IMG/VR virus record: IMGVR_UViG_3300028573_000011
Coordinates: 31,442 to 95,441 of that record
Reading direction: 5' to 3' (one strand)
Length of the DNA: 64,000 nucleotides
Origin: a virus
Shown: positions 1 through 64,000 of the stretch, in pieces
How positions within the stretch are numbered: the first letter of the stretch is position 1
Layout of the letters: the number at the start of each line of letters is the position of its first letter
The notes under the pieces: model-generated
The model's input: only the letters and a program-made list of their open reading frames with translations
The model's database searches: none
What the model was told of the DNA's origin: nothing
Translations under genes and position numbers: made by a program

Positions 1-101
1 CGCGGCCGAGGCCCTCTCGATCTCCCGGACCCGGGCCCGGAGCCACGCCAGGGCCGTATCGGCGAGCGCTTGGCGTGTACTGACCGCCGGCCCGGCTGCG
101 T

Positions 102-383
102 TCACAGGGTCACCGCCGGGTCGAGATTCATGCAGGCGTTGTCCGGCAGCTCGGCGCCGTCCTCGTGCGGGATCGTCCAGGCGCCGACGCCGTCGAGCAC
201 AACAAGCGCGCCGACAGTCCAGGTTGGCGGCCGCGGGTTGGTACCTTCGAGGCCCTGGACGTTGCGAAGGTCGTGATCTTCGATGACGGCGCCGCACCAG
301 CCACAACGCTGGCGCAGGTGCGGGCCGATCTGGATGTCAGTGCCTGCGATGTGAGTGATCTGGCCCCTGGGCTCCTGCATCAT
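102..383 (-). CDS. hypothetical phage protein (CxxC motif)
   Basis: ORF in tightly packed minus-strand early operon; RCGWCG. Confidence 0.6.
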   Translation of the reverse strand: MMQEPRGQITHIAGTDIQIGPHLRQRCGWCGAVIEDHDLRNVQGLEGTNPRPPTWTVGALVVLDGVGAWTIPHEDGAELPDNACMNLDPAVTL

Positions 384-389
384 CGGGCC

Positions 390-734
390 TCAGCTGAACT
401 TGGAGGTCAGTCGCCACAGGGGCGTCTGGTCAGTCAGGTTGTAGTCGAGCACGGCCGCGGCGGCGGCCAGCTGCTCGGCGGCGTCCGGCGGCAGTTCCAG
501 GGACTCGATCTCTGTGGCTGCGCCGGCCGTGTTGTGGTGCGATGCAACAGCGAGGATCGTGGCGCCCGTGTGGTCGTCGTAGACGAGGGTGACGGGGTTC
601 TCGATTCCGGCCGCGCGGAGTGACCGGGTGCCGTATTCGCCGATGTCGTCCAGGTCGTCGTTGTCGTGCCAGTGCGGGGACTGGTTGGTGACGTCGTGGC
701 CGTACGTGAGTGCGGCTCTGGCGCTGTAGCCCAT
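390..734 (-). CDS. hypothetical phage protein
   Basis: ATG at 734 overlaps the stop of the upstream gene (TGATG coupling). Confidence 0.65.
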   Translation of the reverse strand: MGYSARAALTYGHDVTNQSPHWHDNDDLDDIGEYGTRSLRAAGIENPVTLVYDDHTGATILAVASHHNTAGAATEIESLELPPDAAEQLAAAAAVLDYNLTDQTPLWRLTSKFS

Positions 735-1264
735 CAGGTCTGTCCTCCGTGTTGGTTGTCGGCGCGGTTCTCGGCGTTGTCGGAGCCGTGTGCCCACAGC
801 GCGCGCCCGGTGCCGTCGCCGGTGAGCCAGTCGGGCAGGACGTCCCAGGACAGTCCGTCGCCGAAGACGTCGTCGTCGCCGATGAAGTCGCGCAGCCGGT
901 TGAAGATGACCTTGGTGAGGTCGCGTGCGTCGTCGATCAGCGTGTCGGGCGCGATGTCGCGCCAGCGGTGGCCGTTGCCGTCGTCGTGGTCGCCGTCGTG
1001 GCCGTCGTTGAGGGTGCAGACATGATCGCCTTCCCAGTCTTCCGTTTCGCAGGGAAGGTGGATGTCGTGCTGGCGGAAGGCTGCGATGATCGCGGGCTCA
1101 GTGGAGTACTGAGCGAGGCTGTCGTGGTGGGTGTCCCAGTCCTCGCTGCGTAGCAGGCTGATGAGGTCCGAGCACACCTCGGTGACGACGTCGTCCGGGG
1201 CGCCGCTCTCCAGGAGAGAGTCGGCCACCCGCTCGAAGATGGTCCCTGCTGTTCCCCAGCCCAT
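734..1264 (-). CDS. hypothetical phage protein
   Basis: Translationally coupled, acidic ORF. Confidence 0.7.
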   Translation of the reverse strand: MGWGTAGTIFERVADSLLESGAPDDVVTEVCSDLISLLRSEDWDTHHDSLAQYSTEPAIIAAFRQHDIHLPCETEDWEGDHVCTLNDGHDGDHDDGNGHRWRDIAPDTLIDDARDLTKVIFNRLRDFIGDDDVFGDGLSWDVLPDWLTGDGTGRALWAHGSDNAENRADNQHGGQT

Positions 1265-1665
1265 CAGGCACCGCCGCCGGTCGGGATGACGACGATCAGC
1301 GCGGCTCCGTGAACGACGTGGCCGGCACGGATGACGGTGAGGGTGCCTGGCTGTGCGTCGAACCAGAGGTCGGTGAACGGGAAGTGCTCGTCCTCGTCGG
1401 CGATATCGGACGCGTCGGCGCCGGTGACGGAGACCAGACGAAGGCTGACGCCGCTCGCGCTGCGCTCGTCCGCCTCGGCGAGGTAGGTCAGGCCGATGCC
1501 GACGTCCTCGGCTGAAGCGCTGAGAACGACGTCGCCGGCCTGGAGCGGATACCAGGGCTGCGCCTCAAGGTTGTCCTCGGCGGCCTGCAGAACCGTCATA
1601 GCAGTGCCGAGGTGGCTATGGTGCATCGCTTTGATGGCAGTCTCGTTTGGGGACTGGTCGGTCAT
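1264..1665 (-). CDS. hypothetical phage protein
   Basis: Coupled ORF, normal composition. Confidence 0.65.
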   Translation of the reverse strand: MTDQSPNETAIKAMHHSHLGTAMTVLQAAEDNLEAQPWYPLQAGDVVLSASAEDVGIGLTYLAEADERSASGVSLRLVSVTGADASDIADEDEHFPFTDLWFDAQPGTLTVIRAGHVVHGAALIVVIPTGGGA

Positions 1666-1708
1666 GAGGGTCTCGATCCTGATCGTGAGTCAGCGCGCAC
1701 TGTGCTGC

Positions 1709-2347
1709 TCATGAGCGGCCCCCCAGCGCGAACTCGGTCTTGTCCTGGGTGGGCTGCTGCTGCTCTGCCTCGGTGAGGTCGTCAACGTTCACGGCGCCGC
1801 GGATACGTTCCAGGAGCTCGCGGCCCTCCTTGACGGCGCATGGCCGGGATGACAGGTGCGTCTCGCAGTCGCCGTGGTGGTTGGGGACGCAGGGGTCGTC
1901 CTGGTGGTCGACGAGGCGGCCGAGGACGTTCAGCATGGCGGACTGGTCGGCGGCGGCAATCGGGGTGGTGCGCGCGCCCAGCTGGTCAACGAGGGTGAGG
2001 ACAACGTCGAGATCGTCGTCAGCGCTCGGGACCACGGGTCGGGGTACGAGTCCCGCGTCGTATTTGATGGCGTTGCGCAGCTGGCGGTCCTCGGCGCGCG
2101 CCCGGATCCGGTTCAGCACCGTGATGTCTGGGATGGGCTGGCCGAGGCGCTCGATGCGCTGGATGGCGTCGCGGATGTCGCCGGCGTGCAGCGGGACGTA
2201 TTCGCCGATCTCTCCGGCCCACTGGGCTTCGTGGCCGTGCTGGCAGGCCACGACGGCGGTTCCGTGGCCAGCCCGTGCGTAGGCGCCGTACCAGGCGCGC
2301 AGCCGGTCCAAGACCGTGCCGGTTGCGGGGCGTGGGCGGTCAGTCAT
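1709..2347 (-). CDS. hypothetical phage protein
   Basis: Likely start MTDRPRP at 2347; Cys/His cluster near the C-terminus. Confidence 0.6.
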   Translation of the reverse strand: MTDRPRPATGTVLDRLRAWYGAYARAGHGTAVVACQHGHEAQWAGEIGEYVPLHAGDIRDAIQRIERLGQPIPDITVLNRIRARAEDRQLRNAIKYDAGLVPRPVVPSADDDLDVVLTLVDQLGARTTPIAAADQSAMLNVLGRLVDHQDDPCVPNHHGDCETHLSSRPCAVKEGRELLERIRGAVNVDDLTEAEQQQPTQDKTEFALGGRS

Positions 2348-2873
2348 CGGTGTCCTCGGGGGTGCGGGGTGCGGGGTTGGTGACGGCGTCGCCGGTGATG
2401 CGGGCGCGTTCCTTGGCTGCTTCGAGCTCGGCCATGCGGATCTCGAGTTCGATGGCTGCGGCGCGTGCTTCGGCTTCGGCACCTCGGCGCCGGCGCAGCT
2501 CGGCCAGGTCGTCACGGATACGGCGGGCAGCGGCCCGGACGCGGAGGTTGTCGTGGCGGCTGCCCCAGTCGAGCAGGTCGCCGACGGTATCCGTGATCGG
2601 CTCGGTTGTCGCGCCGGTAGCCGCGGTTGTTGCCGTCCGGGTTGTCGTTTTGGTTGTCGTTCCGGTTGTCCGTGGCGTGCGGGGGCGCGACCGTGAAGCG
2701 GAGGTGCCGGCGCGCGCCGTGAGCGGTCCGTGGGTGGCGTTGTCGAGGGCGTCTTGGACGTCGCGCTCGTTCAGGCCGGTCTGCTTGGCGATCTCCGCGA
2801 CGGTCTTTCCGGCGGCTCGGAGGCCGACGACGTGGGTGTGCGGGAGTTCGGGTAGGACGGCGGGCGCTGTCAT
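2340..2873 (-). CDS. HTH-containing protein
   Basis: LRAAGKTVAEIAKQTGLNERDV is HTH-like; coiled-coil C-terminus. Confidence 0.55.
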   Translation of the reverse strand: MTAPAVLPELPHTHVVGLRAAGKTVAEIAKQTGLNERDVQDALDNATHGPLTARAGTSASRSRPRTPRTTGTTTKTTTRTATTAATGATTEPITDTVGDLLDWGSRHDNLRVRAAARRIRDDLAELRRRRGAEAEARAAAIELEIRMAELEAAKERARITGDAVTNPAPRTPEDTDD

Positions 2874-3036
2874 TCGGCGTCCGGTGCGGCGGTCAGGGCG
2901 GTGTGCTGGGCGTCGGCGGCGCGGAGGCGCTCGTAGGCGTTGGGAACCGCCGCCAGGAGCTCGGTCAGGTCGGCGGGTGTCCGGGGCTGCCACTCGACCA
3001 GCAGGCCGTCAGGGGCGCGGTGTCGTGCGCGACCGG

Positions 3037-3330
3037 TCATGATCGTCGGGTCCTGTCGTCGTCGGGGGCCGGCCAGTGGCGGCCGATGACGCGGTCGACG
3101 CGCTGGTCGGGCCGGTGGGCATGGCGGAGTGCTTCGGCTTGGAGGCGGCGGGCGCGGACGTCCCGCAGGTTCGGGATGGGCAGCGCGACCGCCGCGGCGT
3201 AGAGCGCGCCGGCGAGAAGCCCGAGGAGAACGCTGCCTGTGAGCAGTGCTGCCAGCGCGAAGGCGGTGGCGAACACGGCGACGTCCCGGGCGCGCGCGCC
3301 GAAGCCGGGCCAGGAGCGGCGGGGCGTCAC
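3037..3330 (-). CDS. small membrane protein
   Basis: Hydrophobic stretch VAVFATAFALAALLTGSVLLGLLAGALYAAAVAL; GTG overlaps upstream stop. Confidence 0.55.
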   Translation of the reverse strand: MTPRRSWPGFGARARDVAVFATAFALAALLTGSVLLGLLAGALYAAAVALPIPNLRDVRARRLQAEALRHAHRPDQRVDRVIGRHWPAPDDDRTRRS

Positions 3331-3812
3331 GGCTGGTTCCTCCGCGCAGCGGTCCTGGCCGCCGTTTCGGGCTCGGGTTGGGTTTCCCACTGGGCCATCA
3401 GCAGGTTTCGGGCTCTGCTCGCCGTGGCGGCGTTCGCCACGATGGTGACCCAGCCGATCACGAGGTAGACGATCGATGTCTTGGCGTGGCCGGTCAGTGC
3501 CTTGTACATCGCCCAGGCCCACAGGAGGCTGGTGGCCGTTCCCGCGGCGTAGGAGAGGCGCTGCCAGACGCGAGGGCTCCGGCGGAGTCGTTGCACGCGC
3601 ATCTGGGTGTGGTCTGAGAGGACGTCGGCGTTCCACAGGGCCACGGCCCAGAGCACGAAAGCGCTCGCCGCAGTGCCCAGCAGGATGGACGACGCCAGGG
3701 GGTGGGATGTCAGCAGGGCTACGAGTGACGCGATGGCGGTCAGGACGGACGTGAGTGCGGCGATGCACATCACGACGCGCCAGACGAGGGCGCGGGTCGA
3801 GCACGAGTCCAT
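3327..3812 (-). CDS. multi-pass membrane protein
   Basis: About four hydrophobic segments. Confidence 0.6.
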   Translation of the reverse strand: MDSCSTRALVWRVVMCIAALTSVLTAIASLVALLTSHPLASSILLGTAASAFVLWAVALWNADVLSDHTQMRVQRLRRSPRVWQRLSYAAGTATSLLWAWAMYKALTGHAKTSIVYLVIGWVTIVANAATASRARNLLMAQWETQPEPETAARTAARRNQP

Positions 3813-3886
3813 GGGGATGCTCCGGGGTTCCGGCGGGGAGAGCGCCGGGGCGGCATGTGCCGCCCCGGCGCCGGTGGCGGGGTGGA

Positions 3887-4306
3887 TCAGTCGGCGACGG
3901 TGCGGACCTCGTCGGCCATCTCGCGCTGGCGGCCGCACTGGTAGGTGCCGGGGACGAACTGGAAGGCGCCGTGCTCCGGGTGGAGCATGAACGCCTCGGA
4001 GCCCTCGGGGACGCGCAGGGTGCCGAGCGCCAGGCCGCCGTTGTTCGGGGCGGGCTCGTAGTAGATCGGTCCGTTGCCGTGCAGGCTGTGGGTGTTGCCG
4101 CCGTTCTCGCCGGCGACGACGGCGACGCCGTCGGCCGGGACGGGCTCGGTGCCCTCGGCGATCACGGGCAGGTCGGTGCCGATGCGCAGGATGCTGACGT
4201 CGCCCTGGCAGGCCGCCGTGGTCACGACGGGGATGGCGGCCTCGAGGTCGAGGTGCTCCAGGACGTCGACGCCGGTGGCGTCGGTCAGCTCGGCGAGTGT
4301 GGTCAT
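3887..4306 (-). CDS. small His-motif protein, partner of DUF6745-like proteins
   Basis: QGDV...GENGGNTHSLHG...HPEH...PGTY..RQRE motif set, directly downstream of the DUF6745-like array. Confidence 0.7.
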   Translation of the reverse strand: MTTLAELTDATGVDVLEHLDLEAAIPVVTTAACQGDVSILRIGTDLPVIAEGTEPVPADGVAVVAGENGGNTHSLHGNGPIYYEPAPNNGGLALGTLRVPEGSEAFMLHPEHGAFQFVPGTYQCGRQREMADEVRTVAD

Positions 4307-4370
4307 CAGTGTCTGCCTCTCGTGATGAGGGGTGACCGGGATCCGCGGGTGCGGTCCCGGGGTCTGTGGG

Positions 4371-5657
4371 TCAGCGCCGGTGCTCCAGCGCTGCGTACTG
4401 TTCGCGGGTCCAGCCGAAGGACCAGGCCGCGGCCGCGACTGGGTCGGCGAAGTGGCCGGGGACGGTCAGGCCGAAGCGGCGGCGGGTACCGTCGCGCTCG
4501 GTGGAACCGTTGGTACACAGAAGAACGCGCACGTGGGCCCGGTAGACACGGCTGGGTACGTCGTACAGCGCGAGTTCCTGGCCCGGGTTGCCGGGGTCCG
4601 GGACGGGCAGGCCGACGGGCACCATGGCAGCCTGGTCGATGAACCGGTCCCAGCCGAGGCGTTCGATGGCAACGCGTCGGATCTCGGTGTTGCGCTCGGC
4701 CAGGATCTTGTCGCTGGGCCACTCGGGGCCTTCGATGAGGTCGGCTGGGACTTGGGTGCCGTGCCAGGCGTGGATGCCCCATCCGTCGCGGTAGGCCACG
4801 GCTGGGCCCTTGTCGGCGTGAAGCTGTTGCTGATCGTCCAAATGGATGGACTCGGGTCGGTCGCAGATCACGACGGTGTCCTGGAAGGGCCACCAGGGGC
4901 CGGCGTTGCTGGCGATCAGCATCTCCGCGTGGAGCGCCGGCTTGTTGGGCTCGAACTTCGCCGGCGGAACCCCGTCGATCAGGGGCCCGCTGAGACGCGA
5001 CCGGTTCCACGGCATGGGCAGGTACTCGGACATCTCCCTGGCTCGCCGCCGGTCCTCGGCTCCCATTCGCGCGATGAGCTCGCAGCGGGTCAGCCTTTCG
5101 GCATCGAACTGCCCCGGGTGCACGCGGAGTCTGCGGAGTGCGTAGTAGAGATCAGCGTCTCTGGCTGATCGAAGGTCGAAGCCCACCTGAAGAGTAGTCT
5201 CGCGATTCGGAATGACCGCGTTTGTGAGCTGGGCTCCGATGGGCCGGATGAAGTCGGCCGCGAGCATGCCTGAGACCCTGCTGGCCCACCAGACATTTTC
5301 GGTGTTGTAAAAGCCCTGTCGTTCGTGTGGTGGCAGGAGTACGTCCCAGGGCAGCGGCTGGTCGTGCGCGAGGAGGCATTTTTTGACGAGGCGGACGGCG
5401 TCGGCGGGCGAGGTGGCCCATTCGATCCAGGGCTGTCGCTGCTCGCGGGCCCGGTAGAAGTCGCTGATCCCGATCTCGGCCAGCTGCCGGTTGGCGGGCT
5501 CGGTGGACAGACCCCAGGTCCGCCACGTCCGGCTGAGTTCCTGGGCCCGGGTCGCCGGATCCAGGTAGCGGTGAAGAGGCACCCACGCCTCGCGGGCCGA
5601 CCAGTACGGCGAGAGGGGCGGCCGGGTCGAACTGTTGGGGATCGGTTCCGACGTCAT
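4371..5657 (-). CDS. DUF6745-like protein, paralog 3
   Basis: GLSTEPANR...SP; AGPWWPF; LHADKGPAVAYRDGWGIHAWHG; C-terminal CTNGSTERDGTRRRFGLTVP...YAALEHRR. Confidence 0.8.
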   Translation of the reverse strand: MTSEPIPNSSTRPPLSPYWSAREAWVPLHRYLDPATRAQELSRTWRTWGLSTEPANRQLAEIGISDFYRAREQRQPWIEWATSPADAVRLVKKCLLAHDQPLPWDVLLPPHERQGFYNTENVWWASRVSGMLAADFIRPIGAQLTNAVIPNRETTLQVGFDLRSARDADLYYALRRLRVHPGQFDAERLTRCELIARMGAEDRRRAREMSEYLPMPWNRSRLSGPLIDGVPPAKFEPNKPALHAEMLIASNAGPWWPFQDTVVICDRPESIHLDDQQQLHADKGPAVAYRDGWGIHAWHGTQVPADLIEGPEWPSDKILAERNTEIRRVAIERLGWDRFIDQAAMVPVGLPVPDPGNPGQELALYDVPSRVYRAHVRVLLCTNGSTERDGTRRRFGLTVPGHFADPVAAAAWSFGWTREQYAALEHRR

Positions 5658-5696
5658 CAGGAGCCTCGATTCGGGTGGCGGGGGTGGCCGGCGGGT

Positions 5697-6866
5697 TCAG
5701 CGGCGATGTTCCAGGGCTGCGTACTGCTCGCGGGTCCAGCCGAACGTCCAGGCGGCGGCTTCGACCGGGTCCGTGAAGCCTGCGGGGACGGTGAGACCGA
5801 ACCGCCGGCGCGTGCCGTCGCGCTCGAGAGAGCCGTTCGTACAGACCAGAACGAGAACCGGCCTGTCGTAGATGCGGACGGCGGGGACGTAGAGGCGTAG
5901 TTCCTGGCCTGGGTTGCCGGGGTCCGGGACTGCCGGCCCGAGGGGCTGCAGGATGTCGGACTCGACGAAGCGGTCCCAGCCGATGCGTTCGATCGCAGCT
6001 CGGCGCACCTCAACGTTCCGCTGGGTGAGAACCTGCTCGGGGGTCCAAGGCGGCCCTTCAATGAGGCTGGCCGGGACGACGGTGCCGTGCCAGGCGTGGA
6101 CGCCCCAGCCGTCGGGGTAGCGCACGGCCGGACCGTTGTCGGCGTGGAGGCGCAGCTCAGGGTCGAAATGGATGGCTGTGGGGCGTTCGCTGATGATGAC
6201 GATGCTTTCGAAAGGCCACCAGGGGCCGGCGCTTCGAGCGATCTGCAGCAGCGCGTGCCAAGCGCCGTAGTGCACCGCTGAGATGGATGCCTCTTCCTTC
6301 ACCAGCTCCAGTTCGTAGCGGGCGAGAGCCTCGGCATCGAACTGGCCCGGCACGACGGCATGGCCCTTCATCCGCAGAGTGTGGAACGGGCCTAACGTCA
6401 TGTTGGCGGTCAGGTCGGTCGCGGCCAGGACCTGTTCGCCGACCTGGCGGGCGGCTCGGAGCGGACGGAGCTGCTGTTGCACCAGTCCCCAGTTGATCCG
6501 GTGGTTCCGGCCAAGGACGTACAGCTCTGATTCGGGCGTGAGATCTTCGCGGGCGCACGGCCACGCTGTGCCCTGCGCCACGGCGTAGTCCGCTGCTCTG
6601 TGCGCCGCGTGGGGCGAGTCGGCCCAGATGATGCGCGGTTTCTGTCTGCCGCCCAGCTGCCTGAAGGCATAGAGGTCGATGATCGCCCGTTCGGCCGCGT
6701 CCCGGTCGGCGGGGTCCGTGGACAATCCTCGCTTGGCCCACCACGCGGCACTGTCGAGGTACCTGAGCGTGTCGTCGGAGTACTCGCGGAGGTACTTGGC
6801 GAAGTACTGCTCGACCAGCGGCGGGACCAGCTGGTCGGGTTGCGTCTCGGGCTGTGGGTCTGTCAT
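5697..6866 (-). CDS. DUF6745-like protein, paralog 2
   Basis: Same conserved blocks as its neighbours; ends YAALEHRR. Confidence 0.8.
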   Translation of the reverse strand: MTDPQPETQPDQLVPPLVEQYFAKYLREYSDDTLRYLDSAAWWAKRGLSTDPADRDAAERAIIDLYAFRQLGGRQKPRIIWADSPHAAHRAADYAVAQGTAWPCAREDLTPESELYVLGRNHRINWGLVQQQLRPLRAARQVGEQVLAATDLTANMTLGPFHTLRMKGHAVVPGQFDAEALARYELELVKEEASISAVHYGAWHALLQIARSAGPWWPFESIVIISERPTAIHFDPELRLHADNGPAVRYPDGWGVHAWHGTVVPASLIEGPPWTPEQVLTQRNVEVRRAAIERIGWDRFVESDILQPLGPAVPDPGNPGQELRLYVPAVRIYDRPVLVLVCTNGSLERDGTRRRFGLTVPAGFTDPVEAAAWTFGWTREQYAALEHRR

Positions 6867-6931
6867 GGGTCCTCGCTTCGGATGGTGGAGGCTTCACGGT
6901 CAGCGCGCGCCGTGACTGGCGCCGCGGTGGA

Positions 6932-8254
6932 TCAGCGGCGGTGCTCCAGGGCGGCGTAGTCGTCGCGATCCCAGCCGAAGGTCCAGGCCGCGGCTTCGAC
7001 CGGGTCGGTGAAGCGGGCCGGGACGGTCAGACCAAAGCGCCGACGCGTGCCATCGCGCTCCTCGGAGCCGTTCGTGCACAGCAGGACACGTACGGGGTTG
7101 CGGTAGATCCGGCCGGGCACGTCGTACAGCGCGAGCTCCTGGCCGGGGTTCCCCGGGTCCGGGACAGGGGCACCCACGGGCGCCAGCTTCGCGTCTGCGA
7201 TGAACCGGTCCCAGCCGATGCGCTCGACGGCCGCGCGGCGGACCTCGGTGTTGGGGTGGGTCAGGATCTGCTTTGCGGTCCAGCCGGGCCCGTCGATCAG
7301 GTCGGCGGGGACAGGCGTGCCGTGCCAGAAGTAGACGCCCCAGCCGTCCGGGTAGACCACGGCGGGGCCGTCCTCGGCGTGAGGACGCTCCTGCTGGTCC
7401 ATCAGGATGCCGCTGGGGCGCTCGCAGGCGATGACCAGCTTGTCAAAGGGCCACCAAGGTCCGGCGCTGCGCGCGATTTTTGCCAGGGCGTCCAGGGCAG
7501 CGCTGCGGGGTCGGTTCGGGCGGGCCCGCTTGCCGACCTCGTGCAGAGCGAAGCTCTCGGCGTCGAACTGCCCGGGGATCAGCGGAGGGCCGTCCTTGCT
7601 GGCAAAGCGGACGAGCGTTCCTGCGGGCGACGTTGCCAGTGCTGCGCGGAAGACCTCGCGGCCGATCTGACCCACCAGCTGCAGGTTGGCCGTAGTCCCG
7701 AGCATGAACCTCCAGAGAACGTCGGTTCCCCCGACCAGCGCCTTGTATTCGTTGTCAGGCATGAGCTCGTCGCGTGACAGGCTTCTGGCATCAGCAGCGG
7801 CGATCACGGCCTTGTAGATTCCGACTGCGGCACGGGGTGACTGCGCCCAGATGATCTGGGACGGCTGTGGCAGCCCGCGCGCCTGGTACACCTTGCGGAT
7901 ACCGGCCTCGGCCGTGGCACGATCGGCGGGCTCGGTCGACAGCCCGGCTTTCGCCCACCGCGCGGTGGTGCTCGTTGAGATGCTCACGTCTCCGAAAGCC
8001 TCCACAGTGCTGAAGAACACGGGCAGGTCGAATTCCACGGAGAAATCCATCGTCGAGGGCAGCAGCGCACCTCTGTGATCGACGTTCCATGACACCGGCG
8101 TGTTGACGCCCGGGATCAGAACGGGTGGTGACGGGCTCACCGCGCCCGCGTGCTTCCGGGAGCGACGCCGGTGGCGGTGCAGGCCGACGGCCCCGGCGGC
8201 GGCACCGGCCGCTGCTGTGACGAAGGGCGCGACAGTGAGGATGGCGGTGATCAT
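6932..8254 (-). CDS. DUF6745-like protein, paralog 1, with N-terminal TM anchor
   Basis: Start MITAILTVAPFV (coupled to upstream stop), hydrophobic helix then basic patch; same conserved blocks. Confidence 0.8.
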   Translation of the reverse strand: MITAILTVAPFVTAAAGAAAGAVGLHRHRRRSRKHAGAVSPSPPVLIPGVNTPVSWNVDHRGALLPSTMDFSVEFDLPVFFSTVEAFGDVSISTSTTARWAKAGLSTEPADRATAEAGIRKVYQARGLPQPSQIIWAQSPRAAVGIYKAVIAAADARSLSRDELMPDNEYKALVGGTDVLWRFMLGTTANLQLVGQIGREVFRAALATSPAGTLVRFASKDGPPLIPGQFDAESFALHEVGKRARPNRPRSAALDALAKIARSAGPWWPFDKLVIACERPSGILMDQQERPHAEDGPAVVYPDGWGVYFWHGTPVPADLIDGPGWTAKQILTHPNTEVRRAAVERIGWDRFIADAKLAPVGAPVPDPGNPGQELALYDVPGRIYRNPVRVLLCTNGSEERDGTRRRFGLTVPARFTDPVEAAAWTFGWDRDDYAALEHRR

Positions 8255-8384
8255 CAGGGTCCGATCAGCTGGTCGACGCAGCAGGCGAGAGCAACGCCGC
8301 CGAGGGCTGCGATGAGGACGATCAGGGCAAGCAGCCCGGCTGCGGCTGCCAGGCGTCCGGCGGCCCACGCGGCCCGGCGCGCGG

Positions 8385-8855
8385 TCACGGCGTCCTGCCG
8401 GGGCGGCTCGCGGTCGCGCGGCGGTGAAACTCGACGCGGCGCATGACGGCGCGGGCGTGCTCGCGCACGGGCGTGGGTGTCGGCGAGTTGGCGACGGCAC
8501 CGACGACGCCGAGCAGCCCGTCGACGAGCCGGGCCGGCAGCAGGACGGCATTCCCGCCAGTTGGCGGCCGCGGCACCGGGACGGGGATGGGAACGGGAGC
8601 GGGCGTCTCGGGCTGCTGGGCTGGCCCCGGGGGTGCCGGGATGGTGCCGAGGCCGATGGCGATCGCAGCGGCCTCGGTGCGGCTGGCGGCGCCGAGCTTG
8701 AGGCAGATGCGGCTGAGGTGCGACTTGACGGTGAAGAACGCGATGCCGAGCTCGGCGCCGATCCGGGCGTTGGAGTGGCCGGCGGCCACCAGCACGAGGA
8801 CGTCGATCTCGCGGGTGGACAGCGGGGAGCCTAGGCGGGGCGTGCGGCGCTTCAT
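8385..8855 (-). CDS. LuxR-family HTH regulator without receiver domain (WhiI/BldM-like DBD)
   Basis: LSTREIDVLVLVAAGHSNARIGAELGIAFFTVKSHLSRICLKLGAASR is a LuxR/NarL HTH. Confidence 0.85.
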   Translation of the reverse strand: MKRRTPRLGSPLSTREIDVLVLVAAGHSNARIGAELGIAFFTVKSHLSRICLKLGAASRTEAAAIAIGLGTIPAPPGPAQQPETPAPVPIPVPVPRPPTGGNAVLLPARLVDGLLGVVGAVANSPTPTPVREHARAVMRRVEFHRRATASRPGRTP

Positions 8856-9012
8856 CGCGGAAGGTCCCTTCGCGCGCCCTGGACGGTCGTGTCACGGGCG
8901 GATGGGTTTGGGCCGGTACGCCTGGGCCGGACCGGTGTCGGCGCGCCTTCTGCGTGGCTTGTGGGCGTTTGGCCGTAGGCGGAGCCATTCGTCAGTTCGT
9001 TTGATGACGTGA

Positions 9013-9465
9013 TCATGCTGCTGCGCCTGTGGGGTATCCGGGCCCGGAGAGGCTGGAGGCGTCGTCGGGGACGGTCATGTCGGGGGTGGCGAGCAGCCGG
9101 ACGTGTACGGCGAAGGGGAGGAGTTCTTCGTCGCCGGTGGTGGTGTTGCGGAGGTGGACGTCGACGATCTGGGGGGCGTTCTCCCAGTTGGTGTCAGGGT
9201 TGTCGCGGGTGCTGGGTGTGCCGATGACCTGGCATTCTTCGCCGTTGATGCGGACGAGGTACTTGTCCCGGATGTCGGTGATGCCCATCGGTACCCAGGG
9301 GCGGCGTTCGGGTTCGGGTTCGTCGTCTGGGGTGAGGGTGTTGCGGAGGACGGCGAGGGTGCGGCGGATGGCGTCGGCGAGGCCTTCGGTGAGTTCGAGG
9401 GCGGCGTCGAGGATGGTGGTGGCGATGCCGGGGACTGCGCGGGTGGTGGCTTGCAGCAGGTTCAT
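9013..9465 (-). CDS. hypothetical phage protein
   Basis: Coupled ORF. Confidence 0.6.
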   Translation of the reverse strand: MNLLQATTRAVPGIATTILDAALELTEGLADAIRRTLAVLRNTLTPDDEPEPERRPWVPMGITDIRDKYLVRINGEECQVIGTPSTRDNPDTNWENAPQIVDVHLRNTTTGDEELLPFAVHVRLLATPDMTVPDDASSLSGPGYPTGAAA

Positions 9466-9782
9466 GGTCGGTCCGGGGGGTCGGGGGTTGGTCTGGCGGC
9501 GTCGAGTCGGGAGGGGTGGAGCGCGGTCATGGGGCGGCCGGTGACGGTTTGGCAGCCGAGTCCGGGGGCGGCTTTGCAGAAGGGGCAGCGGACGGCTCGG
9601 GCGCCGCCCTGTCGTGTAGGGATGGCCGGGGTGCCGTCGGGGGCTGGTATGGGGTTGGCAAGGGGCGGTCTGTGAGGCTTAACGACGTTGGTGCGCGCAA
9701 GGGCGCGGATGCCGTCTGACATGCGGCGGGCGTCTTCCATGGCGCGGCGTTCGGCGTCGGGCTCAGTGTCGGTGTTGGTCAC
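9462..9782 (-). CDS. zinc-finger protein
   Basis: VRCPFCKAAPGLGC...LHPSR motif. Confidence 0.65.
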   Translation of the reverse strand: MTNTDTEPDAERRAMEDARRMSDGIRALARTNVVKPHRPPLANPIPAPDGTPAIPTRQGGARAVRCPFCKAAPGLGCQTVTGRPMTALHPSRLDAARPTPDPPDRP

Positions 9783-9859
9783 GGGTGCTCCTCGGTGCGG
9801 CTGTCGTCGGGGCCCGGTGGGGTCGGGCCGGCCGGGGCTGGCGGTTGACGGGACGGTGG

Positions 9860-10933
9860 CTATGGGCCGTGGAGGCTGGGCATGCGGCTGCGGGCGCAGG
9901 CGGCGGCGCGGGTGATGACCAGCGGGGTGGGTGCGTTGGTGACGCCTCGGCGGGCGAGGTCGGCTTCGACTTCGGCCTGGAGGGCGGCGCCGAAATCGTC
10001 GAGTTGGCCAAGGAGCCGGCGGGCGGCGTTGTACTCCTCGTCGGTGATCACGATGTCGTCGAGGTTTTCCACAGACGTGATCGTTTCGACAAGTGAGGTG
10101 GTCGCCTTGGGTGAGTTGGTTGGTGGTAGTTGGTCAAGGTTGGTCACCGGCAACGGGTTGCCGGAACTGTGGCAACCCGTTGCCGGAAGGCTGGCAACGG
10201 GTTGCCGGAAGGGGTCGTCGCCCGGGGCGCCACTGGCGGCAACGGGTTGCCGGGAGCCTGGACCGTCGGCGGGGTTTTCCACAGGGCCTTGCGGCACCGC
10301 GTTGCCGGAAGCGGCCGTGTTGTCCACAGGGCGTTCCGGCACCGTGTTGCCGGTAGCGTGGATCCCGGGGTTCTGTTCCGGCATCCCGTTGCCGGGAGCG
10401 GGCTCGTCGTTGCCGCGCTGTTCCGGCACCGCATTGCCGGTAGGGGTCTTGGGCTCGCGGTCGATCGGCATCGCCCGGGCTGGCAGCGGCTTGCCCTGGA
10501 GCTCGGCCAGGAAGGGCCGGAGCGCGAGCGGTTTCGGCCGGATGAGCTTGCCGTCGTCGTCGCGCTCGCAGGGCTGTCCGTCGCGGCCGATGGGCTTGCC
10601 CTGGGGGTCGCGGCGCATCGGGATCGCGGGGTAGCCGGGGCCGGGCAGCGTCAGCTGGTAGGTGTCCGGGACGCCGAGCTTCCTGCCGTACTTGGTGATC
10701 TCGATCAGCCCGAGTTCGGTCAGGACACGGATGTTGTCGCGGAGGTAGCGGACGTCGGAGATGATCGCCTCGTCGGCGAGCGTCTCCTCGCTGACCTTGA
10801 CGTTGGAGCCGTCGGGGTCCGCGTAGGTGGCGAGGATCCCGGCGACGGCCTTGACGATCTGGGGCAGGTCGGAGCGTCGGATCCAGACGGCCCACATGTA
10901 GTTGCCGACCGGCTGGTGCTTCAGGTCAGCCAT
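9860..10933 (-). CDS. replication initiator (N-terminal wHTH, lambda O-like, internal iterons)
   Basis: N-terminal VKAVAGILATYADPDG...SEETLADEA...LTELGLIE wHTH; middle encodes repeated GNAVPE-type units that are DNA iterons. Confidence 0.75.
   Translation of the reverse strand: MADLKHQPVGNYMWAVWIRRSDLPQIVKAVAGILATYADPDGSNVKVSEETLADEAIISDVRYLRDNIRVLTELGLIEITKYGRKLGVPDTYQLTLPGPGYPAIPMRRDPQGKPIGRDGQPCERDDDGKLIRPKPLALRPFLAELQGKPLPARAMPIDREPKTPTGNAVPEQRGNDEPAPGNGMPEQNPGIHATGNTVPERPVDNTAASGNAVPQGPVENPADGPGSRQPVAASGAPGDDPFRQPVASLPATGCHSSGNPLPVTNLDQLPPTNSPKATTSLVETITSVENLDDIVITDEEYNAARRLLGQLDDFGAALQAEVEADLARRGVTNAPTPLVITRAAACARSRMPSLHGP
10065..10328. promoter_or_regulatory. DnaA-box-like 9-mers in the ori
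   Basis: TTTTCCACA at 10065 and 10275; TTGTCCACA at 10320; all in the same orientation. Confidence 0.6.
10149..10440. repeat. 8 iterons GGCAnnnnnTTGCCGG (putative phage ori)
   Basis: Copies start at 10149, 10171, 10193, 10238, 10293, 10338, 10380, 10425; quasi-palindromic (GGCAAC-nn-GTTGCC). Confidence 0.85.
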
Positions 10934-11040
10934 GGCGGCGCCCTTTCTCTCGTGTGCTCGGTCGGGGATCGGCGGGTCGGCCCGGCGCGTGGCCGGCGGT
11001 CCGCGGCCTGCCGGGCTCCCCTCCCGGCGGCGTGCTTGGG

Positions 11041-11694
11041 TCAGGGGCTGCCGCTGGCGACGAGCCCGGCGGCTGGCGACGTCGAGTCGGCGCCCCAGGG
11101 ACGGCCCGGGTCCCGCAGGCCCGCGGTGACGAGCGCGCTGAGGATGGCGGGAAGGGTCGCGTCTCCTATCCCGGGCCGGCTGCGCAGGTCGGCGTCAGAG
11201 GCGGCCATGAGTTCGGCGACGGTGTGGATGCCGGCCCGGCGCAGCCGGTTGTGCACCTTGACGGGCAGCGCGAGCGTCCACAGCGGGGCGTCGGGGTTGA
11301 GGGGCGTCTGCGGGGCCGCCAGCTGGGCGGCCCGGGCCGCGCGCGAGGTGTCCCGGAGCGCGTGGGTCGGCGGTGTGCCCAGCATCAGGGGCGCGTGCAC
11401 GGCGGGAGGCGTAGCCCGAATCGCGTCTCGCGCCTGGGCCAGGGCCCGCTTGCCGTACGCGGTGATCATCAATCCCCCGCGTTGGCGCTCAAGGAACCCG
11501 TCGCGCACTAGGTAGCTGGCAACATTCGCGACGTGGTTGGCGGACCGGCCGATGCGCAGCGCGATCTCGGCGGGTCGCGCGCAGGGCTGCTTGGCGCACG
11601 CCGACAGCAGCAGGTAGTCCATCCCGTTCAGCCCGAGGTGCCTCAGGCGGTAGGTGTCGGCGTGGCGCTGCTGGGTGCCGGGGAGTGTGGTCAC
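11041..11694 (-). CDS. winged-HTH fused to an RNA polymerase alpha-CTD-like domain
   Basis: N-terminal RPAEIALRIGRS...YLVRDGFLER...ITAYG; C-terminal LALPVKVHNRLRRAGIHTVAELMAASDADLRSRPGIG matches the alphaCTD HhH pattern. Confidence 0.75.
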   Translation of the reverse strand: MTTLPGTQQRHADTYRLRHLGLNGMDYLLLSACAKQPCARPAEIALRIGRSANHVANVASYLVRDGFLERQRGGLMITAYGKRALAQARDAIRATPPAVHAPLMLGTPPTHALRDTSRAARAAQLAAPQTPLNPDAPLWTLALPVKVHNRLRRAGIHTVAELMAASDADLRSRPGIGDATLPAILSALVTAGLRDPGRPWGADSTSPAAGLVASGSP

Positions 11695-12179
11695 GGGGTA
11701 GCTCCGATCGTCCAGATGCGGATGAGCACACCCGGAGCGGCTGGCGCGAGGGGGTGCTGGCCCGGGTAGTACTTGCCGGTGTCGCGGTACTCGACGACCT
11801 GGGCGTCGTCGAGCCACGCCAGGCCCTTGAGCGCGTCCTCGGTGGAGCGCAGCAGCTTGGACAGGTCCGGGGTGCAGCTGGGCAGCACGCGGCCCTTCGG
11901 CATGCGCTGGGGCGGCTGGAGCGTGAAGATCATGGAGGCGGCCAGTGCGCCGGCCAGGGGCGCGCAGTTGGCAGCGGCGTCAGCAACAGCCGCGCGCCAG
12001 GGCTTCACCTTGGCCGAGGACTCGACGAGGATCGGCGTGCGGCCGCCGTTCTTCGCGGCCCGCGTCCCGACCGCCTTCTTCGAGCCCTGCGGGCCGGGCG
12101 TGCCGCTCACGGCGAGCTGGATGGCGGGGTCGGTGTCCAGGTTGAGGCACCGGGCGCAGCAAGTGGTCGGGAAGTTCAT
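11691..12179 (-). CDS. rusA: RusA-family Holliday junction resolvase
   Basis: GTPGPQGSK; PDLSKLLRSTEDAL; WLDDAQVV. Confidence 0.85.
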   Translation of the reverse strand: MNFPTTCCARCLNLDTDPAIQLAVSGTPGPQGSKKAVGTRAAKNGGRTPILVESSAKVKPWRAAVADAAANCAPLAGALAASMIFTLQPPQRMPKGRVLPSCTPDLSKLLRSTEDALKGLAWLDDAQVVEYRDTGKYYPGQHPLAPAAPGVLIRIWTIGATP

Positions 12180-13918
12180 GCTGTCACCAGCTCGCGGTCA
12201 AGCTCGATCCCGTGGATGATCTCGGAGAGCGCCGAGACGATGACCTCGGCGGGCGGGGGCGTGACCGCGTTGCCGTAGAGCCTGGTAGCGACCTCAGCGC
12301 TGATGTCGTCGGGCATCACGAAGTCGTCGTCGAAGGCCATGCCCCTGTGCGACTCGTCGATCTTCATCATCCGGAACAGCACGGACTCCAGGCCCATGCG
12401 CTCGGCGGTCCTGGCCGCCTCGGCGCCGAGCCGGGCGATAGCATCCGTGTGCCGCTTGTCGTCGTCGGCCCGGCCCGCGTCGTCCTTCTTCAGCTCCCGG
12501 GTCTTCAGGGTGATCTCCTGGATCCGCTCGACGGACTGGATGATGTGCCGCGGGTCGACCTCCAAGCTGTTGTGGGCGCGGGACAGGGCGTAGCGGTCGC
12601 GGGTGGTCAGGGTGCCCATGGGCTCGTCGGCGGGCGCGGCGTTGCCGTTGCCGTAGTAGGGCACCATCAGGTCGAGCGTCGGCTGCTGCATCAGGCCGAT
12701 GTGGTTGCCGTTCGCGGTCAGGGTCGGCATCGGTGCGGCGGTCTTGCGGGCGCCGTTCAGGGAGCCCCCGCCGCGCATGGTGATGAGCATCGGCGGGATC
12801 GTGACGCTGGCGGTGCCCGTGTGCTGCCGGGCCCAGGCGGCCGATCTGCCTTCGGTGTCGTGCGCGATTTCGATGGGGGGCACAGCGATGCCGTCGGACT
12901 CGCGGGTGGTCCTGGTCGGCATGGGCTCGGAGACGGGCGTCGGGCTGGTCCGCCAGGTGCCGCCCGCCGGGACGAGGAAGGGCTCTCCGTACTTGACGAC
13001 ACCCATGCCGATGCGGGCCATGGTCATGGGGGCGAGCGGCGCCTCGCGGTCCCCGATCGCGGTGATCGGCTTGGTGAAGTCGAGGGCTGTCGCCGCGCCG
13101 ATGACTTCGGGGTGGACGACCTGTCCGCGGCAGTCGCTGTTCGGGCAGCGGTAAACGTACTGTCCGCTCTTGATCCCGTAGACGCCCATATCCTTGCGCG
13201 GGTCCTTGAACACCTGCATCGCCCACACTCGGCGGTCGCAGCGCGGGCACCAGGCGCGGGGCCGCAGCCACTTGTCCCAGTCGGGGTCGCGGCCGAGGGC
13301 TTCGAGCCAGTACGCCAGGTACGCGCGGTCGCGGGACTGCGGGCAGCGCTTGGTACGCACCGGGACGGCGTGTGCCGAGTTCAGCGCGATCAGCTTGGTC
13401 TTGTAGCCGAGCATGTGGAACCGGTGCAGGTACTTGTCCCACTCGGCCCACTTGCGGACCTGCGGCACGTTCTCCACGACGCCAGCCAGCACCGGAAATC
13501 CGGTCAGCCACATGGCTTCCAGATACAGGGGCACCTCGGTCATCAGCGCGCGGGAACGGATCCCCGTCTCGGAGATCTCCGGCTCCAGCCCGGGGATGGC
13601 GTACTGGTTGATCTTGTCGAACCACATCGGGCGGCCGGCGGCGTCGGTCCAGTGCGGGCAGGCCGGGGAGTCCCACTTGAACGCGCGCGGCTTGCGCTTG
13701 CTCACGCAGGTCGTCTGGATGTCGGTCTGGAGGTGCTCGGCGTCCGGGAAGTTCAGCGCATGCACGCGGATCGCGTGCGGACTGTGGTTGATGCCCTCAA
13801 CGACCCTGATGCCGGGAACCTTCCGGAGCGCCTGGGAGGAGCCGCCGGCACCGCAGAAGCCGTCTCCGGCTTCGATGTCGCCGTCGCGGTCGCGGCCACA
13901 GGTCAGCAGCGAGGTCAT
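12176..13918 (-). CDS. C5 DNA cytosine methyltransferase
   Basis: Motifs FCGAGG (I), SPAC (IV), ENV (VI), PQSRDR (VIII), GNAV (X); no cognate endonuclease nearby. Confidence 0.9.
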   Translation of the reverse strand: MTSLLTCGRDRDGDIEAGDGFCGAGGSSQALRKVPGIRVVEGINHSPHAIRVHALNFPDAEHLQTDIQTTCVSKRKPRAFKWDSPACPHWTDAAGRPMWFDKINQYAIPGLEPEISETGIRSRALMTEVPLYLEAMWLTGFPVLAGVVENVPQVRKWAEWDKYLHRFHMLGYKTKLIALNSAHAVPVRTKRCPQSRDRAYLAYWLEALGRDPDWDKWLRPRAWCPRCDRRVWAMQVFKDPRKDMGVYGIKSGQYVYRCPNSDCRGQVVHPEVIGAATALDFTKPITAIGDREAPLAPMTMARIGMGVVKYGEPFLVPAGGTWRTSPTPVSEPMPTRTTRESDGIAVPPIEIAHDTEGRSAAWARQHTGTASVTIPPMLITMRGGGSLNGARKTAAPMPTLTANGNHIGLMQQPTLDLMVPYYGNGNAAPADEPMGTLTTRDRYALSRAHNSLEVDPRHIIQSVERIQEITLKTRELKKDDAGRADDDKRHTDAIARLGAEAARTAERMGLESVLFRMMKIDESHRGMAFDDDFVMPDDISAEVATRLYGNAVTPPPAEVIVSALSEIIHGIELDRELVTA

Positions 13919-14313
13919 CGGGCGTAGCCGTTGAGCAGCTGCATCATCTGCTCATACAGCGGGTTGCCCGGCAGCGCATGGCCTTCGACGACGCCGGCGA
14001 GTTCGACGGCGGCCTTGGCCATCTCCTCTCCCACCGGGGTGTGGCTGATCCAGGAGCTGACCTGCGTATCGAGCATGTTCCAGTTGGCGATCGGCATGAC
14101 ACGCGTGCCCAGGTTGGGACGCGCGTTGATCATGCCCTTCGCTTCGAGGATCTTGAGCGCTTCGCGCACCGCCGTACGCGAGAGGCCGTAGGTGCGTGCC
14201 AGAGCCTCCGGAGAGAGCGCGCCGCCGGGGGTGTATTCGCCGGCCGCGATGGCCTTGCCGAGGATCTCGGCAAGGCGATGCGGCAGGGTGCGCCTGATGA
14301 TGATCGTGACCAT
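13915..14313 (-). CDS. truncated GntR/FadR regulator, WhiH-like DNA-binding domain
   Basis: SRTAVREALKILEAKGMINARPNLGTRVMPIANWNMLD; 132 aa with no full FCD effector domain; RBS AAAGG before ATG 14313. Confidence 0.8.
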   Translation of the reverse strand: MVTIIIRRTLPHRLAEILGKAIAAGEYTPGGALSPEALARTYGLSRTAVREALKILEAKGMINARPNLGTRVMPIANWNMLDTQVSSWISHTPVGEEMAKAAVELAGVVEGHALPGNPLYEQMMQLLNGYAR

Positions 14314-14381
14314 AATGTGCCTTTTCGGTGTGAGGTAAGGAAGACCGGTGCGTATGCCACGATCCGGATCGTGAACAGATG

Positions 14382-14954
14382 TCAGATCGCGTCGGCCGGC
14401 AGCAGGCGGGCCAGGCTTCGGACGGCTCGGTATTGCAGGGTCTTGACGGCGCCTTCCTGCTTGCCCATGATCTCGGCGGTCTCGGTGACGGACTTCTGTT
14501 CGAGGAAGCGCAGCGTGACGCACATCTGCTGCTGCTCGTTGAGCCGTTTGACGGCGCTGCGGAGTACGCAGTTGTCCAGGTACGTCACGATGGCGTCCTC
14601 GGTCGACGGCTCCAGCTCATCGCCGTCGAGCATTTCGCCGGTCGAGACCTCCCGGCGGTGGCGACTCGACTTGAAGTTGTCCGCGATGAGGTTGCGGGCG
14701 ATGGTGATGAGCCACGCTCCGAGGTCCTTGCCCTGCCAGCTGAAGGTGGTGATCCGGCACAACGCGCGGACGAACGTCTCGCTGGTGAGGTCTTCGGCCA
14801 GCGGACGGGTGGCGACGCGGTAGTAGATGAAGCGGAACACCGTGTCGCGGTAGGCGACATACAGCTCGCCGAAGGCTTCTCGGTCGCCGGCCTGGGCAGC
14901 CGTGACGATCTCCACCATTCGCTCGTGCGCGAGCACCTGGGTGCGGTCAGTCAT
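14382..14954 (-). CDS. bldN: ECF sigma factor, BldN/AdsA-like
   Basis: AQAGD.EAFG.LY...FIYYRV...AEDLTSETF.RAL.RI.TF.WQG.D.GAWL.TIARNL.AD.FKSSR...GEMLD...CVTLRFL...EGA.KTLQYRAVR.LARLLP closely follows BldN as I recall it. Confidence 0.85.
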   Translation of the reverse strand: MTDRTQVLAHERMVEIVTAAQAGDREAFGELYVAYRDTVFRFIYYRVATRPLAEDLTSETFVRALCRITTFSWQGKDLGAWLITIARNLIADNFKSSRHRREVSTGEMLDGDELEPSTEDAIVTYLDNCVLRSAVKRLNEQQQMCVTLRFLEQKSVTETAEIMGKQEGAVKTLQYRAVRSLARLLPADAI

Positions 14955-15386
14955 CGTGGAGTCCTGGGGTTGGTCTGGGTGAGGGGACAGAGACCGGTGC
15001 TGCGCGTCGTGCCGTGCGCCTGTGTAGGGCCTTCTCGATCAGCGACAGCGAGGCGCCGACCGCGATCACGGTCACCAGGAAGATCAGGGCGAGCAGCAGG
15101 CTGGCCAGCGGGTCGACGCAGATGGCGCCGAGGATGCGCCAGCTGGCGGTAAAGATCCGGAAGATCACCGCGGGGAGCCCGCGGAGCTGCCGACGGTCAC
15201 GCCGCGGCGAGGTGAAGAAGACATGCCGAATACGGCTTTCGAGAGTGATGAATGCGACGTGCTGCGAAACCGGCGGGCGCGCACTCCAGGAGAATCGCTC
15301 GAAACTCGACGCGCGCCCGTCGGCGATGAAGGCCCAGCCCGCCCGACCGGGGGGGAAGAGAGGCGGGCTGGGCCGCTCGGGGGCCG

Positions 15387-15620
15387 CTACTCGGCGGCGG
15401 CCGGTTCCTGCATTGGCGGCGCGTGCGCGAGTGGGGGCGTCGTAGCCCAGCGGGACGGCGGGACGTGCTCGAAGGCTTCGGCGCGACCCGCCCTCGGGCG
15501 CCGCGGCGGGATGATCGGCTCGTCCTTGTCGCGGCGGATCGCCACGTAGCTCATGGCCACACCGACGCCGATGCAGATGCCGACCAGCAGCACGGCGCCG
15601 TAGGACAGGAACGTCATCAT
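15387..15620 (-). CDS. small membrane protein
   Basis: MMTFLSYGAVLLVGICIGVGVAMSYVAIRR single TM helix; coupled to upstream stop. Confidence 0.55.
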   Translation of the reverse strand: MMTFLSYGAVLLVGICIGVGVAMSYVAIRRDKDEPIIPPRRPRAGRAEAFEHVPPSRWATTPPLAHAPPMQEPAAAE

Positions 15621-16516
15621 GACGCTGCCGCCGTTTCGGTTTCGGCGACCTCGGGCGCGGCTTCCGCCGTCGCGTCCTCGCCGACCGGGGCGGTGGCCGA
15701 GGGGAGGTCGAGCAGCCCGCGCACGGTGTCCTCCTGGAGAGGGAACTCGATCGGGATCGTGCACCCACCGCGGCCCAGACTCGACCAGATGATTTCGAGC
15801 TGTACGACGTCCTGGATGCCCCAGTTGCGCTTCTTGCAGCTGACCTTGCCCTCCAGCCGCTTGAGCTCGACGTTTCGACTGGCGTAGTTGGAGACGACCT
15901 TGGCGATGCGGTCTTCCAGAGACACACCGTTGCCGCGCTCCAAGGTCTGGAAGCACAGCGCCTTGGCCTGGTCCACGTACCAGAGCGGCAGTACCTGGAA
16001 GATCACCTCCCGGACGAACGTGGCGCCGATCCTGTTGATCGGGCCTCGGTTGTCCGGCTGTCGCTGGTCGCTCGACGGCACCACCTCGCGGCGTACCCAG
16101 TCGGGCACGAAGAACGTGGCGCTGGCCTCGCTGTTGTCTTCCTGGTCCCAGGCGAAGGCGCGGGCGTGCGTGCCGCTGTGCTGGCTGTCGCGGTGGAGCT
16201 CGATCGTGCCCCACACGGTGTTCGTCCAGCAGCGGGCGATCTCGCGTGCCAGGTAGACGCTCGCGCCGCTGGTCTGAAACGGCTTGCCGTCGTGGTCCCG
16301 TAGCGTGCGCCGGTAGAACGCCCTTTCCGCCACCACCGGGATGCTGCACGTGTAGGTCATCATCTTCCGGGCGCGCTCGATGTCGCGGGGGAACCGGCGC
16401 GCGGTGGCGATCGCGGTGTGCTTGTCCGCGATGAGCTGGGCCAGCTCCGCGTTGGCGTTCTCCCGGGCCACGATGGCCCGGTGCGGCAGCGAAACCTCGT
16501 CGTCGAGAATGCTCAT
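15617..16516 (-). CDS. putative single-strand annealing protein (RecE partner)
   Basis: Immediately downstream of the RecE-like exonuclease; ARRFPRD...AFY...GASVYLAREIARCWTN motif; not an obvious canonical RecT. Confidence 0.55.
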   Translation of the reverse strand: MSILDDEVSLPHRAIVARENANAELAQLIADKHTAIATARRFPRDIERARKMMTYTCSIPVVAERAFYRRTLRDHDGKPFQTSGASVYLAREIARCWTNTVWGTIELHRDSQHSGTHARAFAWDQEDNSEASATFFVPDWVRREVVPSSDQRQPDNRGPINRIGATFVREVIFQVLPLWYVDQAKALCFQTLERGNGVSLEDRIAKVVSNYASRNVELKRLEGKVSCKKRNWGIQDVVQLEIIWSSLGRGGCTIPIEFPLQEDTVRGLLDLPSATAPVGEDATAEAAPEVAETETAAAS

Positions 16517-16520
16517 CGCT

Positions 16521-17459
16521 TTACCAGCGCTCCCAGTTGTAGGCGTTCATCACCCACGGCGGCAGCGGCAGGCGTTCGATCCGGTCGGGGTAGGCAGGCC
16601 ATTGGCCGGACTCGGTGCACTCCCGGTAGAGGCGGATAGCCTTGCGGTTCAGCTCGCGGCCGATCTGCATCGCGTCGGGGTCGGGCCGGACGCAGCGCAC
16701 GTAGTAGGGCGCCGTCTTCTCCTGGCAGACGAGGAGGAAGTCGATGTCGTCCTTGTCGGCCAGGCCGAGCTCGACGGCGCCGTTTTCGTACCAGTCGGCC
16801 TGCTGGTGCCAGCCCTTCTCGTGCATCGCCTTACTCAGCGACAGGTCGTCGATGGCGTGGCAGCTCTTGAGGTCAACGATGACGAGACGTCCGCGACGCG
16901 TGAAGATCATCGAGTCGGGCCGGGCCCGGAGCATGACGCCGTGCTCCTCGTCGCGCCAGAACAGCGAGTGCTCGACCATGGCGTCGTCGACGGCGAACAG
17001 CGGGCCGGCCTCAGGATGGCGACGGACGATGTCGGCCATCGCCTTCATCCGGAGATACTCGTGCTTCAGCAGCGTGATCACGCCGCTCGCACGGTTCGCC
17101 TGCTCCTTCTCCTGCGTGTCCTTCTTCCGCCGGTTCTGCTCGTCGAGCATGACGACTTCGGGGTCGCCGCCGAACAGCTCGCTGTGCAGCGCGGTCCCGA
17201 ACTCCATCTCGGGGGTCGCGATGCGGCCGTGGAGGCGGTCGTAGTCGAAGCGGGCCGGGGTGCCCGGCGGGAGGATCCGCCGGGCGCCGGTGGAGGACAG
17301 GGAGCCGCCGGCGACGGGGTCGGCGTGGTACTCGCGCAGCGACATGCGCGCGCGGATGCCGGGCTCGGTGATCGGTTCGCCGCGGTACTCGGCCAGGAAC
17401 TGCGCCGGGGCGTCCGAGGCGGCCGGGTCGATGGCGAGGATGTCAGCGATGACGGTCAC
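16521..17459 (-). CDS. RecE/exonuclease VIII-like PD-(D/E)xK nuclease (DUF3799-like)
   Basis: EYHAD...LSST; FGTALH; EHSLFW; RARPD; IVDLKS; WHQQADWY; QEKTAPY. Confidence 0.88.
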   Translation of the reverse strand: MTVIADILAIDPAASDAPAQFLAEYRGEPITEPGIRARMSLREYHADPVAGGSLSSTGARRILPPGTPARFDYDRLHGRIATPEMEFGTALHSELFGGDPEVVMLDEQNRRKKDTQEKEQANRASGVITLLKHEYLRMKAMADIVRRHPEAGPLFAVDDAMVEHSLFWRDEEHGVMLRARPDSMIFTRRGRLVIVDLKSCHAIDDLSLSKAMHEKGWHQQADWYENGAVELGLADKDDIDFLLVCQEKTAPYYVRCVRPDPDAMQIGRELNRKAIRLYRECTESGQWPAYPDRIERLPLPPWVMNAYNWERW

Positions 17460-17751
17460 AGTCCTCGTCCCTTCGACCAGTCGGTGAGGCCGATGGTCTG
17501 CTCCCACGGCAGATGCGTCGGCCCGGCGGGGTGGTTGACGTGCGGCGGGTACTGCCGTCCCGCCTGCCGCGTCTCGTCATCGACCTGGGTGCCGGCGGCG
17601 ATGGCGGCCGCGATCGGCCGCCAGGCCTCGGCGGCCTCGGCCGCGAGTCGCTCGGCGTCGTCATGGGCGCCGCCCCAACCGCCGGTGTCGGTCAGCGACA
17701 CGGCGTACGCGGCCTGCTCGGCCGCCGCATGGGCGCGCAGGAACGTGGCGC

Positions 17752-18228
17752 TCACCACCGGGCCACCGCTTCCAAGAACTGGGCGTGGACCGCCTCGGAG
17801 GCGGCGCTGGCCTCCTGCGGGGAGCCTCCCGCGCGAAGGACACGGGCGTAGGCTTCGAAGCGGTTGTCCTGAACCGGGCCGGGCTGGGCCAGCACCTGCA
17901 TACGCACGCTGACGGTCTTGCTGAACGCGACGTCGTACCAGGTCCCGCGGGCGTCGGTGTGTTCCTGGCGGTAGTCCCAACGCGCGCGGACCTGCTTCTC
18001 AGCCGACTCCGCAACGGCTTGGAGGCGCTCGATGCGCCGGGAGTTGTCCTCGTACTCCTCGCTCGGCACGATCAGCGTGATCGGGTCCAGGCCGCCGGGC
18101 ATGATCCGTGCCGCCTGCTCGGGGTGCTCCTCGATCCAGTCCGCGAGCGCGCGGAGTCCGGCAACAGTGGTGTCCGCCAGTTGCAGCGTCGCGAGCGGGA
18201 TGTCGGGGTGCAGCTGGTCCTCGTTCAT
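17752..18228 (-). CDS. hypothetical phage protein
   Basis: Coupled ORF with GLRALADWIEEHPE motif. Confidence 0.65.
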   Translation of the reverse strand: MNEDQLHPDIPLATLQLADTTVAGLRALADWIEEHPEQAARIMPGGLDPITLIVPSEEYEDNSRRIERLQAVAESAEKQVRARWDYRQEHTDARGTWYDVAFSKTVSVRMQVLAQPGPVQDNRFEAYARVLRAGGSPQEASAASEAVHAQFLEAVARW

Positions 18229-19091
18229 GCCGCCGCTCCGAGTGCTTCGGCGATCTGCTCGACGCTGGCGTCCAGCGCGATCGCGCGGCCGACGATGGCC
18301 TTCGTGAGCTCGGCGGCGACGTAGTCGCCGGACTCGGAGCTGTCCGCAGCGACCTGGACGCGGGCGCGGTCAACGGCGGCGAGGTTGTACCAGCGGGCGT
18401 GGAGCGACGTGGTGCGGGCGTCGGCCCGCTCTCCCGCGGCGTCCGGGTTGCTTACGTGGCGGACCCAGGCAGCGCGGCCGGCGTCGACCGGACCGAGCGT
18501 CTGGCGGGTTCGCGCTTCGAGCTCCATCAGCGGGCGGTCGTCGCGAATCGGGGCCATCTCCCGCGTCTGCTCCACGTCGGCGACCGGGACGTCGGGCCAC
18601 TCGTCGTTGCTGCGCGTGTCGTGCTTCGCGGCCCACCACAACGTGGGGTCGAGGGCGATCCAGCGCGCTCCGTCGAAGGCGTTCGGCTGGGTAGGCGGCG
18701 CGGGCGGAACCGAAGCGTTCTGCGTTCCGCTGGTGCCCGGCTTGGCCAGGAGCAGCGTCGTCGCCGAGGCGCCGTCGACCGTCGCTGGCCAGGTCGCCGA
18801 GTCGTAGGGGTTCACGCCCCAGCCGGCACCCTCGAAGACCAAGCTGACGGTCGTCGACGGCGGCAGAGACGCGATGCCGACCTCGGCGGGAACGGGCTCC
18901 ATGTCGATCAGCGTGGGCGCCGAGTCGTTGACGCGCTGGGCCATCTGCGGACGACTGACCCGCGACATGGGTCGAGCGGGACGGGTGTCGGTCTCGCGGG
19001 CGAACGGTGCCCGGATCCGGCGAAGTCCGGTCGGTTCGGTGGCGCTGCGCCCGTTTCGGGCGCTACGGTTCATCATGCCGGTCACCTCCAA
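18225..19091 (-). CDS. hypothetical phage protein
   Basis: Long ORF in the early operon; start uncertain. Confidence 0.55.
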   Translation of the reverse strand: MEVTGMMNRSARNGRSATEPTGLRRIRAPFARETDTRPARPMSRVSRPQMAQRVNDSAPTLIDMEPVPAEVGIASLPPSTTVSLVFEGAGWGVNPYDSATWPATVDGASATTLLLAKPGTSGTQNASVPPAPPTQPNAFDGARWIALDPTLWWAAKHDTRSNDEWPDVPVADVEQTREMAPIRDDRPLMELEARTRQTLGPVDAGRAAWVRHVSNPDAAGERADARTTSLHARWYNLAAVDRARVQVAADSSESGDYVAAELTKAIVGRAIALDASVEQIAEALGAAA

Positions 19092-19147
19092 GTGCTGATG
19101 TCGGGAAATAGGTGGCTGTGCGTGGCGGCTGTTCCGGGCTGGGCTGG

Positions 19148-19456
19148 CTACGGAACGGCCGCCTTCGTCTTGCGGCGGGCTTCGCGTTGGACTGCCTTGT
19201 CGTAGGACTTGGCCGGGGTCTCCCGCCGCGGCACAAGGGGCTCCCGGGCCTCGACGCGGTTCTCGCGGCGCAGCTTTTCGCGGTAGGCGCGCGCCTCGGC
19301 CCGGAGGAAACGCGGGTCGCGTCCGTTTCCGGCCCAGTAGAAGGGCACCCGGCCCTCGGTCACGAGCAGCTCCACGTGGCTGACCGGCTTCCCGAGGAAC
19401 TCGGCGAACTGCTCCTTGGTCAGGTCGGGAAGGTCGTCATCGCTGGTGTGGCTCAT
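19148..19456 (-). CDS. xis: excisionase/HTH_17-like DNA-binding protein
   Basis: LTKEQFAEFLG...LVTEGRVP...PRF...EARAY; second gene of the early operon. Confidence 0.6.
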   Translation of the reverse strand: MSHTSDDDLPDLTKEQFAEFLGKPVSHVELLVTEGRVPFYWAGNGRDPRFLRAEARAYREKLRRENRVEAREPLVPRRETPAKSYDKAVQREARRKTKAAVP

Positions 19457-19737
19457 CGCGGCGCTCCCACGCGCTCGCGCCGGCGCGGCTCGTCAGTCAC
19501 CAGCCGGAACAACCGCTCGTAGGCGGTGCCCGGCTTGACCCCGGTGCCGGTGGCGACGTGCATCAGGCCGGAGACCACCTCGATGCCGCAGGCGTCGTGA
19601 ATGCCGCGGCTCACGGACGAGGCATCGACGCCGGCCGCGTGGGCGATCTGCTCGTTGGTGTCCAACTTGGCCCTGCGGCCGAGCCATCTCAGGCCCGCAG
19701 GGTCGATCCGGTGGTGCGCGGGCGCCTTGGATCGCAT
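19453..19737 (-). CDS. Cro-like HTH protein
   Basis: TNEQIAHAAGVDASSVSRG HTH; divergent from the repressor. Confidence 0.65.
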   Translation of the reverse strand: MRSKAPAHHRIDPAGLRWLGRRAKLDTNEQIAHAAGVDASSVSRGIHDACGIEVVSGLMHVATGTGVKPGTAYERLFRLVTDEPRRRERVGAPR

Positions 19738-19764
19738 GACGGTTTGCTCCACAGTTGTGTTGTA

Positions 19765-19975
19765 TGGATGCAATCTCGCATCGCATTGCGTGGATGCAAT
19801 CTACGCCGCGTATCCATGCAATGCAACTGGAGCTGGTATTGATACGTGTTCGCAGGTGGCGTGCGTGCGCCCGTTGGCGTGATTTCGCTCTCGCGGTCGG
19901 ATGCGCGCGCGGCTAGCCTGACCGCTGGGCGGGTGCGGCGCGGATTTGCGCCCGGGTACCGGGCTCAGATTGCAT
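19765..19975. promoter_or_regulatory. immunity-region operator repeats
   Basis: TGGATGCAATCT at 19765 and 19791; inverted repeat 19783-19797/19810-19824 (13/15); AGATTGCAT at 19967. Confidence 0.65.
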
Positions 19976-20009
19976 GTATGCGATGCACGCACGGCGCGAG
20001 AGGTCACGT

Positions 20010-20459
20010 ATGCCCAGGTTGGACAGCGCGGAACGCAAGAAGGTGTGGCAGGCGTACGTGAAGAGCCGCCTCGACGATTCGGGCCTCAAGCAGTTTGAGC
20101 TCGAAGCCCTCACGGACGGCGTTGTCACCACCACGATGGTCTCGAACTGGGTGACCGGCCGGTCCGGCGTGGAGGCGGAGGCTGCGGCGCTCTTCGCGCT
20201 GGCGACGAACTCCCCCGTGGGGGAAGCGCTCGAGGCTGCCGGCTACGGCAAGTTCGCCGAGATCGTCGCGTCCCAGATGGCACCACAGGCGGATCCGCGA
20301 ATCACCCGGCTGCTGGACGACCCGCTCTTGACGGAGGAGGACCGGTCGGACTTCCGGGAGCTGCTTCAGCGTCGGCAGAACCGCCTTGCCGTCGAACTCG
20401 TCGCGATCCTTGTCGAGATGGTGAAGACGCGCCAGTCGGAGTCGAGCAGGCAGGAATAG
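20010..20459 (+). CDS. CI-like repressor (XRE HTH)
   Basis: GLKQFELEALTDGVVTTTMVSNWVTGRS HTH; divergent from cro, upstream of attP/int. Confidence 0.7.
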   Translation: MPRLDSAERKKVWQAYVKSRLDDSGLKQFELEALTDGVVTTTMVSNWVTGRSGVEAEAAALFALATNSPVGEALEAAGYGKFAEIVASQMAPQADPRITRLLDDPLLTEEDRSDFRELLQRRQNRLAVELVAILVEMVKTRQSESSRQE

Positions 20460-20482
20460 ACCCTTGCACAGCCATGATCAAC

Positions 20483-20683
20483 GGTGCACTTTTCTGGTGC
20501 ACGGCCCGGGAGAACTTGGGCGAAGTTCGGGGAACATGGACGATGATCGGCGTCTCAGCGCCCTGATCAGCAGAAGTTAAGGGGGTTCAAGTCCCCCCTC
20601 GGACACTTTGCTGAGCTCCTGAACTGCATGTTTGCAGTCAGGGGCTTTACACTTTCGGAATCTGGTGCACCGTCTGGTGCACC
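20483..20683 (+). other. attP: core equal to tRNA-Leu 3' end (20581-20606), flanked by arm-type repeats
   Basis: GGGGGTTCAAGTCCCCCCTCGGACAC is a T-arm plus acceptor strand; (TCT)GGTGCAC repeats at 20483, 20493, 20661, 20673. Confidence 0.85.
20613..20648 (+). terminator. hairpin that would terminate the reconstituted tRNA
   Basis: AGCTCCTGA(A)CTGCA-TGTT-TGCAGTCAGGGGCT followed by TTACACTTT. Confidence 0.55.
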
Positions 20684-20744
20684 TCCGAGTGAGCGCCATA
20701 CGAAAGCCGGTCCACCGACGGTCCACTCGTCGTACGTTCCAAAT

Positions 20745-22154
20745 ATGGCGTGGATCGAGACTACCGAGCGCAAGGCCAAGCCGGGGCAGAAGAAGAAGCC
20801 CCTCTCCTACCATGTCCGCTGGCGCCAAGGCGGCGCCCGGGACGGCGGCAGCGAGGTCGAGACCTTCCGGGACGAGAAGGAGGCCGAACACTTCAAGGCC
20901 GCAGTCAACCTCGCCGGTGACCAGTACCCCCCCAACTTCATCCCGAAAATCGGCTGGGTCACGCCCGACGTGTACAAGGCGTTCCTCGTCGACGTCGAGG
21001 CCGCCGAGACGGAAGCCGAGCAGCCACCGCCGCCCGAGACGATCGGCGCGTTCGCCCGGAAGCTCGTACTGAGCATGACCAAGGTCGGGCGGGGCGGAAA
21101 GAAGAAGTACCTACGGATAATCGCTCTCCACATCAATCCCTGGTGGGGATCCCTCCCGATCAATGACGAGGCAACCCTCAACATGATCGGCATCGGCACG
21201 TGGATCAACGATCTGCTGGACGGCAAATCACCCCCCGTCGACCAGACGCCGCAAGATCCGCACCCGAAGCGCACGAAGCTCAAGCCGAAGACCGCCCGGA
21301 ACATCCACGGTCTCTTCTTCGCGATCATCCAGACCGCGCTGGAGATGAAGCTGCGGGCCGACAACCCGTGCCTGAAGACACAGCTGCCGAACGTCGATGA
21401 CGGCGAAGGCGACTGGGAGATGGTCTTCCTGTCCCCCGAGGAGTACGGCATGATCCGTCGCCACATGCGCGCCGACGCGGTGGATCTCACGGACCTACTT
21501 GTCGGCACCGGGGCTCGCTACTCAGAGGCCACGGGCTTCCGAAAGCGCGACCACGTCCATGACGAGACCGGCCGACCCTGGCTCAACGTGCGCAAGGCGT
21601 GGAAGAACGAGGCCGGCAACTGGGTCTTGAGCAAGCCCAAGACGCGGAAGTCCGTACGCGGGCTCGTTCTCACCGCAAGCCAGGACGAACTGGTTGCCAG
21701 ACTCACGGAGGGCAAGCAGCCCGACGACCTGGTCGTCACGAACCGGGGTGGCAACCGATGGATTCACCAGACCTACTACACACAGTGCTGGCGCCCGGCG
21801 GTCTATTGCGCGGTCCGCTGCGAACGGCACAGGAACGCCGACCTGGCCGCGGGTATCGGACGTCGCGGCTATCGGTACCTGCTTTCCGCGCACATCGTGC
21901 CCTGTGGATGTCCGGGCACGCTCACGAAGGTCCCGCGCATCCACGACCTACGGCACACTCACGTAGCGTGGCTGATCGCCAAGAAGGTCCCGGTGAAGGC
22001 GATCCAGGAGCGGCTCGGCCATCGATCGAGCCAGACTACGTTGGACCGCTACGGGCACCTGCTGGATGAGGTCGTCGACGACGTCCAGGCTGCAGTCGAC
22101 GTGATGATGGAGCGGGCAGCCGTGGACGTGGCCCAGCTGCCCGCCGCAGCCTAG
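20745..22154 (+). CDS. int: tyrosine integrase
   Basis: GTGARYSE (R), KPKT (K), HDLRHT (HxxR), LGH, RYGH (Y); likely leaderless start with TACGTT 6 nt before ATG. Confidence 0.95.
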   Translation: MAWIETTERKAKPGQKKKPLSYHVRWRQGGARDGGSEVETFRDEKEAEHFKAAVNLAGDQYPPNFIPKIGWVTPDVYKAFLVDVEAAETEAEQPPPPETIGAFARKLVLSMTKVGRGGKKKYLRIIALHINPWWGSLPINDEATLNMIGIGTWINDLLDGKSPPVDQTPQDPHPKRTKLKPKTARNIHGLFFAIIQTALEMKLRADNPCLKTQLPNVDDGEGDWEMVFLSPEEYGMIRRHMRADAVDLTDLLVGTGARYSEATGFRKRDHVHDETGRPWLNVRKAWKNEAGNWVLSKPKTRKSVRGLVLTASQDELVARLTEGKQPDDLVVTNRGGNRWIHQTYYTQCWRPAVYCAVRCERHRNADLAAGIGRRGYRYLLSAHIVPCGCPGTLTKVPRIHDLRHTHVAWLIAKKVPVKAIQERLGHRSSQTTLDRYGHLLDEVVDDVQAAVDVMMERAAVDVAQLPAAA

Positions 22155-22438
22155 TCGCTGGACTCGGTCAGCGCGCCACGGAGCTTCAGCAAGCGCTGGT
22201 CGGCACGGTCCTCGGCATCGGTCAGTGCCCACTTGACGTCCGTCACGTGGGCCCGGCCTAATCGTGCGACCGCATAGCCCACCGTCAGCGCCAGCGCGAG
22301 GGCGTCGGCCAGGTCTGCGACCTCGCCGCTCCTCGGCGTCGTCGGCAACCACAGCGTGATCACTGCCGATACCGCCCACGCCACCGCCACGGCCGGACCG
22401 CCGATCCTGCGGAAAATGCGAACAACAACTTCGGACAT
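22151..22438 (-). CDS. small two-TM membrane protein
   Basis: Two hydrophobic segments; convergent with int. Confidence 0.5.
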   Translation of the reverse strand: MSEVVVRIFRRIGGPAVAVAWAVSAVITLWLPTTPRSGEVADLADALALALTVGYAVARLGRAHVTDVKWALTDAEDRADQRLLKLRGALTESSD

Positions 22439-22683
22439 CGGGTTGTCTCCCCACAGCCTGAACTGCCTCTACTTGCCCCCAAGTGAACGACACGCTACGC
22501 AGCGCGTACCAGCGACGCGATCACCAACACAGAGACACTTTTCGAACTCGGGACGTTTCGGAATACCCTGACATACGGCGCCTTTCATCGATATTTGATT
22601 CTCCAACGACACAGGGCTCTGACGTGGCAGTGTGGTGCGACGCGCCAGGGGACGCGGTCGGATCCAGGGGAGGGCACGGCGGC

Positions 22684-23538
22684 ATGGCGGGCATGCAGTG
22701 GAGCGATACACGGATACGGGGTGCGGGCCACGTGGTAGAGGTGCTCGCGGTCTCATGGCGTGGCTCTTCCCTGGCCGCACTGAAAAACGGACCGTTGTCT
22801 CCCCCGGAGCTGCTTGCCGTCTTCAAGACAGTGCAGCCGTCGACCGTGCCGGTTTTCGGACCGCATGCGGTCTACATCGAATGTGTCAAGCGGCACCTGG
22901 CCGTGCTGGCCCGCGGCGGTCTACTCGACGTCGGGCCGCTGAACGGCGGTCGCCGGCAGTACCTGCTCACGCCGTTTGCCCGCGCGATGCTCGATGCCGC
23001 AGAGCAGACTGCGGACTATGGCGTGCGGGTTTACGACTGGTTGGTCGACGTCGGCCGCCAGTCCCGCAAGATCAGCACATCCCTGTCCGCGCGGGACTTC
23101 GAGCCCGCGGTCCTGGGCATGTCCGAGTCGGAGCGCTTCCGTTGGCGCGCGGTCTTGTTGATCTTCGCGCGGTTGCTTGGCCATCGCTGGTCGTTCACAG
23201 TTCTGGCAATGCTGGCCGACGGCCCAGCACGGTTTTCCTCGCTGCTGGAGCGCGCAGGCAGCCTTCTGCCAGCCGCTCCAACATCCGCCTCGACGACCGT
23301 ACGCCTCGGCCGGTCCACCCTGACCAACCGACTGGAGTACCTACGCAGTGTCGGACTGGTCGAGAAGGTCGACGACTCGGCTCATCGCAACCCGGCGCGG
23401 CCCCCGGGCTCCAGGGAGGTGGCCTATGTCCTCACGGACGGTGGCCGAGATCTTCTGGAGAACTTGGAAGGCATCGCTGAATTCGGCGTCCTGCACGATG
23501 CGGCACTCGTCAAGGCGGTTCGAGCCCTAACCCCGTAG
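22684..23538 (+). CDS. tandem HxlR-type winged-HTH regulator
   Basis: Two HxlR-like units: VLAVSWRGSSLAALKNGP...QYLLTPFA and LLGHRWSFTVLAMLADGP.RF...VAYVLTDGGR. Confidence 0.7.
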   Translation: MAGMQWSDTRIRGAGHVVEVLAVSWRGSSLAALKNGPLSPPELLAVFKTVQPSTVPVFGPHAVYIECVKRHLAVLARGGLLDVGPLNGGRRQYLLTPFARAMLDAAEQTADYGVRVYDWLVDVGRQSRKISTSLSARDFEPAVLGMSESERFRWRAVLLIFARLLGHRWSFTVLAMLADGPARFSSLLERAGSLLPAAPTSASTTVRLGRSTLTNRLEYLRSVGLVEKVDDSAHRNPARPPGSREVAYVLTDGGRDLLENLEGIAEFGVLHDAALVKAVRALTP

Positions 23539-23612
23539 CGCTGACGGCACGCGCTCTTCCCCCTACGATGAGTGCTGACGTACAACCGTAGGCGGCTCGC
23601 TTAGGGGGAACC

Positions 23613-24830
23613 ATGCAGGACGCTGCGGATCTCAATGCGCTTCAGCTGCCCTTCCCGCCAGGGCCCGATGGCGGCCCTCCCCCCCTGTACGCCGAGCTCC
23701 GGCAGCGGTGCCCGGTGACCCACGTGACAACGCCGGCCGGGGACGACGTCGTGCTCCTGCTCACCGCGGACGATGCACGCTACCTCTACGAGGACCCCGA
23801 CCGGCTACTGTCCCGGAACCTGCGCAGGCCAGGCGCACCCCGGTACGTCGACGGCGCCGACCCCACGATGGTTCCGGGCACGATGATGAACGAGGACGAC
23901 CCCGAGCACCTCCGGCTACGCCGGGCGTGCGCCAGGTGGTTCACACCGCGAGCAGTGGCCGGCTACCGCGACATGCTCGTCGGCATCGCGGAGGACTTCG
24001 CGGATTCGCTGACGTCCTGCTCCAGCCCAGTGGACATCGTGCCGATACTGGCCGCTCCGCTCCCAGTCAGAGTGATCAGCAGGGTGATCGGTTTTCCCGA
24101 GGACGACGACGTCGTCCTGTCGGCCTTGTCCTCGACGATCCTGTCGACCAGCACCTCCGACGCCGAGCAACGCATCGCCGCTCGCGCTGAGTTCGTCAGC
24201 TACATCCGCGAGATCCTCGACTGGCAGCGGCGGGAGGGCCCGGCGGATACGCTGCTTGCTCACGTCACCGCAGAGAGCGACCGCGGCGCCGGCCTGACCG
24301 AGGCCGAGCTGATCCAGTCGCTGCTCACAGTGATCCTGGCCGGCCACGAAACCACCGCGCACGTAATCGCCCGCGGCGTCCTAAGATTCCTACGGACCGG
24401 CGTCTGGAGCCAACTGGCCGCCGATCCCTCGATCGTGCCGAGCGCCGTGGAGGAGCTACTCAGAATTGACGTGCCGGGCCACGGTGCGATCCTGCGCCTG
24501 ACAATGGAAGACGTCGAACTGCCATCCGGCGTGACGATACCTGCGGGGACCGGGCTCCTGGCCCCGACTGTGGTGCACAACCACGACCCGGACCGCTACC
24601 ACGATCCGGACCAGTTCGTGCTCGGCCGGGAGAGCCCCCACCTGACTTTCGGCGACGGCACCCATGTCTGTCTCGGCGAGTCCCTCGCGATCGCCGAGCT
24701 GGAGGCTGTCTTCACAATCCTCCCTCCGCGTTTCCCCGATCTCCGAGTTGCCGCTGCGCCTGACGCAGTGAGATGGAGCGATCCGACACTCAAGATCAAC
24801 GGTCCGACTCGGCTGCTGGTCGCTTGGTAG
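23613..24830 (+). CDS. cytochrome P450
   Basis: I-helix AGHETT, K-helix EELLR, heme motif FGDGTHVCLG; 405 aa, full length. Confidence 0.95.
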   Translation: MQDAADLNALQLPFPPGPDGGPPPLYAELRQRCPVTHVTTPAGDDVVLLLTADDARYLYEDPDRLLSRNLRRPGAPRYVDGADPTMVPGTMMNEDDPEHLRLRRACARWFTPRAVAGYRDMLVGIAEDFADSLTSCSSPVDIVPILAAPLPVRVISRVIGFPEDDDVVLSALSSTILSTSTSDAEQRIAARAEFVSYIREILDWQRREGPADTLLAHVTAESDRGAGLTEAELIQSLLTVILAGHETTAHVIARGVLRFLRTGVWSQLAADPSIVPSAVEELLRIDVPGHGAILRLTMEDVELPSGVTIPAGTGLLAPTVVHNHDPDRYHDPDQFVLGRESPHLTFGDGTHVCLGESLAIAELEAVFTILPPRFPDLRVAAAPDAVRWSDPTLKINGPTRLLVAW

Positions 24831-24880
24831 GACGCTGGTGCGAACAGGGCGTTGAGGCAACGAAACTCGCGTTTCTCACG

Positions 24881-25393
24881 CTAGGCAGCTCCCGAAACCG
24901 CGTCCAATCCGAGCCCCCAGGGGAACGGCTTGCTCTGGTTCCGGTCCTCGCCGAGGACGATGTCCACTCCGTCCCCACGGAGGTACGCCACCGAGCGATC
25001 AAACGCGGAATGAGCGGCCTGCCACGAATTCAGGTGGGGCAGCGCCGCCAGCGGTACTGACTTGCCGACGCCCTCTGTAATCAGGCCTAGGGCCAGAGTG
25101 TCGGCGATCCCCGCGGCCCACTTGTTGATCGTGTTGAAGGAGGCCGGAGCCACCAGGATCGCGCTCGCCGGCGGCAGGACGTCGGGCTCTCCGGGGCGCT
25201 TGTATCGGAACCGGACGGGGTGCCCCGTCAGCGCTGCTAGGGCTGGCAGTTGGTCCTCCAGCCACACCGCTGCTGTCGGTGTCAGAATCAAGCACACATC
25301 CCAGCCGCGGGCCTTCGCCCGCTCGACCAGATCAGCGATCTCAAGCACCGGCGGTGTAGCACAGCCAACGAGGTACAGAACAGGTTGAGTCAC
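24881..25393 (-). CDS. HFCD-family flavoprotein (CoaC/EpiD-like)
   Basis: VAPASFNTINKWAAGIADTL and PHLN motifs; GTG coupled to the XRE stop. Confidence 0.85.
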   Translation of the reverse strand: MTQPVLYLVGCATPPVLEIADLVERAKARGWDVCLILTPTAAVWLEDQLPALAALTGHPVRFRYKRPGEPDVLPPASAILVAPASFNTINKWAAGIADTLALGLITEGVGKSVPLAALPHLNSWQAAHSAFDRSVAYLRGDGVDIVLGEDRNQSKPFPWGLGLDAVSGAA

Positions 25394-26559
25394 AGGGCTA
25401 CTCCAGCGCGCAGCGCGAGTGCGCGCAAACCGCGTCCATCCGCTGGCGTCTGTTCGGTGATCAGATCGGCGATGACCGCCCGCGCCAGGTTCCATGACCG
25501 GACTGTCGCCGGGTCCTCCCGTTCGGCATCCAGCAGCAGTCGTAGGGCTGTGTCGGGTTTGCCGGCGCGCTGGGCCGAGCGGGCCGTGTCCACCAGGTGG
25601 TGGATACGACGCTCCCTGGGCAACGCGGCGTAGCCGCGGGGATCGATCTGCATGACAGCCTGGAGGGCCTGGTCGTAGAGACCGAGATCGCCAAGTATCG
25701 AAGCCTCGTAGACCGAGACGTTGGTGATGTTGAACGTGCTCAGGCGGTGGTTCGCATCGGGGGCGATCAGCGCAGCCAGAGCGCGGCCTTGCTCGATCAT
25801 CAGGGTCGCCAGCCCGGGATCGGGAAGGCTGCCCGCCGCGTAGGCCGCCTTCAGGTACACCATCCCGAGCGCAGACACCCCGTCGTCTCCCAGCCCGCGC
25901 AGATCGCCCCCGTACCGATCGATGACGTCCTGAGCCAGTCCGAGGCCGACGTCCGGGCGTCCCGATGCGGTGGCGGCGTAGACGGCGCTCTGGGTAGCGA
26001 GCGCAATCCCGATGGGGTCGCCCGCGGCTTCGGCCTTCAACACGCCCTCGTGGCCGGCTGCCCATCCGCCCACCGCGTCGCCGAGCGTGGTGAGCGTGAC
26101 AGCGGCCAGGTGGCAGACATCGGCGAGCTGCGCGAGCGCGCGCGGCTCCCCAGCGCCGCCCTCGCGGGCCCGGGCCGCGTTGATCAGGCGCGGCAGCAGG
26201 GCCACCGCGTCGTGCCAGCGTCCTGCGTGGAACGCGTGGTAGCCGTATGTGGTCTGTTGGAGGACGTCGAGTCCCGGGTCCTGTTGTGCGGCCGGGGTGA
26301 GCAGAGCGGCCCTGACCTCGTCTGCGGACGTGTCGTCACTACCGTCCGGGTCGTCGTCGACGAGGACGGCCAGTGGAACAGCGAGGGTGCGAGCCAGGCT
26401 TTTCAGCACGCTGAGACGCGGGTCGGTCTGGAGGCCGCCGCCCTCGAAGCTCTTGACCCACGGCAGGCTCATACCGAGCGCGGTCGCGAGCTGTTGCTGC
26501 GTCAGGCCGCGCTGAACCCGCAGTGCCTTGACACGTGGTCCGATACCGAGCTCTGCCAT
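25390..26559 (-). CDS. XRE-family HTH regulator with TPR-like helical C-terminus
   Basis: RVKALRVQRGLTQQQLATALGMSLPWVKSFEGG HTH; leaderless-like TACCGT 6 nt before ATG 26559. Confidence 0.88.
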   Translation of the reverse strand: MAELGIGPRVKALRVQRGLTQQQLATALGMSLPWVKSFEGGGLQTDPRLSVLKSLARTLAVPLAVLVDDDPDGSDDTSADEVRAALLTPAAQQDPGLDVLQQTTYGYHAFHAGRWHDAVALLPRLINAARAREGGAGEPRALAQLADVCHLAAVTLTTLGDAVGGWAAGHEGVLKAEAAGDPIGIALATQSAVYAATASGRPDVGLGLAQDVIDRYGGDLRGLGDDGVSALGMVYLKAAYAAGSLPDPGLATLMIEQGRALAALIAPDANHRLSTFNITNVSVYEASILGDLGLYDQALQAVMQIDPRGYAALPRERRIHHLVDTARSAQRAGKPDTALRLLLDAEREDPATVRSWNLARAVIADLITEQTPADGRGLRALALRAGVAL

Positions 26560-26567
26560 ATCAAGAC

Positions 26568-26586
26568 GGTATAGGACTCGTATACC
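26568..26586. promoter_or_regulatory. palindromic operator upstream of the XRE gene
   Basis: GGTATA-N7-TATACC overlapping the putative -10. Confidence 0.5.
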
Positions 26587-26643
26587 CACGGTGAGCGTCT
26601 TTGCCGATACCGTCCAAACTACCAGGTCAGAGCGGAGGGCGCC

Positions 26644-26913
26644 GTGGTGGACGAGCTCGAACAATGGCGCGTTGAAGGACGCGTGGCCAGGGCTGTCAAG
26701 AACGTGCAGGAGTCCCTCACGCGGCTGCAAGCCGACGGGCAGGAACTCGCCACCGCCGTCAACGAGGCCCGCGCCCTCGGCATTTCGCCTCAGCACGCTG
26801 GGTCGAGTGCCCTGTCCTGGTGCTGGTTTGGGAATGGCTGCGCACAACGTATGGCCCCACCTCGACGAGGAGAGCATGATGCCCCCGCCCCTACGTCAAC
26901 TTGCACGCGATGA
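26644..26913 (+). CDS. hypothetical protein
   Basis: GGAGG RBS before GTG; divergent from XRE. Confidence 0.45.
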   Translation: MVDELEQWRVEGRVARAVKNVQESLTRLQADGQELATAVNEARALGISPQHAGSSALSWCWFGNGCAQRMAPPRRGEHDAPAPTSTCTR

Positions 26914-27076
26914 ATCCGGCCGCATCGGCGAGATCATGGGATCTCCCCAGCCCAACTCGCGTCTCGTCGCGCTGCGCCCTCCCGGCGGTGGCCTCGAATG
27001 GAATGTCCCTGAGGAGTCCATCACACGGGTTGATATCGACGGGAACCCGCTTCAGTCGCCCCAGGACGATGCATGA
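26876..27076 (+). CDS. small actinomycete conserved hypothetical (LRPPGGGxEW)
   Basis: RBS GAGGAG; motif VALRPPGGGLEWNV. Confidence 0.65.
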   Translation: MMPPPLRQLARDESGRIGEIMGSPQPNSRLVALRPPGGGLEWNVPEESITRVDIDGNPLQSPQDDA

Positions 27077-27372
27077 GCCAGCGACCGACGCCTGACGACG
27101 TCACCCTCTTCGGCGGTCGCCAAACGTGCCGTGCTGATCGCCTGGCCGTCGGCACATGTATCTCAGCTGGCTGGACCTGTGGGCCCATCGCCGAGCTGCG
27201 CCGCGGCGTACCCATCACTCACGAAGGCGAGGTCGTCCAACGTGTCAGTGCACGTATCAAGGACGATGACCAGTGGCATACCTGGTGGCCCGGTGACCGC
27301 GTCTACCTCGAGCCCCCGGCTCACCTGCTCCCGCTCCTGGCGCCGCCTGCCGCGCCCACGATGCCATCGTAG
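27073..27372 (+). CDS. hypothetical protein
   Basis: ATGA-coupled to the previous ORF. Confidence 0.5.
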   Translation: MSQRPTPDDVTLFGGRQTCRADRLAVGTCISAGWTCGPIAELRRGVPITHEGEVVQRVSARIKDDDQWHTWWPGDRVYLEPPAHLLPLLAPPAAPTMPS

Positions 27373-27480
27373 CCGGACGTAAGTCTGTGCCGCCGGGCTC
27401 GTCTTCGTCCAGCGAGTTTCCAACTACGACGACTACGGCTGGCCAACAAGCGCGTTGGGCGGCTTGGTGGCCGGGAACGC

Positions 27481-27521
27481 AAAGAAGCCGCCCGCCCTCC
27501 CCTTGACGGGGAGGGCGGGCG
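27481..27521 (-). terminator. intrinsic terminator of the late operon
   Basis: 14-bp stem CGCCCGCCCTCCCC/GGGGAGGGCGGGCG, followed by CTTCTTT on the minus strand. Confidence 0.85.
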
Positions 27522-27534
27522 ATGCAGTGGTTTG

Positions 27535-28221
27535 CTATGAGCGCGGACGCTCCGGCGGGAATGCCAGCGCGCCGAACAGGAGCAGGAGGGGCCAGGCGGG
27601 TACGCCTTGCTCGTGGGTATCGGCAGCTCGGATCGCGGCTGGGGACGCTGACGGCGTGCCGGGGTCGGATGCCTCGCAGACCACCGCGGCGTGCTCGTTG
27701 ATCGTCTCCGGCGTCGCGGTGTAGCCGTCAGGACATTGGGGCCCGGCGGGCCCGGACGGTCCGGTAGGGCCCGGGTTCCCGGCGGGGCCCTGTTCGCCGG
27801 CCGGGCCCGATGGCCCCGGCGGTCCAGGCTCGCCTTCCGCGCCGGCGGGACCGGCAGCTCCTTCCGCGCCGGTCGGTCCGGCTGGCCCGGCCGGGCCCGG
27901 AGATCCCGCTGGGCCCGCTGTTCCCGGCGCGCCGGATGGGCCAGCAGCGCCGGCGGGACCGGATTGGATCCGCTCGATGATCTGCTGTGGGGCGGGCTGG
28001 GATGGTGCGATCCCGTGCTGCTTCAGCTGTTCCTGGGCTCCGGTCAGGTTCACGGACAGGTCGGAGATCGTCTGGGCCTGGCGTGTTTGCTGCTGGCGCA
28101 GCCCTTGCAGCTGGTGCGAGGCCGCGCCGAGTTCGGCCAGCATGAAGCCCAGCACGATGCCCACGGCCGTGACCAGGACGGCCACGACCGCGTTCCACCA
28201 GTGGCGGCGGATCCAGTCCAT
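27535..28221 (-). CDS. membrane-anchored collagen-like protein (lysis cassette)
   Basis: N-terminal TM, coiled coil, Gly-X-Y run, C-terminal hydrophobic tail. Confidence 0.8.
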
Positions 28222-28586
28222 CAGTGGATGCCCTTCGACTGCCCCAGGAGCGTAACGACCACCAGCGCGAGCGCGGCCAGCGCGCTGATCAGCCCGATGG
28301 CCTTCTGCCAGGTGAGCTCCGCGCGAGAGCTGGTCTCGTCGCGGAGATCACGGATCTCTTTGCGTACTTCGTCAACGTCGCCGGACAGCGTCTGCCCGAG
28401 GTCCTTCGTGCTCTGCTCCACGCGCGCGATGTGCTCCACGAGCGCCTTGTGCTGGACGTTCCAGAGGGCGACCGGTAGGAGTTCGGTAGCCAGCCGCGTG
28501 ATCTGTGCCGCGAGGGCCTGGTCTGCGGTTTCCAGCCGAGCGATGGCGCGGCCGGCTTCGCGCGGGGTCAGCCCGTCGTCGGTCAC
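28221..28586 (-). CDS. coiled-coil protein with C-terminal TM (holin-like lysis accessory)
   Basis: C-terminal hydrophobic helix; follows the endolysin. Confidence 0.65.
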
Positions 28587-28603
28587 CAGATCTCCAGACG
28601 CGG

Positions 28604-29578
28604 TTACGGGGTGGCTAAGGCTGTGGCCAGGTGCGCGACGACGGCGGTCGCGATCTGGTCCGCGGTTGCCCCGGCAATCAGCAGCGGGGCCAGTGCGGCG
28701 GCCAGCGCCTTCGCGTCGACGGCCGGGGGCTGCTGGATCTTGACGGCCAGTGCGTTGACGGCGTCGCGGGCCTGCTTGGCGTACAGGGCCGCGGCCCGGG
28801 CGCCGCCGTCGGCCCAGATCAGCGCGGCGTCGTCGTCGAACTGGCCATTCGCCGGGAAGTCAGCCGCGATCTCCGGCCACTTCTGGCCGATGGTGGCTGG
28901 GATGGTGCCCATGAGGTCTCCGGAGGTGGTGGCGGTCGCTGTCGGCGTTTCCGCGCTGAGGAGGGTGAGGAGTTGCGCGACGGTGCCCCGGAAGGCGTTG
29001 TAGTCGAGCGCGCGACCGCCGTCGGTGGCCTGGTTGGTGTACTGGTACAGCGCGGGGGTCACACCGCCGTAGGCGTTCCAGCCCGAGGCCTTGTCCCCGG
29101 GGTACAGGTGCGTGGGGCTGCCGGCCCCCCCGGGGTAGGCCGAGGAGATGAGTCCCAGGCCGCGCGAGGTCAGGCCGCTCAGGCTCGGCGACCCGAGCTC
29201 CTGCCAGTACCAGTGCGGGAGGTAGACCAGGCGCAGCCGCAGTCCCGCCGCCTTCGCCGCGTCGGCGTAGGCCAGCACCTGGCTCAGGGTGGGTTTGGAC
29301 GAGCCGGACGGCTCGACGTCGAGCATGCCCGGCAGGGTCGGGTCGCCCACACACGCCTTGGTGTGCGCGATCTGCGCCGGGACGCTCTCGCTGGTCAGGA
29401 AGTGGTACCAGACGAAGGGCCGCTTCAGGCTCGCGGCCTGCCGCCGCCAGCCCTGGTACGCGGAGTCGGTGTAGTACGTGCCCTCGCTCGCCTTGGCGAT
29501 GACGAAGGAGGCGGCCGCGAGGCGCGACAGGTCCAGCCCGGCCTGATAGGCGGAGATGTCGGGTCCGTGGATCGTCAC
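28604..29578 (-). CDS. endolysin, GH25 muramidase
   Basis: DISAYQ, KASEG, YHF, LDVE, YQYT, LDYN motifs; GTG start 29578. Confidence 0.9.
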   Translation of the reverse strand: MTIHGPDISAYQAGLDLSRLAAASFVIAKASEGTYYTDSAYQGWRRQAASLKRPFVWYHFLTSESVPAQIAHTKACVGDPTLPGMLDVEPSGSSKPTLSQVLAYADAAKAAGLRLRLVYLPHWYWQELGSPSLSGLTSRGLGLISSAYPGGAGSPTHLYPGDKASGWNAYGGVTPALYQYTNQATDGGRALDYNAFRGTVAQLLTLLSAETPTATATTSGDLMGTIPATIGQKWPEIAADFPANGQFDDDAALIWADGGARAAALYAKQARDAVNALAVKIQQPPAVDAKALAAALAPLLIAGATADQIATAVVAHLATALATP

Positions 29579-29904
29579 GGCGTGGCCTCCTGGGGCGGTT
29601 CGTCTCCTGCTGCGGGAAAAGGCCCTGCGAGTCGTGCGGCGGCGGCGATCCCGGCGGCCGAGATGCGGGCGGGGACCCGGGGATGGTGCCGCTTGCAGGT
29701 CTTGAACGGTGTGCCCGGGACCGGGTGGATGGCTGGCCGCCAGCAGCGCTTCGGGTGGTCCACGTGGCAGAGGTGCCGCTTGTAGTGGGCGGCAAGGGTG
29801 CCGATGATGGCGAGTTCGCCGAGGTCGGAGCCCATGCCGGACCACCACATGTACCAGTAGCCTGATCCGCTGTCCAGGCCGAGCACGTGCGCGAGCCAGT
29901 TCAC
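29575..29904 (-). CDS. small membrane protein (holin candidate)
   Basis: Hydrophobic N-terminal half; directly upstream of the endolysin. Confidence 0.5.
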   Translation of the reverse strand: MNWLAHVLGLDSGSGYWYMWWSGMGSDLGELAIIGTLAAHYKRHLCHVDHPKRCWRPAIHPVPGTPFKTCKRHHPRVPARISAAGIAAAARLAGPFPAAGDEPPQEATP

Positions 29905-30347
29905 GCCGGCTCGTCTCTGGCCGGCACGAACTCGGCCGCGGCGTCAGAGCCGTCGCGTCGCCACCGGTTGGCCTCCCAGAGCGCCGCAGGCAGCACGTGG
30001 ATGCCGTAGTGGGTCCGGTGGTGCGCCGCGCACAGCACCTCCAGGTTCCCCGGGGACTCAGCCCAGGCCTGGAAATCCTCGTCGGAGTTGAAGTGCAGCC
30101 CCAGGGCTCGTTCGATCTTGTGCGGGTCGGTGTGGTTGATCTGGGAGAACTCCACGTGGGTGTGGTGGAGCTCCGGCGTGCCGTCGCAGAGGTCGTCGTC
30201 GATGACACACTTCCACAGGCCCTGGCGCTTCAGCCGGGCCTTCGCGGCTTCGAACAGGTGGTAATGGGGGTCGTTCTCGCGCGGGGCGTGTTCGGGGATG
30301 TGCGTCAGCAGATGCACTGTCTGGCGCTGGTCGTGGGCCGCGGTCAT
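29901..30347 (-). CDS. His/Cys-rich HNH-like protein
   Basis: C...C...ELHH...GNLEVLCAAHHR. Confidence 0.55.
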   Translation of the reverse strand: MTAAHDQRQTVHLLTHIPEHAPRENDPHYHLFEAAKARLKRQGLWKCVIDDDLCDGTPELHHTHVEFSQINHTDPHKIERALGLHFNSDEDFQAWAESPGNLEVLCAAHHRTHYGIHVLPAALWEANRWRRDGSDAAAEFVPARDEPA

Positions 30348-30386
30348 CGTGGTCCTGCCTGGAATTCGACTGTGGAGAGAACTTGG

Positions 30387-30923
30387 CTACGAATGCAGCC
30401 AGAACAGCGTGAAAGTCGATGTGATGTCCGAAGACGTGAAGGTGTTCAGCGGGCTTCCAGTGCTTTGCGACACGTACAGTTCGACATAGTCTCCTACGTT
30501 CAGGAAGACGGGCATCGAAACTGCCGGATATGCGGTTGCGTTTCCTGTGGACACCGGTGGTGCAAAGGTCGTGGTCCCCTGGATCACCGTGCCGTTCTTC
30601 GCGAACTTCACGCCTCGTGCGCTCGTACTGCTCGACGCGAAAGCGCCGCATCCAGCAAGCATGTACCAGCCGGCCACCTGGGCCGTGATCCTGGTGTTGT
30701 TGACCGAGTTGCTGTGCTGATTGTCGGTATCGAGATTCGATCCGTCATAGTTGACCGGAGCCCAGATGCCGCTGGGGATGGACTGTGTGGCGATCTGATA
30801 CACGGAGGCGGCCGGAACCGCTGTCAGAAAAGAGTTGCTGGCGGCAGGGCCCGCATTCCACAGAGCACCGGTCACCAGATTTCCCGGGGCTTGGTTTGCA
30901 CTGACGGGGACTGTCCGGGGCAC
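30387..30923 (-). CDS. tail fibre/receptor-binding protein with C1q/TNF-like head
   Basis: QSIPSG...TRITAQVAGWY...FLNVGDYVELYV; RBS AAGGAGG. Confidence 0.7.
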   Translation of the reverse strand: MPRTVPVSANQAPGNLVTGALWNAGPAASNSFLTAVPAASVYQIATQSIPSGIWAPVNYDGSNLDTDNQHSNSVNNTRITAQVAGWYMLAGCGAFASSSTSARGVKFAKNGTVIQGTTTFAPPVSTGNATAYPAVSMPVFLNVGDYVELYVSQSTGSPLNTFTSSDITSTFTLFWLHS

Positions 30924-30962
30924 GATACCCTCCTTTTTCTGTATTTCGCCGCAGGCACAAAT

Positions 30963-30989
30963 GCGCCCCGCACGGCATGTGCGGGGCGC
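30963..30989 (-). terminator. stem-loop between the tail protein and the RBP gene
   Basis: GCGCCCCGCAC-GGCAT-GTGCGGGGCGC, followed by ATTTGT on the minus strand. Confidence 0.6.
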
Positions 30990-31003
30990 TGAAGTGCTTG
31001 GGA

Positions 31004-33802
31004 TTAGTAGGCGAATTGGGCGGTATCGAATACCGCGAACGCGTCGTAGACGGTAGAACTGGTGACCCCGGCTGGCATCGGCTCGCAGACGGCAGCGCTG
31101 ACTGCGTGGTTCTGCGTGAGGTTCGCGGTCAGCGTGATGGTCACCGAGGTGTAGCCGGGCGACGTCACCGGAACCCCGCCGGTTGCGATCGTCACGGTCT
31201 CCTGCGTCCCGGCGCCGAGGTCCAGGACGAGCTGCTGGCCTCCGCACAGGGTGCCCGCGGCCGGGTTGGTCGCTGCGTCGGCCAGCGGGTTGAGCACGAT
31301 GGTGTTCGCGCCGGCGCTCGCCGGGTTCTTCAGCGTGGCGTGGATCGATGTGAAGACCGCATAGGGCGTCGTGGTGAACGGGCTGATCTGGAACGAGCTG
31401 GTCCAGTTCCCGCTGTCGTCGCCGGAGTGCGTGATCTGCTCGATGAAGCCGTCCATAGTGATCATCGGTGCAGGCGATGGCGGGCGGCGGTTGATCCGAA
31501 CGCGCTGGCCGAGGTCCAGCGCGAGCACGCTCGGGAAGAGGGCCGGGTTGGACCCCAGATCCACCAGCAGCTGCGAGATCCGCGGGTGGGGGTCCTTGTA
31601 CCTCGACAGGTGGAAGTTTGCTGCGTCCTGGCATTCGAAGCCCGACGAGGACTGGTTGTTCCGGGTCATCGTGCGGGTGCCGTAGGCGGCCTGGCTGGCT
31701 GCGTTCGCCGCGGAGAATTCCTGGTTGGTCGACGACTGCGTGACCACGATCGCGTTCGAGATGTGCGTCGTGTCGTCGTCGATCGTCAGGGACGTGTACG
31801 GCAGCTCCCCGGCGTTCTCACCGAACGTCGCCACGGGGGTCGTCGCCAGGTAGCGACGGCTGCGCGCCTGGAACGTGAGGGCTCCCCCGGCGGCGATGAA
31901 GTGCTGGCCGGCCTCGGTGTTGACGACGTCCTGCAGAGCACTGAGAGCGTCGGATCCGCTGATGTCGTTGCAGGGGCCCATGCTCAGCGTCGAGCCGGTG
32001 TCGATGCTCGTGGGCCCGGTGTAGCCGCCGTATCCGGCGATCCGGGCGTAGCGGCTGCCCGAGGACTCCCCGGTGAAAGCGGTACGCCATGCGCTGTACA
32101 GGTTCGCGATCTGGCCGTTGGTCAGGACCGTGGGCCACTGGGCGTAGTGCGCGAGGTCTCCGGCGAAGTTGCTGCCGATGGCGCCGCTGAGCGGCCACAT
32201 GCTGCCGCCGATGGATTCGTACGTGGCATTGGTCGGGTGCACGTCGAAGCCGCCGGAGGAGCCGGTGGCGACGTTCCCGTCGATCCAGAGGTTGACGGTC
32301 TGGCCGTTCGCCGACATCGTGATGAAGACCAGGTGCCAGTTGCCGTCGTTGGCCGTGACCGAGGTGTTGGTGACGCTGACTGAATGGTTGGCGGCGTTGT
32401 TGACCTGGACGAACAGCTGGGTTCCGGACGTGATCAGGTTGACGTTCCAGAAGTCGTTGAACAGCCCGCTCACGGCGCCCGGGGTGGCGCCCGCGAGGGC
32501 GTTGCCGCCCGCGGAGGTGGTGGTCGACCGGAACGCGATCATCCGGGTGAATCCGCCGGAGGGGACCCCGTTGATCCCGGCGGGACGCAGGTCCACGACG
32601 GTGCCGCCCGCAGTCGGGTTGGCGACGTTCAGCACGGGCCCGTCGGCGCCGAGGAAGGTACCGGCAGGCGTTGCCGAGGTGATCGACGTTCCTGGGGTCA
32701 GGATTCCTGTGCCCGTGGTTGAGCTGTAGGTCCCAGCAGCCGCCTTGCGGCCGGCCTGCTCGGCGAAGGTCGTCGCGCCCTGAGGGTCGTCGAGGCGGAA
32801 GAACCAGTCGGGGCCGAGCTTGGTGACCTCGTGCGTGAAGCAGTCGGTGAGCGTGCTCTGTGACAGCTGGGCCATGGCGTCGACGGCGACCGGGACGACG
32901 AGCCCGTAGGTGCCGCTGTACATCCACGACTGCGGGTAGCGCTCGATCATGCCGGCGTACACGGGGTACAGCTGGCCCGGCGTCGCGAAGGCCGAGGCGG
33001 TGGCCGCCTGCTCGAGCTGCATGCCGTCGGCCTGGAATGTCCAGTTCGAGCCGGGCGCGGTGGTCAGGGTGGCGCCGAAGGTGAGCGCAACCGCGCCGGC
33101 CGGGACGGTGCCGGTCTGGGTGACGGTGGTCCAGGTTGCCGTCGGCGAGCCGGTCAGCGTGACCGTGGAGGCGGTCGTGGTCGCGATGGTGGCGCCGCCG
33201 ATGCCCTGCCACAGCAGGAACGGCGTGATCACCGGGTTGGCGCCGGTCGTGGCCGACCGGACGTGCCGGGTGATGGTGTACTGCGTGCCCGGGGTGGCCA
33301 GGATCGAGGTGGGACCGAACGCGATCAGCACCTGCCCGGTCGTGGCCGCGCCTGCGACCGGCACTTGCCAGACCTGCGTGCCCTGCCAGGCGGACGCCGA
33401 TGCCGCGACGACGGGCGTCGCGTAGGCGCCGGTCACCAGCGATGAGGACGCCCCTGGGCTCAGGGGCGTGACCTCGCCGCCGGTGGCGACGTCGCCGTCG
33501 AGCAGGTTGACGCTCGGCGGCCAGTAGGCCCGCATGCGCCAGCCGCGGAACGGCACGACACCGGGCGCGAACGGGCTGGCGTTGTTGAACGGGTCGAGGT
33601 AGCCGTCCGTGTTCGTCCAGGAGCCGTTGAACTCTGCGGGCTGGACCTGGTCGAGCTCGTACTGCTTGCCCCGCATCGTGGACCAGGGCCCGTACAGTCG
33701 CGGCGTCAGATCGGTGTAGTAGGAGGCTGCGGTGTTGAAGTAGGGGTTGGAGCCGAAAGCGGCCTCGCCCCGGAGGTTCGGCCAGTTCGTGTTGATGGCC
33801 AT
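31004..33802 (-). CDS. tail tip protein with carbohydrate-binding and LamG-like domains
   Basis: Directly after the tape measure; DGMQLEQA, FFRLDDP, NDGNWHLV motifs. Confidence 0.8.
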   Translation of the reverse strand: MAINTNWPNLRGEAAFGSNPYFNTAASYYTDLTPRLYGPWSTMRGKQYELDQVQPAEFNGSWTNTDGYLDPFNNASPFAPGVVPFRGWRMRAYWPPSVNLLDGDVATGGEVTPLSPGASSSLVTGAYATPVVAASASAWQGTQVWQVPVAGAATTGQVLIAFGPTSILATPGTQYTITRHVRSATTGANPVITPFLLWQGIGGATIATTTASTVTLTGSPTATWTTVTQTGTVPAGAVALTFGATLTTAPGSNWTFQADGMQLEQAATASAFATPGQLYPVYAGMIERYPQSWMYSGTYGLVVPVAVDAMAQLSQSTLTDCFTHEVTKLGPDWFFRLDDPQGATTFAEQAGRKAAAGTYSSTTGTGILTPGTSITSATPAGTFLGADGPVLNVANPTAGGTVVDLRPAGINGVPSGGFTRMIAFRSTTTSAGGNALAGATPGAVSGLFNDFWNVNLITSGTQLFVQVNNAANHSVSVTNTSVTANDGNWHLVFITMSANGQTVNLWIDGNVATGSSGGFDVHPTNATYESIGGSMWPLSGAIGSNFAGDLAHYAQWPTVLTNGQIANLYSAWRTAFTGESSGSRYARIAGYGGYTGPTSIDTGSTLSMGPCNDISGSDALSALQDVVNTEAGQHFIAAGGALTFQARSRRYLATTPVATFGENAGELPYTSLTIDDDTTHISNAIVVTQSSTNQEFSAANAASQAAYGTRTMTRNNQSSSGFECQDAANFHLSRYKDPHPRISQLLVDLGSNPALFPSVLALDLGQRVRINRRPPSPAPMITMDGFIEQITHSGDDSGNWTSSFQISPFTTTPYAVFTSIHATLKNPASAGANTIVLNPLADAATNPAAGTLCGGQQLVLDLGAGTQETVTIATGGVPVTSPGYTSVTITLTANLTQNHAVSAAVCEPMPAGVTSSTVYDAFAVFDTAQFAY

Positions 33803-33811
33803 GGTGCCCCC

Positions 33812-36800
33812 TCAGCGCTTGTAGGCGGTGTACGAGGTGGAGTTGCGGCCGCCGAGCTGAAGCATTTGCGTCTGCATCAGGTTGCGGAGATCGCGTTCGG
33901 CCAGGACGGAGCCTGCGATGTAGATGTTGTTGACGTAGACCGGCGCGCCCCCGCCCGAGGCGGTTGAGACCATGGGCCCGGCGCCGCCGCCCTTCGAGGC
34001 GGCAGCCAGCATGTCGTTGGACAGGACGAACTCGCCGCCGTGGACGATGGCCAGCTGCGGCGCGCCCTTGGGCCCGGGCACGTAGCCGCCGACGTCGTAG
34101 GACGCCATGCGCGACTGGCCCTTGCCGTGGCCGACGGTGTTGCCGCCGACTACCACCACGCCGCTCGCGGCGAGCATCTTCTGGATGTCGGTCATACCGG
34201 TGACGCTGACGTTGAGGTTGGTCTGGATGTCCGGCGGGATCAGGCCCAGGGTGTCGATGTACGCCTGGACCTTCTTGCGGGTCGACTCGGAGGTCGAGGA
34301 GGTGTTGACCAGGGCCTGGATTTGGTCCTTCAGCGCCTGGGTGGCCGCCGGGATGCCCATCTTCCCGTTCTTGATGTTGTCGTTGTAGACGTCGACTGCA
34401 CCTTGAGCGGCCTGTCGGAGGGCGTCCCGGTTGGCCAGGGCGGCATCGCTGTTCCCGGTCAGCGCACTACCGTTGTCGATCAGGGCCTGCCGGACGTTCT
34501 TGAGCTGCTTCTGGAAGTTGTCCATGGCACCGGACATCTCGAGCCCGGCGGTCATGGTCTGCTGCGCCTGGGTAACGCCGTCGATCGCGCTCGCGGTGTC
34601 ATCCGCGGCAGCAGTCGTCTGGCCCAACGCCGCGTCCTGGCCTTGCAGAGCATCGGTGGCGTTCTGGGTGCTGGTGGCGGCGGTTGCCTGCTGGGCGGCC
34701 TGGCGGTCCAGGGCGGCGAAGTACTGTGGGAAGTCTTTCGCGGTGTTGATCAGTGCCTTGCCGTTCTTGTCGGTAGCGGCAGTGATCTGATCCATGATCG
34801 ACTTTGCTCGGTCGCCGTTGCCGCTGGCCACGAGGTTTGCCAGGGCGCCGTCGTAGTTCTTCGTCATCGACGCCCCGCCACCCATTTGCTGGCTGAGCTT
34901 GCCGATTACGATCCCGAACTGCGCCATCGGTTCGGTGTCGGCGCTGACCTTCAACCCCAGGCCGCTCATCAAACGGGTGACTTCGGCTCCCGAGCCGGCG
35001 AGCGCGGTACAGGCGTCGGAGGAGTCCATCAGCGCCACGGTCAGTTGGTCGACGCTGGGCCCCGCCTTGCTCGCTTCCCCCGTCAAATCGTTGAGCCACT
35101 TGCCGAGCCCGATGCCCGCCACTACAACGGCGCCGATGACGGGGAGGGACCGGCCGAGGGTACCCACCAGGCCGCCGATGCCGCTCGCTCCGGCCGCGGT
35201 CTCGGCTGCGGTGGTGCTGGCCACGGTCTCGGCGGTGAAGGTCTTCATACCGATGCCGGCGGCGGCCAGTCGCAGCTTCAGGGCATCGAGCGCTTCTTCC
35301 CCGAGCACCAGCTTGAGGACGAAGCCAGCGAATGCAACGCTCGTTTCGAGGATGCCGCGGAGCAGGGACACCATCAGCGCGGCCGAGGTCGTCAGGATCT
35401 TGGCGGTGAAAACCGCCAGCTGGGTGCTGCCTTCGACGACCGTCTTGATCAGCGCCGTGGTCATGCTCTTGACCCACATGCCCAGGGCCATCAGCAGGAC
35501 GCCGCCGATCACCATGGCGAGGCCTTCGACGACCTTCTTGTGCCGGGCCAACAGGCTCATACCCGACTCGAGCACGGGGATGAGCACGGAGCCGATCTTG
35601 ATGGCCGTGGCCGCAACTTCTTGCTTCAGCTGCTCGATCTTGAAGTTGAAGCCCGCGGTGATCGTGCCCCAGTTCTCGATGTCCTTGCCAGCGTGCTGCG
35701 ACGCCTCGGAGATCGTCTTGACGTTCTGGGTGTAGGCAGCGAGGTTGATGCCCCCGATCTGCAACGCGGTGTTGGTGTCCATCTGATCGCCGAGCATGTG
35801 CCGCAGCAGCCCGGCGTAGGTCTGGACGTCGGTGCCGCCACCGCGCAGCGCGAGGTTGAAGCTGCTCGCGTTCTTGTAGTTGGTCAGGAATTGCGAACCC
35901 ATCGCCTGAAGGTTCGGCGGCATCTCCTTGATCGCGGCGCTGTAGTCCTTCGTGGAGATCGTGCCGCTCACGACCTCCGTCGAGAGGTTCTTCAGGGCGG
36001 CCGGCATCGACTGGAGCATCGTCTGCAAGCCCTGCGCGGCGTCCTTGGAGCTCGCGAAGGTCTGGACCAGGTACTTCCCGTCCGGACCCATGTGGTTCAA
36101 GATCGCCTGGTTGACGATCTCGAGCGTGCCCGTCAGGCCCCTGCTGCCGAGGTTCTCCTGCAGGTCCGTGCTGGAGACGCCCATCTGGTTCATCCACTTG
36201 ATCGCGATCGCGTTGGGCGTCTGCAGCGAGCTGATCGTGTGGCCGAGCATCTGGGTTGCCTGGTCAGCGGAGGTTCCCTGGCGTGTCATCTCGGACATGG
36301 CGCCGAGCACCTCGGCCAGGCTGATCCCTGCGGCGTGGGCCTGTGGCAGCACGGAGTGCAGGGCCCCGGCGAAAGCCTGCATGCTCGTCTTGCCGAGGGA
36401 CACGGCCGCGACGATCTGGTTCATCACCGGGACGGCCGTCTTGCCGGTGGTGTCCCCCATGGCGGTCAGCGCCGTGGTCAGCGCGTTCGCGACCGTCACG
36501 ACGTCGGCGCCCTCGGCGCGCGCGCCCTCGGCGGCAACATTCAGGACATTGATGCCCTGGGCACCGTGGTAGCCCGCGGACTCCACGTAGTACATGGCGT
36601 CGGCCAGCTGCTTCGTGGAGGTGGCCGTGGTGACGGCCATCTTCAGCATCTGGTCGGAGACGTCCGCGATCGGGCCGACGAGCCGTCCGTGAACGATGCT
36701 GCCGGTCTCGCCCGCGGACGTGACGAGCTTGGTCATCGACTGCTGCCAGTCGCCGGCCAATTTGACGCTGACGGCCGCAACGCCCACCCCGGCCGCGGCA

Positions 36801-36952
36801 ACCATCCCGCCGACCTTGGTCATCGCCGGGCCGAGGCCGCCCATCTTGTTGATGAGCGACTCGCCCTCGACGCCGACCGCCTTGAGCTCGCTCTTCAGCG
36901 GCCCGGACAGCAGGGTGAGCTTGATGAAGAGATCGGCAACCTCGGCAGCCAC
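33812..36952 (-). CDS. tape measure protein
   Basis: 1046 aa, Ala-rich helical with central hydrophobic stretch; C-terminal YDVGGYVPG...AIVHGGE. Confidence 0.92.
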   Translation of the reverse strand: MAAEVADLFIKLTLLSGPLKSELKAVGVEGESLINKMGGLGPAMTKVGGMVAAAGVGVAAVSVKLAGDWQQSMTKLVTSAGETGSIVHGRLVGPIADVSDQMLKMAVTTATSTKQLADAMYYVESAGYHGAQGINVLNVAAEGARAEGADVVTVANALTTALTAMGDTTGKTAVPVMNQIVAAVSLGKTSMQAFAGALHSVLPQAHAAGISLAEVLGAMSEMTRQGTSADQATQMLGHTISSLQTPNAIAIKWMNQMGVSSTDLQENLGSRGLTGTLEIVNQAILNHMGPDGKYLVQTFASSKDAAQGLQTMLQSMPAALKNLSTEVVSGTISTKDYSAAIKEMPPNLQAMGSQFLTNYKNASSFNLALRGGGTDVQTYAGLLRHMLGDQMDTNTALQIGGINLAAYTQNVKTISEASQHAGKDIENWGTITAGFNFKIEQLKQEVAATAIKIGSVLIPVLESGMSLLARHKKVVEGLAMVIGGVLLMALGMWVKSMTTALIKTVVEGSTQLAVFTAKILTTSAALMVSLLRGILETSVAFAGFVLKLVLGEEALDALKLRLAAAGIGMKTFTAETVASTTAAETAAGASGIGGLVGTLGRSLPVIGAVVVAGIGLGKWLNDLTGEASKAGPSVDQLTVALMDSSDACTALAGSGAEVTRLMSGLGLKVSADTEPMAQFGIVIGKLSQQMGGGASMTKNYDGALANLVASGNGDRAKSIMDQITAATDKNGKALINTAKDFPQYFAALDRQAAQQATAATSTQNATDALQGQDAALGQTTAAADDTASAIDGVTQAQQTMTAGLEMSGAMDNFQKQLKNVRQALIDNGSALTGNSDAALANRDALRQAAQGAVDVYNDNIKNGKMGIPAATQALKDQIQALVNTSSTSESTRKKVQAYIDTLGLIPPDIQTNLNVSVTGMTDIQKMLAASGVVVVGGNTVGHGKGQSRMASYDVGGYVPGPKGAPQLAIVHGGEFVLSNDMLAAASKGGGAGPMVSTASGGGAPVYVNNIYIAGSVLAERDLRNLMQTQMLQLGGRNSTSYTAYKR

Positions 36953-37006
36953 GGCGCCCCCTCACGGATGTCGTCGACGTCCGCGAGGCGCGGCGGTGAG
37001 GGGCGA

Positions 37007-37474
37007 TCAGATGAGCGTTTTCCAGCCGGCGCCGAAGTTCTTGGCGTAGATCAGCGAGGCCGGGACGCCCATGGCGAAGCGGAAGGCCGGCTGGAGGAAG
37101 GGATACTTAGCGCCGTTGACCAGGCCGGCGACTTCCAGGTAGTAGCCGTACTTGTTGGCCGGCGTCTTCGAGCCGTACGACGAGGGGAAGCCGACAGCGG
37201 TCCCGACCAGGATCTCCAGGGTGTCGCCGACCGTGCGTACCGCGGTGTGGGTGATCGCGCGTCGCAGGTTGCCGGAGATGACTGCCGGGCCTTCGCCGGG
37301 CAGCGCTGGGGTCCGGGTACCGACCTTGTGGGCCCCGTTGCTGGCGTTGATCTTTGCCTGCTTCTCGATCGTCAGCGCCAGCTCTGTCAGGGTCTTGGCG
37401 GACTTTCTGCGGGTTTCGGCTGCGATCTCGGTGCAGAGCTTCGTGAACACACCCGGCGTGAGTTCGGTGGCCAA
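37007..37474 (-). CDS. HK97 gp10-like neck/tail-completion protein
   Basis: PAVISGNLRRAI, YGYYLE.G, KYPFLQPA. Confidence 0.75.
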   Translation of the reverse strand: MATELTPGVFTKLCTEIAAETRRKSAKTLTELALTIEKQAKINASNGAHKVGTRTPALPGEGPAVISGNLRRAITHTAVRTVGDTLEILVGTAVGFPSSYGSKTPANKYGYYLEVAGLVNGAKYPFLQPAFRFAMGVPASLIYAKNFGAGWKTLI

Positions 37475-37475
37475 G

Positions 37476-37766
37476 TCACCACCTCACTTCGGTCGCTCCT
37501 GGCTTCTGCTGGGCGCTGCGGTGAGCACGTTCCGCGGCGGCGTTGTTCGCGCGGCGCCCCTCCATGAGGAAGATCCAGCAGACTTGCCGCACGTAGTGCG
37601 GAGTGGCTTGATACTCGTCCCAGGTCCAGCGCATCTCACGCATGAGCTCGAACATCACCCACTCCTCCGGGGCAGCCCCGGATGCCCACGTCCCGTCGAG
37701 AATGCTCTCGACGTCGGTCAGGACGCTGGCGAATCCGGGGTCGTCGAAGGGGAGCCGTTCGCCCCC
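37476..37766 (-). CDS. tail assembly chaperone frameshift extension (gpT-like)
   Basis: -1 frame is open across the end of the TAC gene: GGERLPFDDPGFASVLTDVESILDGTW...WTWDEY. Confidence 0.55.
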   Translation of the reverse strand, partial: GGERLPFDDPGFASVLTDVESILDGTWASGAAPEEWVMFELMREMRWTWDEYQATPHYVRQVCWIFLMEGRRANNAAAERAHRSAQQKPGATEVRW

Positions 37767-38104
37767 TTGTTCATCTCCTCGGCGATGCGGGTCTGGACGA
37801 TCTGCGCGAACTTCGAGACCGTCTCAGCGGTCGCGGGCAGGTCGAGCAGCGGCTGCTCCTCGGCCCTCACACTGGAGTCGTACATCCGCATGTCGACGAC
37901 GAGGTTGGCGATGCGCTCGTAGGACTCCCACAGGGCGGCCTTCGGGTTGAGCGGCTGGCCGTTGCTGTCCGTGGCGATGTCGGACACGAGTTCGTCCAGC
38001 GGCACGAGCAACGGGTTGCGGATCTTGACGTAGAGATCGGGCTCGCCGTCTTCAGTCAGTTCGGGGAACGTGATCGTGATGAAGCGCCCCTTGAGTCCCG
38101 CCAT
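37718..38104 (-). CDS. tail assembly chaperone
   Basis: Position immediately after the major tail gene; strong RBS AAAGGAGA. Confidence 0.7.
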   Translation of the reverse strand: MAGLKGRFITITFPELTEDGEPDLYVKIRNPLLVPLDELVSDIATDSNGQPLNPKAALWESYERIANLVVDMRMYDSSVRAEEQPLLDLPATAETVSKFAQIVQTRIAEEMNKGANGSPSTTPDSPAS

Positions 38105-38138
38105 CTGGGACTCTCCTTTCGGGTAGGTGGTGAGTGGA

Positions 38139-39332
38139 TCAGTAGGCTGTTGAGACGAAGTTGGTGACGGTCGCTGCGAAGGCGCCGCCGTCGGTGGCGT
38201 TGTAGATGCCGTCGATGTCGAAGGACGCCGTGACGTAGATGTCGTCCCAGGAGACCTGGCCCTTGTTCCAGCCCGACTTGGTCGACGTCATGGTGATCAC
38301 CGAGCCGCCGAGGACGACTGGCTGGGTGAGGACGGCCGTGCACGGCTGCTGGAGGTACTGCAGGTACAGGTTGAGGTCGGCGTCCGACTCGAAGAGCGCC
38401 TTGTACGAGCCGCTGAAGTCGAAGACGCCCTGGAAGGTCTCCCGGGGCTGCTGGACGCCGTCGGAGCTGTGGATCGCCTCGACCGGCCGCTTGAGGGTCA
38501 TGTCGTAAGACAGGCCGCGGGTGCTTGAGGCTCCCCCGTTGGTCATCGTCCACTGCCAGCCCAGGGCGGGCTGCACGGGCGAGAAGCTCGGCCCGACCTG
38601 GTCGGCGACCTCGGCAGACAGCCAGCCGGTGAACTTCGCCGAGGCGGTCACCATGGCCTTGGGGTCGATCTTGATGCCGAGCTCGCTGCACTTGCAGCCG
38701 GGGAAGCCGCGCGAGTGCGACGGTAGGCCGTTGGCGACCACGTCGTACTTCGTGAAGCTCCAGCTGGTCTGCGCGGCCGCGGGGTTCTGCTTGAAGCTGT
38801 GCGTCGACTGGGAGATCACCGAGCCGCCGGCTGCGGTATGTGCGTAGCGGGTGCCGGTCGAGGGCGTGGTGACGTTCGCGGTGTAGGGCCCGGAGCCGGA
38901 GACGGTCCCGATCTGGACGTACTCCAGGTTCGCGCCGCCGGTGTCGGAGATCTGGATGATCGCGTTGTTGCCGGGGTTGGCTGTGAAAGACAGCGGCGAT
39001 CCGCCGAGGCCTCCGCCGACGACGCAGTCCGCGGTGAGGGTGGTGGTCACGCCGGCTGTGGTGACGGTGTCCGGCCCGATGATGGCGCGGAACAGGTACG
39101 GGAGCGCGTCCGCGTACGCCGCCATCTCGAAGTCGAACGAGCTCTGACCGGGCCCCTGGTAGAGGCCCTGGAGCCCGGTGTCGTTGTTCCGGAAGCTCTC
39201 GTCGCGCAGCGGGTCGTAGACGTCGACCGCATCGCACTTGGTCACGGCGAAGTCGAACCCCGGGGCCAGGTAGCTGCCCTGCGCGCTCTCCTTCCGGCCG
39301 CCGATGTATCCGAGCCGAGAAACAGAGCTCAT
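38139..39332 (-). CDS. major tail tube protein
   Basis: LGYIG..KES..G.Y start; beta-rich; position in tail module. Confidence 0.8.
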   Translation of the reverse strand: MSSVSRLGYIGGRKESAQGSYLAPGFDFAVTKCDAVDVYDPLRDESFRNNDTGLQGLYQGPGQSSFDFEMAAYADALPYLFRAIIGPDTVTTAGVTTTLTADCVVGGGLGGSPLSFTANPGNNAIIQISDTGGANLEYVQIGTVSGSGPYTANVTTPSTGTRYAHTAAGGSVISQSTHSFKQNPAAAQTSWSFTKYDVVANGLPSHSRGFPGCKCSELGIKIDPKAMVTASAKFTGWLSAEVADQVGPSFSPVQPALGWQWTMTNGGASSTRGLSYDMTLKRPVEAIHSSDGVQQPRETFQGVFDFSGSYKALFESDADLNLYLQYLQQPCTAVLTQPVVLGGSVITMTSTKSGWNKGQVSWDDIYVTASFDIDGIYNATDGGAFAATVTNFVSTAY

Positions 39333-39616
39333 GCCGACTCACCTCCGGGTTCGATGGCCGGCTGAGCGGCGGGCTTCTTGGTCTTGGTGGCGGGGGCCTG
39401 GTCGGCGCTCGCCGCGGGGGCGGCCGGCGGTTCGGGCGCGTCGGCCGGTTCGGGTTCCGGCTCGGGGTCGGGCTCGAGCGATGTGAAGCCGGCCAGGAGC
39501 TTGGGCTGGTCGGTCTCTTCGCCGGGGCCGACGGTGAACGGCCGCCCGTCGGGGTTGTCTTTGGTGGGCCACAGCGAGACGTGCTGCGGGTAGCCCGAGG
39601 TGTTGCGCTGGCGCAC
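39329..39616 (-). CDS. small structural-module protein
   Basis: Coupled ORF with Pro/Glu-rich tail. Confidence 0.55.
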   Translation of the reverse strand: MRQRNTSGYPQHVSLWPTKDNPDGRPFTVGPGEETDQPKLLAGFTSLEPDPEPEPEPADAPEPPAAPAASADQAPATKTKKPAAQPAIEPGGESA

Positions 39617-39692
39617 AGCGGACTCCAGACGTGCAGGGGAAAGGGCGTGCCGAGCCCGCGGGCGGCGGCCAGGGGTGGGGTGTGGCCGGCGG

Positions 39693-40172
39693 TCAGCCGG
39701 TGAACTCGAGGTCGTCGGCCTCGTAGGTGATCCGCGCCTCGAACGCGCAGGTCGTCATGGACTGCGGGGCGGACAGGAACTGCACGTCGATGGCGGTCGG
39801 GTTCTCGGCGACGGACAGGAACGTGCCGTGGGTCTTGTCGCCGATCGGGCCGCCGATGCGGGCGATGACGTCGTCGATGGCCTGATCGAAGGCCGCCTGG
39901 TCGCTCTCGGCGTTGCCGGAAGCAGCAGAGAGGGTCCAGCCGCAGATCAGCTCGAAGCCGTAGTGCGGCATCCGGCGCACGTTCGCGGACCGCGTGACCC
40001 GCACGGCGCGCCGCAGGACCCAGATCTGGTTCTGCCGGGTCGCCGGGGTTCGGGGCGCGTAGGCCTGGACGATGTCCCACCGGCCGCCATTGATCTTCAG
40101 CAGTGCTGGGAGCCCGTCGCCTGAGGTGGTGAGCCACGCGGTTTCGCGGGCGACAGCGTCGGCGGTGGACAC
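39693..40172 (-). CDS. tail terminator-like protein
   Basis: Size and position upstream of the tail tube; DKTHG.F motif. Confidence 0.6.
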   Translation of the reverse strand: MSTADAVARETAWLTTSGDGLPALLKINGGRWDIVQAYAPRTPATRQNQIWVLRRAVRVTRSANVRRMPHYGFELICGWTLSAASGNAESDQAAFDQAIDDVIARIGGPIGDKTHGTFLSVAENPTAIDVQFLSAPQSMTTCAFEARITYEADDLEFTG

Positions 40173-40179
40173 GGGTCGG

Positions 40180-40740
40180 TCACCTCCGCCGTCGTCTGCG
40201 TGAGCTGTGGCGGGTCGATCTGCGGTGGTGGCCGGCGGAGTGCCGGGCGGCGCGGTGGGAGTGCGCGCGGGCGGCCGACATCTTCGCCCTGCGGGCGGCC
40301 TTCTCGGCCGGGGTCATGGCGGCCAGGTGCGCGCGGAGCGAAGCCGTACGCTTCGCGCTTCGGGCGGCCTTCTCAGCCGGGGTGAGCTTGGCGTTCGCCG
40401 CCTTGAGGGCCTTGGAGAGCTTGGCCGTGCGCGCCGCGCGCTGCTCGGCGGTGAGCTTCGCGTTCGCGGCCCTCATCGCCGCCGACTGCTTGGCCGCGCG
40501 CGCGGCCTTCTGGGCCGGGGTGAGTTTCGCCAGGGCGGCCTTGCGTTTGGCGGCCATCGCCGCCTTGCGCGCGGCGCGCTGCGCCGGCGTCATCGCGGCC
40601 AGCTTCTTCTTCATCGCCGCGACGCGCTTGGCGGTCTCGGCCTTCTTCTGCGCCGCAGTGAGGTGGTTCCAGCGCGCCTTCATCCTGGCGGCGAGTGCGG
40701 CCCGGGCCTTGGGCGAGAGGTGGTGCTTTGCCTTGGCCAT
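40180..40740 (-). CDS. highly basic Ala/Lys/Arg repeat protein (histone H1/protamine-like)
   Basis: Six ~23-aa repeats with core (L/M)T(P/A)(A/E)(Q/E)(K/R)AAR; poly-Arg C-terminus; only about 4 acidic residues. Confidence 0.8.
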   Translation of the reverse strand: MAKAKHHLSPKARAALAARMKARWNHLTAAQKKAETAKRVAAMKKKLAAMTPAQRAARKAAMAAKRKAALAKLTPAQKAARAAKQSAAMRAANAKLTAEQRAARTAKLSKALKAANAKLTPAEKAARSAKRTASLRAHLAAMTPAEKAARRAKMSAARAHSHRAARHSAGHHRRSTRHSSRRRRRR

Positions 40741-40743
40741 TGG

Positions 40744-41400
40744 CTACTCGCGCATGTAGGGCACGAGCATGCTCTGTGCCTTGATCCGCAGCACGTCAGG
40801 GTCGTGGCCGTGGTCGCCGAGCGGATCGAGCTCGTCGATCACGTAGGCGGCGCCCAGATACTTGCAGGCGCGGACCAGGTCGGCCGGGACCGTGCTGTAG
40901 CCGCCGGAGTAGGTGACGTGCACCCGGGAGCCGACGGGCAGGAACAGGCCGAGCTGGAACCAGACGTGCCCGGAGTCCGGGTCCGGGCCGTCGAGCAGGG
41001 TCGTCACGGTCTGGGTGCCGCCGTAGGAGCGGACGATGCTGATCGAGATGTTCGAGTACGTCCAGTACTCGGGGTGCCGCGGGGCGAACTCGTTCAGCCA
41101 GATCTGCCGCACCTGATCGCTGGAGTTGAGCGAGGCGGCGTAGGACTGGCCGATCGCGCCCTTGATGTCCAGCGGGAGATTCGCCGAGTCGCTGAGCTCG
41201 TCGGGATCGATGCCCTCAGCGCGGTGCGACTCGGTGATGGTGAACGGGGCCAAACGCCGAGAGCACATGCCCTCCAGCTCCCGGGTGGCCTCGATCAGCG
41301 CCTGGTCGATCGCGTCCGTGGAGTAGTTGCGGACGAGGTCGGCGAAGGCGCCGTTCTCGAGCTGGGCGCGGGTGGCGAGGGGAATCGGAGAGTCTGACAC
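40744..41400 (-). CDS. head-to-tail adaptor
   Basis: ALIEATRELEG.C.R; VTYSGGY..VPADLVRAC. Confidence 0.8.
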   Translation of the reverse strand: MSDSPIPLATRAQLENGAFADLVRNYSTDAIDQALIEATRELEGMCSRRLAPFTITESHRAEGIDPDELSDSANLPLDIKGAIGQSYAASLNSSDQVRQIWLNEFAPRHPEYWTYSNISISIVRSYGGTQTVTTLLDGPDPDSGHVWFQLGLFLPVGSRVHVTYSGGYSTVPADLVRACKYLGAAYVIDELDPLGDHGHDPDVLRIKAQSMLVPYMRE

Positions 41401-41428
41401 CGGTCATCCCTCCTGCGTCCGCGGCGTT

Positions 41429-41836
41429 CTACTTGCCCTTGCCTCGTGGCTTGGGGGCTTCGACGACCGGGTCGGCCGGCGCGATCTCGGACAGCTCGGG
41501 TTCGGTGGGCGGTTCGTCCGGCTCGGGCTTCGATTCAGCCGCCGGCTCGGGCTCGGGTTCGGCGGCAAGCTCGGGCTCGGGCTCGGGTTCGGCCGTCGGC
41601 TCTACGGCGGCCTCGTCGGTCGCCGCAGGCAGCGGCTCATCGGTCGCACCTTCGTCCTCTGGGTCGTCGTCCGGCTCGTAGATGACTGTGAAGCCCTCCG
41701 CGGAGCCGAGTTCGGCCAGAACGTAGTCGGGGACCTGGATCGCGGCGCCGTCGGTGGGCCACGAGTAGAGCCAGGGGCCGTTGGGTCCGTAGCCGGCGGC
41801 GCTGCCCGCGCGGGTCTTGGCCAGAAGTGCGGCCAT
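41429..41836 (-). CDS. small acidic Pro/Glu-rich protein downstream of the capsid gene
   Basis: RBS GGAG before ATG 41836; PEPEP-rich. Confidence 0.65.
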   Translation of the reverse strand: MAALLAKTRAGSAAGYGPNGPWLYSWPTDGAAIQVPDYVLAELGSAEGFTVIYEPDDDPEDEGATDEPLPAATDEAAVEPTAEPEPEPELAAEPEPEPAAESKPEPDEPPTEPELSEIAPADPVVEAPKPRGKGK

Positions 41837-41901
41837 GCGTATCACTCCAGGGGACGGGCGGAGCCCGGGTGGTCCGGGCTCCGCCAGATGGGTGTCTGGG
41901 C

Positions 41902-43266
41902 TCAGACCGCGACGGCAACGCGGGACAGGCGTCCGGTGTACTTCGGGGCGCGGACGGCCAGGGTGGTGTCCGACACCAGCGCGTAGGGCAGCGAGTCCGG
42001 CGACGCGGTCGTCGGGTAGACGTCGATCGGCTGGAGCTCGCGGACCCAGGGGCGGACCACGAAGTTCCGGTCCCGGGAGATCAGGTAGATGTTCTCCAGG
42101 CCGCGGCCCACCGGGTACATGCCGGTGTTCGTCCCGTAGTACTGCGTCGGCAGCGTGCCCGGGGCGGTGGCGCCGTTCATCGGCACCAGCGCAGTGCCGG
42201 TGTCGACGATTGAGGTGGTCAGGATCGGGGTGACGCCGTCGGCGCCCAGGCCCACGGTGGCGTCGACGTAGCCGAGGAAGGTCTCGGCGCCGGCGGCGGT
42301 GGAGCGGTAGACCTTGAGCAGGGTCGGCTGGGCCCCGTCCAGGCCGCTCGGCGTGGAGAAGCTCAGGGTGACGGTCGAGGTGGAGCCGGTGGTGGTCTGG
42401 CTGACCTCGGCCGAGGCGATGACCTCGCCCTGGCGGGCGATGACCGCGCCGAGCCGGTACCAGTAGGTGTTCGCCGCCAGGGTGCCGCCGGTGCCGGCGG
42501 TGGCCGTGGTGACGGAGCCGACGTTGTAGTTGCGGGCGGACAGCATCGAGCTCTTGATCAGGGGGATGTCGCGGTAGGTCGGGACGATCAGACCCGCGGC
42601 GACCTCGACGCGGTCGGCGAAACGCTGCTGGTTCTGTAGCAGCTGCGCGATCTTGCTGATCGCGGTGTTCGACATGACCATCATCCAGGTGTCGTCGAAC
42701 ACGTTCATGGCCGCGTTGGTCTCGACCATGTCGATCAGCTCGTCCAGCATCGCCAGCGTCAGCGTGTTGCCGGTCTGGTCGATCGCGTTCTGCGCGCCGC
42801 CGGAGTAGGTCGAGACCTGGGTGTCCAGGCCGTCGAACTGCGGCGCCGCACCGGTGACGGTGGAGGCGGAGTTGCCCCACAGGATGCCGGCCTCGGTGTC
42901 CCAGGTCAGGCCCCGGATGGCGCCCTCGATTTCGGTGGTGCGCAGGTTCTGGATGACCTGCTTGGTGACCTGCTGGGCGTAGCCGGTGACGGCGCCGACC
43001 ACCTGGAGGTGCTTGATCTGGAAGCTGTTCTGCACGTAGGTGCTGGTGCTGACCGGGCGCGCGCCGCCGTCGGGGACGAATCCGCCGCTGGCGACCTGGT
43101 TTCGGTTGTTCCAGTAGTACGTGTCGGAGTCCCACTTCTGGCTCGGCAGCGAGCGCACCAGCGGGGAGTAGCGCCGCTGGTACTCCAGCAGCATCGGGTC
43201 GATGATCTTCGGGACGAGTGCGGATGCACCGGCCGCGGTCAGAGCCTCGCGGAGCTCGGAGGTCAT
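41902..43266 (-). CDS. major capsid protein (HK97 fold, SU10-like) with beta-sandwich insertion
   Basis: Position after protease/scaffold; ILWGN...QFDGL...LTLAMLDELID; insertion YWYRLGAV...VYRST. Confidence 0.85.
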   Translation of the reverse strand: MTSELREALTAAGASALVPKIIDPMLLEYQRRYSPLVRSLPSQKWDSDTYYWNNRNQVASGGFVPDGGARPVSTSTYVQNSFQIKHLQVVGAVTGYAQQVTKQVIQNLRTTEIEGAIRGLTWDTEAGILWGNSASTVTGAAPQFDGLDTQVSTYSGGAQNAIDQTGNTLTLAMLDELIDMVETNAAMNVFDDTWMMVMSNTAISKIAQLLQNQQRFADRVEVAAGLIVPTYRDIPLIKSSMLSARNYNVGSVTTATAGTGGTLAANTYWYRLGAVIARQGEVIASAEVSQTTTGSTSTVTLSFSTPSGLDGAQPTLLKVYRSTAAGAETFLGYVDATVGLGADGVTPILTTSIVDTGTALVPMNGATAPGTLPTQYYGTNTGMYPVGRGLENIYLISRDRNFVVRPWVRELQPIDVYPTTASPDSLPYALVSDTTLAVRAPKYTGRLSRVAVAV

Positions 43267-43281
43267 GGTTCGCCTGTCTTT

Positions 43282-43402
43282 CGGCAGCGAGGGCTGTTAG
43301 GCCCTGGAATGGCGAAAGCCCCCGGTGACGGGGGCTTTCAGGGGGATGGCGGGGGTTGACCATCGCTGCCGTGCGCGGCACCGGCCCCGGCGTCGGGGCT
43401 GG
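43282..43402 (-). promoter_or_regulatory. structured 5' leader of the capsid gene
   Basis: Outer stem 43282-90/43363-71 encloses an 11-bp hairpin 43314-43339; second hairpin 43381-43402. Confidence 0.6.
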
Positions 43403-43442
43403 CGGTCGTAGGGTCTTGCGGGAGTACCGGCGGGGCGGCGGG

Positions 43443-45170
43443 TCAGCGCGGGAGGGCGCGGTTGCCCATCACGTACTGGTCCAGCTGCGGACCGAAGTAG
43501 GCCTGGCGCTCCTCGGCCGTGTACTTGTGCAGCGGCTTCTGCGGCCAGCTCTCCGGCAGCGCGTCGCCGTTGTCGGCCTCCTCGAGGTCCTGGGCGGCGC
43601 CGCTGACCAGGCCCTTGCGGCCGGGGCCACGGCCGGACTCGACGATGTCCTGGATCATGCGTGTCCGCTCGGTGGCCAGGCGCTCCTCGACGATCCGGGC
43701 GATGCGCTGGTCGTCGGTCTCGGTGACCTGCGCGGCCGGGGCCGGGGCGGCCTCGGTGGCCGCGGGCGCCGCGGCGGCGGGGGCCGCCGGGGCTGCGGCG
43801 GCCGGCGCGGTGCGGGCCAGGAGCGCCTCGAACTGCTCGGCGGTCAGGGTGATCGGGGCGGCCGCGGCCGGGGCTGCCTCGGCAGCCGGGGCGGTCTCGA
43901 CCGCCGTGGTGGTGGGCTCGGTCACGACCGGCTCCTCCGTTTCGGTGTGGGGGTCGGCGGCCGGGTCGGGCGCCGCGGTGGTGGTTTCGGGGGCGGCGTG
44001 CTCGCCGGAGTCCGGGGTTCCCTCGGCCGGGTCTTCGGCTTCGGCCAGCTCGGGACCGTCGGGGGTGCTCTCCAGCCGCTCGGCAGCGGTCTCGCCCATG
44101 GAGCCATCGGTGTCCTCCGCGTCGGCGCCGGGGACGTCCATGTCGCCGTCCATGTCCGGGTCGATGGCGGTCAGGCAGGCCACGGCGCCAGCCATCGCGG
44201 CCTTGCCGATCAGGTCGAGGTCAGCGGGGTCGACGCAGTAGGAGGAGACGGAGATGTTGATCGGACCGTTGGACAGCGAGATGCAGAAGCTGCCGCGCTC
44301 GCGGTCGTCCAGGTAGTGCTCGGCGAGCTGCTCGGTCTCGGTGACGACGCCGATGCGGTCGATGAGCCAGCCCTCGTCGGTGGAGATCTCCACGCCGAAG
44401 CGCTTCAGCGCCGACTTGATCCGCTGCTTGATCCGCTTGAGCTGCGGGCCGGTGTAGGGCTTGGCGTTGTCGGCCTGGTGGATGTACGACCAGGCGGCCT
44501 TGGCCTGGGCCTTGGTGTCCAGGGCGTAGCGCTTGGCCTTGTCCGGCTGGTAGCCGGGGTCGGCGTACGTCGACGCCTTGGTCTGCGGCGCCGCGGCGGC
44601 GCCGGACTTCAGGGGCGCGGCAGCCTCCTGGATCTGCGAGGTCACCAGTGCCTCCTGGACGGATTCGTAGATCAGGGCCCGGCCGTCAGATTCGGCGAGG
44701 CGCTTGACGTTGTCGATGACGGCGCCGGCGACGCCGGGCTTCCGTGTGAAGTCCAGACCGTCGAGTTCGAGGTCGTCGGCGGTCTCGACGGGCTGGCCGT
44801 CGTGCAGCTCTTGGCGCGGCTGGCCCATCCAGGCGCCGCGGATCGAGGTGTTCCGCAGGAACGGGTCTCCGCCGTCAGTGTCGATCAGGCCGGCGATGGT
44901 GTGGCCGTGCGTGGTGTCTGCGATGTCCGCGCTGAAGCGCGCGGAGCCGTCCTCGGCCAACGTCATGCCGGTGAGCCGGCCGACGATGTGGGTGGAGTCG
45001 TCCTCGGCCGCGTGGTGGGTGAGCATCGTCATCGGCGCGGAGCCGTCGGCGATGCGGGCCTGGGCCCGGGCAACGGCCTTGGCGATGGCCTCGCGGGTGT
45101 AGAGCCGGCCGTTGCGGCTGACGCCGGGGACCAGCGCGGTGCCGGTGATGGTCGCGATGCGCTTAGCCAC
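43443..45170 (-). CDS. prohead protease/scaffold fusion
   Basis: N-terminal SRNGRLY...LTHH...TSIRG...DFTRKPG protease-like; central YADPGY...AAWSYI (DUF6582-like); acidic scaffold C-terminus. Confidence 0.8.
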   Translation of the reverse strand: MAKRIATITGTALVPGVSRNGRLYTREAIAKAVARAQARIADGSAPMTMLTHHAAEDDSTHIVGRLTGMTLAEDGSARFSADIADTTHGHTIAGLIDTDGGDPFLRNTSIRGAWMGQPRQELHDGQPVETADDLELDGLDFTRKPGVAGAVIDNVKRLAESDGRALIYESVQEALVTSQIQEAAAPLKSGAAAAPQTKASTYADPGYQPDKAKRYALDTKAQAKAAWSYIHQADNAKPYTGPQLKRIKQRIKSALKRFGVEISTDEGWLIDRIGVVTETEQLAEHYLDDRERGSFCISLSNGPINISVSSYCVDPADLDLIGKAAMAGAVACLTAIDPDMDGDMDVPGADAEDTDGSMGETAAERLESTPDGPELAEAEDPAEGTPDSGEHAAPETTTAAPDPAADPHTETEEPVVTEPTTTAVETAPAAEAAPAAAAPITLTAEQFEALLARTAPAAAAPAAPAAAAPAATEAAPAPAAQVTETDDQRIARIVEERLATERTRMIQDIVESGRGPGRKGLVSGAAQDLEEADNGDALPESWPQKPLHKYTAEERQAYFGPQLDQYVMGNRALPR

Positions 45171-45372
45171 GGCGGCCTCCTCGCGGGGTCTGGAGGACGG
45201 CTCGGGCGTGTGCCTTGGCGATCGCGTCCTTGGCGATGTCGGCGACGGCGGCGCGCACCTGCCGGTCGGAGCGGATCAGCTGGATCAGGAGGTCGCGCAG
45301 GCCTTCGTCGTCCGCGTCGGGGTTGGTGTCGGCCAGCGCGGAGGCGGCCCGCACTCGGCGGGGGGTGTGCAT
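45163..45372 (-). CDS. small hypothetical protein
   Basis: Fills the operon gap. Confidence 0.5.
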   Translation of the reverse strand: MHTPRRVRAASALADTNPDADDEGLRDLLIQLIRSDRQVRAAVADIAKDAIAKAHARAVLQTPRGGRRG

Positions 45373-45373
45373 G

Positions 45374-45826
45374 TCAGCTCGACACGCCGATCAGCGCGGT
45401 GACGGTCGGTGAGGTGCCGCCGGTCAGGGTGGTGAGGTTCGCGCGGACGTACCGGGCCGGGGTGTTGGACGCGGTCGCCACCGCGGTGCCCGAGGTGTTC
45501 GACGTGGCCGACCCCAGGGAGTACCAGTTCGTGCCGTCCAGGGAGCCCTGCAGCTGGACCCCGCAGCCGGACGGGCCGCCGGCGACGGTGACCGCCATGC
45601 TGAAGTTCCCGTGGCAGACGCCCAGGTCGTAGGGTGTGCCCCCGCCGGTGGCGGCGGCGGCGGCCAGAGAGCTCAGCGGCAGAAGGCCGGCGCCGACGGA
45701 CAGCTTGCCGTAGACCGGCGCCGGCGAGGCGCCGACCGCCGTGGCCAGCGAACTGGCGCCCGTGACGGTGGATGCGATCGGGTAGCCGTTGTCGTCGTAG
45801 TTGGTGGAGATGCCGTTCTTGGCCAT
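45374..45826 (-). CDS. beta-sandwich virion (decoration-like) protein
   Basis: VQLQGSLDGTNW...ARYVRA jelly-roll pattern. Confidence 0.6.
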   Translation of the reverse strand: MAKNGISTNYDDNGYPIASTVTGASSLATAVGASPAPVYGKLSVGAGLLPLSSLAAAAATGGGTPYDLGVCHGNFSMAVTVAGGPSGCGVQLQGSLDGTNWYSLGSATSNTSGTAVATASNTPARYVRANLTTLTGGTSPTVTALIGVSS

Positions 45827-45885
45827 GGCGGCCGCCTTTCGAGGTCAGTGAGGGTGCGGGCCGGGAGGCGGCCGGGCGGTGGGGA

Positions 45886-46287
45886 TCAGCGGCCGTACAG
45901 CGAGACGACCGTGCCGGTGAAGGTCGGGGTGGCGGTGCCGCCGACGGTCCAGGAGATGCGGCCGTACTCGGGCAGCACTACCGGCATCAGGCCGGTGCCC
46001 GACGGCAGATGCAGGCCGGCCGAGCCCGATGCGGACCCTGCGCCGGTGAGCTGCGGGGTCGCGTGGAGGATCTGGGTGAGCCAGTTCCCGGCGGCGTCCT
46101 GCAGGTCCAGGTAGACGTCCAGGGTCGGGTTGGTGCCGGTGGCCGCGGTAACGGAGACTGCCAGCCACAGGGAGTTGACGTACCGCAGGTCGATCGGGGT
46201 ATTGCCGGAGTTTCCGCTGGCTGCCAGGGTCGTGCCGGGGTTGCTCCGGTTCGACCACAGGAGCTTCGCGGACGGGGTCGAGTGCAC
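45886..46287 (-). CDS. beta-sandwich virion (decoration-like) protein
   Basis: VSVTAATGTNPTLDVYL...GNW...YGRISWTVGGT.TPTF. Confidence 0.6.
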   Translation of the reverse strand: MHSTPSAKLLWSNRSNPGTTLAASGNSGNTPIDLRYVNSLWLAVSVTAATGTNPTLDVYLDLQDAAGNWLTQILHATPQLTGAGSASGSAGLHLPSGTGLMPVVLPEYGRISWTVGGTATPTFTGTVVSLYGR

Positions 46288-46312
46288 GGGTGCTCCAGGG
46301 TGTGGCGTGTGG

Positions 46313-47296
46313 TCAGGCAGCGAAGGCGTCTTGGTACGCGCCGGGGATGTTGATCTCGGCGGTCGGGACGCAGCGGCAGCGGGGGTGCGCGGGCATCGGC
46401 GGGAAGTCCTCGACCGGCCAGGGCGAGGCGGCCTCGTTGGCGTCGCACACCGGGCAGACCCTGGTGTCTCCCGCTGTCAGCCAGGAGACGCGGGTCACGC
46501 CTTCGGTGCGGTACAGGCTCAGCGCGCCCTGGGCCATGGCGGTGTTCAGGGCCCAGTCGACGACGAAGGAGACGGCCTCGACGGTCGCGCCGTCCAGGAT
46601 CTCGACAGCGCCGGCGAGCATCTCCTCGTAGGAGGCCCCCGCCTCGGCGGCGTCGGCCAGCGCACGGCCGAGGTCGCCGGTGGCTCGGTCGAGCATCTTG
46701 CCGAGCCAGCCGTCCGCTTCCCCCCACAGGTCTTCGAGGTTCGCGAGCTGCTCGTAGGCGTGGGTGAACGCGATGTCGAAGTCCAGGCCGACGATGCCGA
46801 GGCGCTCGGCGGCTTGGGCGACGGCGCCGACGACGCCTTCGGCGCGCCCGACGGCGACGGCGTTGCGTAGCGCCGTGCGGATCTTGGCCCAGGCATCGCC
46901 GTACGGCAGCATCCCGAGCAGGATCTTCACGCTCCGGACCGCGCGCGCCCAGATGCCCTGGTCGCGGCCTTCGGCGATGCCGTCGGTCAGGCTCTTGCGG
47001 AAGTCGCGGACCATGTCGGCGATGGCCTGGCGGGTGAAGCCGCCGCGCCACGCGTCGGCCACGAGCTCCGTCTGCTCGGCGGCGAGCTGGTCCCGCCGGT
47101 CGAAGATTAGGGCCCAGGTGCCTTCCAGGGAGCCGAGCTTGAGCGTGACCTCGAGGATCTGTGGCTCGTCGGCGTGCTCGCAGGCCAGCGCGACCGCGGC
47201 GCGGCAGCCGGCCCGGGTGCGGGCGTTGATCGGGCCGCCGGAGCGTGCGAGGCCGGCGGCGTAGGCGTGGCGGGCGTACGGCGCGATTGGATGCAC
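46313..47296 (-). CDS. MuF/SPP1 gp7-like minor head protein
   Basis: WLTAGDTRVCPVC...PAHPRCRC. Confidence 0.85.
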   Translation of the reverse strand: MHPIAPYARHAYAAGLARSGGPINARTRAGCRAAVALACEHADEPQILEVTLKLGSLEGTWALIFDRRDQLAAEQTELVADAWRGGFTRQAIADMVRDFRKSLTDGIAEGRDQGIWARAVRSVKILLGMLPYGDAWAKIRTALRNAVAVGRAEGVVGAVAQAAERLGIVGLDFDIAFTHAYEQLANLEDLWGEADGWLGKMLDRATGDLGRALADAAEAGASYEEMLAGAVEILDGATVEAVSFVVDWALNTAMAQGALSLYRTEGVTRVSWLTAGDTRVCPVCDANEAASPWPVEDFPPMPAHPRCRCVPTAEINIPGAYQDAFAA

Positions 47297-47439
47297 CGCA
47301 GCCCCCCGTCAGCCGATGATCTTCGGGATGAGGGCTTGGACATCCTGGGCCCGCAGCGGGTGTCCCGGGCCGTTTTCGGGTTCCTCGGCGACGTCGGGAT
47401 TCCCGTCGTCGTCGTCGCCGTCGGTGTCGGCCGGGTCGG

Positions 47440-48960
47440 TCACGCGGCTTCCTCAGGGTCGTCGTCGGGCAGGCTGATCAGGGCCTCGCGCAGGCGGCGG
47501 CGGTACCGCTTCGCCCAGCTTTCTTTGGTCTCTGGGTTTTCATCAGAGCCCGGATCGTCCTCCCCGTCGCGTGGTGGCCCGGCTTCGGCGTCGGCGCCGG
47601 ACTTCGGGGCTGGCGTGGGGGCCGGGGTCTTGCTGGCGACCGTGGCCGTGCTCATGGCCTTCATGTCGGACCACAGGACGACGTTCTGGCGGTCGACGAG
47701 GATGGGTTCGTTGCCGCCGTCGACCGGCGGTTCGCCGATCTCGGTCCGGTACCGGTTGAGGGTCCAGGAGCCGTTGCGCAGGCGGGTGTCGCGGATGTCC
47801 TCGATCGTCTTGGAGTCACGGAGGTCGACCTCGCCGAATTTGAGGCACCAGTCGGTGATGCCGAAGCCGACGCGCACGATGTGGTAGTTGATCTTCTCCA
47901 GGACCAGCTGAGCGATCGGGTCGCAGGTGTTGACGTGGAAGGTCTTCATCTGGGACTCGCCGGTACCCGAGCCGAGGTGCCCGGACTCGATCACGCTGGC
48001 CATCGCCGGCGGGACGCCGAGCGCGGCGAGGATCTCGTCACGCTTCTGGTCCAGCCAGGTCTCGACGTCCGTGATGCGGCCGGGCTGGAGCTCGGTGACC
48101 CGGCCGCCGTTCTTCGTCGGGATCGGCGCGCCGATGTTCCGCGCGCCGATGTTCCGCTGCGAGTACCGGGCCATCCAGCGGTTGATCTCCGCGGTCGGCA
48201 TGCCGGCCGGGAAGTCGACGTGGACGGTCGGCGGCAGTCCCTTGCGGAACATCTCCTTGCCGGTCGCGGCGGCGAACAGCCAGGCGGTGATGGGCACTTG
48301 GGCGGCGAGCAGCGGTGACACTCCGAAGACGCCGCTCCGCGGGGCGTCCATCGAAATGTGGATCACCTCGCGCGGCTTGAACGTCGCGCGCTGCCCGAAG
48401 TCGGTGATCTGGACGTAGCCGGTGATCGTGCCGTGCTCGTCGGCCTTGGGGTACATCGTCGGGGCGTCGAGGGAGTACAGCGAGACCGGGAGGTTGCCGA
48501 CCCAGACGACCTCGATGTAGGCGTCGCCGAAAACCATCAGGTCGGTGATGACGCCGCGCATCAGCTGCCGGATGTCCTCGCGTTCGTTGGTGAACGCCAG
48601 GAGCCGCTCCAGCGCGAGGACCTGGGCCGGCTTGTCGGGGATCTCCTGGTCGCCCTCGCCGGTATCGCCGTTCCAGTCGGTGACCAGGCCGCCGGCGGTG
48701 ATGGTGCGGGCAACCGCGTTGACGCCGGAAAAGGCCCAGGGGCAGGAGATGTAGCTGTCGTACAGTTCCGTCAGGACCGACTTGCGGTCGGACTGGGTGG
48801 AGGCGCCGACCGCCTGGTTGTACTCGGAGATGCCGCCGGGCGGGATGCCGTACTCGAAGCCGGACCGCTCGGGGGTCTTCGGCGCCAGGCCGGCGGCCGG
48901 CGCGGCCTCGGTGACGTCGTAGCGGGACCGCCACGGGCGCATCCAGGAGGGCAGTGCCAC
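47440..48960 (-). CDS. portal protein
   Basis: DLMVFGDAYIEV, EVIHI, FGVSPL, ILAALGVPP, TLNRYR. Confidence 0.92.
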   Translation of the reverse strand: MALPSWMRPWRSRYDVTEAAPAAGLAPKTPERSGFEYGIPPGGISEYNQAVGASTQSDRKSVLTELYDSYISCPWAFSGVNAVARTITAGGLVTDWNGDTGEGDQEIPDKPAQVLALERLLAFTNEREDIRQLMRGVITDLMVFGDAYIEVVWVGNLPVSLYSLDAPTMYPKADEHGTITGYVQITDFGQRATFKPREVIHISMDAPRSGVFGVSPLLAAQVPITAWLFAAATGKEMFRKGLPPTVHVDFPAGMPTAEINRWMARYSQRNIGARNIGAPIPTKNGGRVTELQPGRITDVETWLDQKRDEILAALGVPPAMASVIESGHLGSGTGESQMKTFHVNTCDPIAQLVLEKINYHIVRVGFGITDWCLKFGEVDLRDSKTIEDIRDTRLRNGSWTLNRYRTEIGEPPVDGGNEPILVDRQNVVLWSDMKAMSTATVASKTPAPTPAPKSGADAEAGPPRDGEDDPGSDENPETKESWAKRYRRRLREALISLPDDDPEEAA

Positions 48961-48981
48961 CGGCCCTCCTCGGGGTTCAGG

Positions 48982-50580
48982 TCAGGACCAGGGCGAGTCG
49001 GTGGTAACGGCGCCGGGCCGGGCGGTGGGGGTGTCGTCGTCGAACCAGTTGCCGTGGTCGGGCGGCGTGGGGACGGCGAAATGGCCGAGGAGGGTGTATG
49101 AGGTGTGGCCGAGTGGTTCTTCCGGCGGGGCGTCGAGGATCGGGAACTCCGGGCCTCCGCCGATGCCCATCAGGAGGTAGCGGGCGGCGTCGTACCAGTG
49201 GTCGGGGGCGTCGGTGTTGACGTCCTCGGGCCGTTTCGGGTCGCGTGGGAGGTCGGCCATGGTGGTCAGGAGCTTGGGGCAGGCTCCGTCGACGACGTGC
49301 AGCATCGGGCATGTCGCCCAGCCCATGGCGCGGTGGTGTGCGCAGGCCGGCGCTTCCTGCAGGTAGGTGTGCAGGCGGGCCTTGCCGCCGAGGCGGTCGT
49401 TGTCGCCGCGGCTCAGCGCGAGGCCTTCGGTGGCCATCTTGTCGGCGGGCGGCAGCGAGGATCCGGTCTTGCCCCACATCGCGGGGTCCGCGGACACCAG
49501 CGCGATCCTCAGGCCGCGGTTGGCTTCCAGGATCTGCCGGGCCTGCTCGACCTCGGGGGTCTGGACCATGGTGATCTCGCGGTAGAACCACATGCGGCCG
49601 TCGGCGTCGCGTGCGGCGGCGAGGTAGACGGCCGGGGCGGCCCAGCCGTAGTCCATGCCGCCGTAGCGGATCCACTCGTCGGGGACGGTGAAGGGCGGGA
49701 CCGTGATGCGGTCGCGCTTCCAGTCGGGGAAGGCGGCGTCGGGCATGGCCGACCAGTCTCCGTCCCTGATCCGGGCCCGCAGGTCGGGGTCTGCGATGCC
49801 GGCGAGGGTCTTGGAGTAGTCGCCGACGTGGGGGTTGTCGGTCGCCTTGGCCGGGATGAAGATCCGGCGGCGTCCGGCCTCGTCGATGATCTCCTTGTTG
49901 CCGTAGTCGGTGGCGTCGACGTAGTTGGCCTTCACGACGCCGTGGCCGACGTGTCCGGGGTTGGATGCGGACCGTGCTCCCAGGCACGGCACCGTGGCGA
50001 CGCCGGACCGAATGCGGGTGTAGAGGAAGTCAACGACGTCCGGCGGCATGGTGGTTCGCTCGTCCAAGATCAGCATGTTGATCTCGGCGGAGGACAGCGA
50101 CGACGCTTCCTGCAGGTTCTTGGCGTGGCCGAAGGTGAGGACGCTGTTCCCGAGCGCGCTGCGGAACCGGAGCTCGTACTTCGAGCCGTCCCAGCGGCCA
50201 CCGATCCGGCGGGCGTAGCCGTACCGGGCCAGGGTGCGCAGGACGGACTGGTTGAGCTCGGGGAAGGAGCGCCGGAACCAGAAGATTTGGATGCCCGGGT
50301 ACCGGATGCAGGTCCGCAGTGCGAGCGCCAGCAGGGACCAGCTCTTTCCGCCGCCGCCGGCGCCGCCGTACAGGACGTCAAGGTCCTCATCCGGCAGCCC
50401 GAGGAACTTCTCCTGCGGGCAGGTGCCGCAGTGGGCGGGCAGCTCGTGGGCGGGGACACCGGCGAGCTTGGCGAGCTCGCGCGGCTTGCAGACCGGTTCG
50501 AAGCCGAGCTCGGCGAAGACGTCGATCTCGACGTCTTCGACCTCGAGCCGGTCGGCGGCCTGGGCGAGGGCGGCGTCCAC
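48982..50580 (-). CDS. terL: terminase large subunit
   Basis: Walker A YGGAGGGGKS, Walker B LILDE, ASNPG, nuclease MDYG and DHWYDAARY. Confidence 0.95.
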   Translation of the reverse strand: MDAALAQAADRLEVEDVEIDVFAELGFEPVCKPRELAKLAGVPAHELPAHCGTCPQEKFLGLPDEDLDVLYGGAGGGGKSWSLLALALRTCIRYPGIQIFWFRRSFPELNQSVLRTLARYGYARRIGGRWDGSKYELRFRSALGNSVLTFGHAKNLQEASSLSSAEINMLILDERTTMPPDVVDFLYTRIRSGVATVPCLGARSASNPGHVGHGVVKANYVDATDYGNKEIIDEAGRRRIFIPAKATDNPHVGDYSKTLAGIADPDLRARIRDGDWSAMPDAAFPDWKRDRITVPPFTVPDEWIRYGGMDYGWAAPAVYLAAARDADGRMWFYREITMVQTPEVEQARQILEANRGLRIALVSADPAMWGKTGSSLPPADKMATEGLALSRGDNDRLGGKARLHTYLQEAPACAHHRAMGWATCPMLHVVDGACPKLLTTMADLPRDPKRPEDVNTDAPDHWYDAARYLLMGIGGGPEFPILDAPPEEPLGHTSYTLLGHFAVPTPPDHGNWFDDDTPTARPGAVTTDSPWS

Positions 50581-50593
50581 GCCTCACCCCCGG

Positions 50594-51460
50594 CTACGGT
50601 TCAGAAGGGGCGACGCGCAGTTTGGCGGCGGCGGCCTTCTTGGCGGCCAGGATCCGTTCCTTGTCCTGAACGCCGGCGGCGGCCAGCGCCGCGTCGATGG
50701 CGTCGATGACGCGGTCGGCCTGGCTGGTGGTGATGGCGGCCAGGCGGTTGTCGATGTCGAGTCGGGCGTAGTCGGTCAGGAACTTTCCCAGCCGGTCCAT
50801 GGCGCGCTCGTAGAGGACGACTTCGGCGCGCAGCTGCTCGCCGGAGCCGTCGCGGTAGCGCATGCCGCCGGCGCGCTCGTTGTCGCTGGCCTCGGCGTCG
50901 TCGTTGGCGACGCGCAGGAGCAGCTCGACGCGTTCCTGCATCAGTTCCATCCACGCCCGGGCCCGGCCGGCGACGGCGGCGAGCTCGGTGAGGGGGTTGT
51001 CCACCGGGGTGCCGACGAGGGTCCGGGCCTCCATCAGCAGCTCCCTCTCGGCGATGCGCCGCTTCGCGGCGACGACGGATTGGGGGGCCTTGCCGCCGTG
51101 GTAGTCGCAGACAGTCTGGCCGGGCTTGGCCCACTGGCGGCAGCGCTCGCCGCGGCGGTCGGTCCGCGTGGTGCCGCCGGTGATCTTGGCCGTGCAGCGG
51201 CGGTGGTCCGGCGGCGGGTTGCCCGGTTCGCGGTCCGGGTCGTGCGCCAGGCACCACGGGCCGGCGGTGGCGCGGGCGCCGCACGGCTGGCCGTCGACGT
51301 TCGTGCCCGGGCACCGCTGCTCGGGCGGGACGGTGGGCTTGGCGCGGTCGGGGTCGTGGACGTGGCAGAAGTCCTGGCCCCGGCGGGCCGGCCGCCGGCA
51401 GCGGGTGCCGTCCTTGGTCGGGGCCGTGCAGCGCAGCTCGTCAGACGGCGGGCGTTGCAT
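50594..51460 (-). CDS. terS: terminase small subunit candidate with three CCCH zinc fingers
   Basis: Directly upstream of TerL; three RC..C..C..H repeats, the last ending CDYHGG; helical C-terminus. Confidence 0.65.
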   Translation of the reverse strand: MQRPPSDELRCTAPTKDGTRCRRPARRGQDFCHVHDPDRAKPTVPPEQRCPGTNVDGQPCGARATAGPWCLAHDPDREPGNPPPDHRRCTAKITGGTTRTDRRGERCRQWAKPGQTVCDYHGGKAPQSVVAAKRRIAERELLMEARTLVGTPVDNPLTELAAVAGRARAWMELMQERVELLLRVANDDAEASDNERAGGMRYRDGSGEQLRAEVVLYERAMDRLGKFLTDYARLDIDNRLAAITTSQADRVIDAIDAALAAAGVQDKERILAAKKAAAAKLRVAPSEP

Positions 51461-52265
51461 GGTCGTCCGGCGGCATCGGGCGCAGGGCGGCCGGGAGGGG
51501 CTTGAACGGCACCTCGACGTCCGTGGTCTCCGGCCAGCCGTGCTGGTTGAAGATCACCTGGCCGTGGGCGTCGCGGCGGATCATGGTGGCGTGCAGCAGC
51601 ATCGTGCCGTCCGGGGCCGGGATGGGTGTCAGCTCGGTGACCCAGGCCATGTCAATGCCGTAGCCGGCGAGGAACTCGGCGATGGGGCCGGCGACGGCGA
51701 CGTGCATCGGCGGCGGGCCCGGGACCGGGACGGGGTCGATGATCCGCTTGGGCCGGTTCGGCGCGGGGTCGTCGGCGCGGCAGGCGCAGGTACCGAGGCC
51801 TTGGCAGTCCTCACGGTGGACGTGGTCGCACGTGGGCATCGCCCGGACCGGGGCTGCGTCGGCGCGGTCGTCGTGTGGCGCGCTGCGCCGAGCCCCGTTG
51901 GCCTTGGTGCACGGCCGGTCCGGTGCGGCGCCGCAGGTGGAGCAGGCCCCGACGCTGTCCTTCCACATCTCGCGGACCGCGGCGCCGAGTGGGTTGTCTG
52001 GCGTGGGATCGTCGTGCTCGTCGGCGCAGATCGCGTCGGCCTCGTGGTCGTAGCAGGTATAGACCGCCTGGTGGGCGATGCCGTCGATCGGCCTCAGCGC
52101 GTCCGGGAGCGCGTCGTACTCCTCGGCGGTCGCGTGGCGGCGGTGCTGTGCCTGGGCCAGCTGGTTGCAGCCGTCGTGCTGGCACAGCTGGTGGCCCGGG
52201 CGGCTCGGGCCGCACGGGCCGCAGTCGGCGGAGTCGTGGGGGCGGGCGGTGCGGTAGGGCTGCAC
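51441..52265 (-). CDS. Cys/His-rich hypothetical protein
   Basis: RBS AAGGAGG before GTG; CSTCGAAPDRPC...H..R finger. Confidence 0.6.
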   Translation of the reverse strand: MQPYRTARPHDSADCGPCGPSRPGHQLCQHDGCNQLAQAQHRRHATAEEYDALPDALRPIDGIAHQAVYTCYDHEADAICADEHDDPTPDNPLGAAVREMWKDSVGACSTCGAAPDRPCTKANGARRSAPHDDRADAAPVRAMPTCDHVHREDCQGLGTCACRADDPAPNRPKRIIDPVPVPGPPPMHVAVAGPIAEFLAGYGIDMAWVTELTPIPAPDGTMLLHATMIRRDAHGQVIFNQHGWPETTDVEVPFKPLPAALRPMPPDDHATPAV

Positions 52266-52279
52266 GGTGGCGCGCCTCC

Positions 52280-54625
52280 TTAGTCCAGGGTCCAGACGGC
52301 GGTCGGCTTGACCGAGCCGTCGATCTCCCACCAGCCGCCGGGCGGGATACGGATGGTGATGGGCGCGGTGAGCGCGCCGGTCCAGACAGCAGTCATGACC
52401 GGCGCCGTCTGGCCGCCCATGAGGGCGGAGACCTTCACCGCGGTGACGGTGCCGCCGCTGAGGATCACGGTCGCCCACCGCCAGTAGTTGTTGGTCTGCG
52501 CGACGCCGAGCGTGTAGGCCGGCGTGGCCACGGGCCCGACGTTCTGCAGGTCGTTGATGATCTGCAGTCCGGTCGGGTACGTCGTGGAGATCGCGCCGTT
52601 CGCGCCTGAGAGGTGCAGCTCGCCGAGCGCAGAGGACGAGGCCAGGCCGTCCGCGCCGCCGGTGTTGAGCTCGCGAAACTGGTTGGTCCCCTCGGTATCC
52701 ATGCAGCCGCGGAACATCGGCCCGAAGCCTCCGGAGCCGGGGCCGATAAAGCTCATCTGATAGGAGCAGCCCTCGATGCAGATCTGCGGGGCCTTGACGG
52801 CGTGCAGCGCGCCGACGCCGGTTCCGCCGTCGCCGAAGGTGCCGACCAGGCCGAGGCCGACCCAGCCGTAGAGCAGGATGCAGCCCTCGTCGAAGACGGT
52901 GTGCTCGGTGGCGAAGATGAGGTAGGTGTAGCCGCCCTGGCAGATGGACCGGCTGACCGAGTTCATGGCGTTGTTGCCGTTGGCCGGCATCGTGATGCCG
53001 ATGCTGAAGCCGTTGGCGAACCCTGCCGGGTTGTTGTAGTCGGCCGCGCCGTAGGTCCCGGTGGTGCCCCAGGACATGTCCTCCAGGATCATCCGGGCGC
53101 AGCCGTGCGCGTTGATCACGTCGTAGGAGAGACCGTTCGCCGAGTGTGGCGTCAGGAGGCTCATGTTCTTGACGTGCAGCGTCACGTTGCTGAAGATCGG
53201 CAGCGGGTCGTGGACGACGCCGTAGCCGTTCTTGCCGGACGGTCCAGAGATCATCGCAGGGCGGCCGTTGGCGTTCGCGGAGGCCGTCTGGGCGCCGGCG
53301 GAGGCGAACACCCCGAAGGAGAGCCAGGTGGAGGCGGTCATGGCAGGGACCAGCTGCCCCCAGTAGCGGGTCTTGGCCCCGGATTCGATGCCGACGAGCT
53401 GGCAGGTGACGCCCTGGACGCCCTCGGGGACGATCGGGATGGTGAGCTGGCCGTTGCCCAGGGTGGAGCCGCCGGTGACCAGCGGGCCGTTGATCCCGTA
53501 GAAGGATCCCTCGCCGGGCGGCGTGTAGACCTGGTACAGCGGCTGGACGCCGACCTGTGGGGCGGTGAACGCGGTCGCGAAGGTGTGGCCGGCGTTGATC
53601 GCCGCCTGGATCGCCGCGGTGTCGTCGGTGGCCCACATGACGGTGGCGCCGCTGACGGTGGCGCCGGCGGCCGCGGTGAGGGTGATGTGGCCGGAGTCGG
53701 TGAACCCGGAGATGGTCGTGGCCAGGGTGGTGATGCCGGCGGCCGCGGCGTGGAGCACGAGGATCGGCTTGCCGACGTCGCTGACCTTGAACTGGTGCGA
53801 GGTCGTGCAGGCCAGAACGTGGCTGCCGTTGGTGATCGCGCCGTCCGTGACGACCTGGCCGTCACCGACGGCACCATAGGCGGTGATGTCGAACACCCAC
53901 GGCGTATCGGGCTTCTGCTCCAGCAGGCCGTCGGCGTCGAGGGTGGCCACGCCGCCGGGGACGCCGAGCTGCGCGGCGGACACCGCGCCGCTGTCGCGCG
54001 GGGTGGGCACGGCGCCGGTGGCCAGGATGGTGACCTTGCGGACGACGTGGTTGTCGTCGCTCGAGCTGTTCGCGGCCGTGAAGCCGAGCAGCGCGACCGC
54101 GCCGATGCCGGTGCCGGCCGAGATCGCGGGGCCGCCGTCGACGGACGCGGACACGGTACCGCCGGAGACCGAGACGGTCACGATGTGGGTTCCGGTGCGC
54201 AGCGGCGGGATCCCGGTCGTGGTCGCCAGGACGGTCGGCGCGCCGGTCTGCCCGGACGTCGAGGAGACGATCGAGAGCTGGTTGACGCCGTCGGTGCTGA
54301 GCGCGACGCCGATGCCGGGGATGCCGGTGAAGCCCAGGGCCGGGCCGGTGCCGCCGACGACGTCGGGCCCGGTCTGGGTCGGGTCGGCCAGCGCCAGGCA
54401 CAGGCCGGAGCCGCCGGAGCCGCCGCTCACGGAGACGGTAAACGAGACGATCAGCTCGTCGGTGGGGATCGGGACCGCGTAGAACGAGGACCCCGCGACG
54501 GTGCCGGCGCCGGCCGCGGTGAGGACGAGGTCGCCGTTGCTGACGGTGGCCGCGCCTTCCCGGACCCAGTCGCGGTTGATGGCGGCCGGGGCCGGTGCGG
54601 GGACGAGGGTGCCGAAGCCGCCCAC
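52280..54625 (-). CDS. tailspike/depolymerase-like protein (lectin domain + beta-helix)
   Basis: N-terminal legume-lectin-like (VLT...GSSF...LGFTAA...NHVV); GVATLDADG; YGAVGDG...TDDTAAIQAAIN beta-helix start; RBS GAGGAGG. Confidence 0.75.
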   Translation of the reverse strand: MGGFGTLVPAPAPAAINRDWVREGAATVSNGDLVLTAAGAGTVAGSSFYAVPIPTDELIVSFTVSVSGGSGGSGLCLALADPTQTGPDVVGGTGPALGFTGIPGIGVALSTDGVNQLSIVSSTSGQTGAPTVLATTTGIPPLRTGTHIVTVSVSGGTVSASVDGGPAISAGTGIGAVALLGFTAANSSSDDNHVVRKVTILATGAVPTPRDSGAVSAAQLGVPGGVATLDADGLLEQKPDTPWVFDITAYGAVGDGQVVTDGAITNGSHVLACTTSHQFKVSDVGKPILVLHAAAAGITTLATTISGFTDSGHITLTAAAGATVSGATVMWATDDTAAIQAAINAGHTFATAFTAPQVGVQPLYQVYTPPGEGSFYGINGPLVTGGSTLGNGQLTIPIVPEGVQGVTCQLVGIESGAKTRYWGQLVPAMTASTWLSFGVFASAGAQTASANANGRPAMISGPSGKNGYGVVHDPLPIFSNVTLHVKNMSLLTPHSANGLSYDVINAHGCARMILEDMSWGTTGTYGAADYNNPAGFANGFSIGITMPANGNNAMNSVSRSICQGGYTYLIFATEHTVFDEGCILLYGWVGLGLVGTFGDGGTGVGALHAVKAPQICIEGCSYQMSFIGPGSGGFGPMFRGCMDTEGTNQFRELNTGGADGLASSSALGELHLSGANGAISTTYPTGLQIINDLQNVGPVATPAYTLGVAQTNNYWRWATVILSGGTVTAVKVSALMGGQTAPVMTAVWTGALTAPITIRIPPGGWWEIDGSVKPTAVWTLD

Positions 54626-54675
54626 GGTCGCCTCCTCGGGAGGTTGTGCGCGCGGGCGCGGCGGGTGATGGTCGG

Positions 54676-55212
54676 TCAGAGGAAGAAGCGTCGCCAGCGC
54701 GGGGCGTTGGCCCGGGCCGCGAGCATGGCGGGGGTGACCTGCCAGGACTCGGGCTGGCCGCAGAGCCAGTCCATGCCCGCTGTCTGTCCGGCCTGAGCGA
54801 CGAGTTCCGAGCACATGAGGGCGCGGCGTCCGGCGGCGAGCCTGCTCAGCAGGCGCCAGCGCAGCCCGACCGCGGCCAGGCCGTCGGCGGTGTCGGCGGT
54901 CCAGTTGTAGCCGGTGCCGATCTTGGATGCTGCGTAGACGACGACGGCCGAGCGCTGCGCTTCGGTCATCGGCTCCGTGGTGGACAGGACCATGGAGCAG
55001 CCGTTGTACTCGGAGATCTCGCGCACGCGTACGCCGCCCGGTTCGGCTTCGATGACGCAGGCGTCGTCGACGACGACGAAGGCGTGGTTCGCCCAGGACC
55101 GGGTAACGAGCCGGATCAGGAGTGGCCCAAGGCCCGGGGTTCTGACGCAGCCGTAGACACCGGGTGGCGGCCAGCGCCGGTGGTTCTGGGCCACGGTACC
55201 GACGTTGGTCAC
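54676..55212 (-). CDS. permuted papain-like NlpC/P60 (YiiX/YebB-like) protein
   Basis: NHAFVV...IEA...GYNW...MCSELVA (His before Cys). Confidence 0.75.
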   Translation of the reverse strand: MTNVGTVAQNHRRWPPPGVYGCVRTPGLGPLLIRLVTRSWANHAFVVVDDACVIEAEPGGVRVREISEYNGCSMVLSTTEPMTEAQRSAVVVYAASKIGTGYNWTADTADGLAAVGLRWRLLSRLAAGRRALMCSELVAQAGQTAGMDWLCGQPESWQVTPAMLAARANAPRWRRFFL

Positions 55213-55763
55213 GTGCCCTCCGCCGCTGTGTCGCTACTGGAGACGACCCAGTACCGGAACACGCCGGTACGGACGGTGCAACCGTCGGGTTCGAGCACCG
55301 GCGGATCCGCCGGGGCCAAGGGCTTGCCGTCGGCGTCGACGAGCACGGTGAGGTCTGCCACGACCGGGCCGCCGTCCCACTGCGCTCCGCCGAGGACGAT
55401 GCTCAGGCCGGTAGCCGTGAGGATCTGCTCGCCGGTGTCGTAGTCGTGGACGGTCATGGCATACGACATCAGCGGGTTGCCGTCGGGCGAGGCCTTTGGC
55501 CAGGTGATGGTGATGCGACGCAACGGCTCGAGCGTCCGCGGCCGGCGCACGGCGGGTCGGGGTTCGGCCCGGACGGCTGGGCACTGGGGGTCGACGATGA
55601 CCGGGTAGATCGGCGGGTCGAGCTTTCTGCAGGTGCAGTTGCGTCCGTGGTGGATGCTGATCCTGACCTGCTTCGTCCCGGGCGGGTCGAGCTCGTACTG
55701 CCTGCCCCGCGAGACGGTGCTGCGGCAGGCGGGATGCGCCGGCGGGAGGTCTTCGTCGGTCAT
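55209..55763 (-). CDS. hypothetical protein
   Basis: Start MTDEDLPP coupled to the upstream stop. Confidence 0.5.
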   Translation of the reverse strand: MTDEDLPPAHPACRSTVSRGRQYELDPPGTKQVRISIHHGRNCTCRKLDPPIYPVIVDPQCPAVRAEPRPAVRRPRTLEPLRRITITWPKASPDGNPLMSYAMTVHDYDTGEQILTATGLSIVLGGAQWDGGPVVADLTVLVDADGKPLAPADPPVLEPDGCTVRTGVFRYWVVSSSDTAAEGT

Positions 55764-56083
55764 CCGTGGCCAGTCGGGTGCCAGGTGCCGCCCGCATACT
55801 GGGGCTCGGTCCAGCCGCAGGCGCAGTAGCGGTGGGGGTTGCCGTGGTGCGGCCGGTCGGGACAGAACGGGTCGCCGCGCTGGCCGGCGCCGTCGTGGTA
55901 GTCGACGGCGCGGTTGAAGAACTGGCCGGTGGGGTTCAGCACGCACAGACCGACCCGGTTGGGGTGGTCCGGGTCCCCGGAGTGCTCGGTGACGATGGCG
56001 GCCCGGCACTCCCGGGTGTACTCGCCGCCGGGCGTCCCGTGGCTGGTGTAGTGGACGGTCTGGCCGATGTCGGGGAGCTTCAT
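55760..56083 (-). CDS. small beta-rich phage protein
   Basis: PDIGQTVHY...RAAIVTE...VGLCVLNPTG. Confidence 0.65.
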   Translation of the reverse strand: MKLPDIGQTVHYTSHGTPGGEYTRECRAAIVTEHSGDPDHPNRVGLCVLNPTGQFFNRAVDYHDGAGQRGDPFCPDRPHHGNPHRYCACGWTEPQYAGGTWHPTGHG

Positions 56084-56388
56084 GCGTCGGCTCGCGGGGG
56101 CCAGAACGCGACGTAGCGGTAGCCCTTCGGGTTCGAGGGGTTCATCGCCGCCAGCTGCTCCTCGGTCGGGCGCTCGTCGAACAGGGCCACGGAGGTCAGC
56201 CACTCGATGCGGTCGCTGTCGCCGAGGACGCGGAGGTTGACGGTCTGGCGGTTCAGGCCGTCGCCGCCGACGGCCGGCGGGCCCCAGACGCGCGAGAGGA
56301 CGGCGGTGGCGACGTCGGCGCCGTTGTTCGTCGCGGGGTCGACCAGGAGGTGGACGATGTGGCCGATGGTCGCGCTGGTGCTGGGCAT
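56080..56388 (-). CDS. small beta-rich phage protein, probable paralog of the downstream gene
   Basis: ATIGHIVH...TAVLSRVW...VNLRVL...WPPR. Confidence 0.6.
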   Translation of the reverse strand: MPSTSATIGHIVHLLVDPATNNGADVATAVLSRVWGPPAVGGDGLNRQTVNLRVLGDSDRIEWLTSVALFDERPTEEQLAAMNPSNPKGYRYVAFWPPRADA

Positions 56389-56479
56389 GCGGGATGGGCC
56401 TCGGTTCGGTGGGGGCGGCGGGGTCACGGTGGCGTCCGCGGCCGCGGCGGAGCTGGGCTCAACGCCGCGGCCACGGAGA

Positions 56480-56758
56480 TCAGGAGGCGGCCTGGGGCCG
56501 GGCCGGGCGGCGCGGCCGACCGTTGCGCCGGACGCCGTGCGCGCGCCGTTCGGCCTCGGTCATCAGGCCGACGGTGCTGCGGTAGGTGCCGCTGGTCGTA
56601 TCGACGAACCCGAAGGCGGCGTCCGGGCCGTAGCTGCGCCGGTGCCAGGGGCCGTGCTTGCGGGTCTGGTACCGCAGGTGGAGGACCAGCGGGAACGGTG
56701 CCGCGCGGAGCTGGTCGACGTCGGGGCGTTCGGCGGCGATGCGCCCGGACAGGCTCAC
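56480..56758 (-). CDS. hypothetical protein
   Basis: Coupled ORF. Confidence 0.45.
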   Translation of the reverse strand: MSLSGRIAAERPDVDQLRAAPFPLVLHLRYQTRKHGPWHRRSYGPDAAFGFVDTTSGTYRSTVGLMTEAERRAHGVRRNGRPRRPARPQAAS

Positions 56759-57145
56759 GAGGTGGCCTCGGACGGCGCGGCCGGGCTGCTGGTGGCCGGT
56801 TCGGTCTCCGCGGGGGCGGCCGCGGGCGGGGTGGTGGTGTCCGGGACGACCTTCGCGATGGTGTCGTGGTCCAGGACGTACTCGCCGGCGTGGAGGACGG
56901 CCGCCGTCGCGTCGTGGGCGGTGGTCTGCGCGTCGTGCTCGGCTTCGGCGACGATCGGCGCGGCGGCCGCTTCGGCGTCGTGCGCGACCGCGGCGGCGTC
57001 GGCCTCGGCTTCGGCAGCGACGGCCGGCGCGGCTCCGGTGATCCTCCCGAACAGGGAGCGGAAGCGGCCAGCCAGCTCGTGGCCTTCGCCTTCCAGCCGG
57101 TGCACGAGGTGCTCGAACTCGAGCACCAGGTCCTTCATGAACATG
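56755..57145 (-). CDS. Ala/Glu/His-rich hypothetical protein
   Basis: RBS GGAG before MFMKD; HDAE repeats. Confidence 0.6.
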
Positions 57146-57187
57146 CTGCTCCAGAGGTGAGAGGACGGTCCGCTGCCACGGCGGACG

Positions 57188-57415
57188 TCAGTCGTCGGGG
57201 TCAACGGGGTCTGCGGAGAAGCCCGGGCGCCGGTTCGTGCGCCGGGCGGAGCACAGTCGGGCGCCGTCGTTGTGCCACCAGCGCAGCTCGCCGCGCAGGG
57301 CCTCGCCGCCGCAGGCCGTGCAGACGCCGGTCTCCAGGTCGTCGAGCCAGTCGTCGAGGTCGGTGAACGGCGCGTCGAGTGCGTGCCAGGTTTCGAGGTC
57401 GGTCGCCGGGGCCAT
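57188..57415 (-). CDS. small Zn-ribbon protein
   Basis: RBS GGGGAGG; CTACGG...H..C. Confidence 0.55.
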   Translation of the reverse strand: MAPATDLETWHALDAPFTDLDDWLDDLETGVCTACGGEALRGELRWWHNDGARLCSARRTNRRPGFSADPVDPDD

Positions 57416-57458
57416 CGGCCCTCCCCAGGTGTGCGTCGGTCGGGGCCTACGTGGGATG

Positions 57459-57532
57459 TAGCGGCGGCAGGATTCGAACCTGCGGCCTCTGGGTTATGAG
57501 CCCAGCGAGCTGACCTGCTGCTCTACGCCGCC
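57459..57532 (-). tRNA. tRNA-Met (CAT), initiator-like
   Basis: Cloverleaf GGCGGCG/CGCCGCT, D stem GAGC/GCTC (A11-U24), anticodon arm CTGGG-CTCATAA-CCCAG with three G-C pairs, T-loop TTCGAAT; CCA not encoded. Confidence 0.93.
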
Positions 57533-57786
57533 ATGGTGGTGTGTCTCGGGTTGGGCCCGGTCGTTGAGGAGCTTGCGCAGTCCTGTGGGCAAGGCCCGGC
57601 GTGCGTGTTCCCTGGCGGGGTCCATCCACCGGTAGGGCCGGAAGCCGGGCTGCTGTCGGAGCGCCACGGGTCCGGCGAGGGAGGCGCTGCGCTGTGGGCC
57701 GCGGGTGTTGTACTCGATCTGTCCCTCGCGCGCCGGCGTCGGGTCCGGGCCCGCGGGGGTTGGCCAGTCGGTGTCGGGCCAGCGCA

Positions 57787-58011
57787 TCAGGCCGCGACCA
57801 CGAGGTAGCGGCGGTGGGCGCGCTCGCGGGTGGCCTTCTCGGCCTTGATGACGTCCAAAGCCCGGTACAGCGGCCAGCCGTGCTCGTCAGTCGCTGCGGC
57901 CTCGAGGTGGCCGCGTCGGACCCAGCTGCGGATGGTGGTGGCGGTGACCTGGGCTTCGCGGGCTGCTTCCCGAGCGGTCCACAGGGTGGTGGCGAGGTCG
58001 TCGTAGCCCAT
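57787..58011 (-). CDS. MerR/Xis-like HTH protein
   Basis: WTAREAAREAQVTATTIRSWVRRGHL...PLYR; RBS GGAGG. Confidence 0.8.
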   Translation of the reverse strand: MGYDDLATTLWTAREAAREAQVTATTIRSWVRRGHLEAAATDEHGWPLYRALDVIKAEKATRERAHRRYLVVAA

Positions 58012-58032
58012 CGGGTTCACCTCCGGGAACGC

Positions 58033-58064
58033 GAAAGCCCCGACCGGCGGGGGGTCGGGGCTTC
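58033..58064 (-). terminator. hairpin upstream of the HTH gene
   Basis: AAGCCCCGACC/GGTCGGGGCTT stem, followed by TCGCGTT on the minus strand. Confidence 0.6.
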
Positions 58065-58163
58065 GTGGTCTGGCTGCGGGCATAGCTCGCCTGCTGAGCG
58101 CCATGATGCGCGCAACACCGAGCGGTTGCAACCATGATCGGCCGATCGGCCGAACGCGGGTTC

Positions 58164-58829
58164 TCAGGCGAGCGCGGCGGCGGCCTCCTTGACGTACTCC
58201 TCGTACTCGCTCAGGCGCAGTCGCCGGCCGCACATCGCGCACTCGTAGGAGTCGTCGCCGGGTGCCAGGGCCAACGCGCGGTACTTGCAGCTGGGGCAGT
58301 CGATGTCGGCTCGCTTCGGGCGCTGGGGGTCGGCCTTGGCGATGCGCTGGACCTTCCAGTGCAGGCGCAGGATGGCGGTGCCGGGCGAGGTCTCGGGAAG
58401 GGCCGCTTCGGGGTGCTCGGTCAGCAGCCAGTCGCTGTTGGCGGTCAGGAAGCCGATCGCGGCGCGGATGGTTCCGGTCTGGGAGGGGTTGGCTTCCCGG
58501 GCCGAGAAGCGCCGCAGCCGTCGTGTGTCGTCTTCGAGGCCGGTGAGCACTTCGGCGACGGCGTCGGTGGTGAGCATCGCGGTCTGTCCGGGCCAGGGAG
58601 CGCTGTGTCCAGTGGGCCGGGCGCCGCTGCGGGCCGTCGTGCCGTGGAGCGCGTCGTCGCGGATGAGCGCCAGCAGCCCGGGGAGCTCGCTCAGGCAGTA
58701 GAGGACGATGTTGGTGTCGCGGCGGCACCACACCGGGCTGCCGTAGCGCGGCTGGGTGGTGGAGATGGGCGAGCCCTCACGCCATATGCGGTTGCAGGGG
58801 CCCGGGCAGACGGTGTGTGGGGTGGTCAC
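58164..58829 (-). CDS. Zn-ribbon protein, putative late-gene regulator
   Basis: CPGPC...CPSC...CAMC; last gene before the late region; RBS GGGAGG. Confidence 0.6.
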   Translation of the reverse strand: MTTPHTVCPGPCNRIWREGSPISTTQPRYGSPVWCRRDTNIVLYCLSELPGLLALIRDDALHGTTARSGARPTGHSAPWPGQTAMLTTDAVAEVLTGLEDDTRRLRRFSAREANPSQTGTIRAAIGFLTANSDWLLTEHPEAALPETSPGTAILRLHWKVQRIAKADPQRPKRADIDCPSCKYRALALAPGDDSYECAMCGRRLRLSEYEEYVKEAAAALA

Positions 58830-58885
58830 TGGCCCTCCCGTCGTTGCGAGTCTCCGCAGGTCTCTGCGTTGTTGATCATTGTAGG

Positions 58886-59242
58886 TCAAGGGTCTGTCAC
58901 GGGGGGTGCGGCGGGCGCGTCCGGGCCTGCCGTTCGGCAGCCGTCGCACGTCGTCTTGATCCAGCCGCTCGACGTTGGTCGGCCCGGCGCGCCGCAGAAC
59001 TCGCATGTCCGTAGGGACTCGGCTTCCGCGGCTTCGAGGAGCACCTCGGCGGCATCGGCGTCAACACCCAGCTCGTAGTCCAGGTAGATGCGCAGGGCAC
59101 CGAACTTCTCCTTGACCTGCCGTGCGACGTATCCAGGGGCCACACGCAGCAGCTCCTCGTGGAGCCGCGCGATGATCGGATGCCACCCGGACCCGACGTC
59201 CTGCACGTAGTCGGGTAGCTGCTGAGAGGGGTCGACAGTCAT
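58886..59242 (-). CDS. conserved phage hypothetical (QVKEKFG motif, Zn finger)
   Basis: GW...QVKEKFGALRIY...TCEFCG...GWIKT.C..C. Confidence 0.75.
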   Translation of the reverse strand: MTVDPSQQLPDYVQDVGSGWHPIIARLHEELLRVAPGYVARQVKEKFGALRIYLDYELGVDADAAEVLLEAAEAESLRTCEFCGAPGRPTSSGWIKTTCDGCRTAGPDAPAAPPVTDP

Positions 59243-59700
59243 CGGTGTCTCCGGCGGTTCCTGTGCTTGGTGCGGCGCCGGTAGTCGCGGCCGGCGGGGT
59301 GTGGGGTGCTGTTGCAGCGGCAGTCACCGTGGCCGGAGTAGCGGCGTGGGACGCCGATCGTTTCAGCCACGGTCAGGAGTACGCGGCGCAGCTCGAAGGG
59401 CGTCACCCCTTCCTGCGGTGCTAGCTGCTCGCTGGCTCGGCGCATCGCCAGCCATTCGTGCCAGTCCTGCTCGAGGGACTTCGCTGTCGTCCGGTGGTAG
59501 GCCCAGAAGTCATCGAGTTCGGCTTGGGTCTGGCGATCGCTGAGCCCGAACCGAAGGAGCGACAGCCGCATCTCATCGACAGCAGCTGCTGCCTGCCCGG
59601 CGGACCGGCCGAGCATCGACGTTGCGGCGGCGAACTGGGCGAGCATCAGTCCCGCCATCGAGGACGGCGGTTCAGGGAGCCACCAGACGTCGAGCGTCAC
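59239..59700 (-). CDS. hypothetical protein
   Basis: Coupled ORF, basic C-terminus. Confidence 0.5.
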   Translation of the reverse strand: MTLDVWWLPEPPSSMAGLMLAQFAAATSMLGRSAGQAAAAVDEMRLSLLRFGLSDRQTQAELDDFWAYHRTTAKSLEQDWHEWLAMRRASEQLAPQEGVTPFELRRVLLTVAETIGVPRRYSGHGDCRCNSTPHPAGRDYRRRTKHRNRRRHR

Positions 59701-59716
59701 GGGTGCGTCCTCACGG

Positions 59717-60616
59717 TCAGAAGTCGCCGTAGTCGACTTGCAGGCACCTCAGGCCGAGGCGGCGCCACAGTCGGACCACGCGGTCGCGGTCGTCCAGGAC
59801 GAGGTGCACCGCGTAGTTCTCGCGCACGTGGGCGTCGAAGAGCTCGCCCTTGACGATGTCGTCTGGCCGGACGTCGCCGGCCCGGCGCATCCAAAGCGCG
59901 TGGTAGGGGACGCTGTGCTTGTCGAGCCAGCGCTTGGTGTGCTCGGCCACGCTGTCCGGGCGTCCCGACATCAGCACGATCCGGTCGCCAGCTGCGTGGC
60001 ACAGACGGACGAGGCGGGCCACGTCCTCGTGGAGCAGGTCGGTTTCGCACAGGTCGTAGGCGTGGGGGCCGCGGCCGCTGTTGTCCGCGAGGGTGCCGTC
60101 GAGGTCGCAGATGATGGCCGGTGGGAGGGTGTAGTCGGGCTGATACGGGGCGAAGATCGGCCTGTCGTTCAGCTGGTCGGCGGTCAGGCAGCGGCTGCGC
60201 TTGGCGCGCTGGGCCATCCCGCGGATCACTTCCTCGCCGACGGAGGCCCTGCGCACGGCGTCGCGCCTGATGCACTCCTCGATCGGGACGTGGGTGAAGC
60301 TGTGCACGACGAAGGTGGCATCCCGGCCGGCCAGGAGGTTCTTGTATCTGCGGGGAAGCCGGGAGGTCATGTGCGTGTTGTCGATCACGACGTCGAAGCC
60401 GTCGTCGACGGCAGCGAGGATCGCGGCGTCCTGGACGCGCAGGACGGTCTCCTCGTGGTCGGTCCGGAAGGATCCGTCGTGGCGGTCCATCATCCGCCGC
60501 AGATCGTCCAGGTTGACCCGACGGACCCGGCCGGCGGACTCCTCGACGAGCCGCAGCGCGAAGGTGCTTTTCCCGGATGCGGGCAGGCCGGTGGTGAGGT
60601 GGATCATGGACGTCAT
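59717..60616 (-). CDS. polynucleotide 5'-kinase/3'-phosphatase (T4 Pnkp-like)
   Basis: P-loop GLPASGKST, NLDDLR; HAD motif DLDGTL; C-terminal DDR. Confidence 0.92.
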   Translation of the reverse strand: MTSMIHLTTGLPASGKSTFALRLVEESAGRVRRVNLDDLRRMMDRHDGSFRTDHEETVLRVQDAAILAAVDDGFDVVIDNTHMTSRLPRRYKNLLAGRDATFVVHSFTHVPIEECIRRDAVRRASVGEEVIRGMAQRAKRSRCLTADQLNDRPIFAPYQPDYTLPPAIICDLDGTLADNSGRGPHAYDLCETDLLHEDVARLVRLCHAAGDRIVLMSGRPDSVAEHTKRWLDKHSVPYHALWMRRAGDVRPDDIVKGELFDAHVRENYAVHLVLDDRDRVVRLWRRLGLRCLQVDYGDF

Positions 60617-61296
60617 GAGGTGGGCTCCTGGTAGTAGTGGGCGCGGACCGCCAGGAGCCACCGCTCGACGGTCTCGGTGTCGGGTTTGTCCGGCAGCGGC
60701 GAGCCCGCCGCGCCCATGCGGTTCTCGGCCTCCTCGATGAGGAGCCGGCCGGTGAGCGGGTCGGCAACGATCGTCCGGCCGATGGCCCGGATCTGTTCGG
60801 GGTCGGCGACCTGGATGGCGAGGTGGCCGGTGGTGTACAGCTGCTCGCCCTGCTGGACGAGTCGGACCAGGTGCCGGGCGTGCTTTTCTGCCCGGCGCAC
60901 TGGGATGTCGGCGGAGAAGGAGCCGTCGCCGCGGCGGATGAGTTTCGTGAGCTGCTGGTGGGCGTAGCCGAGGTAGGCACTGCGGACGGCGGGCGCGGAT
61001 AGGAAGGCGCGGCGGATGGCGATGAGCCTTTCCCCGAGCGGCGTCGTGTTCTCATAGTGCTTCAGCCACATCAGCTCGCCGACGGTCGGGTTGCCGCCGA
61101 GGGCCAGGCGGCAGAATTTCCCGGCCTCGTGGAGCGTCTGGTCGGGGGCGGTGGTGACGTCGGACTCTCTCGGCCGGGTCAGCCCGTGGAACGCGATGGT
61201 GGGGGCGGCAAAAACTCCGAGCCGGTCGACGTCGGAGTCCGGGCCGTCCAGTCCGTACGCGGTGGACCCAACCACGCCAGCGAGGAGGACGTCCAT
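60613..61296 (-). CDS. RlaP-like pol-beta superfamily nucleotidyltransferase
   Basis: GSTAYGL...DSDVD.LGVF; GNPT..E; KHARHLVRL. Confidence 0.85.
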   Translation of the reverse strand: MDVLLAGVVGSTAYGLDGPDSDVDRLGVFAAPTIAFHGLTRPRESDVTTAPDQTLHEAGKFCRLALGGNPTVGELMWLKHYENTTPLGERLIAIRRAFLSAPAVRSAYLGYAHQQLTKLIRRGDGSFSADIPVRRAEKHARHLVRLVQQGEQLYTTGHLAIQVADPEQIRAIGRTIVADPLTGRLLIEEAENRMGAAGSPLPDKPDTETVERWLLAVRAHYYQEPTS

Positions 61297-62585
61297 CAGC
61301 GGTCCTGGTCGTCGCGGAACGGGTTGGTAGCCGACGGTCGGACCGCGCGCCAGACGTGCGGCCCGGTGTCGCGGTCGTCATAGCGCAGGAAGAGCCCGGA
61401 TCGGATCACCGGGTCGGCGACGAGCTGCTGCGCAGCGACGGCGAACGCTGCCCGGCGGCCCTTGGGGGTGGGGTCCTTGGGCTTGGCGGCGCTCATGACG
61501 GCGACCAGGGTGTTGCTGATGGTCGCGGACATGCGCCAGTACTGGTCGTCGAGCTCGTCGACGACGGACCGGACCCACTGGTCGAACTCGTCCGGCACGT
61601 CGACCAGCAGCGCTGCGAGCGCGCCGGCGTCGACGGTGGCCAGTCGCGCGGCTTCGGCCTTGGACACGCCGATCGTCTGGGCGAGGCGCACGGCGTCGAG
61701 TTCGGCGAAGCGCTGGGCGCCGTAGGCCCGCCAGACATCGACGGCGTTGGTGCCGGTCAGACGCTTGTGGAGCCGGACGTACTCGCCGACCTTGACCTTG
61801 ACGCGCAGGCCGCCGACGTATCGAATTACCCAGCCCTCTGCGTTGGTGCCGGTTGCTGTCGATCCGTCGAGCAGCCGGTCTTCCTGCGCGGCGCGTACCA
61901 GCTCGGGCAGCATGGCCGGCGGCCAGGACCTGATCACGCGGCCGCCGAGGGCCTGCCACATCTCGGCGTAGTCCTCAAGGCGCTGCTCGGTTCCGTCCGG
62001 GGCGTAGACGGCCAGGAGCACGAGGGTGCGTTCGCCGCGGTAGTCGACGACGATGCGGTTCTCCGGGTACACGATCTCGGTGACGTAGGTATGGCCCGGG
62101 ATGAGGAGGCCGCTGGGCTCGGTGTCGTCGAGCCACTGCTGTGCCCACGTGGCCTGGTCGGAATAGAAGGAGCCCTTCGTGGCGACGCGCCACTTGCCCT
62201 CGTACCAGAAGACGGTACCCAGGGAGCCGTCGGCCTTGTCGTAGACCCGGTGGGGCGTCTCGTTCGGCAACGGGGGCGCGAAGGGATGCCCTTGGCCGTG
62301 CTGGTCGTGGTTGAAGAACTTCGGCATGCACCAGCCGACGATGCGGCCGCTCGGCTGCTCAACGACCAAGCCGCGGCAGCGGGTGGTGACGCGGTTCCAG
62401 CGCTGTTCGTACTGGCAGGCGCGGCTGTAGGTGTAGATCGTCAGTGGCAGCGAGTCGTGGTGACTGACGCGCACGTAGCCAGCGGTGATCTCCGCGTTCA
62501 GCTCCTCGAGGTGGAACAGCTCGTTCATTATGACGTCGCGGTCGGTGCCGAGGGCGAGCTCGGGATCGATGTCGAGGGTCTTCAT
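61296..62585 (-). CDS. ATP-dependent RNA ligase (T4 Rnl1-like)
   Basis: CRGLV, KFFN, motif I KADGSL, EIVYPENRIVVDY, EGWV, RVKVK. Confidence 0.92.
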   Translation of the reverse strand: MKTLDIDPELALGTDRDVIMNELFHLEELNAEITAGYVRVSHHDSLPLTIYTYSRACQYEQRWNRVTTRCRGLVVEQPSGRIVGWCMPKFFNHDQHGQGHPFAPPLPNETPHRVYDKADGSLGTVFWYEGKWRVATKGSFYSDQATWAQQWLDDTEPSGLLIPGHTYVTEIVYPENRIVVDYRGERTLVLLAVYAPDGTEQRLEDYAEMWQALGGRVIRSWPPAMLPELVRAAQEDRLLDGSTATGTNAEGWVIRYVGGLRVKVKVGEYVRLHKRLTGTNAVDVWRAYGAQRFAELDAVRLAQTIGVSKAEAARLATVDAGALAALLVDVPDEFDQWVRSVVDELDDQYWRMSATISNTLVAVMSAAKPKDPTPKGRRAAFAVAAQQLVADPVIRSGLFLRYDDRDTGPHVWRAVRPSATNPFRDDQDR

Positions 62586-62968
62586 CAGATCTCGCTTCGG
62601 AGTCGGTGCAGGCGCTGCGTGGTCCAGCAGCCGGATTCGGAGCCACTGATCGTGACCTCCAGGCGCCCATCGCCCGGCGGCACTCGTCGGGCGGCTGCCA
62701 AGAGCCGCACCCAGTCAACGACGATCCAGCGCGGTTCGTCGTGGGCGTCGTGGCCGTCGTCGCCGGCGGTCTTGTTGCCGGGGCAGCACAGCTCGATCAG
62801 CGGGTACGAGTACTGACCGATCAGCAGGTCGCAACGCGAGTGATCAGTCAGGCCGTGGTGGTGTGGATCCCGCGCGACCGTGATCGCGGCTTCATGGCTG
62901 CCGAACTCTCGATCAGTGCGAATCGCGGGGTCGTGGCTCAGGCACAGAATGCGGTAGGTACTGCTCAT
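62585..62968 (-). CDS. hypothetical protein (Cys/His motif)
   Basis: MSSTYRILCLSHDPAI...H..CDL...YSYPLIE.CCP. Confidence 0.65.
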   Translation of the reverse strand: MSSTYRILCLSHDPAIRTDREFGSHEAAITVARDPHHHGLTDHSRCDLLIGQYSYPLIELCCPGNKTAGDDGHDAHDEPRWIVVDWVRLLAAARRVPPGDGRLEVTISGSESGCWTTQRLHRLRSEI

Positions 62969-62993
62969 GGTGGGCTGATCCTTCGGGCGTTGA

Positions 62994-63614
62994 TCACGTC
63001 GTCGGTGCGCCAGCGGTAGCTGCAGCTGCGGCGCCGGCGGGGATGTGGGTCCAGCCGTCATGCCGGATCACGCGGCCGACGGTGGACGCGCTGATGCCGA
63101 ACTCGGCCGCGAGGTCGGCCTGGCGGACGACGCCGCGGACGTATCGCGCGCGGATCGCCCGGACGGCGTCGTCGGTGAGCCGGTGGTAACCGTTGGCCTC
63201 GCCCGGACCGCTGGCGCCGCTCTTCCGCAGGCCGCGACGGGTGTAGCGGTACCGACCGCTGCGCATGTACGGGTGCATGCCGCGGTCGACGGCGTCCTGG
63301 GAATTTTCGCGCTGCGTCTTGGCTTCCAGGTGGTCTGGGTTGCAGCAGGGTCGCCAGTCGCAGCGGTGCGCGACGACCTCGCGCGGGCCGAGGTCGCGTC
63401 CGCGCGAGATCCGAAAGGCGAGCCGCGAGGCGAGCTCCTTGTAGCGCACGCCCTTGACACGCCACCAGAATGCGCCGCGCTTGAGGGTGCGCCAGGGCCA
63501 GCATTCGTCCGGGGCGCCGATGAGGACGTAGCCCCAGAAGCGCTCGACGTCGGCCTTCGACGGTGGCGGCGGGCTGGGGCGCCAGTACCGGTATGGTGCC
63601 TCCGCCGTGGCCAT
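62994..63614 (-). CDS. HNH endonuclease with C-terminal HTH
   Basis: RFW...CWPW...AHRCD...CCNPDHL...T.REN..D; C-terminal QADLAAEFGISASTV. Confidence 0.85.
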   Translation of the reverse strand: MATAEAPYRYWRPSPPPPSKADVERFWGYVLIGAPDECWPWRTLKRGAFWWRVKGVRYKELASRLAFRISRGRDLGPREVVAHRCDWRPCCNPDHLEAKTQRENSQDAVDRGMHPYMRSGRYRYTRRGLRKSGASGPGEANGYHRLTDDAVRAIRARYVRGVVRQADLAAEFGISASTVGRVIRHDGWTHIPAGAAAAATAGAPTT

Positions 63615-64000
63615 CAGTCTGCTGTCCCGGTCTCCCAGGGCCAGGTGGCCTTGCGGTGGGACTCGAGTAGCGGGATGACGCGGAACAGCTCGTCGGTCAG
63701 GCCGCCGAAGGTGTGGCGGTGGGCTGTGCCAGCGGGGGCGTGCCCGGCCTGGTAGCCCGCGAGGTTCGCCGTGTACATCGGGATGTTGGCCGGGATCGCC
63801 CGGTCGACCGAGACGGCGGTGGTGCCGTCGGTTGCCTGTTCGTCGGTGAGGACGATGACGCGGTCGTGGTCGCGGTACTCCTTGCGCAGGGCGGCTGCGG
63901 TCTCGGTGCCGCCGCCGAGGAAGAAGCCGCTGTTCGCCCACCGGTCCAGTGAGCGCAGCACGGACTCGCCGGGCAGGATCGTGAAGTGCTTGGTGTGGGC
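63614..64000 (-). CDS. Ro60/TROVE-domain protein, C-terminal vWA part (5' end outside window)
   Basis: GGGTETA...HDRVIVLTDEQ...YTANLAGY..GH...HTFGGLTD..F...WPW matches actinobacterial TROVE C-termini as I recall them. Confidence 0.75.
   Translation of the reverse strand, partial: AHTKHFTILPGESVLRSLDRWANSGFFLGGGTETAAALRKEYRDHDRVIVLTDEQATDGTTAVSVDRAIPANIPMYTANLAGYQAGHAPAGTAHRHTFGGLTDELFRVIPLLESHRKATWPWETGTAD

Follow-up and report, generated by a model that had tools for sequence, protein, structure and literature searches.

A BldN-family sigma factor in the early operon of a temperate actinophage and its possible role in host development

The window analysed here, a stretch of 64,000 nucleotides of viral DNA, carries four putative regulators: a sigma factor, a GntR protein, a LuxR-type HTH protein and a wHTH-alphaCTD fusion. 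All four are encoded on the minus strand of the early operon, and Pfam bears out the architectures that had been predicted for them (Table 1). Their neighbours, assigned with Pfam and PHROG, include a RusA resolvase, a C5 methylase, a PDDEXK nuclease and a zinc-finger gene. Translational coupling recurs along the operon: a small open reading frame with a transmembrane segment overlaps the start of the sigma gene by 8 nt, and the true start of the fusion gene, GTG 11694, overlaps the stop of the RusA gene. Downstream of the regulators, Pfam and PHROGs identify an integrase and a complete terminase-to-tail module, so that integrase, terminase, portal, capsid, tape measure and lysin lie in one block, as in temperate tailed phages. 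This is the early operon of an actinophage that is temperate and siphovirus-like.

Table 1. Features of the regulator locus and its surroundings (positions in the window)
Feature	Position	Strand	Basis and remarks
LuxR/GerE-type HTH protein	8385..8855	-	156 aa; Pfam GerE
Phage zinc-finger DNA-binding protein	9462..9782	-	PF24623
357-aa protein	9860..10933	-	Weak phage replication initiator match, phrog_270 E=1.4e-4
wHTH (MarR-like) + alphaCTD-like helix-hairpin-helix fusion	11041..11694	-	217 aa; Pfam RNA_pol_A_CTD, PDB RpoA
RusA-like Holliday junction resolvase	11691..12179	-	Pfam and PHROG_140
C5 cytosine DNA methyltransferase	12176..13918	-	Pfam and PHROG; translationally coupled to neighbours
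Truncated FadR-type GntR regulator	13915..14313	-	132 aa; Pfam GntR, start ATG 14313, trees
BldN-family (ECF121-type) sigma factor	14382..14954	-	190 aa, mature core only; Pfam, TIGR02952, PDB, identity, tree
Small ORF, ~73 aa from GTG 15168	14947..15168	-	Transmembrane segment; coding-type GC3 and translation
Early recombination genes: 299-aa protein and PDDEXK/DUF3799 nuclease	15617..17459	-	Pfam
Tyrosine integrase	20745..22154	+	Pfam
Lysis and structural module	28604..51460	-	PHROGs, Pfam: GH25 lysozyme, tail proteins, tape measure, major capsid, portal, large terminase

The assembly of the operon is reproduced by contigs from other rhizosphere samples, which tile it with 0-2 differences. 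One tiling piece spans the alphaCTD, RusA, methylase and GntR genes and the 3' end of the sigma gene, and another runs from the methylase through GntR to sigma; many short joints with sides of about 21 letters also appeared in this tiling and were set aside as noise stemming from other organisms. A DNA-level search of deposited phages matched only fragments of the methylase and RusA genes. Terminal repeats were sought on contig C2 and none were found. A scan for consensus promoters and terminators was uninformative.

The sigma factor consists of Sigma70_r2 and r4_2 domains without a region 3, the ECF architecture. As predicted, its resemblance is to BldN specifically, the factor that turns on aerial growth in Streptomyces-like bacteria. 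It scores 193.6 bits against TIGR02952, the BldN-family model, where the next-best model reaches 94, and 198 bits (E=7e-58) against Streptomyces venezuelae BldN (PDB 6dxo_A), where the next chain reaches 56. The TIGR02952 score lies 13 bits below the NCBIfam curated cut-off of 206.45 bits, as do those of chromosomal BldN-like genes from Streptosporangiales (189-202 bits). An identity to Streptomyces BldN well above 50% marks membership of the family (PMC4255298); across sigma-2 and sigma-4 the phage protein is about 70% identical to the S. venezuelae factor. The best of its 3144 homologues are 65-75% identical and include named BldN proteins of Catenulispora, Actinospica, Actinocrinis, Streptomyces and Kitasatospora, and all of the 80 best named loci are chromosomal bldN. 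In a tree with the host's other ECF factors as outgroup, the phage sigma nests inside the BldN clade, which together with its identity places it in BldN/ECF121.

The phage factor departs from its cellular relatives in what surrounds this core. An N-terminal pro-extension is a hallmark of ECF121 and is cleaved in S. coelicolor to give the mature factor (PMC7826278). The phage protein lacks it, being 190 aa long, against 250-295 aa in cellular BldN, within a stop-to-stop frame of 218 aa. Nor is there an rsbN gene beside the sigma gene, which is flanked downstream by GntR and upstream by the small transmembrane ORF, or a BldN-type rsbN promoter after it. The segments of sigma-2 and sigma-4 that recognize promoters, meanwhile, are nearly invariant relative to cellular BldN. 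Being phage-encoded, lacking pro-peptide and adjacent rsbN, and scoring below the family cut-off are thus what set it apart from Streptomyces sigma-BldN; the sequence comparisons strongly support its identity as a host-derived BldN-family ECF factor, apparently captured as the mature core.

How free such a core would be of cellular control is less clear-cut. When the RsbN-contact residues of BldN (PMC6101532) are mapped on the 6dxo_A alignment, 13 of the 18 published positions are identical in the phage sigma, including the hydrophobic core. The description of the factor as signal-independent therefore fits the missing pro-peptide and rsbN but not the retention of most RsbN contacts. The same residues, and the lack of an adjoining anti-sigma gene, would suit a sigma that serves mainly as a decoy, either binding host RsbN and so freeing host BldN or competing unproductively for core RNA polymerase. 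Four contacts, however, are altered non-conservatively (A12R, D20V, S23R and L119R), at positions that vary among cellular BldNs as well, and the intact DNA-recognition segments point to a working sigma factor, which leaves the decoy function improbable.

The likely targets can be approached through the promoter motif. The published BldN motif is CGTAAC-N16-CGTTGA (PMC2375139), and 38 of the 40 loci compared have CGTAAC-N17-CGTTG conserved upstream of rsbN. Judged from its conserved recognition segments, the phage sigma is predicted to direct transcription from promoters of the CGTAAC-N16/17-CGTTG(A) type. A scan for the canonical motif, which a factor of altered specificity would escape, found no exact site on the 95-kb phage contig, where one-mismatch matches occur at background level only, with the same outcome on three other sigma-bearing viral contigs and in two related prophages. 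Applied to Streptomyces, the same scan picked up rsbNp as well as a site lying 126 nt upstream of bldM; exact sites numbered 5-7, compared with 0 for a control pattern. Since the motif is absent from the phage and present at the Streptomyces rsbN and bldM promoters, the sigma most likely acts on host promoters. A mild excess of host sites at 18-nt spacing was dismissed because it looked like scattered chance matches, and an over-fitted matrix scan was discarded.

Short BldN-like sigmas occur in the early regions of three other viral contigs (L035, L172 and L173) and represent at least two captures. According to tblastn, L173 shares the layout of the present phage: in order, a homologue of the gene at 25390-26472, an integrase, a homologue of the gene at 20010-20459, and an early operon that includes the sigma. 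In both phages the sigma gene lies about 5 kb into this operon, and in L035 it sits among recombination genes. This placement counts against a host-directed role, as it is also expected of a sigma for middle or late genes. It is well established that phages can encode sigma factors for their late genes, and here such a factor would be made early and would drive the phage's own structural and lysis genes, not host genes, from promoters that have drifted. The match to PHROG_1740, ‘RNA polymerase sigma factor’ (E=1.5e-25), also agrees with this possibility. Its promoters, however, are not apparent: BldN-type sites are missing from all four viral loci, a de novo search of 37 intergenic regions returned no recurrent two-block motif, and the recognition segments have barely changed from those of cellular BldN. 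Related prophages moreover carry the same structural module without any phage sigma. A sigma for the phage's own middle and late genes is a credible alternative, if a rather unlikely one.

The host of the phage bears directly on these readings. The contig was binned with a Streptosporangiales MAG in which no BldN above the family cut-off was found (0/4 for the genus), nor any chaplin match or exact BldN-type site. If this bin is the true host, there would be no regulon to hijack. The assignment is doubtful, and by tblastn a collinear structural module is carried by prophages in genomes of the Streptomyces-like and Catenulispora-like kind. These related prophages have that module in common with the phage but contain none of the four regulators, and the GntR, LuxR and alphaCTD genes were not found on the other sigma-bearing viral contigs.

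The GntR protein combines a wHTH with about 60 aa that match the linker and first helices of the FCD domain, and lacks the effector domain itself. Its atlas fold match is to FCD regulators, and its identity to WhiH and other FadR proteins is 38-46% over about 100 aa. A homologue search with the GntR and LuxR proteins returned generic matches only, but its word prefilter missed WhiH, so it was not relied on. The proposed resemblance to WhiH finds some support in five Streptomycetaceae/Actinospica genomes, in which the hrdB-adjacent WhiH scores 78-81 bits and the next paralogue 53-63. WhiH was sister to the phage protein in a small tree (81/72) and is still its maximum-likelihood sister in a wider one (68/80), where alternative placements (p-AU 0.28 and 0.18) are not rejected. 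In a survey of 400 genomes, non-WhiH FadR proteins equal the WhiH score, for instance in G009 (79.7 bits, 46% identity). Short HTH-only GntR proteins are common, too. Like WhiH (SCO5819), the phage protein belongs to the FadR-type GntR subfamily, with 38-43% identity over about 100 aa that extends past the wHTH. It differs in lying apart from hrdB, in being matched equally by other FadR proteins, and in its 132 aa without FCD, against the wHTH plus FCD of about 285-305 aa in full WhiH. It could be a WhiH relative.

The LuxR protein fares differently. Its N-terminal HTH is followed by a Pro-rich linker and then by about 60 aa of conserved tail, and the protein has one close relative (P0134, 75%). 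WhiI, to which it had been likened, is of the NarL type with a degenerate receiver, whereas the phage protein has no receiver at all and its HTH is N-terminal. A small tree grouped the two (93/100) and WhiI is the top LuxR match in four genomes, but this kinship was overturned by wider sampling. WhiI scores 49-54 bits against the phage protein, while unrelated LuxR proteins reach 52-65 bits in 104 of 401 genomes, and the HTHs of ordinary LuxR proteins, drawn from 60 genera, match it equally well or better. By these matches the phage protein is a generic LuxR regulator, and specific kinship with WhiI is not supported. The resemblances to WhiH and WhiI thus dissolve, having come from small samples, when sampling widens.

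The fusion is of another kind. Its PF03118 (RNA_pol_A_CTD) score of 32.1 bits exceeds the cut-off of 23.8 and places it in the fold family; it also matches RpoA in the PDB (E=1e-5) and is 36-38% identical to genes with 351-aa frames taken to be rpoA. In contrast to the polymerase alpha subunit, its N-terminal half is a MarR-like wHTH, and no alpha N-terminal dimerisation domain was found. Tandem-repeat HhH proteins outscore RpoA against it. Among 1.84 billion representatives there is one full-length relative, and single-sequence scans of viral contigs with the protein found nothing. The fusion that had been proposed is, on its domain matches, real and rare, and alphaCTD-like at the family level only.

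The original prediction joined these proteins into a multi-tier bld/whi kit, in which BldN, a WhiH-derived DNA-binding domain and a WhiI-derived HTH would jointly provide signal-independent versions of several developmental tiers. The BldN part holds, and WhiH and WhiI stand out in the genomes named above. Against it stand the equal scores of other FadR and LuxR proteins, the undecided GntR placement, the frequency of short HTH-only GntR proteins, and the absence from the LuxR protein of the receiver, presumably the part of WhiI that pairs with BldM. Nor are the members of the set found together in related prophages or on other viral contigs, and the locus is thus better described as one captured developmental sigma among ordinary phage regulators than as a demonstrated kit, which appears hardly probable. 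A narrower version is also quite unlikely: the BldN core, free of pro-peptide and rsbN, and a WhiH-derived module would take over two developmental tiers, for example by blocking plaque containment or riding into spores. If true, it would be the first actinophage system to reprogramme Streptomyces-type development with captured host regulators.

The reading we favour, at a probability of about one half, is that the captured BldN sigma retimes or forces aerial development of the host through the host's own BldN-dependent promoters. Upon infection or induction, the phage sigma would load onto host RNA polymerase and fire rsbN, bldM p1 and possibly the sheath genes, thereby retiming or forcing an aerial-development programme that would otherwise keep the spread of phages in check. 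From the identity, architecture and phylogeny of the factor and the distribution of the motif, we infer polymerase binding, action at host promoters and any developmental effect. The GntR, LuxR and wHTH-alphaCTD proteins would most simply be the phage's own early DNA-binding regulators. A host-directed role is plausible because a bldN mutant does not contain phage plaques (PMC10117723).

Two groups of phage genes offer comparisons. WhiB, an Fe-S protein binding the principal sigma factor, is found widely among isolated phages. The WhiB-like regulators that actinobacteriophages carry (cited in PMC10117723) resemble the present case in that a family of Streptomyces developmental regulators has homologues on actinophages, whereas not one of 50,697 deposited phages was found to have a BldN-type sigma. 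Sporulation sigma factors, for their part, have homologues encoded by Bacillus phages (Schwartz et al., 2022, as cited in PMC10117723). The phage factor differs from these in being an ECF and not of the SigF/SigG type, in that the hosts belong to another phylum, and in that the programme concerned is the formation of aerial hyphae with a hydrophobic sheath, not of an endospore. Phage-borne BldN may thus be the actinomycete counterpart of the Bacillus phage sporulation sigmas, reached through a different sigma class. It would offer a handle on phage interference with aerial development, and a natural ‘mature-form’ BldN for studying control by the pro-peptide and RsbN.

The window corresponds to positions 26391-90390 of C2, a 95,233-bp contig of genome bin G000 (6.9 Mb in 359 contigs). 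Gene calling by third-position GC resolves a nearly unbroken array of minus-strand genes, which includes all four regulators. Interspersed among them are RusA, a C5 methylase, a zinc-finger protein, and a weak match to a replication initiator; 4-nt overlaps join the GntR, methylase, RusA, and alphaCTD genes. A PDDEXK nuclease and further early genes lie upstream of the regulators, and the integrase is followed by a GH25 lysozyme and then, at 31.0-51.5 kb, by a complete module running from tail to terminase genes. Contigs from other rhizosphere samples span 10422-14474, 12574-14957, and 14447-15714 with 0-2 differences, so the gene order is not an assembly artefact. The presence of the four regulators, as they were first read from the sequence, is thereby confirmed.

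Features of the window (nucleotide positions)
Feature	Position	Strand	Remarks
Three tandem DUF6745 paralogues	4371-8551	minus	directly downstream of LuxR gene
LuxR/GerE HTH protein	8385-8855	minus	156 aa, HTH = residues 11-66
wHTH + RNA_pol_A_CTD protein	start GTG 11694	minus	217 aa; start overlaps RusA stop
GntR wHTH protein	start ATG 14313	minus	132 aa
ECF sigma	14382-14954	minus	190 aa
Transmembrane small ORF	14947-15168	minus	translationally coupled to sigma start; no family match
Integrase	20745-22154	divergent orientation	beyond early genes
Cytochrome P450-like ORF	23715-24830	plus	PF00067, E=5e-20, C-terminal part only
RlaP-type nucleotidyltransferase, T4 Rnl1-type RNA ligase and tRNA-Met gene	59717-62585 and ~57458-57532	minus	the two enzyme genes lie upstream of the tRNA gene

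The sigma factor is a real BldN, and here the original prediction is borne out by structure matches, homologue searches, and phylogeny. On NCBIfam TIGR02952 ('BldN family') it scores 193.6 bits, under the cut-off of 206.45, the runner-up model reaching 94 bits. In the PDB, it matches 6dxo_A (E=7e-58, ~70% identity across sigma-2 and sigma-4), whose residue numbering agrees with that of BldN in the RsbN-BldN structure paper (PMC6101532); the next chain is SigW at 56 bits. A search of 5.8 billion proteins returned 3144 matches at E<=1e-20, the top ones 65-75% identical and including NCBI-named BldN proteins of Catenulispora, Actinospica, Actinocrinis, Streptomyces, and Kitasatospora. Among named genomes, every one of the 80 top-scoring loci is a chromosomal bldN (66-69% identity). 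Cellular BldN is mostly 250-295 aa long, with an N-terminal extension that constitutes the ECF121 pro-peptide (PMC7826278). The phage protein aligns with the mature core alone, and its open frame is at most 218 aa. No gene for the anti-sigma factor RsbN lies downstream of the phage sigma at its locus. An ORF of about 73 aa with a transmembrane segment overlaps the sigma start codon, and may be an anti-sigma.

In a maximum-likelihood tree, the phage sigma falls within a Catenulispora-type grade together with two short metagenomic forms, outside the clade of Actinospica, Streptomyces, Kitasatospora, and Streptosporangiales BldNs (100/99). Short BldN-like sigmas were also found on three viral contigs, L035 (59% identity), L172 (67%), and L173 (63%). 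The L035 sigma branches apart from that of the window, beside the f4/f1 group (98/95), which argues that phages have captured bldN at least twice. BldN-type sigmas are absent from 50,697 deposited phage records, where the best match is a protein of Streptomyces phage Gilgamesh (33%), and a literature search found no description of a phage-borne one. Known analogues are the sporulation sigma factors of Bacillus phages and WhiB in actinophages (PMC10117723).

The GntR protein is a truncated FadR-type regulator. A large word-indexed search returned one close relative, the protein P0122 (58%), the remainder being generic. In a protein atlas, the fold that comes closest is that of the N-terminal portion of FCD-domain regulators, and short HTH-only GntR proteins form many clusters. 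When five named genomes (three Streptomyces, one Kitasatospora, and one Actinospica) were searched directly, each held a single standout paralogue, a FadR-type gene of 284-288 aa matching query residues 9-111 at 78-81 bits and 38-41% identity; second-best paralogues scored 53-63 bits. In the one genome checked, this gene is directly followed by that of the principal sigma factor (843 bits on NF004561), and a 517-551-aa gene occupies the same position in three further chromosomes. This neighbourhood matches that of whiH (SCO5819), which adjoins hrdB (SCO5820). SCO5819 is documented as WhiH (PMC5839063). A first tree placed WhiH and the phage protein as sisters (81/72). In a class-wide survey of 400 genomes, however, FadR-type proteins of Streptosporangiales equalled the 77-80 bits of Streptomyces WhiH: one in the cellular genome G009 reached 79.7 bits (46% identity) and others 70-75 bits. 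With such FadR proteins added, the phage GntR falls in a polytomy; its grouping with WhiH survives at no more than 68/80, and neither of two alternative placements is rejected (p-AU 0.28, 0.18). The original reading of a GntR protein without its effector domain holds; kinship with WhiH specifically is possible and not proven.

The proposed kinship of the LuxR protein with WhiI is not supported. In four Streptomycetaceae genomes, its top match is an atypical response regulator of 219-238 aa, located 160-350 kb from whiH and almost identical across three Streptomyces genomes, with most differences in the linker, as described for WhiI (PMC4125116). BldM, taken as the regulator 100% identical between two Streptomyces genomes, scores below WhiI, and a 78-column tree, flagged for long branches, joins the phage protein and WhiI (93/100). 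The margin of WhiI above other LuxR paralogues is just 2-8 bits, and ordinary LuxR proteins equal or beat the WhiI match in 104 of 401 genomes (60 genera) of the class, at 52-65 bits and up to 63% identity. The phage LuxR protein is generic.

The wHTH-alphaCTD fusion is real and rare. Its alphaCTD call passes the Pfam cut-off, and an exhaustive HMMER search against 1.84 billion representative proteins turned up a single full-length relative, P0240 (69%), plus a more distant two-domain protein; the remaining matches cover the helix-hairpin-helix module alone, frequently as tandem repeats. The protein is 36-38% identical to 351-aa-frame genes presumed to be rpoA; its kinship with RpoA is at the family level only.

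The regulators do not travel as a set. L173 shares with the window the integrase, two adjacent genes, and the early-operon layout, and none of the three viral contigs carries GntR, LuxR, or alphaCTD homologues near its sigma. Among 300 genomes of Streptosporangiales, the order to which the bin belongs, none has a relative of the capsid protein; in an Actinospica-centred order, 5 of 301 genomes have one (50-67% identity). In two of these, G334 and G325, the entire structural module is collinear with the phage; the early regions have nothing in common. Four of the five encode a chromosomal BldN (the fifth has none at E<=1e-30), and G334 has two additional weaker BldN-like paralogues (46-48%). 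A WhiH-sized GntR occurs in 5/5 and the phage-type LuxR in 0/5, and the sole alphaCTD match is the 351-aa-frame gene presumed to be rpoA. Separately, on the contig of the G334 prophage, 80 kb from its capsid gene, the region L186 (G334:C3:170000-189999) holds a divergent short BldN-like sigma (~1736-1918, 46% identity, 194-aa frame) and, ~8 kb away, a LuxR HTH match (10160-10657, 47% identity); it may be another element pairing the two.

Other cargo was also observed. The P450-like ORF, odd for a phage, sits in a low-GC3 stretch from integrase to lysis genes. The nucleotidyltransferase and RNA ligase likely form an RNA repair module, echoed at L172 10578-11099 (plus strand), where the BldN-like sigma is followed by a protein with a HAD_SAK_2 ('Swiss Army Knife RNA repair') domain.

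The DNA derives from rhizosphere metagenomes, so G000 is a metagenome-assembled genome. Its ribosomal proteins group with 'Streptosporangiaceae bacterium' MAGs, Nocardiopsis, Actinomadura, and Sinosporangium. G000 holds no BldN besides the phage copy (0/4 genomes for the genus, from tallies that include two unpublished genomes, G024 and G030, on which nothing else here depends), no WhiI orthologue (best 35-38% identity), no chaplin match, and no exact BldN-type promoter site. Catenulispora-like and Streptomyces-like hosts are indicated instead, both by the nearest relatives of the sigma and by the related prophages; the BldN of G325 shares 87-90% identity with BldN proteins of named Catenulispora. 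Either the contig was mis-binned or the phage crossed orders, and mis-binning is likely. The ends of C2 beyond the window (L036 27-3689, L038 2741-4843) encode DUF2637, HATPase, a full-length GntR/UTRA regulator, and FtsK/SpoIIIE (TraB-like), which resemble conjugative-element genes on the phage's own contig; no terminal overlap of these ends was found.

The intergenic region between bldN and rsbN yielded a BldN promoter pattern, CGTAAC-N17-CGTTG, which occurs in 38 of 40 named loci and fits the CGTAAC-N16-CGTTGA of the literature (PMC2375139). In the positive control, every chromosomal bldN locus shows exactly one perfect site, at rsbN. Across whole genomes, exact sites number 5 in G031 and 7 in G334 (control pattern, 0), and include the rsbN promoter and, 126 nt upstream of the 203-aa bldM gene, another site. 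The window has no match, looser forms included; the 95-kb contig has two one-mismatch sites, both on the non-coding strand (background 2.4 per 95 kb), and other viral loci and related prophages show matches at background only. Of 18 residues that contact RsbN, 13 are identical in the phage sigma and four are non-conservatively changed, at positions also variable among cellular BldNs. Because these contacts are mostly kept yet partly changed, the phage sigma may either escape from RsbN or titrate it. Its promoter-recognition segments are nearly invariant relative to BldN, and for this reason it would most likely read BldN-type promoters of the host, not those of the phage.
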